45,785 nt of DNA, taken from assembly GCA_021432655.1 (NCBI GenBank), contig MU271549.1:1-45785 (forward strand). Reading direction: 5' to 3'. The translations under genes were made by a program, and so were the position numbers. Under the pieces are notes generated by a model. It was not told the DNA's origin. It saw only the letters and a program-made list of their open reading frames with translations, and did not search any database. The stretch is from Atractiella rhizophila (Eukaryota). Of the stretch, positions 1 to 45,785 are shown one piece after another. Each line of letters starts with the position of its first letter. Within the stretch, counting starts at the first letter, position 1.

Positions 1-894
1 TTGACATTGAAGTCGAGGTCCATCTTGATGTTGTCGTTCCAGTTATCCGCCTTTAAAAGCTTTTTCACCTTCTTCGAGCCTACCACTTTCACACGTAATC
101 CCCTTTGCTTGAAGTAGCCGTCATTCAACACCTTCAGAAATGCATTTGAAGCTCGGGCTTGAGACACTCGAAGCGCTGTCTGAGCGACGCCTGAGAGCGT
201 GATCCCTGTCTCGCGTTGTCATTGAGCAATTGGTTGATTTGGTCTAGAGGACATGTACCAAGGACGAAGAGAGATGGTTCAGGCACAGATAGAGCAACGT
301 TTCCGGCGACGTCAACGTTCCTCCCTATGACTTCATGTGAGCAAAAGAACTGCACAAGCAGAGTAGAGCGAGCTTACAGAAACCAGAAGGGGCCCACACT
401 TTGTTGAGCCGATCGATCATGTCTTTGTCCTTGTTTCAATGCAGTCTCCTTCACTCAGAGATGTACTTGCCTACAAACTCGTCCTTTCCAACCCGGAAGA
501 GTTCCAATGACGGAGGATAGCACCTGGAGAAGGGAGCGCCAAACTGTCCACTGCGTCCTCCGCATTACCCCTGTCCTCAAGGGAAGGGGAGCAAACATAC
601 GTTTGTTCTGGGATGACAATTGGTTTTGCTAACTTCGGAGAGGACCATGAAGGAGGAGGAGGAGGTATGTGAAGCATAGCTGGAGTAGATTCTATCGCTT
701 GCTATATCACCATCCTTCAGTTCTGAGAACCAGTGCAGAGGAATGCAGACCAGTTCAGCTGCAGCTTCGAGTTCTTGCTGCTCAGGCTCTGCAGCCAGTT
801 CCTCTGAAACCTCCTCATTATAGATCGATGATGCAGAAGAGGAATTCCGCTGGTGACCAAAGGAGTGGGTGGGAGGTGCTAGGATGGATGACAT
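1..894 (-). CDS. Hypothetical fungal protein, spliced, 3' end beyond the window
   Basis: ATG at 894. Exon pieces KLAKPIVIPEQ...SPSLEDRG and SQARASNAFLKVLNDGYFKQRGLRVKVV resemble an uncharacterised fungal family; exon boundaries not resolved. Confidence 0.5.
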
Positions 895-1538
895 TTTCCA
901 CTCTCGATATTAAGCATCAGAATCTATGGGAAAGGAGGATAGTGAGAGGAGGTTGTGGTTTTATACTGCCTCTTACGGAGCGAGGACACTTGGCGCTTTG
1001 CGACACCGCAAGGTGTGGACTGTTGCACTGATCGATCATCTCTGATATTCGGAGCGGTCAACAGCACGTACTACAACAGTTAATGGACGAGAAGAGAGAG
1101 TGAGCTTCGCCAGCTGTCTCCGTCCCCGAGGAATTCCACAGCCTGGCACCTTCAACCTCCTTTAGGAGGATTCTCCAATGTAAAATAATGTCAGTAAGCT
1201 TAAGGAAAATCGAGGGCATTCAAACATGACGAAAATAAAGAAGAAGTGTTCTTCCTCGCCGTTGCAAAGTGCCGAAGGGTGACCCAGTGAATTCGGTTGA
1301 GCATTGAGTAAGTAGCACAGGGTGGAACAACTAATAACACTCAGTCACGCTTGCGGCGATGATTTGAGAACTCGAATGACGAAGGACATAAGAACAGTCA
1401 TCCCGTGGCATTTTTCGGGTGTAGAGCAGCTTTTTGGATATGTTAAGGAAAGGGGAATTAGAATCCTGCTCTGCTGAAAATGGCAAAATCGAAACATAGA
1501 CTGACAATGTTATTTTTCAATGGAACATCACAAACCCT

Positions 1539-3461
1539 TCAAGTTGCCTTCTTTCTCATCCACCTGTCAAGTTGCTGAAAATGCTTCCACGCGCTCCCAC
1601 CTTCCTTTACGCTATCCCTCCAAACTTTCCCCAAATCTTTCGTATTCCTCTTCTTTTTCTCAGCTTCCGCGCCGGATCTCATCCTCTCAATCACATCCGT
1701 CAACTCCCTCCTTCTCGCAACACTCGTTCCTTCAATTCTCGTCCCTCCACCCCTGTATGCTAGTCCATTCTTCAAAGCTGCCCCAGTGCGAAATTGCAGC
1801 ATTTCTATGCCAGCGTCAAAATGCTTGGAAGAAGAGAGCAGGATCGCATTTGTTCCCTGATCGCCATGAAAAGGGAGCAGGATCATGGGGATGGAAAATA
1901 TCAGCGCTTCTGTGACGGAGTTCATGCCTCCATGCGTGAGAAAAAGGCCTAAGGCGCGGTGCTGGAGGATGAGAGTCTGGGGAACCCAGGGAAGAAAGAG
2001 ACATTGCGGCGAGGTCTTGATGCGTGCGCTGAGAGATGGAGATAGGTTGGCAAGTGGCGAAGAGAGGGCGAAGAGAAAAGGAAGCGGTGGAGAGATTGAC
2101 AATAGTGCCTCGACAAGGTCTTCCACAATTTCCGGGTGCTGAGTCCTCCTCACATAGTTGGCAATGAAAGTGATCAAGCGGGAGGCATAAAACGTACGGC
2201 CAAAAGAAGCTACCAAAGCTTATGTAGAGCACACTTTCTGTGCCATGTTCAATCTCACAGCGATCCATAAATTCGAGTCCCTCTCTATTAACACTCAACG
2301 TCGCCGGGGATTTTTCAAGACTGCCGTCATTCTTCAAGTCGCCAGCTTCCCATACGATGGGGGCTTGTTGGGCACCAACGAGAAACAGGGGGCGACTCCC
2401 GTCTTTTCCCAAGATGCTTCGGCCGGCAATGAGAGCGTCCGGTGGTTCCTACAATGCCAGTCCAGACTATAAATTTTCGCAAGAGCAAGGAAAAGAGGCT
2501 CACATATTCTTCAATTGTTTGCATTATCAACCCATCTACATCCCTATCCAGCTCGAAGAGCCGTGACATGATCTTATCCCCGTCTTTTGGAATATCAGGT
2601 TCTTGCGGTGTGGCCTCCCACTCGTAGATAGGGTCAAGACCAGGAGTTTTGATGAGGTTGTCAGGCCTTCGAGGGTTGTTGAACATGAACTGCGTTCTTG
2701 TCAAGGAATCAGCCAGCTGTCCAAAAGGAAAAGCGCACTTCCGCGGCAATCTCATCCAAAGCTCGTCCGCGCCTCTTCTCCGGGTCATTGAATACTTCCA
2801 CTGCATCATCGATGATGTTTCCTTGCCCCCCAAACTCAGGCGGAGCAACCGTCCTTCCCAATACAATCAATTATTGACTACTAAAAGGGGAACAGCATAC
2901 CTCATCCAAGCATGAACTGTCGTGACTACCCATTCTAGTATCGGCAAAGTATGCTTTCCAGCCTTCCTCAGTCTGGTACTAGCTGCACCACCGAACATAT
3001 CCTCCCAGATACAGCAGAGCCGTCCGAAGCCTGTCACATCATGCCTGTTTCCGTTCGCATCGATCCACTCTTTCTTTTCAGCGACGGCGCTCAGCACGCC
3101 GTCTAAAGCGATGTACAAATCCGACTGTGATGTGAGGAAAAAGTTGTCGCTCGCTGTTGGATCTTCTTTCATCGATTCGGGACGACCAACTGCGACAAGG
3201 TGAATGAGGGGCGAGGTGAGGCGATGCGCTTCCAGCTCTGTAGTTAGTTTTGGGACTAGATCGGCATGGGCTAGGAATGTGATGTGGTAGTTGAACCTAT
3301 GGGACATTGTAGCTGCGAGTGTGAGAAGTGGACGTGCATGCCCCTTCTCACCAGCGTCGATGAGCACCTTGCTTGGCATGACAAGGAGGGATCCCCACCC
3401 AGCTCGGTGTACACACCACGATAACGTTGAGTTTTTCTCCCTCTGTGCTGAATGAAGTCAT
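1539..3461 (-). CDS. UDP-glycosyltransferase (GT1 / UDPGT family), multi-exon
   Basis: PSPG-type signature WVPQTLILQHRALGLFLTHGGMNSVTEAL...PFHGDQGTNA and VLYISFGS. N-terminus MTSFSTEGEKLNVIVVCTPSW|GHARPL is restored by a GT-AG intron (catalytic His). Confidence 0.92.
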
Positions 3462-4991
3462 GTTCTTCTTGGAAAGACCTGGTCGTATCCATTTCTGCAA
3501 ACGGATACTGTTTATTTATCTTCGCCAAATGCTATCTCATGCTCTTTCTTTTCTCGTACGGTGTCATTTCGGTTAAAATTCATAGCTCCCCCTCCTGCTC
3601 ATCTGGTGCTCATTTGTAAGAGCCACCTGTTCACAGACAAGAAGGTGCGGAATGAGAGAATCAGCCGGGGATCTGATGATTAATCACTCCTCGATCAGCT
3701 GAGGGCTGCTCGCAGTCTCAGATCTGCCTCCTTCGACAGAGACAGCCTACTATTCTTTCTCCAACCAGAGACCATTCAGACTCGCAACTGAGACCGACAG
3801 CCCAACATTCAGGTACAGCACAACGGCAAGAAAGAAATCCACAATCCTCTGTAGTAGTTGTAAGCCACTCCAATGGCGGAATACAAAAATTCTGTCTCTT
3901 CAATCACGCCTTGAGAGCTAGCTCCGACTGAAACTGCAAAGGAAAAGCGTCGTGACAATATCGCACGCCTGACTTCACAGAAGCAACTTTACGATTGGGA
4001 GCGAAAAGCCTCAACGATACATCAGGATGTTGATGACCATGATTTTCGAGTATCATTCAGCACATGTGAAGGAAACCTATCCATGTAACTTCCCCTCCTC
4101 GTCCAATTTGGCTGTAAATCAAATATTATTATCACTAATGTCCATGGAGGAACATGTTACCTCCACCTATGAAATTAATGAAGTTCCACACCTAACACTT
4201 CTAATGGATAACATCTATTACCGCGCATGTCCTGCTCAGTAGTGTGAGACACTGGTATAGACATCGACCTTTTTCAGACCGTTGCGTGTGCGGCTTGAAG
4301 CTACAGTACTTCAAAGCTTCAGGCCTGCAGGCGCTGAAGTGACATCGTCCAACAGCAGACACTCAAAAAAGATTAGCAAGCTTGATTTAGCTGCTGTCAT
4401 TGTCACCGACATGGCTTGCAAGCCTGAACAAAGCCCTAACGGAGTGAATTTACGCACAGCTGAGCTTTGGGGCCTCTCCATTACTGGCAGTTCCCCTCGT
4501 TTGCTTGTTATCCCAAGCTCAACACCATCATCTCTCGAGAAAGGCTGAATATACTGCTGATCTGAGCAGTTACTTCCAAGGACATTTGTACGATCACGAC
4601 GAGGCCAAGGTGGCAGAGCGGAAACTTATAGCTAGCAGCTCAGAGGTCAATCGATCTGGCAAGTAAAGGTGACTGGTGAACGAAGGGTCCGTCAAACTTT
4701 GATGCTCCATCAATGCATCAAATCCGATCGAAAATGTACTGCGTTTACTGCTCACAGGGGACTGGCAATATGAAATCGACACGAAACCCTGAACAAGGCT
4801 CCACTGCATTGGGAAACTGGGGGGAGACAACTTCCTTCCATTCCCTTTTAGTACAAGGTCGAGGACAAAGCACCTCATTCGTTGACAGAATGTCCACTTT
4901 TCCTTTCCTCCCTCCTAATCATCCATCAACAAACGCGCATCACACCGCATCACATAACGTTCTCAGAACGCAATGTAGCACAATGCAACGC

Positions 4992-7024
4992 TTAAAGAGC
5001 GACAGCCAATCCCAACTGGTTGTTATCCACATCCGTCGCGTAGTAAACGTTCTTCAAGAAGGCATCTCCAACGAGCCACTCAGTGTCGCCTCCGATGTTT
5101 CCAGCAGAGATAGAGGACACGCAGTCACCAGTAAGATTGTTCTGGTCAACTGGAACAAAGGTCAAATCCTGGGGTTGCATCGAGAAGCTGGTTCCTCCAA
5201 AGGTCATGGAAAGGACGGCGGTCGTCGTGCAGGGGATGGTGAATCCTCCGTTTCCATCAGAAGCAGCACCGGGGATAGCAGCGTGCACAGCCTGAGCATC
5301 AGCAGCGGGCATGACGATGAGGGTGGTTCCTGAAGAGCAGGTAATGAGCTCAAAACAATATAGGCAAAGATGGCAAACAAACCAGTGTCAAGGATAGCAG
5401 TCCTTCCAGCAAGGTTGACGGATTTGCCATCGACGGCAATATCGTCGACAGCACCCTCCCAGAAACTATGGGGCCACAAGGATAAGCGTACAATACCAAC
5501 AAGAGATCAGACTACTAACCCGTTGGGGTTGACATTAGCGAAAACTGTGAGGTCTCCATTGAACTTGGACGAGTCGACACCACCGAAAGTAACCTGGCCT
5601 ATTATCGATACATTCACCTACTGATTCTCTAGAAACAGACTGAAAACGCACTGTCATTATCGCCATCGGTGAACCTAGCCAGCCTGTAACCCATCTGGGC
5701 AGCATCCACCTGTCCGGCGGTCTTGAGAGATTCAATAGGAGTAGGAACCTTCTGGTTGGACAGGGTCGAGAGAGCGGTTCCCATCAATCCGTCAAAGGGA
5801 GCACCGGAGAATTCAACGGATTCGTCAGTCGTGACACCAAAGGTGTGCGCATCGAGAGAGAGCGTTCCAGCAATGGCGAGCGTATCCTGGATGATCTGTC
5901 CGGAGACGGATCCAGTTCCGTAGGTGACTTGGAACTGTTGGTTGGAGGCAGCAAAAGTGGAGGAGACGGATGAGCCCAGGATGGTGTGGTTGCCGCAAGT
6001 TTGGCAGACTTGGGACTGTGGTCCCAAAGTCTGTCAGTACAACTTATTATGCGAGGACGCGACGAAGACATACAGGAACCCAAGTATCGGCAGATCCAGT
6101 GTCAATGAGCATCTGGAAGGTCTGAGGAGGAGTTCCCATTTGGATCGGGCCAAAGTAGCCAACATCAGCAGCCTCGATGGTCATAGGGATCGAGTTAGCG
6201 GCGGTAGGATTCGAAGCAGGGGTGAGAGTATCGGCGTTAAGTGCGTCGAGAGCAGCTTGAGAGAAGCCAGCTGAGTTACCGCCGGTGGCAGCAGCACCAG
6301 TGGCGGTATTGTTACCACTAGCAGCTCCTGCAGCAGCGGCACCAGCAGCAGCAGCACCGGCAGCATTGCCGTTACCATTGTTTCCCCTTCCCTTTCCACC
6401 ACGACGAGCGGCATCACGTCCTCCAAAACCGACAGCAGCGGCGATCCTTTGAGCGAAGCTTTCCTTGACGGCAGCTTGTTCCGCCTCGTCCTTTCCCCAA
6501 GTCATCGCCAATCCACCCCTAGCACCAGTCTGACGCTTGACGAGCTTGGCCTCGCTGACACCGTAGGTAGCCTCGAATCGCTTAACAAGGGCATTCTCGA
6601 GGTGGGCATCGAGATCAGGGATGCTGTGCCTCTTCATGTGAGCCAGACGGCGAGAACCTCGGTTGATGTGTTGCTGGAGGAGGACCTGAGGGTGAATTCC
6701 TCGCTTGACATCCTCAGCCGTGTTGTGGGCCCTCTTCAAAGGCAAGTGGACGACGTTGCTCGACGGGGTGTTGAGGTCTCGCTTCTTGTTCCTCTGCTTA
6801 GAGGATACCTTGGACATCGCCTTCTTCGTGGACCTCTTCGACTTGAGGTTCGCGGCATCGATTGGCGCGTTGACCGCAGCAGTTCGGGCTACGTTGGAAG
6901 CTCCAGGATGACCGACGTGAGGTGCCACTTGACGACGGGCAAGAGGGGAATCGTGGGAAGCGGCTGATGAGAGCAGGGCTCCAGTGGAGAGGAGAAGACA
7001 AGCGGCGTTAGAGAGATTGACCAT
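4992..7024 (-). CDS. Secreted pepsin-like aspartic protease (family A1) with long propeptide
   Basis: Signal peptide, LIDTGSADTWV and AILDTG catalytic motifs, flap YGTGS, FDGLMG, and C-terminal WLVGDAFLKNVYYATD. Confidence 0.95.
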
Positions 7025-8623
7025 CTAACCACCCAATCTTGGACTTAACAACCCCATTTCTGTTGGCACAAAGAGAATGAAAGGACATACCTTGAGCGAC
7101 TTTACTATCTAAAGAACAAGAATGTTGAGCGCTTCTAGCGTTTTGATGGATTGATATAGGAATAGTCGATTTCCGAGCACAGCTCTCCTACTTGAGGATT
7201 GACGAAGCGGTAAGGGAAGAAGTGGAAAGAGAAAGTGGCTAAGGAATGTCCTTATAACTCGTCCAACAAGCGAGTAGGGAGAGTCAACGAAAGAACAAGG
7301 GATAAGGAAGGCTGGAAGGAAGTTGGTCGTCCAAAAAGGCGAAGCGAAGAGGGCGAGAAGAAGGGCATTTTGACGACCAAGCCTTTTATAGTGTTCACGT
7401 TGCAATGCTACGCCGGAGAAAGAACAGCATGGATATCTTGACAACGCTTGTTGTTTATAGCAACCCCGACCTGAAAACGACAAGATATAGTGGGGACGCT
7501 TGTTGGCAGGCAAGAATATTGTCCTCTCTCTGGTCTGGAACGAGCACTCTTTCACGGCAAGAGAACAAGTTACACGGATTGGCTTGGAGTAGTACGAAAC
7601 AGCGGAGAGGCAGTGATATTGGGATCTCCAGTTGCATAAAGGATGAGACAAGTGTCATGCATGTCATGGTGTAATCTAATCTCCAAGGCGCGTACTTTTT
7701 TGGGGATGAGTGCTATTTCTATTTTGGCAAGTCGAAATGACAACACTTCATGTCGTACGAGGACTCCATCGATTCGTGCTGGTGGCGCCCATGTAAGTAA
7801 GTAGCCGAAATTCAAAATGTGAATCCGTGTGAATGCCCTTTCATGTCATGTTTGTTTTGGCAGAGCTCTGGTTGGAGCTGTGTGCTCAAGCCCAATTCAG
7901 CTCGGTAACATTACAATACCCTCGCACTCTGCCTTGCACTCTTGTTTAAGGGAGAGAGGAATTCAGGACGTTGTTGATGCATACTGATGCAGGTTCGTGA
8001 GTTCACTTCATAATCCCTCTCTGTCCCATCATTACCCCATCGGACAAGAGTGGAAAAGAGGACTAGAAAGGAGGTGTCAACTGTGTCAGTAAGTTCATGA
8101 CAGTAAGGCTGCATCTAGTTGTTACCTCTCTGCTGTTTTGCGTTCCCTAAGCTTCACTTGCACAATATCCGATGAGCATTGCTTATTAGTGTTATTGTAA
8201 TGGGACCAAAGCCTAAGGATAGTATAGAAGCAGATATCGTTTATATATGCCTGTCATTACAACCAAGACGATTACTGGATTTCTAACGACGACGTTGGCT
8301 TGTGCTTCTTCCAATCTGAAGGAATGTGAGGACATTGTAAATTTGTCTTCTTTGGGCATTCGATTAGCATACGCATGAAGTGATTCGAGAGCAATACATG
8401 AAACATGATTGATTCAAACAACTCGACTATATCTCTAGTACTTATTTACTTGCTTTGTATAGTTAATGGTTCTAGTTCCTGAACCCACTTGTTACAATGT
8501 TTCACGTTTCGTCATTCATGTACCTGATAAATGATGGATCAGATTTTTTTGCGCTCAAATTCATACAGTCGCCTCTTCAAAATTCTCGACTTCGCGGAGA
8601 AAAGGAACAGGGAATAATCTGAC

Positions 8624-10424
8624 ATGGCATCCCGCGACACTCTTGCCGTTTATGGTATCTCCTTATTTGCATCCATTACCGGGTTATGCTTCGGATTTGA
8701 CACCGGATCGTTAGTGTTCAATTCTTCTTTCTTATCTTAATGCTGAGTAAAAGTCAACAGGATTGCGCCTGTGACGCTGATGCCTTCGTTCGAGGCAAAG
8801 TTTTCGCCCGATCGACCTTTGCCTGAGATTGTCCGAGGGATCATTGTTTCCTCGATCCTCATCACTGCGACCATCTTTGGGGTACTGGCGGGCCCAATAG
8901 CTGACCGTTTCAGTCGCAAGTACACCATCTCTCTCGGTGGGGCCATCTTTGCTCTTGGTAGTGCACTCTCGGCCGCATCCGATGGACTCGCCCTTCTTTT
9001 CGTAGGGAGACTAGTTGCAGGGACAGGAGAGGGGTTGTTCCTCAGTACGGCTGCCATTTATATGTGGGAACTTTCCTATCTTCAAGGCAAGGAATTGATT
9101 CGAGCTTGGGCAGAATCGAAATCGCTCCACTTGCTCTCAGAGGAAGGCTACAGACATTGGTTCTCATCATGATCAATGTCGGGATTTCAGTTGGATTCTT
9201 CATTTGTTATGGGTTGCAGCGCTCACTTCCACACTCCACCCTATCTTGGCGCCTTGTCTTCGTCTTTCAAGCAATCTTTGCGACCGTCATGTGCGTCGGC
9301 ACGCCCTTCCTTCCATTTTCTCCTAGATGGCTAAGGATGCAAGGGCGGGTGGAGGAGGCGAGAGCGGTGCTGGATAGGCTCCACAAAAGAGAGGCAGAGG
9401 TCGAGAAGGAGGAAATCCTCAACTCGGTCATAGTTCCAGGAAGAGTGGGTTTCAAGGAGTTATTCAATAAAGAGAATAGGGAACGAACAATTCTGTCATG
9501 CTATGTCATGGGTAGCCTACAGCTGTCCGGTATTGACGGTTCGCCCAATCTCATATTATCAGACGAATGCTGATCAGCCCCCCTAGCCGTGCTTTACTAC
9601 GCTCCTGTTGTCTTCGCCAACGCCGGCCTTAGCGCTTCTACTTCGTCCCTCATCGCGTCTGGTGTGACAGGCATCGTTCTTCTCCTCGTAGTCACTTTCG
9701 TTGCACCATTCATGGATCGTCTTGGTCGTCGTACCCTCATCATCTATGGTGGAATTACGATCGCCTTCTCCCTTTTTATGCAAGGCATTCTATACGCTTC
9801 CAAGGCGACAAATGCAGCTGGCGCTCGATGGACTGTCATCGCCATGATCGAAGTTTTCATCATTGCCTTTGCTGCAACGTGGGGACCTGGGATCAGGATG
9901 TACGCTTCGGAGATTCAGAGTGGGAGGACTAGAGCTGCGGCTATCAGTTTAGCTGGCGTAGGATTTCCCAGCACCTGTATGAGAGCCATGGAAGGAGACT
10001 GATGTGTAAACAGGCATTCAATCAAGGAGTCAACTTCTTGATTGCGCTAACTACCCCGCTCTTCCTTGCCACTTCAGCGTCTGGGCCATACTTCTTATTT
10101 GGCGGTAGGCTCTTCCCTCCCGCGCTGATCGCAATCTTACAACGCAATTATGGTGTTCGGTCAGGCACGACGGCTTTTGCTGTGGTAGTTTGTTTACTTT
10201 ACATGCCTGAAAGTCGAGGTGTTTCACTGGAGAACATCGACAAGGCGTTCCAAGAGCACATTCACCTTAAGCGCTGGCAAGGACGCTTGCAGTCGCTCTC
10301 TTGCTCTTTCAGAAAGAGAGAACCATCAACAGAGAGCGATGAAGGGCCAGAAGAAGGCGTAGAGCTGCCTGCGAGGAATTCAGAGTTTGATATCACCAAA
10401 ATGGATGTTCAGGTTGCAGCATGA
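8624..10424 (+). CDS. MFS sugar porter family transporter, multi-exon
   Basis: CFGFDTG, ADRFSRK, GRLVAGTGEG, EIAP..LRG, PFSPRWL, QLSGID, MDRLGRR and MPESRG sugar-porter motifs; ATG at 8624. Confidence 0.93.
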
Positions 10425-10595
10425 GAAGCATAATCACAACATTTGACATGAAACTGGCGTCGCATTTATTACAAAACCTCATTGGGTATCATCGCGCCGC
10501 AAATACACCTAGGTGCTTTGAGCCAGAGCGCTCATATCGGAAAATTTGGAACACACATCTATCACTGATCGAATAGTACATCATCTTCCCTTATC

Positions 10596-11105
10596 TTATG
10601 ACTTCTCTCCCCTGGCCACTCTCAGGCATTCCTCCATCAATTTTTTCCCTTCCTCTCCCTCCTTCCCGAGCCAGACGACCTCCACTCCCGCCTCCTTCAG
10701 CAGCTTCTCCCCTTCGCAAACAACGAAATCATCGGGCTCCCCCGTCCCCACAACGACAGTAGTAACTTTGGCCTTCCCCTCCCCTTCTTCTCGAGAATTG
10801 AATTCTAATATCCTCTGCGTACAACTTTTGTTTCCCGACAAACGAGTAGAACAAGGTTCCATCGTCGTGTACATGACTAAAGGCTCGTTCGGTATATTTG
10901 TCCCCGAATGATCAAGCTTCGACAGGGCACATTGCTCCGCATGTGTGTTGCCCTCGATCTCTCGTGAAAAACCGGTAGAAATAACAGCCTGAGAAGTTGA
11001 AGAGACGAGGATACACCCGACGTTGAACGCTGTTGGGACGTGAACGCATTTTTTTGCTTCGTCTAAGGCGGAGCGCATGTGTGAGAAGTCTCTTTGGAGA
11101 TCCAT
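10596..11105 (-). CDS. Zinc-dependent cytidine-deaminase-fold protein, Rib2 (DRAP deaminase) domain-like
   Basis: HAEQCAL and TMEPCSTRLSGNKSC zinc motifs; AFNVGCIL and EPDDFV. Intronless ORF, first ATG at 11105. Confidence 0.85.
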   Translation of the reverse strand: MDLQRDFSHMRSALDEAKKCVHVPTAFNVGCILVSSTSQAVISTGFSREIEGNTHAEQCALSKLDHSGTNIPNEPLVMYTTMEPCSTRLSGNKSCTQRILEFNSREEGEGKAKVTTVVVGTGEPDDFVVCEGEKLLKEAGVEVVWLGKEGEEGKKLMEECLRVARGEKS

Positions 11106-11600
11106 GACCAGGTACAATTCTGCAAGAATAATGAGCCTATGGTTCAAAGTAGGTGAATATGCAGGACAAGAGCGAAATGAAGTACGTAGAAGGGATGGGA
11201 TAGTGCTACAAGTAAATAGCTTCCATTTTCCAGGTCAGTGACCAATCGGCGCACTCCTTCCTTCGTAGCATTGAGAGAAGGAGAGAAGGATGTTTCGGTG
11301 AAATCGTAAATCAAAGAGTCGTTAAGTTTGGCCATCTTCATTGTGATATGTCCAGGATAAGACAGTGCAGCAGACATCGAACAGGTACGTGTGGATGTTG
11401 AGATTAAAAACGAGAAAGAGGAATATGTTTGAGAAATCTAAATGAACCCACTTGTGTTACTTCCTAAATACTAATATTGCGATCCTGTTCAGGCTAATGT
11501 AACACCGGCCTGATAGCTTTATTGTGAGTGTTAAGTTCCGAGGTGAACATTGGAGTCAGATAAGGTTCCAGCCATTCTGAGCATTGAGATCACCACCACC

Positions 11601-12176
11601 ATGTCTTCAGGTAGCGGTACAAATCAACCTCTGAGCCAGCCTCAAGACTATGGAGCCATCAAAAAGGCTTCGACTTCAAAGGCGCCAACCTCTACATCAA
11701 AAATCGAGCCAAAAGTCTTTCTAGCGAGTGAACGCACACTTTTCTCCTGGCTTCGGCTCTCCATTCTCATGGGATCCCTCTCATTGGCTTTGTTCAACGC
11801 TTCTGGGAAAGACAACATGATAGGACGATATTTTGGCTTTTCGTATTCTCTCATCTCGGTCGGAACCCTGTGTTACGGTTGGTGGGTTTTTGAGAAACGG
11901 AAAAGGAGGATTAGAGCGAAGGCAGCGGAGAAGGATGCGTTTGGTATGTTCCTTTTGTTGCGAAAGGTTTGGGTATGAGACACGGAACGACTTTAAACAT
12001 TCTTTTCTCGGAGCAGATGAACTCGTTGGACCAGTGGTCATTTGCGCGTTGCTTTTCTTCGCCGTATTGGCAAACTTCATCCTCCAATGTGAGCTTTTCG
12101 TTATCTTTAAAGGGCCATGTGAACATATTCACTGACTCTTGTGCCACCAGTTAAGCACCCGTTAGTAATCCCATGA
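11601..12176 (+). CDS. Vtc1-like (DUF202) vacuolar transporter chaperone membrane protein
   Basis: KIEPKVFLASERTLFSWL motif, three TM helices, D-ELVGPVVIC..FFAVLANF; two GT-AG introns; stop at 12174-12176. Confidence 0.85.
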
Positions 12177-12528
12177 TGCGATCCATGACTTACGCTCATT
12201 CAACTATAGGACTTCCGCTGGCACACCTCCCCGTGCACCTTGGCTCTTCTTCTTGCATTAGGACAAACAGTTACTCTTGATTTGTCATTAGAATGTACTG
12301 TCACAATTCATAACATTTTGCTCTCTTCGAGTCACTTCGTCACTCAATTTAACGCGCAGAATCATCCATCACGCCGATGAACTCTGATTTTGGGGAACCC
12401 TTTGACGGATTGCAATTCGAATTGTTTACAATTTATTGGATTTTAGGCCATTTAACTTCACATTTCTCCATATTCTTGATGGTGTGATCTCCAATTTAGT
12501 GAGCCATTCAGCCAATTTAGTGAGCCAT

Positions 12529-13840
12529 TCAGCCAGTCCAAACAGCAGGACCGGGTTGGACGTAAGACGTTGGGATTGGCCAATAGATGTTGATGGTCAA
12601 CTAAAACAGGTTAAGCTTTGGTTCCGTTCCATGAAAGTTGAGATGCTCACCCCAGGATCCTGTTGTTGCCGTGTTAGTTACATTCGGTTCTTAGAAAAAG
12701 GTTCAGAATGCTCACGGTAGCTGAGTATACGCCGGGAATAGCGACCAGAGGTTCTACAAAGTACCATCAGATCAATGTGATGAAGAGCGAATAATCACGG
12801 ACTAGGAGTTCCTGATCCACCATTGTTGATTTGGATTTGTGCACAACCTAGCGTGGTAGACTTATGAGCGGACTTCTTTTTAACTTTGCTATGGGCAATG
12901 TACCGATGTAAAACTAATACCAGGTAAATCAGCTGGAGTTTGGGAAGAACGAGAGCGAACCTGAGGAGCACCGGCCGAGTGCAATGCGATGTGCTCTGCT
13001 CTCAACAAATATCTAAATTGTCAGGTTAGTCACCCATCAACGCAAAGAAAAGAAAACCTCACTGGCCAGAAGGCGTGGCAGCGGGGATCTTAAAGTTGAG
13101 GTTCTGCAAGCCTGTAGAAGAACATTACACAAACTTCCAGAAGGAGGTAAAAATCAGAACAAACCAAGGGCAGGAAACTGGATATTGTTCACACCATTTG
13201 GGTCAGCAATGGCCGAGATTTGAAAAATCTAAGACATTGTTCAGCCCAACGTCCAAACATGCAATCACTCGATGACCTTGAACCAGACCTTTGTGGCCCC
13301 CAACTTCAGCGAACTTCTTCGTAAAATAACAGGTTCACTTACAGCACCACTTCCATCCCAAGTAGTTACACTGCTTCCGCTAGGCACCTTTGCGAGGTAA
13401 ACATTGGCTACACCGGCGTGGTACCTACCAAGGTATCTTTCAGCCTTTTCTTCCGAAGGAAAAGTTACGACAAAAGTCTACAGGTTATCATCTGTCCAGA
13501 AGGTCACATTTGAGCCAGCATTGATGGCATACGGCGTCGAGCTGCTAGCAGTTCCTCCTGCTCCAGTGTAGCACCTAGTTCCCAGCCAATTAAATCAATA
13601 GAGCGGAACGCCATTAAGAGCAGCACCTCAAGTTGGGGTCAGTTACATCCGTAACCTGTGATCCATTTGATCAATAATCGTAACTGACACCTGATCGATG
13701 AGACACACCGGATTTCGAGAGTTATAGTTGTCAGTCCTGCGTACGACTTCCCAAGCAGCAGTGCTGTCGAGGTGAGGCCAAGTGTAGTGTGCCAGTGTCA
13801 ACAGAGGGAGAAATCCGATTAACAGAGTAAAGCGAAACAT
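12529..13840 (-). CDS. AA9 (GH61) lytic polysaccharide monooxygenase, intact, many small exons
   Basis: Signal peptide then mature His1 (TLA|HYTW), second His (YHAG), WFKV, YLLRAEHIALH, Q-FY axial Tyr, C-terminus NIYWPIPTSYVQPGPAVWTG*. Confidence 0.93.
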
Positions 13841-13906
13841 TGTTGTAAATCAGTTTCTGATCAGAAGCCGCAGAGGGACCTGTCCTTCGATGGAGAAAGT
13901 GCGCGC

Positions 13907-13914
13907 TTTTTATA
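13907..13914 (-). promoter_or_regulatory. Putative TATA box of AA9 gene 1
   Basis: TATAAAAA ~70 bp upstream of the ATG; context (atgctgacTATAAAAAgcgcgc) resembles that of the AA9 paralog at 23688. Confidence 0.45.
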
Positions 13915-14629
13915 GTCAGCATAACTCTTGCACATATTGTGAAGCTACCAGCTTGTGCATTTGCGATATTGATCAACCTGGCCATTTCCCCTCGTCCTCC
14001 CACTCGTTCCTTCACACGATGACCCCTTCGGTAACAAAATGTCTCTTCATTAGCGTCAGACATGTGCCATGGACCTGTGGACTAGCTGCAGGACGGCTAA
14101 TTTCTGAACTACCGCTCTTGTAACTGAATCCACTTCCCTCTTCCTGTTCGCAATTCGATGACGGTCTGGGGCAAGTGTGGGGTCAAATTTCACCAGGCAC
14201 CATTTGAGAGGCACGAGGGATGCACGAAACCGAGAGCAAAAATTTGCCGACAGATCTCTGGCATCGATCTCATTGCAGGAATTGAGTGATGTCCCGATTG
14301 GGATACAGAAATCTTATTATCAGCAGTGGTTCCAATTCGCAACAGCAACTCTCCTTCGCCCTCACAGCTGTCTGGGAAGGTCATGGACGGACCGGGCTTG
14401 CAGTTGCAATGGGTCCGCTGTGCCGCCTAGGACATGAGCTAAGACTGAAGATCGGCAAGCAGCTGATGTGTTGCCAGGAAATGTCAAGGAGTACGGAGGA
14501 TGTGGAAGACGGTGAGATTTTCATATCTCCATCAGCCATACAGCTCCTCTTGAGCCAACACATGACACCACAAACAGTATGACCCGCCTTCAGAAAGAGG
14601 CTACCTGAAGCGAAGTCTTGCTGCATAAT

Positions 14630-16595
14630 TCAGCCAGAAATAAGTCCGCGTTCCACTAACGCTCTCATACACCCGTCTTTCAGGGTGTTGACTACGTCGT
14701 CAAATCCCCCGTTCCGAAACGCTAACAAGAGTACCACCGCAACCAACCAATTCCACCTCCCTCTCCTCCTTTTCCTCCCACTTCTCAACCGCCCAATAGC
14801 GCTGAATCCGCTCTGAACGACACCCGTCACTCTCCGATGGAGAGCAAGAAAGCGCAATGCTGCTAGATAAGTGAGCGTGCGGACAAGGTCTCTCTTCCGC
14901 CGCCGCCCTTCTTCAGATCGATATCCGAAAAAAGGATTGCTCTCATGATATCGTCCCAACTCCTTCCTCCACGTAATTCTTCCCGCTCCGCTGTTGCCAC
15001 TAATTCCCTCAAGCGAAGTGCCCATTGAGGTGAAGGTCTCCTTACGACGCCGTCGCTGTGGGGAGGATGCCCGAGATTGTGCACGGGACGAAATGCGGGT
15101 GAGTGAGGCGTAGGATGTGGACGTGTGGTCTGGATGGGGGAGGGAGATGAGCCGAGTGGCGGGTGAAGAGCGTGCGGATGGATAAGCAGAGGGGTAGGCG
15201 GAACGGTCTCGAACTGTGGTATCGGATGCCGATTCATCGTCTGCGTCATCGTCCTCCTCCGAAGAATTCTCAGAAGAGGGAGTAGATCCACCATTCGGCT
15301 CAGGATATGAAATTCGCCGTTCTGTCGACTTGGACATGGTGTTGGTGTTCGAGAGGGACGAGGTGAGACGGGTCATGTTTAGCCAGCCGAGACGGCCACG
15401 TTGTGGCTTCGGAGAAGGTGGAACGGATAAGGAACGAGCTGGAGATGAAGTTGTCGCCGCAGAATAACTTGACGCGCGGGAAAGTGTGTGGTCCTGAGGT
15501 TCCTGAGTTAGAGGTTCTCCACCAAAAAGAGGGGACCCATGTCGTAATAGTATCGAATTAGTAGTCGAGAAGGTGTAATCCAATTCACCACCGTGCCCTG
15601 CACTAACTGCGTTAGACTCGTCGCGAGTTGCGGTCGAGACGCACTTTTCAGCAAATTCGATGGCTCAAAGAATTCTAGAAGTTCGGGTGTTTTGGGAAAG
15701 AGGATTCTAGCAATCACAGACTGAGGCAACAGCTTCTTCATGACTTGCCAGACTCCAGAATACATCCAACCGTAGTTCAAGATAAAGACTGCGGTTAATC
15801 GTTAGATACCTTCGTGAGGGTTAAGAAGTTAGAGACACACTTGCACCAACCATGCCAGGAAAATGTGACCGTAGCAGATCCAAGAAGAAAGGAAGCAACT
15901 CAACTTCCTGGTGCTACCGTTGGAACCTTCGAGTACAAGAGCAAAGAGAGCGTACCATATTCGACATCCCAGCCCCATCCAAATCCACAATCAACACCAT
16001 TTGCAGAACCTTCATATCCTCTCCTGCGATTTCAGAGAGATACCTTCTCCCCAGCTCCCACTGGAATGCTATGAACTCTTTCAAACCCTCCAAGCTTCCC
16101 TCCGGGTATCTCTTCACCTGCTTCACGTTGATGACTGCGCACGGTCGACCCCATTTGTCCTGGAGCTCGGGATGGTAGAACATGAGCGGCGAGCGAACGT
16201 AGAAGTGGATATCATCCTCTTCTTCCTCTGTAGTCGGGAATGGCACGACAGTGTCAACACTTGACTTGATGCGCCATTGAAGCGTGAAACGCAGTGCGGA
16301 CAAGGCGGCTGTCAGGTCGAACTTGCATTTTCGCAAGTGTCGGAAAATAGCCCCTTCGTCACCAGTCTATCATTTCCCAGCTTGAAGCAGCAAACAAAGG
16401 CAGCACACCTGTGTCTTCAAGATAGCTCTTCCCCCTTTCCCATAACTCCTCCTCATCCTCTTCTGGACTGTTTAACTCTGCTATTAGTTCCGGTAGGAGC
16501 TTCTTGAGTGCTGTTTCTTGCAGTTCTGTTACGAGTGTTGAGTTTGAAGCATACTGTTCAACTATTTGCGCCTGATACGTAGCCAGGAAGCTCAT
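14630..16595 (-). CDS. CRAL-TRIO/Sec14 lipid-binding domain protein with Ser/Arg-rich C-terminal region
   Basis: FRHLRKCKFD..TLQWR, DKWGRP, VLIVDLDGAG, HFPGMVG, NYGWMYSGVWQVMKKLLPQSVIARILF and HGGELDY. Confidence 0.88.
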
Positions 16596-16940
16596 GGTTG
16601 TTTGTTCGCTTTCGGCCCAAATCTTGCGCGAAATTCACGTGCACAACCCTCCCGAAGGGTACGTACGTCACGTCCTCAAATGACTATAGGACGAATGTTG
16701 GAAGCTGCAGAAACAGCATAATAGAGCAGACATGGTACAAGATAGCATGACTTGGATAGACCGAAAGCGAACATAAATATCATATTTCGTTGCTCAGAAA
16801 TCGGTGAGCCCATGTTTCTCTGATAAGGAAAATGGTGGGAAAGGGGTCAATTGCTTCCCGCTTTCGCTTCTTTCGCCATCATCAGTACCACCACATTCGT
16901 TCCCCTTTCCTTTAATATTTGAAGCATTTTAATATCCACT

Positions 16941-19900
16941 ATGCTCTGTTCTTGCGGTGTCGCTCTGCCTCCAGAACACGAATCTGAATCAATCTACTGC
17001 TCCTCCCACTGTGCCCTTGCGGATTCACTCAAAATGTTGACGGGCAACGGCGGCGGGAAGTTTCTTTCGAAGAAGAAGTCTCAAGGGATGTCACATTATA
17101 GGAGGGTCGTGATAGAGGAAGAGAAGAGGGTCATGGAAGAGAAGAGAGAAGAGAAGCAGGAGAGGAGGAAGAGGGCTTTAACAACGGTAGTGAGGAACGT
17201 GACAAATGCTACGAGGTTTTGGAAGGAGGATCTTGACGAAGCTATTGGAACGAAGCAAGAGAGGCGGAAAGCCGTAACTCCACAGACCAAGGAGGCTCCA
17301 AAGGCTTTCGATCACTCCCCTTTGCCGGAGCTTCGCCTCACACAGCTACCAGCTCTTCCCTCGATTCCCGTCTCTTCCGCTTTCGACGACTTTTCTGGCT
17401 CCGAAACCAATTCTCCCTTACTGCAGTCTCCCATGACGGATCAAGGCGTTCCTCCTTCACCGTGCGCTGAACCACTATCTAGCTCTTCAACCTCAGCGTC
17501 TATGACCTCAATTGATCCCTCTGACTTCTCAGCTTGCCCTTCACTCCCTTCGTTCACTCCTCAACCATCGTGGTTCTCTTCTTCCGCCGATGGCGGGGTC
17601 GAAGGAGGCGATTTGAGAAAAGGGTTGGGATTTTTGGGGTTGTCGAATAGCCGGACTTGCTCTTCCGTTGACTCTGTCGGACTGAAGAGGCACTCTAAAA
17701 TTGAAACTATGGCATCGTTTGGAGCGCGGGATGGTCTGTTCCACTTTCCTTTCACTACAAGGATGCTGAATAATGGATCCTTGACTAGTTTCTCAAGCGA
17801 ATGTACCGGCCCCAACTACTAACCTCATATCCTCTCTCTCCAACGTCAGTATATTCAGCTCTCCTTCCTCCATTAGACTTTTCGATTTTTCCAAGTTCCC
17901 GCAGCCCCCGGTGTCTCCTCACGTTGTTTCCTCTTCTGGTGAAACATCTAAACCTTTGAGCCCTTCGACACCATATGTACTGGATACTCCAACCCTCGAC
18001 TCCCTTGTCGAGTCGAAATCCGANNNNNNNNNNNNNNNNNNNNNNNNNNNNNNNNNNNNNNNNNNNNNNNNNNNNNNNNNNNNNNNNNNNNNNNNNNNNN
18101 NNNNNNNNNNNNNNNNNNNNNNNNNNNNNNNNNNNNNNNNNNNNNNNNNNNNNNNNNNNNNNNNNNNNNNNNNNNNNNNNNNNNNNNNNNNNNNNNNNNN
18201 NNNNNNNNNNNNNNNNNNNNNNNNNNNNNNNNNNNNNNNNNNNNNNNNNNNNNNNNNNNNNNNNNNNNNNNNNNNNNNNNNNNNNNNNNNNNNNNNNNNN
18301 NNNNNNNNNNNNNNNNNNNNNNNNNNNNNNNNNNNNNNNNNNNNNNNNNNNNNNNNNNNNNNNNNNNNNNNNNNNNNNNNNNNNNNNNNNNNNNNNNNNN
18401 NNNNNNNNNNNNNNNNNNNNNNNNNNNNNNNNNNNNNNNNNNNNNNNNNNNNNNNNNNNNNNNNNNNNNNNNNNNNNNNNNNNNNNNNNNNNNNNNNNNN
18501 NNNNNNNNNNNNNNNNNNNNNNNNNNNNNNNNNNNNNNNNNNNNNNNNNNNNNNNNNNNNNNNNNNNNNNNNNNNNNNNNNNNNNNNNNNNNNNNNNNNN
18601 NNNNNNNNNNNNNNNNNNNNNNNNNNNNNNNNNNNNNNNNNNNNNNNNNNNNNNNNNNNNNNNNNNNNNNNNNNNNNNNNNNNNNNNNNNNNNNNNNNNN
18701 NNNNNNNNNNNNNNNNNNNNNNNNNGGTAGGAGCTTCTTGAGTGCTGTTTCTTGCAGTTCTGTTACGAGTGTTGAGTTTGAAGCATACTGTTCAACTATT
18801 TGCGCCTGATACGTAGCCAGGAAGCTCATGGTTGTTTGTTTCGCTTTCGGCCCAAATCTTGCGCGAAATTCATGTGCACAACCCTCCCGAAGGGTACGTA
18901 CGTCACGTCCTCAAAGATAATGACAATAGGCCGAATGTTGGAATCTGCGGAGCATAATAGAGCAGACATGGTACAAGATAGCATGGCTTGGATAGACCGA
19001 AAAGAGGGCATAAATAGCATTTTTTCGTTGTTCAGAAATCGGTGAGCCTATATTTCTCTGATAAGGAATGGTGGGAAAGGGGTCAATTGCTTCCCGCTTT
19101 CGCTTCCCGCTTCTTTCGCCATCATCAGTACCACCACATTCGTTCCCCTCATACGTTCCTTTAATATTTGAAGCATTTTAATATCCATTATGCACTGTTC
19201 CTGCGGAGTCGCTCTGCCTGCAGAACACGAATCCGAATCCATCTACTGCTCCTCCCACTGTGCCCTTGCGGATTCACTCAAAATGTTGACGGGCAACGGC
19301 GGCGGGAAGTTTCTTTCGAAGAAGAAGTCTCAAGGGATGTCNNNNNNNNNNNNNNNNNNNNNNNNNNNNNNNNNNNNNNNNNNNNNNNNNNNNNNNNNNN
19401 NNNNNNNNNNNNNNNNNNNNNNNNNNNNNNNNNNNNNNNNNNNNNNNNNNNNNNNNNNNNNNNNNNNNNNNNNNNNNNNNNNNNNNNNNNNNNNNNNNNN
19501 NNNNNNNNNNNNNNNNNNNNNNNNNNNNNNNNNNNNNNNNNNNNNNNNNNNNNNNNNNNNNNNNNNNNNNNNNNNNNNNNNNNNNNNNNNNNNNNNNNNN
19601 NNNNNNNNNNNNNNNNNNNNNNNNNNNNNNNNNNNNNNNNNNNNNNNNNNNNNNNNNNNNNNNNNNNNNNNNNNNNNNNNNNNNNNNNNNNNNNNNNNNN
19701 NNNNNNNNNNNNNNNNNNNNNNNNNNNNNNNNNNNNNNNNNNNNNNNNNNNNNNNNNNNNNNNNNNNNNNNNNNNNNNNNNNNNNNNNNNNNNNNNNNNN
19801 NNNNNNNNNNNNNNNNNNNNNNNNNNNNNNNNNNNNNNNNNNNNNNNNNNNNNNNNNNNNNNNNNNNNNNNNNNNNNNNNNNNNNNNNNNNNNNNNNNNN

Positions 19901-20354
19901 NNNNNNNNNNNNNNNNNNNNNNNNNNNNNNNNNNNNNNNNNNNNNNNNNNNNNNNNNNNNNNNNNNNNNNNNNNNNNNNNNNNNNNNNNNNNNNNNNNNN
20001 NNNNNNNNNNNNNNNNNNNNNNNNNNNNNNNNNNNNNNNNNNNNNNNNNNNNNNNNNNNNNCTAAACCTTTGAGCCCTTCGACACCATATGTACTGGATA
20101 CTCCAACCCTCGACTCCCTTGTCGAGTCGAAATCCGACCTTTCAACTCAGCTAAGTGAGATCCTGAATGGTTTAGGAGTTGAGGAAGAAGGAGAGAAGGC
20201 GTTTAGGTTCATCACTGATGATCTTGCTTTGTCTCCTACCCTGACGGCGCAGAGGGTGGCGGTAAAACCCCTTAGATTGGATGGGAGGAGGATGGCTTTG
20301 ACCAATCAGAATTTAGCAGAAATGAGGAGAGTGACAGCAATTGGTCGACTATGA
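16941..20354 (+). CDS. Hypothetical protein with N-terminal Ecl1-like Cys motif; split by assembly gaps (likely true locus 16941-18023 + 20138-20354)
   Basis: CSCG...IYCSSHCALAD motif followed by a coiled-coil and an S/P-rich region. 17948-18023 is repeated exactly at 20062-20137 across the gaps. Splicing near 17730-17880 unresolved. Confidence 0.6.
18024..18725. other. Assembly gap (N run)
   Basis: Run of n characters. Confidence 1.
18726..19341 (+). repeat. Diverged second copy of 16492-17092 (probable alternate haplotype)
   Basis: Collinear copy of the CRAL-TRIO 5' end, the shared promoter and the Ecl1-like 5' end, with SNPs and small indels; flanked by N gaps. Confidence 0.9.
19342..20061. 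other. Assembly gap (N run)
   Basis: Run of n characters. Confidence 1.
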
Positions 20355-20729
20355 ACAGGTTTCACCGTTGTGGAGGCGTGATTTGGTTTGATTAACTTTC
20401 CTTTCCTAGTTTCTCCTTGATGGTCTGCTTCGTGGACACAAAGTGATAGCTACTTTATTCGATTGCACCTTGTCTCATTCTAACTACATCAAGTTGTTAT
20501 AGACCGAAGAATGTTGTCGTACTTGTATGACATGTGCACACAATATAAAACTTTCTTTTGCCATTATTTTCCCCTCTTACTATCTTGTCAAGAAATGTCC
20601 AGAGCAATCTTCTCCTCCAACAAGTGCATTTAACTTGCAGTCAAATGGAAATGGGAAATGAAGGAAAACTCAGAAGAGTAAGACTCAGAAGAACTGACTG
20701 GACGCAAACGCAGATGTAAAATGCGCCAT

Positions 20730-20741
20730 ACGCGAACGCGT
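20730..20741 (+). promoter_or_regulatory. Tandem MCB-like elements (ACGCGA-ACGCGT) upstream of UNG1
   Basis: MluI cell-cycle box ~120 bp upstream of a DNA-repair gene ATG. Confidence 0.45.
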
Positions 20742-20860
20742 CGCAAACTAAGTTGAAACAAACAGTATATTAAGTCAACATCTTCTTCCACCAAAACCGC
20801 CACCAAAACCACCAACACATCTCTTCTTTAGCCTTCAAACGCCACTTCCACCCACCAAAG

Positions 20861-22265
20861 ATGAGCGACGAGCCTTTCGAGTACGACGAGTCCCTCATTT
20901 CCATAAAGAAGCCTTCTACTACGGCCTCCACGTCCGTCACCAAAACCGCGTCTAAGAGCGGCAAAGGGCCTGGGAAGACGTCTACGTCGACGACAGTAGG
21001 CGTGAAGCGTCAGCTTTCGCTCACTGCCATGTTTGGTACCACCTCTACTTCATCTGGGGCCGCGAAGAAGCAGCGCGTCTTGGGACCCAAGTTCTCCTAT
21101 GACTCCTACTTGTCGAGTCTTTCCGAGAGGGAGAAGGAGCTGTTAGAGCTGGAGACGGACAAGAAGATTGGGATCGGGAAGGGTTGGTTACAGCGCGGTT
21201 TGGGAGAGGAAATTAGAAAGAAATATTTCCTAGACCTTAAGGAGTTCCTGAAGAGTGAGCAGAGCTCGAAACAGGTCGTTTATCCGCCTAAAGAAGGTAC
21301 TTTGTCCATTTTCTATTCATGAAGGGGAGGTTTGAGATGCGGAGAGCAGATATCTATTCTTGGTCGAGATTCACGCCGCTTGAGAGCATCAGGGTGTGCA
21401 TCATTGGTCCGTCCGACACTACCCATGTTCTAGAAGAGCTCTGCTAACGAAGGTATCAGGTCAAGATCCATACCACGGACCACGTCAAGCTCACGGCCTC
21501 TGCTTCTCTGTTCGTTCAGTGGTCGACAAACCCCCTTCCTTGAGGAACATATTCCAAGAGATCAATGCTGAGTATGGCACACCAGAAAATAAATTTGCCC
21601 CCAACCATGGGTGCGTTCAATCCCCCAGAGTTCAATCGGAAAGTAATCCAGTGCGCAGATATCTGGGCAGTTGGGCAGCGAATGGAGTGCTCCTGCTCAA
21701 TACTTGTCTGACTGTCAGAGGAGGTCAAGCTAATAGCCACTCGAAGAAAGGGTGGGAGCAGTTTACGGATGTAGGCAATTCCTTTTCCTCTGAAGCAAAG
21801 CTGATAGGTAGATCCCCAGGCTGTTCTAAAACTTGTCGATAAGCACGGGGGGAGGAATGGGAAGGGCGTCGTCTTCATGGCTTGGGGAACACCGGCGCAA
21901 AAGCGATGTGCTGGCTTAGACAAGGTCTGTTTCATTCTTCTCCTTTCCTTCTTGTAGTCACAGCTAAGATACTTATGTAGAAAAAGCATCTTATACTCCA
22001 ATCCGCACATCCGTCACCTCTCTCTGTTCATCGAGGTTTCTCTGGAAATGGACACTTTAAGAAGGCTAACGATTGGTTGGAGAATAAGTACGGTGTCGAG
22101 AGTGTGATTGATTGGACAGAGTTGAAAAAGGAAGATGGAGTGAGAGTACCTCTCGCTGATGATGATGGGGAAGAGGAAAAGGAAGAGGAAGACAAGAAGG
22201 AAGACAAGAAGAAGGAAGACAAGAAGGAAGGGAAGAAGGAACAGAAGAAGGAACCACTTGCTTGA
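20861..22265 (+). CDS. UNG1: Uracil-DNA glycosylase (family 1), multi-exon
   Basis: [45 protein letters not shown] and GFSGNGHF motifs. Confidence 0.96.
22161..22255 (+). repeat. Purine-rich coding low-complexity repeat ([12 protein letters not shown])
   Basis: Repeated gaagacaagaag-type units in the UNG1 C-terminal tail. Confidence 0.8.
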
Positions 22266-22360
22266 TCATTTGCGCATTTCACATATTCTTCAGTTCATGG
22301 ATCCGTTTGCAGTCTCATTAAATGTACAGTATCTATCGTGCAATCGGTCAAATACCCATA

Positions 22361-22825
22361 TCATGCCCCAAAATCTAATTCGATGCCAGCTGAGACTTTT
22401 TCCAAGTGCTGGCTCTGGAGTCCAATCAGATTTGGACCTTCCTCATCGAAGGAAAGCTCACTTCTATGAGTATGGGACCGATAGCGGGACCCTGCTGGCT
22501 GGTCTTTTTGCTTGCCTTTATATTACTCTTCTTCTTCTCCTCTAACGAGCGATGGATCGCTTCAACTGTGAAAAGCCGTAGGTATTCAGCGGACAGAGCC
22601 AGCGCATCGTCCGACACTGCATCACACTCTGTTAGACTCTCTAAGTGAAAGGACATCTAGGTAAATTAACCGCGTGGGTTACCCTCGAATGATTGCTTGA
22701 ACACTTCACGGACCAACGCCTGCTCACCAATGAAGTCAGTGATGGGGATGAGGCAAAGATGAGTGATGAGCTGAGCGGACAATACTGTAACTTGGGAGTT
22801 TCTCTGGTACAGTTGAGTCGTCCAT
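22361..22825 (-). CDS. MHF2: CENP-X / MHF2 histone-fold protein, copy 1
   Basis: LVREVFKQSF, VSDDALALSAEYLRLFTVEAIHRS and C-terminal HLEKVSAGIELDF match the CENP-X pattern; spliced. Confidence 0.85.
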
Positions 22826-23687
22826 GTTAATATACAGCTAAAACATGCGACTGTTTGACATTCAATATTCAACGAAGGCCTTTGTAACCTTGTTACGACG
22901 TGAAGCGTTGTTGGCGGAGAGGCGGTACCGACCACTTACGTGGTTCCTTCGCATTCGAGACCATAGGCTCTGCTCTTTATTTTCTAGAATATTGCACTCA
23001 GACAGAAAGAACCTGTGCAGAAGTCCTTGTATGAAAACAAGCCAGGCGCGTCAAATCGAGCATGCATAACTAATTCGTGCCTGAGATCCTGAGATCTGAG
23101 ACTGACCACCTTCCATGGATGTGTGCAAATCATCTACTTTGTATGTCATGTGGCAACCGGAACTACAATACTCTCTGTGTTGAATGGGGTCATGAAAAGC
23201 CTTCTTTAGGATTGGAGCGCAGAAAACAAAACGTTCAGGATGATGCCTTCATGCTGATGCATGCAGAACTCCAGCCTCATATCGACATGTTCTTGTATCT
23301 CGTGGATGTGCTCCAATGAGGCTTGCTGTAACATATCCTCCTGTTGAGAAGCTATGCCTCCTAGTTGTGCTTTGCGGATCAAACATTTTGTCATCCTGCT
23401 TTCGTGGGTGTGATATGGCGTGGTCGACTCAATGGGCGACCTCATGCCCAGTCCTTAGCTTGATCGATGACTTTTGCGGCTGACATCGACCCATCTCATC
23501 TATCACTCCGATTTAGCCGGCCCAGAGATATTGCAGAGAAGACCCTTGTGTGGATAATAGCTGGAATTGTGTGGGGATATGGGAAAGTGGCATTTGTTGA
23601 GCGCTTAGTGCGCATGATCATGCAACTCACGGAAACCCACTAACTCGAGAGAGAAAGATTTCGACAGCTGCAGCCGAATGCTGGTGG

Positions 23688-23694
23688 TATAAAA
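23688..23694 (+). promoter_or_regulatory. Putative TATA box of AA9 gene 2
   Basis: TATAAAA ~50 bp upstream of ATG 23744. Confidence 0.45.
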
Positions 23695-23743
23695 GCACGC
23701 TAAGGAGCGTTGCTAGCATTACAGTTGGTGGGACATTTTTACC

Positions 23744-24901
23744 ATGTTGTCTTTCACTTTCACAGCGATTCTCCTTGCGCTCCACAGCGTTTCTGCTCAT
23801 TACACTTGGCCTTCTATCTCTGGTCCGTCAAACGTTTTATGTTTTATTTCTCGCTCACAACCATTGTAGGAACTGCCAATTGGGAAGTCGTAAGAAGAAC
23901 TAATAACTACAACACTCAAAATCCGGTTAGTTGCAGTTCTTGATTTGACTGGAAGAAACAGCCACTCAAGTCCAGTTAAGGTTGAGGATATAACAAGCAC
24001 TGACCTGCGCTGTTACACCAGCGATGGTGATGACCTCCGGTGGCCTGTTTTCTTTATGGCTAACGAAATCCTAGGAGGAACCGCCTCCGGCATTTACACA
24101 GTCGCCGCTGGAAGTTCTATCACAATGGTCCCTTCTACAGAGTGAGCGGGGTTGAGGCCCTACTTCATTGCTTACGCTGCTGATTATTTCATAGCCTTTA
24201 TCACATTGGAGTGCGTCGCAGATCCGGTCAGACCTTGGTCAAGCGTGTTGATCTATTTCTATGCAGGTTGTGAACGTCTACCTCGCGAAAGTACCCACTG
24301 GTGGCGATGTTACTACTTGGCCTGGCAATGGCACGGTCAGCTGGTATGGTCCGCTTCAAGCGCCTTTCTAATCTGGAGCAGGTTTGGTTCAAAATATACC
24401 AGATCACTGCGATCGCTGATCCTGCCGGGCAAGCGTCTCTTCAATGGCCTGCAGAGCGTGAGCATTCTCTGTTAACATCGGATCAGGCTGAAAGAGCACA
24501 GATCTGACGAGTATCACGTTCAAAATCCCCGCCGCTACTCCCCCTGGAGAGTACGTCGTCTCAAATTGGAATCATCAATGTTGGACTGACTGTGTGATAG
24601 CTATCTACTTCGACCTGAGGTTTGTCAAACTGCGCAATGCGGAAAGACACTGAGATCGTACACTCGCATAGCATATTGCTCTTCACGTCGCTAATGCTCC
24701 TCAATTCTACCTGAGTTGTGCACAAATTAGGGTGACCGGTATGCATTCAATGGAATCGCACTTCAAAACTCATTGTTTGGTTCACAGGCAGCGGAAATGG
24801 CACGCCCTCGCCTTTGGTCGCCATCCCTGGCGTTTATTCCAAGTCCGATCCAGGTATGTCGCTGCGCCGAGTTGAACTGTGTACTCAAATTCTTTCTAGG
24901 C

Positions 24902-24906
<5 letters not shown>
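23744..24906 (+). CDS. AA9 LPMO paralog 2, intact exons but cut off at the A40 run (3' end missing)
   Basis: MLSF..SVSA|HYTWP, LRCY, LYHIG, NVYLAKVP, WFKIY, HIALHVANAPQFYLSCAQ, VAIPGVYSKSDPG; sequence ends a few bases into the penultimate exon. Confidence 0.85.

Positions 24907-24946
<40 letters not shown>
24907..24946 (+). repeat. A40 homopolymer at the duplication junction
   Basis: 40 consecutive A's joining the AA9 exon to sequence identical to 22262 onward. Confidence 0.95.
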
Positions 24947-24951
<5 letters not shown>

Positions 24952-27480
24952 CATTTGCGCATTTCACATATTCTTCAGTTCATGGATCCGTTTGCAGTCT
25001 CATTAAATGTACAGTATCTATCGTGCAATCGGTCAAATACCCATATCATGCCCCAAAATCTAATTCGATGCCAGCTGAGACTTTTTCCAAGTGCTGGCTC
25101 TGGAGTCCAATCAGATTTGGACCTTCCTCATCGAAGGAAAGCTCACTTCTATGAGTATGGGACCGATAGCGGGACCCTGCTGGCTGGTCTTTTTGCTTGC
25201 CTTTATATTACTCTTCTTCTTCTCCTCTAATGAGCGATGGATTGCTTCAACTGTGAAAAGGCGTAGGTATTCAGCGGACAGAGCCAGCGCGTCGTCCGAC
25301 ACTGCATCACACTCAGTTAGACTCTCTGAGTGAAAGAACATATGGTAAATTAACCGCGTGGGCTACCCTCGAATGATTGCTTGAACACTTCACGGACCAA
25401 CGCCTGCTCACAAATGAAGTCAGTGCTGGGGGATGAGGCAAAGATGAGTGATGAGCTGAGCGGACAATACTGTAACTTGGGAGTTTCTCTGGTACTGTTG
25501 AGTCGTCCATGTTACCGTAATATACAGCTAAAAAATGCGACTGTTTGGCATTCAATATTCAACGACGGTCTTTGTGACCTTGTTTCGACGTGAAGCGTTG
25601 TTGGCGGAGAGGCGGTACCGACCACTTACGTGCTTCCTTCGCATTCGAGACCATAGGCTCTGCTCTGTATTTTCTAGAATATTGCACTCACACAGAAAGA
25701 ACCTGTGCAGAAGTCCTTGTATGAAAACAAGCCAGGCGCGTCAAATCGAACATGCATAACTAATTCGTGCCTGAGATCTGAGACTGACCACCTTCGGATG
25801 TGTGCAAATCATCTACTTTATATGTCATGTGGCAACCGGAACTACAATACTCTCTGTGTTGAATGGGGTCATGAAAAGCCTTCTGTAGGATTGGAGCGCA
25901 GAAAGCAAAGCATTCAGGATGATGTCTTCATGCTGATGCAGGCAGAACACCATCCTCATATTCTTGTATCTCGTGGATGTGCTCTAATGAGGCTTGCTGT
26001 AACATATCCTCTTGTTGAGAAGCTATGCCTCCTAGTTGCGCTTTGCGGATCAAACATTTTGTCATCCTACTTTCGTGGGTGTGATATGGCGTGGTCGACT
26101 CAATGAGCGACCTCATGCCCAGTCCTTAGCTTGATCGATGACTTTTGCGACTGACATCGACCCATCTCATCTATCACTCCGATTTAGCCGGCCTAGAGAT
26201 ATTGCAGAGAGAAGACCCTTTGTTTGGATAATAGCTGGAATTGTGTGGGGAGATGGGGAAAGTGGCATTTGTTGAGCGCTTAGTGCGCATGATCATGCAA
26301 CCGATGGGAACACACTACTTGAGAGAGAAAGATTTTGACAGCTGCAGCCGAATGCTGGTGGTATAAAAGCACGCTAAGAAGCGTTGCTAGGATTACAGTT
26401 AGTGGGACATTTCCCATGATGTCTTTTACTTTCAAAGCGATTCTCCTTGCGCCCCACAGCGTTTCGGCTCATTACACGTGGGTTTCTATCTCTGGTCCGT
26501 CAAACGGTTTATTTCTTGCTCACAACCATTGTAGGAACTGCCAATTGGGAAGTCGTAAGAAGAACTAATAACTACAACACTCAGAATCCGGTTAGCAGTT
26601 CTCGATTTAACTGGGGGGAAACATTGACGATATAACAAGCACTGACCTGTGCTGTTACACCAGCGACGATGATGACCTCCGGTGACTTTTTTCTTTTATG
26701 GCCAACGGAAGACTAGGAAGAACTTTGGGCATTTACACAGTCGCCGCTGGAAGTTCCATCACAATGGTTCCTTCTACAGAGTGACCATTGTTAAGGTACT
26801 ACTTCATTGCTCACACGGCTCATCGCTTCCTCAGCCTTTATCGCATTAGAGTGTTCCGTCGATCGGTTAGATCTTGGTCAAGTGTACTGGTCTTGTTTCT
26901 GTATGCAGATTGTGAACGTCTACCTCGCAAAGGTGCCAAGTGGTAGCGGTGTTACTACTTGGGCTGGGGATGGCACGGTGAGCTGGTATGCTCCGCTTTA
27001 AGCGCCTTTCTAATACGGAGCAAGTTTGGTTCAAGATATATACAGATCACTGCGGCCGCTGATCCTGCTGGGCAAGCGTCTCTTCAATGGCCAGCAGAGT
27101 GTAAACATTCCCTTCTGATGTCAGATACACCATAGATATCACGAGCATCTGCCACTACTCCGCCCAGAGAGTACATTCTACAATGCTCGAACTGAATGTA
27201 TCAATAATTACTTCGTATTGTAGAATCGCGGAGTGCGGAAATTCACAACACCGCATCTTCTCCTAGCATATACGCTTCACGTCGCCGACGCTCTTCAATT
27301 CTATTTGAATTGTGCACAAATTAGGGTAACGATACGCTTTTCAATTGCATCACTCGAAAGCCTTACCTTTTTCCCACGCAGCGGAACTGGGACGCCGTCG
27401 CCTTTGGTCGCCATTCCCGGCGCTTACCCAAAATCTGATCCAGGTGGACTGTGCACTCAACTTCTTTGTACGTTTGTTCT
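24947..27480 (+). repeat. Direct duplicate of 22262-24906 (MHF2-AA9 block)
   Basis: Collinear; virtually identical at the left end and increasingly diverged through the AA9 gene. Confidence 0.92.
25046..25510 (-). CDS. MHF2: CENP-X / MHF2, copy 2 (duplicate or allele)
   Basis: Same exons as 22361-22825 with mostly silent or intronic differences. Confidence 0.75.
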
Positions 27481-27602
27481 TTAATCCGCATTATCATATC
27501 CTGACGAGGTATGTCCAGCCTGGTCCGGTAAGTCCCCACCGCACTTGACCCATCGCGCATGAACGCATAGCTAAGGTGATTTCGACTGTTTGGTCCGGTT
27601 GA
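26416..27602 (+). pseudogene. AA9 LPMO pseudogene (degenerate copy of paralog 2)
   Basis: Second copper His changed CAC>CGC (26842-26844); splice acceptor deleted near 26625; donor GT>AT near 26669; +1 frameshift near 27040. Retains the terminal YVQPGP|TVWSG*. Confidence 0.85.
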
Positions 27603-29056
27603 GATAGTTCGATGAGCAATCAAAGCGGATTTGTACAATTATCGAAAACACAGTGGAATCATGCAAACTCATTCACTCCTCTCCTTGCCTCCCGTTTAAC
27701 TCTTTTTGTGCGCTGTCCCAAAACAAGGCTGAAAATACTGTGAAGAACCCACATGGTTCTTTCAACAGAGCAGTAGGCACCTTTGTTCAACCCCGAAGAC
27801 GTTTTTTGTAAGGGCAGGCAACGAAAACCATCAGGCTTGCATTCTTTACGCATTCCCGGACCCGATTCATCAGGTCGCCTTGTTTTGTGGATGTTTTTCA
27901 ACAAGCAGATGAATGTTTCTCATGAGGCGAATGCATGCTCTTTCTCGCCAGACACGACATTCTTTGGGAAGGTAGCTTAAATTTCAAACCACTGAATTCC
28001 TCCCGGTTCCATTGTACTAGTTCCATAGTGCACACATTACTGATAATAAACATTACCATCATATACATATTACTATTATCGAATTTGACAGGTCTCGTCG
28101 TGTCCCAACTCTTGATCGATCCGCCGTCTGCCTTATCAAGTAGGGAGAGCAAAATCGGGGCTGTGAGCAACTTACAAGTTATTACACTGAAGTAAAGGCA
28201 AGGAGATCAATTGGAAGGGACCGTAGTGAGTAGGAGAGAAGTCAGTAAAGGAATTGGGGAGATCGCAGAAATCGTTATTCACAAAGGCGGATCCGTTGTG
28301 CAACTATCGAGCATGCTGAGATGGTCAACGTCGCAATGGTTGGTCAAGTATTGAGGGTGGGTATCCGACCAAACCAAACAAGAGGGTTATGCTTCCCTTT
28401 CTCGTTATCGTTCCCCTCAGCCATCATACTGTCCTCCTTTGAGTCTGCCCACACGGAGACTCTTTTAACTCGGATTGTAAGAGAGCGGACTAGAAACCTT
28501 GACTGCCGGCGCGGCATGAGGAGGAAGCCTACTTGCACGTAGCGTTTGATTGGCGGCGGTGGATGGTCTGGAGTTTGTTTCCGAGGCTCTGTTCAGAGGA
28601 AAGACTTCCTTCATTCTAGAATGGAAGGGAAGAGAAGGGGTGAGGACAAAACAATACAAGTTTGTCACTTACCTCCAGGGTGACAATCTGGTCTGTATAA
28701 AGTATTCAGCCTCTTAAACACAAATCATATCCACATCACAAGAATAGAAGAGAGACGGTCCTAGTAGCTTCCACCTTCCACATGAATAGTTTGTTTCCCA
28801 TCTTTGTGAGTTCAGCATTACTAGAAAATCGACAGGCAGTTAGGAGCTACAACTTCAGTATTGTCAAGTCCATCATCTATCCTATCGCATGTATCTTTTT
28901 GGCTTTGATTTGGAGGTGGTTCATTGTGGTTAACGTGCAAAGGGATAGGAGAGAGAATTAGTTGCTCCGTCACCTTCAAAAAGCGAATGTTTCGGCTGTA
29001 CCGAAGGGTTTACTCTATACTCCGGAGTGACTAGGAACTGAGTTGGGTTGAATGAT

Positions 29057-29096
29057 AAAGGGGGGCCAGAGATGTAATTTTAGGGTATAAAGCCCC
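29057..29096 (+). repeat. Left terminal inverted repeat
   Basis: aaa-g6-ccagagatgtaattttagggtataaagcccc vs reverse complement of the right end, caa-g7-ccagaggtgtaatttcaaggtagaaacccc. Confidence 0.88.
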
Positions 29097-32000
29097 CTAA
29101 CCGCATGCTGCCAAGAGTGGCCACTCTTAGGTTCGACCTGGATTTTCACAGAAATTGTTTGCCAAATATTTTCAGTGTCTTGCGGTTATACCACAGGTTC
29201 CTGAAAAATTATACATCACGCGAAAGTGACCTGAAAAGAGAACTGAGAGCAGGAAATGAAGTAAACATAAGAGCAAAATGAGGAAGGTTTGAATGTTAAT
29301 TGTGCAAAGAAGAATAAAAGCTGAACTAACTTGATATCCAAGTTGTAGATGTTACGTTGGATAAAGCTGAGAGCAGCATAGCAGCTTGGAAGCTGTTCAC
29401 AGAGTCATATCAGTTTGTGCTCCTAGAGCTAAATACAACTTACACTTCATCCAGAACAAATGGTGGAGCTGGAACAGAAACATATTGATTGGTATTTGTG
29501 GTGACTGGTCGCCCTGGCAGCCACTTGAGCTTGACTCTGTGATGAAAAGTACGCTGAGTCTCTACCAATCTCAGAAGCATATCTGTGTCCATTTCTTCAA
29601 TCCACTTTGCTTCAGTGCTTCCACGGTCTGAATCAATGAACTGCTCTAATTGCCCAACATGTTCCTGATGATAATAATTTGCAAGTGAAAAAGAAGGAAT
29701 GATCAGCCCACATTGATCACCTTGATAAGTGGAGGGGAAAGTTAGGGCATGGAGACTTTGTAACACTGATGATAGAGTAGCAGGTTGGGAAGCAATTAAA
29801 GACCGAACATTCTATAAGGACCTTCTCTATCTGAGACCCTTTCTTCATAAGTTGAATGGAGCAGGTTCCATATCTTTCACAAAATGGACAGGTGTAGTCA
29901 CGATCCTTGAGGTTTCTTGATAGTTTAGGATCAGAGGGTGGAACTGGGAGAGGAAAGAGAAGTCCATCATCTGAGGGGTGAATTCCAAATGAAGGAAGGA
30001 GATTGAGGCAAGGTGGAAACCAACATGCAAAGGCATCTTCTTCGTTGTGTACACAGTTTGACAGCACTCCACCATGCACTTTGAGGTATATGCAATCGGC
30101 AGTCCTAGATCTGCCAGGCTTTGAACAATACTTTGGCTTTGGAAATGGATCATGCCTATGATTGAGACAGTCAGGTTGCCACCACCAGAACATGTTCAGA
30201 CCACTACCGATCGTATCTCAAGAAAGTATCATGCTGCACGTCACTCTTACCGTCTCATGCCTCTTAATCTCCCAGAAATCCAGCTAAATCGTAATCCTGA
30301 CATACTTAATGCTGGAGACCTTGTGAGCCTCCTCATTCACTGCCAGGAGGATGTCGCATTGGCTGTTGCGGTATTCCAGCAGGTTGACAGGGACCGCAAT
30401 AAGAATAAGGATCCCCTAGCTACCATTGCCATGTCTGCTCTAGGAAACAGCACTGCCAACACCTGTCTCCTGGTCCGGCCAATTCTGCTTCGTCAGCTAC
30501 TCTCCTCAGACCACGGTCAAACATGGGCATGCAATGGCAGTGTCTATCTCAAGCTCCTCAACGCTCGTACAACCTTTCTCTGTGACCTCCAGTCAGCTTT
30601 TACCTCTACGTCCTAACCGATTTGAAGTGGAAGAAGAACCATGGTGGGGGTTCAACCATGAGATTCTGGAGAAAACTGAGTTGAAACTTTCGAGCTTGAT
30701 GAGGAGTCGCCACATGGATCTCACAGCAATGGAAAGTTTGTGTGACATCAAAGGCTTCCCTTATCAAGATTCTGGAGGTGTGTTCAATGACCACTTACTG
30801 GGTTGAGAATGAGACGAATAAGATGTGCCTTGTGCACGACACCTTGTCCATCCGCTCTACACAAGTAAAGGTCATCTTGCGAGACCCTCAACTTCCAGAC
30901 AACCCAGTTTCACTGAGCTTGTCTCCAAATCCAACTTCTCCATTGTGTCTTATTTCGGAGTCAGTCACGTCTGCTTTAGTTCCTCCTAATCCTACTGCCA
31001 ATACCAACTGGGATGTCTGGATCTCTAACAGCTCATCTTGTTCTTCTTCAGCTTATCCAATTGACATGTGTTGGCCCTTCATCAAAAGGAGAAGGAGAAG
31101 TGTAAGTGTTGATGGGTACATAGCTGATGGCTGATGGAGTGGTTCAAAAAGGCTGATGGTCTTCATTAAGAAGTGTTTGGACAGACGGAGGACACTGAGA
31201 GGGGAGAGTTGGCGGCAAGAGTGTTGATTGGTACGACTCGAGCGCATTTGCAGTCTCATCCTCTTCATTGTCCAGACCAGTACCCATGAACTGCTCTTGC
31301 TCTCTTCCTTTTGGCCAAAAGAGTGATACCGACTCTGTCAAGAGTGCAACATGGTCGAATAGGATACCAGTCCTTCGATTCCTTCAGCTCCCTTTCTGTT
31401 TTCCGCAATGCAGCCTCCCAAACCTGATCTAAATCCACCTTACCAACCTCAACACAACCCATAACAGAGCTGGGATTCAGATGATCTTGACCATGCTCCG
31501 TTGTAGGATCGAGACGTTTGTCTGTAGGTCTCCATTCAGGATGAAGCACGTAGTCATGCTGAACTCACACGCCGTGACAGCATGTTGCTGAAACTGGTGG
31601 AAGTCAAAATTGCGGTCACTTCCTGTCAGTGTACGGATGATTCCGAAGGCTTGTTTGAGGAGATCAGTTCCAAGCTGGAAAAGAAAGAATCGAAATTGGG
31701 GGTTGGTAGCCTTGATTCGAGTGACAATAAGAAAGCAGCCTTAACAGTTGTCACAAAGTCATGGTAAAGTTGCCTTGGCAAGAAGTTCCCACTATTCACC
31801 CGATAGCACACCAACATTTTGAGAGCTGCCGTGGCCAGATTCTCCAATTGGGTGGAGAGATCCAGGTTCATTGAGATGAAAGGGATAAACCCGTCATGGA
31901 TGTTGGAGCCAAGGAGAGACAGTGCTCTCCATTCGTGAAAGATCGTCAGGCTATCATCGTATGGTTTTGGGATGTTAGCCAGCTGGGAAAAGTAGGTGAG

Positions 32001-33770
32001 GAGACAGGTTGTGCACGGAACATTCATCTTGTCCTTCTCGTAATATAGGATGTCCACTCGTAGTCATCAACGTTGGGATGTGCATTCTTGAGGTGTTTGT
32101 GTGTGACTTCAGGTGTGGTGGTGACATGTGCAACCGCTATTCCGCTTCTACGTTGGAGTGCAGTCGCAAAATGCTTCCAGAGATGCTTGACATCAAAGAC
32201 AGGAAGGATGCCAGTCTTGGAAGTAAAGCAGTAGTCGAAAAGAGGCAGATCATTCCAGATGACCTTAAAGAGTTGGGGAAAGACCTGATGAATCTCCCTC
32301 TTCCTGAACCAGAACTGAAACTCCCTCCGTCATTTGCCATCTCCGTCACTGCAGTATGCTAGGAGATGACTGAAGCCACCAAAGCATTGCACAATAAATT
32401 TGAGTGTGCCTTTCTCTTTGGTGGCAATGGTTCGGATACCATCCTCGAAACTGCCGCCTTTCATACATTATGGACTAATAGACAGGGGTCTCATATGATA
32501 TTCTGTATATTTATGTCAGCATAGGACCCAGAATGCGTTACGAAAGGAGAGCACACCTTTGTCACCAAATCGCCCCATGCCTCCCACACTCACAAAGCTT
32601 GCAATGTGTGCTCCTCCAGCGATATTGTCTAACCCCTGCCGAAGCTTCACTCCAATTTCAAAGACCTTTTCTTCGCCGTCAATCACCAAGTCGAGGTCCC
32701 CGACATGCTCTCGATATAGACCTTCACATCGCTTTATGAAAGGATTATAGCAGCAATGTTTCTCCAGAGCTGTCTCATCCTTTGCAAGGAAGAAGAACAC
32801 ATGATTCGCCGATGCTTCGTCAGAATATGGGAAGATACCTAGGTTGTGCAATATCTCGTGTGCTGTGGGATATCCATATGAATCATGTAGCTTGTTATGG
32901 CTAACAAAATGATGGATGGTGTGGAGGGAGGGAAGACCATTGGCTCTGTGGAATGTATGAACTAGACGCGCTCCACCAATACGGAGGAGCATGGCACCTA
33001 GCTGGAAGTGTTTCGTGTAAGTTCGGAGTCCGAGAGAACCGTCAATGGCTTTGAAGACAATCCAAAGAAGCTCCTGCGCGCTAACCTTTTGACAGCAATG
33101 GTATTGATAGATAATGTCACCGATGCGGGGTAGGTCAGAGGTGCCAATGCTGCAAGGAGGTGGCATTCTTCAAAGTGGTTGATGCGAAGGCGCTTGTTGA
33201 GCTGTTGGATAAAAGTTAATGCAAGATGACTATAGAAATAGATAGTTGTACCTTATTCGTCAATGTTGTATGGATGGCAGAGTATTGTCACGAAAGGATG
33301 GAATCCTGAAGTGGCATGAGGTAAGCTTCGTTCAGGTCAAAAGAGGGGTCAACATTTTTGGCTCTCCATTGAATCTGCAGGTAAAGCTTCGACTCCTTGA
33401 TACTGAGGCAAGCCTTACAGATGGCCTGCTCTGCTCCTACCATCTTCTTCCAGCACTTGCATGACTCCAGCGTGATGTGTAACGCTTCCAATTGAGCTAT
33501 CCAAGGAATATCTTCATTCTCCCCAGGCACCATGGATAAGACTCATTCGGACTTGCTCCACCAACCCCGAAATACTTCCAGCCATCACAGTCTTGCACAT
33601 GAAAGGTGAATGCTTCTTCCTCATCATATTCCCCAGCATCGGAATATGTTGCGGCATCGTCCACCCTTTTGTCGTGCAAAGCAAGGAGGCCATGATCTTC
33701 TGAGCAACGCGGCACTCACCTCAGGCTGAAGGTATGAGACCCCTTCCTCCAGCCCTTCTATGTGCAGATG

Positions 33771-34260
33771 TGTTAGGGCTGACACTATGTGCGGTCGCTG
33801 ATAGGCGATGCGTCTGTAGTGGAGGTAAACCTAAGAGAATCGTATAGCATGAGAAGACTAACCTGTAGTGGAGGTAAACCTAAGAGAATACTCTGAGGTC
33901 ACCACCACTACATCTCAATGTATATATACATATGCCAAGGCACTGCCATAAACTGTAACATAAGTTTCTTGAAACATGTAAGATAGCTAGATCAGGAAAG
34001 CAATAAAGGGAATACTCGGAAATAAGATATACTGAGCAGTACAAGTGAGAAAAGATAACAAGGCAATAATGGCGACGGTGCAGACCGGCGAAATGTATAA
34101 GGTTTGCTGAGCGGCGATTCGAGTGAGATGGGAGAAGGCGGCGGTCAGCGCGAACGTGCGCAAAGCGGCGACGGGTAGGCACTTGATCCTACGATGTACT
34201 AAAGTAGGTCACGTGACTCTGAATGGTGCATTTCGGTAATGCGTAGGGGCAAGCCTGACA
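33771..34260 (-). mobile_element. Solo LTR A (Gypsy family)
   Basis: TGTTAGGG...CCTGACA termini with 5-bp TSD AGATG (33766-33770 / 34261-34265). Confidence 0.93.
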
Positions 34261-34539
34261 AGATGATATCGTAAACGGGCAATCTCATCCAACATCCTTC
34301 CCTCTCTTGCTTCTCGATTACGCTTCACTGTCCACATGTGTAATTCTTGCTTCTCAGTCTCCTTCTCTAACTCCTCAATCTGGTCTTTCAAATGACACTT
34401 CGATGCCTTGCCACAAGCACGTCCTTTGAGGTGGGTCTTATTGAGGTACCGTTGAGATGGCAATTTCACACCACGGTCCGGGCATTGGAAACTCTATTTC
34501 GAGAGACATTAGACTCAATAGATCATATTTAGTGAAAAC

Positions 34540-34998
34540 TGTCAGGCTTGCCCCTACACATTACCGAAATGCACCATCTGAAGTCTCGTGACCCACTTTT
34601 GCCGCCTCATGGGATCACGTGCCTATCCATCGCCGCTTTGCTCATGCCTGCGCTGTCCGCTGCTTTCCCCCTCCGCTCAGCAAACCTTATACATTTCGCC
34701 GATCTGCACCGACTCCATTTTTGCCTTACTATCCTTTCTCACTAGTACTACTCGGTATATCTTATTTCCGAGTATTCCCTTTATTGCTTTCCTGATCTAG
34801 CTATCTTATGTGTTTCAAGAAACATACGTTACAGTTTATGTATATATACATCGAGATGTAGTGGTGGTGACCTTAGAGTATTCTCTTAGGTTTACCTCTA
34901 CTACAGGTTAGTCTTCTCATGCCATACTATTCTCTTAGGTTTACCTCCACTATAGATGCATCGCCCATCGGCGACCGCACATAGTGTCAGCCCTAACA
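34540..34998 (+). mobile_element. Solo LTR B, opposite orientation to A
   Basis: TGTCAGG...CCCTAACA termini with 5-bp TSD AAAAC (34535-34539 / 34999-35003); reverse-complement homolog of solo LTR A. Confidence 0.93.
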
Positions 34999-35487
34999 AA
35001 AACACACACCTGGGTGGTGGGAACATCTCTTCTTGCAGCTGAATGCTCAGAGGTTGACTGCTGCGGTCCAGTAATCGATATCGATTCGGGAGGGGTCAAA
35101 GATGGCACCAGAGACAGAGAAGTTGCGTTGGGATTGAGTGAAATCGAGGTTAATGTATGAGGATCTGGTAAGCGGCAGACAAGTAGATTGTCTAACCGCA
35201 TCTGTGGAGGAGGTTGAAGGAAGCTGTGAAAGCTATGTTCAGGGATGCTTTCCACATTTTGACTTCCCTGGTGAACAAGAAAAGCAACCCTGCGCCGTTT
35301 GGACGGAGAAGCACTGGGGGAGGCAATGAGAAGGACCGATGAGCCTGGTTGCACAGAAGTTGTCGATGAGAGTGGTGTTTCCTGTGGGTCCAAAGGATTG
35401 GAATTTGAGGGGATGGGTGATTGAGGTACGAGCACAGGTGGGAGTGTTGCAGCAGAGGTGCCTGAGAACGCATGCGCAACAACAGTC

Positions 35488-35950
35488 TGTTAGGGCTGAC
35501 ACTATGTGTGGTCGCCGATAGGCAATACGTCTGTAGTGGAGATAAACTTAAGGGCATGATATGACATTAAGACTAACCTGTAGTGGAGACAAACCTAAGG
35601 GCATGATATGACATGAAGACTAACCTGTAGTGGAGATAAACCTAAGAGAATACTCTAAGGTCACCTCTACTACTCTCTGATCTATATATACAAGCGGAAT
35701 AACACTGCCACAAAGCGTAGGGGAGAGCAGATGAAACATGTAAGAGAACTAAAAGGGGGAAGTGACAGTGGGATTACACGGAGTTAATAAGAGGAGGATA
35801 GGCACAATTGGGCTAAGTGGTGATGTAGGTGCAAATGGGTGACGGGAGACGCAGTGTCGAACCGGCACCGATTCGCAGGGAACACAAATGGGCGATAGGA
35901 GACACAATCCGGCAAACGGGCGCCGGTTTGCGTAAGATGCGAACCTGACA
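35488..35950 (-). repeat. 3' LTR of the Gypsy element, containing a ~47-bp tandem subrepeat
   Basis: TG..CA termini, adjacent PPT-like GGGGGATGT (35951-35959, minus strand), TATA-like tatatata ~35684, and ctgtagtggagataaac.. units at 35531, 35578 and 35624. Confidence 0.92.
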
Positions 35951-36189
35951 ACATCCCCCAGTTTCTGTGGTGCTTGCAGTAAGCAGAAACTTCTGCTTCA
36001 TGACGTTTGCCAATTTTGCGAAAGGTGCCTGAAGTATCAGCCGCCGCTCGGACAGAGATGAAATTGTTGGAGCAAAGAGACACTGTGTACCTCGCAATTT
36101 GAGGAATTTTTCAAAGTTGACCAGGTGTTGTTTTGGTGTAATAAGTGTCCATTCTGCGAAAACGGGCTGGACAACTCACCAACAAACCG

Positions 36190-36533
36190 GTCACCGATCT
36201 GTCCGTTGAGGAACAGACCGGCGCCTCGCCTAGACCTATGTTCAACAATGTGACTAGGGATTCACCCAGTGAGGCATGTAGAGGAGTAGGACCTCTTAAA
36301 GTGAGGGGGAGGGGACCTCGCGATTGAGGGCAATTTTCGTAAATGCGACATTGGTGATGGTGCAAGAACACAATGAGCATTTGTCTTTGACGGGCGACGA
36401 ATGGACTCACCAATGACCAAGTCACCGACTTGCCCGTTGAGGAGCAAGTCGGCGCCTTGCCTTAACCTAAGTATCAAAGACTAGGATTTCACCCGGCAAG
36501 GTATATAGGGGTGTTGGACCCTTTAAAGTGAGG
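36190..36533 (+). repeat. Diverged ~115-bp direct repeat pair in the Gypsy 3' region
   Basis: gtcaccga..ccgttgagga..cggcgcct..taaagtgagg at ~36190-36306 and ~36421-36533. Confidence 0.7.
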
Positions 36534-36589
36534 AAGACCCTTCAGCACGTTTTCGTCATTTGGGCGATTTTTTGCAGAGTTCGGTATGG

Positions 36590-39136
36590 AATCGGGACGA
36601 ACTGCAAGAGGGTGTGCAGTGTGATAGTCTTTTATAGCATCCTGCGAATTTTCTAGATCTGCGATGTTGATCTACTCGTCCTCAGATGGTGAATACCCTT
36701 TGTATCGAACGCAATATTTAAAAACTCTATTTCAGGTACCGAACCATTTTCCATCGACAATTTTTTCCACTTCCCATTCTTCAATTCCATTCACCAATTC
36801 TGGAGGTGGTTTGGGCAACTGGACTCTGCCCGGGATGTCGTCTTCGTTGACTTTTCGTATTAGGCCCACATGGAACACTGGATGTATCTTCCATGAGGAT
36901 GGCAACTCGAGTTTAAGGTTGAGGGGACCCAAAACTTGCAAAATGTGAAAAGGGCCATGCCATTTGTCGTCCAACTTTTTGACAGGTCTCATCGATTTAA
37001 TGTTTTTCGCGCTCAACCAGACGAAATCGCCGACACCATATTTGGGTGCCAATGTACGTTTTCTGTCATAATGTTTCGCTATGAGATCTGCTGCTTGCTC
37101 GAGTGCCACTTGTGCTTCCCAGTCGGCGATTTGCATCTTTTCAACGCATTGCGCCGCTGCGGGAGCGTCCTCGTCGGAGATGGAGTCAAAGGCCATGTGG
37201 GGATGTTGACCGCAATCGAGCGAAAATGGAGTTACACCCGTCGCCGAACTGACGCGATTGTTGAGCGCAAATTCTGCGTTGGGAAGTCCTTCCACCCAAT
37301 TATCTTGAAGGTGATTGCAAAAAATGTGCAAATATTGCTCAACTTCTTGGTTCATATGTTCAGTCCGGCCATCACTTTGTGGATGATAGGCTGTCGGTGG
37401 TGAGCCTTTGATACCCAATAGGCGAAAAAGTGCAGATGTGAATTTGGACACGAATTCTTTGCCTCAATCGAAAATTGCGACATCAAAAAGTCCATGTAAC
37501 TTCCATACATGATCGCGAAAAAGTCTTGCAAGGCCTTCTGCATCCATCGTCGAATGGGTGGGGATGAGATGGGTGCGTTTTGAGAGTCTGTCAACTATGA
37601 CGAAAATTGTGTCGAACCCCCCAGATTCTGGGAGTGGTCCAACCAAGTCCATGCTGACAATTTGCCAGCAACGTGTGGGAGTGTCATTTGGTTGCAAAAA
37701 CCCGACGGGTGGGGAAGGAAAGTTTTTCGTTCTGTGGCAAGTGTGACAGGCGCTGACATAGCGGCGAACGTAATGTGCCAAACCTGGCCACCAGTAGTAC
37801 CTTTTTACAAGAGCCGTCGTCGATTTTACGCCTGGATGACCGGCGATTTGCGAATCGTGCAGGTCTTGCAAAATCGAGCGGCGAATTTCGCCGTCGCGGG
37901 GAATGTAGAGTTTTCCGCGGAAATAGACAGCGCCATCGACTTCTTGCTACTCCCGTCGGCGAATTGCATTGACTGGTTCGTCTAGGATCTCTCTCAAGGC
38001 TTTGACTACTTGTTCTTCCCGTTCAGGTACCTTTTTCATGCATTCCAGTATACCCAACTCCGACATTTGTCTTGTAAACACAACCGCGCTCCCAGTCGCG
38101 TTGATCATGATACGATCCGTGTTGAAAAAACGTTCTGGGAGTAATACTACATCAAAGTTGTCGCAAGTCGCCGGTTTGTGATCCGGTCGCCGACTGAGCG
38201 CATCTGGTTTTGCGGAGTTCCGCCCAGGACGGTGTAAAAGAGTAAAGTTGAAGGATACAAGTTCAGTGATCCAGCGTGCCTGTCGGCGATTCAACTTCTG
38301 CGGCATTCTGAAATACTCGAGGTTTTTGTGATCGGTCAGGATCAGAAATGGCTCATCAGTACCTTGTAGAAGGTGTCTCCATTCTTGCAGTCCACGCATT
38401 ATCGCGAGCATTTCTTTGTCGTAGGTGTCGTAGTTCTTCTGGGTTGCGTCGAGCGATTTTGACACGAAACCTAGAGGATGAAACTTCCCATCTGGCTTCA
38501 TTTGCGACAAAACGGCGCCTGTCGCGAAATTTGACGCGTCGACTTCGAGCAAAAACCGTCCTATTTGTTCGGGATGCGCCAAAACGGGCGCCGAAGTCAT
38601 GAGTTGTTTTAAAGCGGCGAACGAACGTTGTTGATCTACCCCCCCAGACCCATGAAACCTCCATTTTCGTCAGTTCATATAAAGGTCGTGCAATGTGACT
38701 GAATCTGTCGCAAAAGCGGCGATAGAAATTAGCGAAACCGAGGAACATTTGGACTTCCTTCATGTTTTTTGGTTCCGGCCAATCCATCACTCCTGCAACT
38801 TTCACCGGATCTGGTTCGATCCCTCTGCTGGAAATGATCGAGCCTAGATACTCCACCTCTTCTTGACACCAAATGCATTTCTGCAAATTTACGTAAAGCC
38901 CATTTTCGCACAAAATTTGACAAACTTGTCGAACACGTTCCTAATGTTCTTCTTCAGTCTCTGTCGCAGTGAAGATGTTGTCGATGTATATGAAGATGAA
39001 CGCAGGTCTTGTTCGATTTTTTGAACTGCTTTTCGGTTGTGAGGTGTAGAGTTTGGAACATCCTTTCTAAGTGATGGATGCGTTCTTCGCTCGTCGGCAA
39101 TTCGCGCGTTTCCATATCTCCCCAAACCTCCGACAT
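36590..39136 (-). pseudogene. Gypsy gag stub fused to partial pol (RT C-half, RNase H, integrase, chromodomain)
   Basis: FIYIDN (YxDD), VEYLG, FLGFANFYRRF, LEVDASNFATGAVL, TDHKNL, HDSQIAGHPG..CHTC, VSMDLV, HPQSDG, GPF, EWEVEKIVD; stops and frameshifts. Confidence 0.93.
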
Positions 39137-39164
39137 TTTTTAAGTTTGGTTTTGAAAATGAGAG

Positions 39165-39174
39165 AGAGTATTCT
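39165..39174 (-). promoter_or_regulatory. Self-priming primer-binding site (Tf1-type)
   Basis: AGAATACTCT, 2 nt after the 5' LTR end, is the exact complement of AGAGTATTCT in the LTR (35647-35656 minus strand), which lies downstream of the TATA. Confidence 0.65.
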
Positions 39175-39176
39175 TC

Positions 39177-39682
39177 TGTTAGGGTGTCAGGTTTGCATCT
39201 TACGCAAACCGGCGCCCGTTTGCCGGATTGCGTCTCCTATCACCCATTTGTGTTCCCTGCGAATCGGTGCCGGTTCGACACTGCGTCTCCGTCACCCATT
39301 TGCACCTACATCACCACTTAGCCCAATTGTGCCTATCCTCCTCTTATTAACTCCGTGTAATCCCACTGTCACTTCCCCCTTTTAGTTCTCTTACATGTTT
39401 CATCTGCTCTCCCCTACGCTTTGTGGCAGTGTTATTCCGCTTGTATATATAGATCAGAGAGTAGTAGAGGTGACCTTAGAGTATTCTCTTAGGTTTATCT
39501 CCACTACAGGTTAGTCTTCATGTCATATCATGCCCTTAGGTTTGTCTCCACTACAGACGCATCGCCCATCGGCGACCGTACATAGTGTGGCGACGGGCGC
39601 CGATTCGTAGGGAACGCAAATGGGCGATAGGAGACACAATCCGGCGAACGGGCGCCGATGTGCGTAAGATGCAAACCTGACA
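39177..39682. repeat. Rearranged 5' LTR: 8-bp LTR end + inverted LTR copy (39185-39588) + ~93-bp LTR remnant
   Basis: 39185-39588 is the reverse complement of ~35499-35950 (one subrepeat fewer); 39590-39682 is direct to ~35860-35950. Confidence 0.88.
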
Positions 39683-40267
39683 CAGTCTTCTTGTGAGGCC
39701 GGCGCACATTATTCGATGAGCTCGTGCTAGCACTAGAGCTACGACACATTCAGGTCAAAGGTATAGAAGGCACGGCAAACGTCCCAATGTTCCAGACAGG
39801 TTCCTATTACCAAAACTCTTTCACAATTCAATTAACATTCAAGATGATAGCAATGCACCTGTTCTGGTACCATTACTCTTGGGAAGTGATAGCTCCTTCG
39901 CTTCCTCCTCAAGTCTGATTAACTTTCAGCTCAACTTATATACCCCACCGTTCCTTTCGGCCTGTGTACTTCGCCCTGAAGCAAGATTTCGAATAGTGCA
40001 TCCTGATCAGTTGTGATCAGTGCCAAGGAAGGAGCAGAAGAGGAAGTTGCAAATTGGGCGAAGTTGGAAGCGCTGCATGTGGATTCGGGGGTAGTGTTCG
40101 AGGGGCCGGGGAGACATAGAATCGAGCTGTGCGTTGGATGAGGTTGAGGACCTGTTTGAGGACGTCGATGTTGTTCATTTGAAACAAGGATATTTCATTG
40201 AAATATTCACAGACCTGACACGCGGCGCAGAAAACTGACAGTCCCAAACGGGCAAAGGCTTGGGCCA

Positions 40268-40307
40268 GGGGTTTCTACCTTGAAATTACACCTCTGGCCC
40301 CCCCTTG
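40268..40307 (-). repeat. Right terminal inverted repeat
   Basis: Reverse complement matches 29057-29096; ends in TG and is followed by the TSD GAATGAT. Confidence 0.88.
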
Positions 40308-40454
40308 GAATGATGAGGTTCTTCCCCAGTTATCATGTAAGTCGACATGACAGATGCAATGGGAAGACAGGTCGAAGGTGACTTCAGAGAAGCTGCACCG
40401 TAATTATGTACAATCGCATTATCACTTCAATTCAGGAAATGAACCACTGTCATC

Positions 40455-42245
40455 TCAATCATCATCCCCTCCCTCCTCGAAGGTGAAACGGAAATCGTGT
40501 GCTACAAGCGAAAAATTGTTCCTTGTTGGCATCTTTGCCTCTGTCCCTGCTTCGATTGTGGCCCGCAAATCAGTGCACTCATCTTGAAGAGTCATCAAGT
40601 TCACACTTCGAACTATTTCGTCATGATAGAATGATCGTATGGTGATGTGGATGCCATATTTATTGGTGGTTCGTTCTGCACGCCGTCTCCTCAGAAATCG
40701 AAAAACTTCAACGATCGGAACATGACAGTAATATATTGAAAGCTTAGTCACCAAAGGACAGCTGAAGGATTGGAGAAATTTAGGGGTAAGGATGGCCGAG
40801 AGTTCGTGCAAGCCGTCCAGATTCAATACGCGAAGAATGTCACTGGAGTTGAAGAGCTCATCCAAAGGATTTTCAAAGACGATACCACGCGAACGCCGCA
40901 GCGGACGTAAGGAGAACCTAAAGGTTGTGAGCCACCTTCCGTGATTTTGTAATAATTCCTCAACGTCCTTGGAGTGCAGATCGACAATCCAGTTGTCGTA
41001 TAAAGACAAATGGCCAAGAGGGCGTGGCTTTGGATGAATTTCTTCACTGCCATTGGGTCCATCGATAAAGATCGGCGCCCAACATTTCACGCTCAGCATA
41101 AATGGTAGCATTTGATGGATAATCTCCCTCGAAATAAATGATCCACTGATTGATACGTCCGTAAGGCTTCCTCGAGGTAAAGGCTGAAGGGAAGTGTGCG
41201 GGTTTGGCAACAGGACAAGATCCCAGTTGAAGAGGAACAAGGACTCTAAGCTCCTCAGTGGGTGTTTCAAGAGCTGGCAAAGGTCCGCAGTGGTCCATCG
41301 GTGGCAAGTAGGGTCTTCCGTTTCGCCCACAGACAAGATCAGAAGTAATCGAATGCACATCAAGGCCCCCACCTGTGCGAAAAACCTGTTTCTAAGATCG
41401 GTCGACGGTAATGGGAGCTGGATAAACATTGACTGCAGACGAAAGGTTTCTTTGAGGATAGACACCACAGTATTCCAAGTGGACTCAACGCCACGAGTTC
41501 CCACGTTGAACCTGAATAGGACCAGCTGTCTAATCCACGGCACAGTGATTGACCCCCACGTCTCGAACATGGGAATGAGATTCATGTGATGGTGAGAGTC
41601 GTGGTTCCCGAACTCTCCTGTAAGTTCGCAAATTTTGGTGATACCAACCGAGTTAAATCGCTGGCAAACAAGCCGAAAATCCTGGATTCTTCGAAACTTG
41701 ACCGTTAGTCTCGGATCATCCAACATTTCAGCCAAAAAACAGCTGAGAAGTTCGATAGGCAAATAGAGAAATGGATTCACCACCCAAGGATGAACGAACG
41801 CTAAGTGAAGATTGAAGCTTGTTATAGGGATCTCGGGGAAACCTGTCCATTCTAGAATAGTTGTTTTATCTTTGTCGTCACAGATCAAATCAATCCCGTT
41901 CGTAAATGACAATTCCCCCAAATCCAATAGAAGCTCTTTGTCCAACTGTCTGTGCCCAATCCCAAGACCAATCGTAGACCTGTTTCCTTCAAAAAAGAGA
42001 AACAAACGAATCTCCAGAACAGAGTCTTCTAGTGAGACATCGACGACTGTTTGGTAGTGCGGTCGCCGCTCTGAAAACGAAACGGCCAACTTCTTGGAAA
42101 GGTGAACCTTCTTGCTTCTGGTAAGAAGCTGATTCTTGATGACTGTGCTCGCCACTGCGAAAGCCCTTAGACAAAATGGACTCGCAAAAACGGGCTCATT
42201 CGCCTCCTTGTGTAGTGGTATGAGGGAGATCAGCATGACGAACAC
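40455..42245 (-). CDS. F-box-like / LRR-like hypothetical protein (start uncertain)
   Basis: 596-codon uninterrupted ORF; YLPIELLSCFL...FRLVCQRF F-box-like motif followed by LxxLxL units (LESLFL, LTDVSI, LGHLSL, LRVLNL, VTKLSI). Confidence 0.6.
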   Translation of the reverse strand: MFVMLISLIPLHKEANEPVFASPFCLRAFAVASTVIKNQLLTRSKKVHLSKKLAVSFSERRPHYQTVVDVSLEDSVLEIRLFLFFEGNRSTIGLGIGHRQLDKELLLDLGELSFTNGIDLICDDKDKTTILEWTGFPEIPITSFNLHLAFVHPWVVNPFLYLPIELLSCFLAEMLDDPRLTVKFRRIQDFRLVCQRFNSVGITKICELTGEFGNHDSHHHMNLIPMFETWGSITVPWIRQLVLFRFNVGTRGVESTWNTVVSILKETFRLQSMFIQLPLPSTDLRNRFFAQVGALMCIRLLLILSVGETEDPTCHRWTTADLCQLLKHPLRSLESLFLFNWDLVLLPNPHTSLQPLPRGSLTDVSISGSFISREIIHQMLPFMLSVKCWAPIFIDGPNGSEEIHPKPRPLGHLSLYDNWIVDLHSKDVEELLQNHGRWLTTFRFSLRPLRRSRGIVFENPLDELFNSSDILRVLNLDGLHELSAILTPKFLQSFSCPLVTKLSIYYCHVPIVEVFRFLRRRRAERTTNKYGIHITIRSFYHDEIVRSVNLMTLQDECTDLRATIEAGTEAKMPTRNNFSLVAHDFRFTFEEGGDDD

Positions 42246-45200
42246 TCATCTATCCCAAACTTCAGCATGAGATGAACTAGTCTAGAGCAAAACTAAAGGA
42301 GAGGGAATAATATTTGAAGAATAGCAGGCAAAGATACCTGCAGTTAAGGCCAAGGCACTTACAACCAGCTTCACTTTGCCAAGCCAAGTAGGAAACTACT
42401 ACGTTACGTTGGATAGTTTGGATTCACACGCGGCGGTTCCCTCTTTCGGAAGGTTTCTACACTATGCGAGTGCCTCCCAATCGATCACAGTAATTCCACA
42501 GTCAAGCTTCCAAGTTTTTCATACTTGATTTAGTGCGTTACTTCCATCAATAGAATGATGACTTTACAAGTGTGAGGTGGGAGACCAAACCAAATGAGGA
42601 TGTGGTCTCAACTCGCAGGGCAATTCACTTTTATCAGAGAAGTGTGCTGAATAATGAGAAAGCACAATTAGAAGTGAAAAGAAAACTTGAGCACACACCA
42701 AAGTGAAGATAATAGGAGGCATGAATGCCCCCAGAAAGTAGGAGGCATAAGTGCTGCAGTCACCCCATCAAAGAAGTGATTCCATTCACCTTGAAAATTC
42801 TGTGAACCATAGCACCGCACTTTCTGGAATTCATAAGAGTCAACAAATGCCGCAGTCTCCTCTATCTTCAAGCTTCTCCTTCCGCCACTTCGGACAAAGA
42901 TGGTGTTGAACCCTCCGTTGAATCCGGGACAGTAACGCGAGAGAGAATACCAACTCACAAAGTGGTACTTGTGCTTCTCGCGATGTCGATTGGAACTGTC
43001 GAGCGTTGTTGGCGCATTTAATGAGCAAGAGATACATTCTATGAAAGGTGGCTTAGCTATTCCTCCACAGCTGGGTATTTGTTCTCAACTCGTCTGTTGC
43101 TGTCTAACCATGGAATTTCTTCCACGGCACCAGCTGGTCGATTATTATTGATATCCATCATCGTCTCCAGGACTGTATTCTTAATCCTACCTCTACTCAC
43201 CACTTTGGTGGCATTTAAAATTGCTGCAATTTGGGCTACTGGTCGTTCCTACACAGAGAACCGAAGTGAAAAAGGAAAGAAAACCGACGAGTCCACGGAC
43301 CATTCAAATTCCCTGCCTACCCCTTCACACGTCAGTATTCTTCATTTTCTCTCTAGACTGTTCTCGAAACTAAAGGTCGTCCAGTTCACTCGATCAGTGG
43401 GATATGTTCAGGAGTTGGTTTGAAATCGTTATTGGCGGCACTCTCGACATCTTTCCGATCTTCCTCACACAACCTCCATCACGGTCTTCTTTACATCGCC
43501 CTTCGTGCTATCCTCCCCCTTCTAGTTCTCGCTTATGCGATCTCTGTGGTTGAGGGGATTTAGTTACATGCAGTGACGCTACCGAGGATTCTGCCTGCTG
43601 AAGCGTCTCGCTCCCCTTCGAACAATCTCCAACTTAGTCGTTCCATCGACAGTTTCTGTCAGCAAAGCCCGTAATATACAAAATGCGATGGAGAACAATC
43701 CCTTGCATGTTCATTGACCTATCTGAGAAACTCTTGTGCAGACGTTCAAGGAGCTGTCGATATCCTGTGGGTTCGAACGAGGCTATCTTGACTGCGAATA
43801 ACCTCCCCACGACGAACACCGTTCGACTGATATCCGAGACAGCATCCCAGTCGTCCTTAGGTGCTGATGCGACGCCTTCAAGCGCGACCGCACTTCTCCT
43901 TCCTTATCTTTCCAGCGATACCAGACAATTCTTTCCTACAAAGCAATCACGACTGGGGTCAGGACAACTTGTGAGAATTTGACTCCATACTGTAACATCC
44001 ATGTCGAGCAACTACACGATTCGGCGGAAACTGGGAGCGTTTTGTGCGATTGTCCAGGAATACCTGCACTAACGCAAGGCATCAGTGCAACAAATACTGC
44101 CTTAGGACCTAACGCGGGATGGAATATAACTTGTGAGTCCATCACATTTCCTTCTTAATGCCCAACGTAATCTGTGATTTCAGAATTTGATCCTTCCGCT
44201 ATGGACTCAGTAGTGAGAGAACAAAGCTCTAATGCTTTTTCGGTTGCATTAGCCATGATTTTCAATGCAGACCTTCAAGGCGCCACCAATAACACCACAC
44301 CACAACTGTTAGGCGGCATGGTCCACACACGTGGCCCACGACTCTTTGGATTGCTGTGGCGCCAGGTTGAAGTCCTCGCGCCTGTGACATACCAAAGCAA
44401 CAGAGGCTTTATCGAGGTCCTGGATGCCCAGAGAGCAGGGGAGGGTTCACCGGAGGTCAGGGCAATTAGCGGGTTTTCACAGCAGGTACGGTGTTTTTGA
44501 TTCTTCATGTGTCCCTTGATTGACAGAAACACTTCAGCACGTTTATCCTCAAAAGTGTACACAGATGGCCAAGTGTCTCCCCTTGGTCCCATACAACTTC
44601 TATCGAGGACAGGGATATCAAGCTCGTTCCAGCGACTTATATTCCTTAGTCCGTATTAGGCGTATTTTCGGACTAGTTGGCCTTTTACGGCTTTTGCTAC
44701 TTGGATCTGTTGGGATGTTTGGCGGTCTGCTAGAATATCGGTAACGAAAAATGACCTTGATGAAGGCCAATTGCTGGAGACTGGGGCAGAAAGGCTCTCT
44801 GAAGGTGGGACGTGATATATGATATTCTTGGGTCAAAAGGAAGCGAGGAGGAGGTGACAAAGGTGTCGGCGATGAGGATACGCTTGGGAACAAGGAAAGA
44901 TGGAGGCTACGGTATAGTACCTTGGGACTAGGGATGGACATTTTGGGGATAATGGCGAATGCTAGTATTTTTGGGCATATTTAGTGAGCTCTTCATGATG
45001 AAGCTTGTCAGGATAAGGACGGATGAAGAGAACTGTCAGAAGACAACACGTTATGGATCATGATTGCAGGACTGAATACAAATACAACACTCGGTATACT
45101 TCTGACTGCGTGCTAAGATCCGAACCAAAGACGAAGTAATCGATATCTGGTCGAAAGTCGTATCCGAAAGCATTCAATCCATCTACAGCTGCAGCACGAA

Positions 45201-45329
45201 AGCACGAAATGGGAAGCACCAAAGGTGTAATTAATGAGCAGAGCACAGAAGTGAGGAAGAGAAAGAAGGGAAGAGGAAATTCGAAGGACTAACAATGTCC
45301 TTGGTCGTCAAGTGCGGAGAAGAGGAGGC

Positions 45330-45749
45330 TCACTTGCCTGTCGGAGTATCGTAGAGGCAAATGAGAGGCAGTTGCAGCATCCCAACCTCCAACTTCTGAG
45401 ATGTGACATAGAGCCTTGCGCGGGCCGTCACCACATCCTGCTGTCCATGAACCTGTTTGAGGAGGTTACGCTTGGAAGAAAGTGTGAAGGGAGACATGGG
45501 ATGAGTCTCCAAAATCTTCATCTCCTTCAAGATCTTCTCCCCACTAACTCGGACTCCAGGCTCAGAATACCGTCCCATCATCCGCCCAATCTCCCTCCCC
45601 ACCTTCTCCAGTTCGGTATGTAGCACACGCCACTGCACGACAGCGCAGACGTAGCATACCTCCTTTCCTTCCTGTTCCGACCGGGAAAAGCTCGCCAATC
45701 GACCGAGCAGACGCTGGCAGCGAGAGCAATGGATATGTTGCTCCGACAT
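45330..45749 (-). CDS. Hypothetical protein exon with two CxxC pairs
   Basis: ATG-initiated 139-aa ORF with CSRC and CYVC; possibly spliced to exons near 45058-45250. Confidence 0.3.
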   Translation of the reverse strand: MSEQHIHCSRCQRLLGRLASFSRSEQEGKEVCYVCAVVQWRVLHTELEKVGREIGRMMGRYSEPGVRVSGEKILKEMKILETHPMSPFTLSSKRNLLKQVHGQQDVVTARARLYVTSQKLEVGMLQLPLICLYDTPTGK

Positions 45750-45785
45750 AGGGGACGAATGGAGGATTTCGAGTGGAAGAAGCGG

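Follow-up and report, generated by a model that had tools for sequence, protein, structure and literature searches.

The window, by which we mean the whole 45,785-bp stretch of DNA analysed here, contains a damaged transposase gene on the minus strand and a block of nested retrotransposon sequence, which lie together between two terminal inverted repeats (TIRs) that are themselves flanked by an exact 7-bp duplication. The features of this interval are as follows; residue numbers are those of P0002, a 90%-identical paralogue of the transposase.

29050..29056, no strand: target-site duplication, left copy GAATGAT, 0 mismatches to the right copy over 7 bp
29057..29095, plus: left TIR, AAAGGGGGGCCAGAG..., the 3' end relative to the transposase gene
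31331..33533, minus: transposase pseudogene core, with HTH-like region, split RNase H fold and alpha-helical insertion domain
31654..31656, minus: catalytic Glu position, E458 of TDLLEQ in P0002, Lys in the window (TDLLKQ)
32183..32194, minus: D(2)H motif DVKH, kept, D278..H281 in P0002
32345..32347, minus: second catalytic Asp codon, kept, in SDGDG, D228 in P0002
32777..32779, minus: first catalytic Asp codon, kept, the D of DETALEK, D102 in P0002
33771..39683, no strand: nested high-copy LTR-retrotransposon sequence, about 5.9 kb, boundaries approximate
39684..40267, minus: 5' subterminal region of the transposon, between nested block and right TIR
40268..40307, minus: right TIR, complement CAAGGGGGGGCCAGAGG..., the 5' end relative to the gene
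40308..40314, no strand: target-site duplication, right copy GAATGAT, identical to the left copy over 7 bp

Ends, nested block and copy state

The element extends from 29057 to 40307 (11,251 bp), and its ends, as well as both copies of the duplication, can be read directly from the window sequence: the right end is CAAGGGGGGG and the left end AAAGGGGGG. At the left junction ...GGGTT GAATGAT is followed by the element start AAAGGGGGGCCAGAGATGTAATTTTAGGG, and at the right junction the element end ...AAATTACACCTCTGGCCCCCCCTTG is followed by GAATGAT GAGG. With the flanks anchored at 29057/40307, all 7 bp agree, and lengths of 5, 6, 8, 9 and 10 bp put them out of register. An inverted-repeat search of the window recovered the TIR arms at 29057-29095 and 40268-40306 as an imperfect pair of 39 nt with 85% complementarity, with a G run of G6 in one arm versus G7 in the other. 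A 21-nt TIR core (GGGGGGCCAGAGRTGTAATTT), for which up to 3 mismatches were allowed, has 2 matches in the 45,785-bp window, both at the element ends, and two or more matches occurred in 0 of 100 shuffles. The original prediction had described imperfect TIRs of about 40 bp with a G6/G7 run lying 11.25 kb apart, an exact GAATGAT on both sides, and a right end reading 5'-CAAG with A for C on the left, and all of this is borne out by direct reading, the CAAG standing on the complement; the left TIR starts with A in place of the family's C. Single-strand folding of the element ends showed no difference from shuffles, no further copies of the element were found in the window by DNA or protein comparison, and the TIR core pattern gave 0 matches in metagenome contigs.

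The nested block includes an inverted pair of LTR-like units of about 490 bp (33771-34260 / 34540-34998, 83%), the first of which begins TGTTAGGG at 33771, together with inverted 373-bp repeats (35578-35950 / 39185-39556, 98.9%) and minus-strand pol fragments between 36732 and 38669 (RNase H, integrase zinc finger and core, and a Tf2-type SH3). Summed contig depth in run X1 is 4,400-142,000 over this block, versus 140 in the flanks. Without the block, the element would measure about 5.3 kb.

The stretch is present in two DNA runs, both from one sample, with no RNA run listed. Both runs probably derive from the source sample, and consequently the search for an empty-site joint (from about 29056 to about 40308), which found none among the 15 of 75 joints listed, says little. 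Summed contig depth over the element body exceeds that of the flanks by a factor of about 1.8-2.8, which is not a copy number. In addition, positions 31976-32287 are covered by two contigs of similar length, one with 0 differences from the window and the other with 14 differences and 4 gaps, which points to a second, diverged copy in the sequenced sample.

A decayed transposase gene and its protein family

Homologues of the transposase comprise 114 proteins at E<=0.001, which form 114 clusters at 50% identity, and in tblastn searches their coverage of the window is limited to 31331-33533. Two of them are close (99% and 90% identity) and come from the same species by NCBI names. Family proteins are 1,300-1,700 aa long, and the relatives are basidiomycete 'hypothetical proteins' by database name, as stated in the original prediction. 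Conservation was assessed in an alignment of 30 of the 114 homologues, picked by length (A1), and in an alignment of 11 closer sequences (A3), which was also used to scan metagenomes for related loci; a further alignment (A2) was made without P0026 and P0096, which had 21 and 8 matched stretches, resembling repeat matches. A literature search found no description of this basidiomycete transposase family.

Residue-by-residue alignment to P0002, together with an exon map, reveals two in-frame stops and three frameshifts in the window copy, near 32052, 31740 and 31564. At about 32490-32543, 54 nt that contain a stop and are missing from the P0002 protein are read as a putative intron. The motif DETALEKHCCYNPFIKRCEGLYREH (minus strand, 32779-32705) is found a single time when the window is translated in all six frames, and begins with the first catalytic Asp codon, which corresponds to an invariant column of A1 (D559) and lies on strand E95-105 of the P0002 model. 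The second Asp (D678) is conserved in at least 90% of A1 and invariant in A3, follows directly after strand E220-227, and is succeeded in the window copy by an in-frame stop 4 codons later. Both residues of the D(2)H motif (D726 and H729, after strand E274-277), as well as K732, are invariant in 30/30 A1 sequences. The catalytic Glu (E904), located in helix H455-466 after the insertion domain, is invariant in A3 (11/11), and it is this residue that is Lys in the window. The copy is thus a pseudogene, which provides ends and no working enzyme.

No Pfam model passes its threshold for this family. None of 22 window ORFs matched the Pfam P-family models (PF21787/8/9, PF12017, PF12596), and the element's transposase pieces gave no Pfam match at E<=0.01 and none at E<=10. 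Among 30 family members, PF21787 (TNP-like_RNaseH_N) is weakly matched in 8 and PF21789 in 2, all below the gathering score, the best P-family score being 22.8 bits versus a gathering score of 24.6. The A1 profile had 0 matches at E<=10 among PDB sequences. No THAP domain match was found in family members. Instead, a finger of the form C-P-x-C-x17-H-x5-C is invariant in 8/8 family N-termini, 3 of which weakly match ZNF512_C2HC. Neither similarity to the family's N- and C-terminal regions nor a C2HC finger motif was found in 39684-40307 and 29057-31330 of the window.

An AlphaFold model of P0002 (549 aa, 112 sequences; pLDDT 93.3, pTM 0.91) predicts for this close paralogue a P-transposase-like fold, with an HTH, a split RNase H and an alpha-helical insertion domain in the GBD position. 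The top Foldseek match is the Drosophila P element transposase (6p5a_A; E 2.2e-11, TM 0.67 by target), followed by RAG1 and Transib at E of about 1e-4. In a VIA-align comparison with 48,161 chains, 6p5a_A is again first (Z 24.6, rmsd 5.4, 398 aligned of 442 residues), ahead of RAG1 (Z 9.2), ISCth4 (9.1), Tn5 (8.2), Transib (7.2) and Hermes (7.2). In the ESM Atlas, whether features or structures are compared, the ten best named neighbours are all TNP-like, THAP9 or Tnp_P_element clusters, and they carry TNP-like_RNaseH_N, TNP-like_GBD and TNP-like_RNaseH_C. On the RNase H fold of the family, the DDE triad falls on beta1, after beta4 and in a helix after the insertion domain, and in the P0002 model the [C/D](2)H feature immediately follows beta5, where the insertion domain starts. 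P transposase has the signature D230/D303/D339(2)H/E531, of which D(2)H is a P-superfamily feature (PMC8230255).

Related elements in metagenomes

The family was found in 107 confirmed stretches of soil and root metagenomes. An end-motif screen took in all 80 loci encoding relatives, and a blast-based TIR screen the 52 of these with long gene matches. At 22/80 loci, CAAGGGG...CCCCTTG pairs lie 4.5-9 kb apart; complete relatives are 5.8-6.6 kb long (one is 7.9 kb), and TIRs in the family measure 14-39 nt and start CAAGGGGG. A perfect 8-bp flank duplication was observed at 13 loci, as 13 different 8-mers, and among 37 end pairings none is perfect at 5, 6, 7, 9 or 10 bp. At 7 loci with good terminal repeats (L001, L004, L028, L034, L038, L057, L059), no duplication was seen. 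The relatives with 8-bp duplications share 25-29% protein identity with the window's lineage, and come from metagenomes rather than from this species. Two of the loci, L008 and L013, are 98.4% identical over 5,993 bp, yet lie at different sites with different duplications, which shows mobility.

With reference to these relatives, the native length of about 6 kb that had been proposed for the family is roughly right, given the size of the complete elements and of the unnested window copy. The proposal that this locus supplies the family's end signature holds for the termini, which recur as CAAGGGG in relatives, and fails for the 7-bp duplication, because 8 bp is found at the 13 related loci; the 7 bp seen here are either a variant or a product of decay.

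Superfamily placement and rival explanations

We consider it very probable that a cut-and-paste DNA transposon from a fungal branch of the P superfamily inserted here once, long ago, and that the resulting copy is dead. The fold search, the Atlas neighbours, the weak TNP-like_RNaseH_N matches and the D, D, D(2)H, E signature agree with the P-type identity originally predicted, and the 7-8-bp duplications of the superfamily are found here as 7 bp in the window and 8 bp at 13 loci. Like the Drosophila P element (6P5A) and THAP9, the family has a cut-and-paste DDE organisation in which HTH, split RNase H and insertion domain superpose, with D, D, D(2)H and E in the same structural places; the termini of the P element likewise begin CA, and its duplication is 8 bp, as in the family's relatives. 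The differences are also considerable. Sequence identity is about 13%, the family stays under Pfam thresholds, the P element has THAP whereas the fungal family has a C2HC finger, and P element TIRs are 31 nt starting CATGATG, whereas those of the fungal family are 14-39 nt starting CAAGGGGG. P transposase is 751 aa long, versus 1,300-1,700 aa here, and its host is a fly rather than a fungus. According to a review, the THAP domain is restricted to animals, and so may not be defining outside them. A further comparison is offered by Galileo and 1360, P-superfamily elements of Drosophila with DDE and D(2)H, of which Galileo combines 7-bp with occasional 8-bp duplications within one family (PMC4168063), but differs in its very long foldback-like TIRs, its THAP domain and its animal host.

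An unlikely alternative is that the family is a separate superfamily-level lineage, a sister of P and Kolobok that shares only an ancestor with P. Such a status would fit its similarity to P models, which lies under every curated threshold, its C2HC finger in place of THAP, its CAAGGGGG rather than CATG termini, and a D-to-D spacing of 126 aa in P0002 versus 73 in P. Nevertheless, P transposase superposes over 398/442 residues, insertion domain included, with a Z lead of 15 units over any other superfamily, the Atlas neighbours are all P/THAP9 families, and the duplication length is that of P. Moreover, Repbase already places fungal elements that make 8-bp duplications under P (PMC3164196).

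A divergent hAT-superfamily transposon appears more improbable still. Elements of this superfamily have YARNG ends and 8-bp duplications, so that the CAAGG termini and the 8-bp duplications of 13 relatives (7 bp here) would satisfy its consensus; short TIRs, an insertion domain within the RNase H fold and a [C/D](2)H motif are further points of likeness, and hAT7 elements with 7-bp duplications are reported from rust fungi, also Pucciniomycotina (PMC12730594). Against this, the fold match to Hermes reaches Z 7.2 versus 24.6 for P transposase, neither a hAT dimerisation domain nor any hAT Pfam family was detected at E<=1 (30 members) or E<=0.001 (33 members), and no hAT cluster is among the Atlas neighbours listed.

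Protein evidence alone does not separate P from Kolobok, a superfamily that has no Pfam model and no structure to compete in the fold search. Kolobok elements duplicate TTAA, and neither GAATGAT nor any of the 13 different 8-mers in relatives is TTAA, which makes membership very improbable, even though Kolobok is regarded as close to P and is described as ubiquitous among fungi, at low copy number, and as missed by Pfam (PMC5751038).

Finally, the notion that chance alone produced the inverted repeat and the GAATGAT pair on either side of unrelated repeats, for which the single copy in the window and the unseen empty site could be cited, is for practical purposes refuted by the shuffles, and by termini that match the CAAGGGG ends of distant relatives encoding the same protein in the same orientation at comparable distances.

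Under the P-superfamily reading, an active member of the family would encode a 1,300-1,700-aa transposase that acts on the element, with a C2HC finger at its N terminus, an HTH-like region, and a large alpha-helical insertion domain that interrupts the RNase H fold. This enzyme, with DNA binding presumably by finger and HTH, would bind short TIRs starting 5'-CAAGGGGG, excise the element by cut-and-paste chemistry and insert it where the target has been cut with a stagger; repair would then yield an 8-bp duplication (7 bp at this site). After insertion, the present copy lost its catalytic Glu and picked up stops and frameshifts, its first terminal base mutated from C to A, and the nested LTR-retrotransposon block nearly doubled its length to 11.25 kb. 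P transposase uses GTP as a cofactor and makes a 17-nt staggered donor cleavage; the comparison with it here concerns where the insertion domain lies and its helical character, and any GTP dependence in the fungal family would be a conjecture from that likeness.

P-type transposons in fungi

A broader interpretation, which we put forward tentatively and regard as possible rather than probable, is that the family constitutes a large, old basidiomycete branch of P, missed by Pfam, with C2HC in place of THAP and a GBD-like insertion domain, perhaps GTP-dependent, which has retained CAAGGGGG ends across lineages of 25-29% identity and is still moving in some Agaricomycetes, where copies 98.4% identical occupy different sites. 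On this interpretation, domain-based surveys would miss these proteins because no Pfam model reaches them, and GTP may be needed, given that the GBD-like insertion domain is kept. If so, P elements would occur widely in Dikarya and persist there by vertical descent, rather than being rare horizontal guests. More generally, our observations suggest that the number of P-type transposons in fungi is underestimated by surveys that rely on Pfam P domains.

The assignment would give a name and a likely mechanism to widespread basidiomycete 'hypothetical proteins', and the family's end signature (CAAGGGGG with an 8-bp duplication) permits the annotation of complete elements and of their non-autonomous derivatives. 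The near-identical, apparently recent metagenome copies point to candidates for an active fungal P-type transposase, an enzyme on which the ancestral state of GTP dependence in the superfamily could be tested.

A 2017 survey of fungi reportedly covered about 1,700 genomes. It reports P elements as rare (11 elements) and probably horizontally acquired. A fungal P-type element is nevertheless a known kind, since rust P elements with 8-bp duplications and a 'P-Fungi' class have already been reported. The former, from Pucciniomycotina, entered Repbase as P-1_PSt, P-1_MLP, P-2_MLP, P-N1_MLP and P-N2_MLP (2011; PMC3164196). They share superfamily, subphylum and 8-bp duplications with the elements described here, differ from this copy in having 8 rather than 7 bp, and would plausibly correspond to the same family. 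The latter is the RepeatMasker class 'DNA/P-Fungi' in Pleurotus ostreatus, with 10 copies totalling 46,557 bp (PMC12387193); the genus Pleurotus also has a member of the present family (P0013).

Termini and interior of the window element

NCBI names of proteins encoded in the window mark it as an entire 45,785-bp scaffold of the basidiomycete Atractiella rhizophila (Pucciniomycotina). Direct reading of the left junction places GAATGAT at 29050-29056, followed by AAAGGGGGGCCAGAGATGTAATTT; at the right junction the element closes with ...AAATTACACCTCTGGCCCCCCCTTG at position 40307 and the second GAATGAT occupies 40308-40314, giving an element of 11,251 bp (29057-40307). A repeat finder recovers the inverted arms at 29057-29095 and 40268-40306 (39 nt, 85% complementary), with a G-run of 6 in the left TIR and 7 in the right, and a comparison of the flanks anchored at 29057/40307 is perfect at 7 bp and out of register at 5, 6, 8, 9 and 10 bp. 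The terminal repeats and GAATGAT duplication described in the original prediction are borne out in every detail. The 21-nt TIR core GGGGGGCCAGAGRTGTAATTT occurs at only two sites in the window with 3 mismatches tolerated, both of them element ends, and two such matches were obtained in none of 100 shuffles. We did not find a second copy of the element in the window by DNA or protein comparison. In two DNA sequencing runs of one sample containing the stretch (X1 and X2), the left-flank contig extends 193 nt inside the element and the right-flank contig begins at 40280, 28 nt inside it; with regard to the latter, another copy could share the last ~30 bases of the right end.

The element is broken by LTR-retrotransposon sequence, and measures ~5.3 kb once this block is subtracted. 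A domain search of the block gives the following:

~33771 to 39683, nested block: domains of RNase H, integrase (zinc finger and core) and Tf2-type SH3, all on the minus strand

LTR-like units lie in several orientations within the block, and summed contig depth in one sample containing the stretch is 4,400-142,000 over it, versus 140 in the flanks. Two units of ~490 bp (33771-34260 and 34540-34998) face each other at 83% identity, and in both X1 and X2 contigs of single-copy depth pass over each of them exactly (joints 33765>34261 and 34534>34999); this looks like two independent solo-LTR insertions into a sequence of which an uninterrupted version is also present. Around Gypsy-type pol fragments lie 373-bp repeats (35578-35950 and 39185-39556) that are 98.9% identical and inverted. 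LTRs are expected in direct orientation; the inverted arrangement may have arisen by rearrangement or by inversion between LTRs, or it may be an artefact of assembly.

A dead transposase gene and its protein family

Similarity to the transposase family is confined to the minus strand, from 33533 to 31331. The closest relative, P0002 (a 549-aa Atractiella paralogue encoded on another scaffold, of 85 kb), shares 90% identity with the 217-aa ORF used as query, and tblastn segments are 80-92% identical; another protein of this species, P0004, is encoded on a 4.5-kb contig. Alignment to P0002 reveals the following lesions in the window copy:

minus strand: in-frame stop, SISP*CMK
minus strand: in-frame stop, DGDGK*RRE
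near 32052, 31740 and 31564, minus strand: frame changes
minus strand: Lys replacing the Glu of TDLLEQ

The window copy also contains 54 nt that include a stop and have no counterpart in the P0002 protein; this stretch is read as a putative intron. No C2HC finger is left in the window copy. The gene is dead, having lost both the DDE/D(2)H signature and its reading frame, and no enzyme can now be made from it. The most that might be expected of the copy is mobilisation in trans, yet this is unlikely because the first base is mutated and the length doubled.

The window ORFs are without a Pfam model match. An exhaustive HMMER search with the 217-aa ORF against 1.84 billion representatives recovered 114 homologues at E<=0.001, two of them close and the remainder 23-43% identical; all five that were looked up are "hypothetical proteins", from Atractiella, Ephemerocybe/Tulosesus and Pleurotus. 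A match to TNP-like_RNaseH_N, below threshold, appeared in one of 33 scanned members, and when E<=1 was admitted this model was matched by 8/30 members and TNP-like_RNaseH_C by 2/30. Searching PDB sequences with the family profile returned no match. Full-length relatives share an invariant C-P-x-C-x17-H-x5-C finger in all eight N-termini scanned, three of which give weak C2HC matches and none a THAP match.

The AlphaFold model of P0002 (112 aligned relatives; pLDDT 93.3, pTM 0.91) finds the Drosophila P element transposase 6p5a_A at the top rank in Foldseek (E 2.2e-11), followed by RAG1 and Transib (~1e-4), and among 48,161 chains compared with VIA-align the same structure scores Z 24.6 with 398/442 residues aligned, ahead of RAG1 (9.2), ISCth4 (9.1), Tn5 (8.2), Transib (7.2) and Hermes (7.2). 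In the ESM Atlas, whether ranked by language-model features or by structure, the ten best named neighbours are all clusters of P/THAP9 type, with the domains TNP-like_RNaseH_N, TNP-like_GBD and Tnp_P_element.

The catalytic signature is intact in the family: alignment columns D559, D726, H729 and K732 are invariant in 30/30 sequences, D678 is present in at least 90% of these 30, and E904 is invariant in 11/11. In the P0002 model the signature residues fall in beta1, just after beta4, just after beta5 and in a helix past an insertion of 175 all-helical residues, an arrangement matching that of D230, D303, D339(2)H and E531 described for the P transposase, whose insertion domain in that position is reported to bind GTP (PMC7776569, PMC8230255).

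Ends and mobility of metagenomic relatives

The metagenome collection contains no match to the window TIR core. When it was scanned with an alignment of 11 sequences, 312 pattern matches were obtained, of which 107 encode relatives; 80 loci were retained. Across ~550 residues these relatives share 25-29% identity with the Atractiella protein (E down to 1e-50). A blast screen of upstream versus downstream flanks, covering 52/80 loci, gave 13 candidate end pairs, 12 with CAAGGGG at both ends, and a motif screen of all 80 for CAAGGGG...CCCCTTG 4.5-9 kb apart gave 37 pairings in 22 loci. Eight flanking bases are identical in 13 loci (L008, L009, L012, L013, L014, L015, L019, L035, L043, L044, L056, L064 and L071), with perfect flank identity at no other length from 5 to 10 bp among the 37 pairings; seven loci with good end pairs (L001, L004, L028, L034, L038, L057 and L059) showed no duplication, and in ~23 loci both flanks are long enough for the comparison to be informative. 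Twelve of the 13 elements with an 8-bp duplication measure 5.86-6.59 kb and one 7.88 kb. Their one-strand open frames span ~300 to ~5,800, and therefore almost all of the element is taken up by the transposase. Elements L008 and L013 share 98.4% identity across 5,993 bp yet occupy different sites with different duplications, which is direct evidence for recent movement.

Two of these loci show further structure. L014 has a second, outer pair of CAAGGGG-type ends (4049-4356 and 10350-10554, agreeing at 19/20 positions), within which a 5,993-bp element with the duplication GTGAGGGG is nested; the shell would be ~513 bp, perhaps a non-autonomous derivative within this family that an autonomous copy has struck. 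In L043, a 75-nt inverted repeat (9218-9292 and 15806-15880, 98.7% identical) lies ~270-350 bp beyond the element ends, and a different TIR element may enclose this one.

The right end of the window element (CAAGGGGGGG) is of the CAAGGGG type seen in these relatives, and thus carries the conserved terminus of the family, from which the left end (AAAGGGGGG) is one substitution away. Gene orientation relative to the ends is the same in the window element and its relatives, and distances agree: by coordinate arithmetic, the Glu position lies ~2.6 kb from the 3' end in the window and ~2.9 kb in a relative. The fold match, Atlas neighbours, weak TNP-like matches and DDE/D(2)H signature support the P-superfamily interpretation originally proposed. 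That the family instead forms a separate sister lineage of P is improbable. Assignment to the hAT superfamily, which would fit both the CAAGG terminus and a duplication of 8 bp, fails on the poor fold match (Z 7.2) and because no hAT dimerisation domain appears among matches at E<=1 for 30 family members. Kolobok elements follow a TTAA rule for their duplications; none of the duplications here is TTAA, and on that ground membership of this superfamily is improbable. Chance matches of the ends are excluded.

Both 7 and 8 bp duplications are found within the P superfamily, with 8 bp reported for the P element (PMC7776569) and 7, occasionally 8, for Galileo (PMC4168063). The simplest reading of GAATGAT is a true 7-bp duplication combined with a single substitution, C to A, in the first base of the element; an original 8-bp duplication would require two events, the loss of 1 bp from one of the junctions as well as a substitution. 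During transposition, the N-terminal finger and an HTH-like region would bind the element ends, the RNase H domain would excise the element and join it to target strands cut 8 bases apart (7 in the window), and the insertion domain may bind GTP, by analogy with the P element.

Fungal P elements and the surrounding scaffold

In 2011, P-superfamily elements of rust fungi were described as "previously unknown in any Dikarya", and autonomous and non-autonomous Melampsora elements with 8-bp duplications were placed in Repbase (PMC3164196). A 2017 fungal survey gives the Repbase distribution of P as "only Pucciniales & Allomyces" (17 entries), and itself lists only 11 elements via Pfam P domains (PMC5751038). 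A class "P-Fungi" also appears in repeat tables of a Pleurotus genome (PMC12387193) and a Phakopsora transcriptome. Our literature search found no paper in which this family of proteins, or ends of the CAAGGGGG type, is described. We file the window element under this fungal P branch, a known kind, with Repbase entries compared by their published descriptions; the abundant Agaricomycete clade of the family may already be catalogued there. The value of the present analysis is that it names a Pfam-invisible family, defines its ends, and shows its wide spread and recent mobility.

Elsewhere on the scaffold, two runs of N (18024-18725, 702 bases; 19342-20061, 720 bases) account for an apparent GC of 0.14-0.16 and for six-frame "ORFs" at these places. 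A 596-aa open frame (40458-42245, minus strand) ends ~150 bp from the right end of the transposon; it is without a Pfam match, and in the Atlas it neighbours clusters of F-box proteins (score 0.96, with 143-149 features shared), which offers a lead only. The left part of the scaffold (1542-11975) holds ordinary host genes, including a UDP-glycosyltransferase, an aspartyl protease, a sugar transporter and DUF202. An ORF at 10599-11234 (minus strand) strongly matches AID/APOBEC-type deaminases (PF18785 Inv-AAD, E 1.3e-29; dCMP_cyt_deam_1, E 2.1e-16), which is of note given that transposon copies in the same genome differ mostly by transitions.
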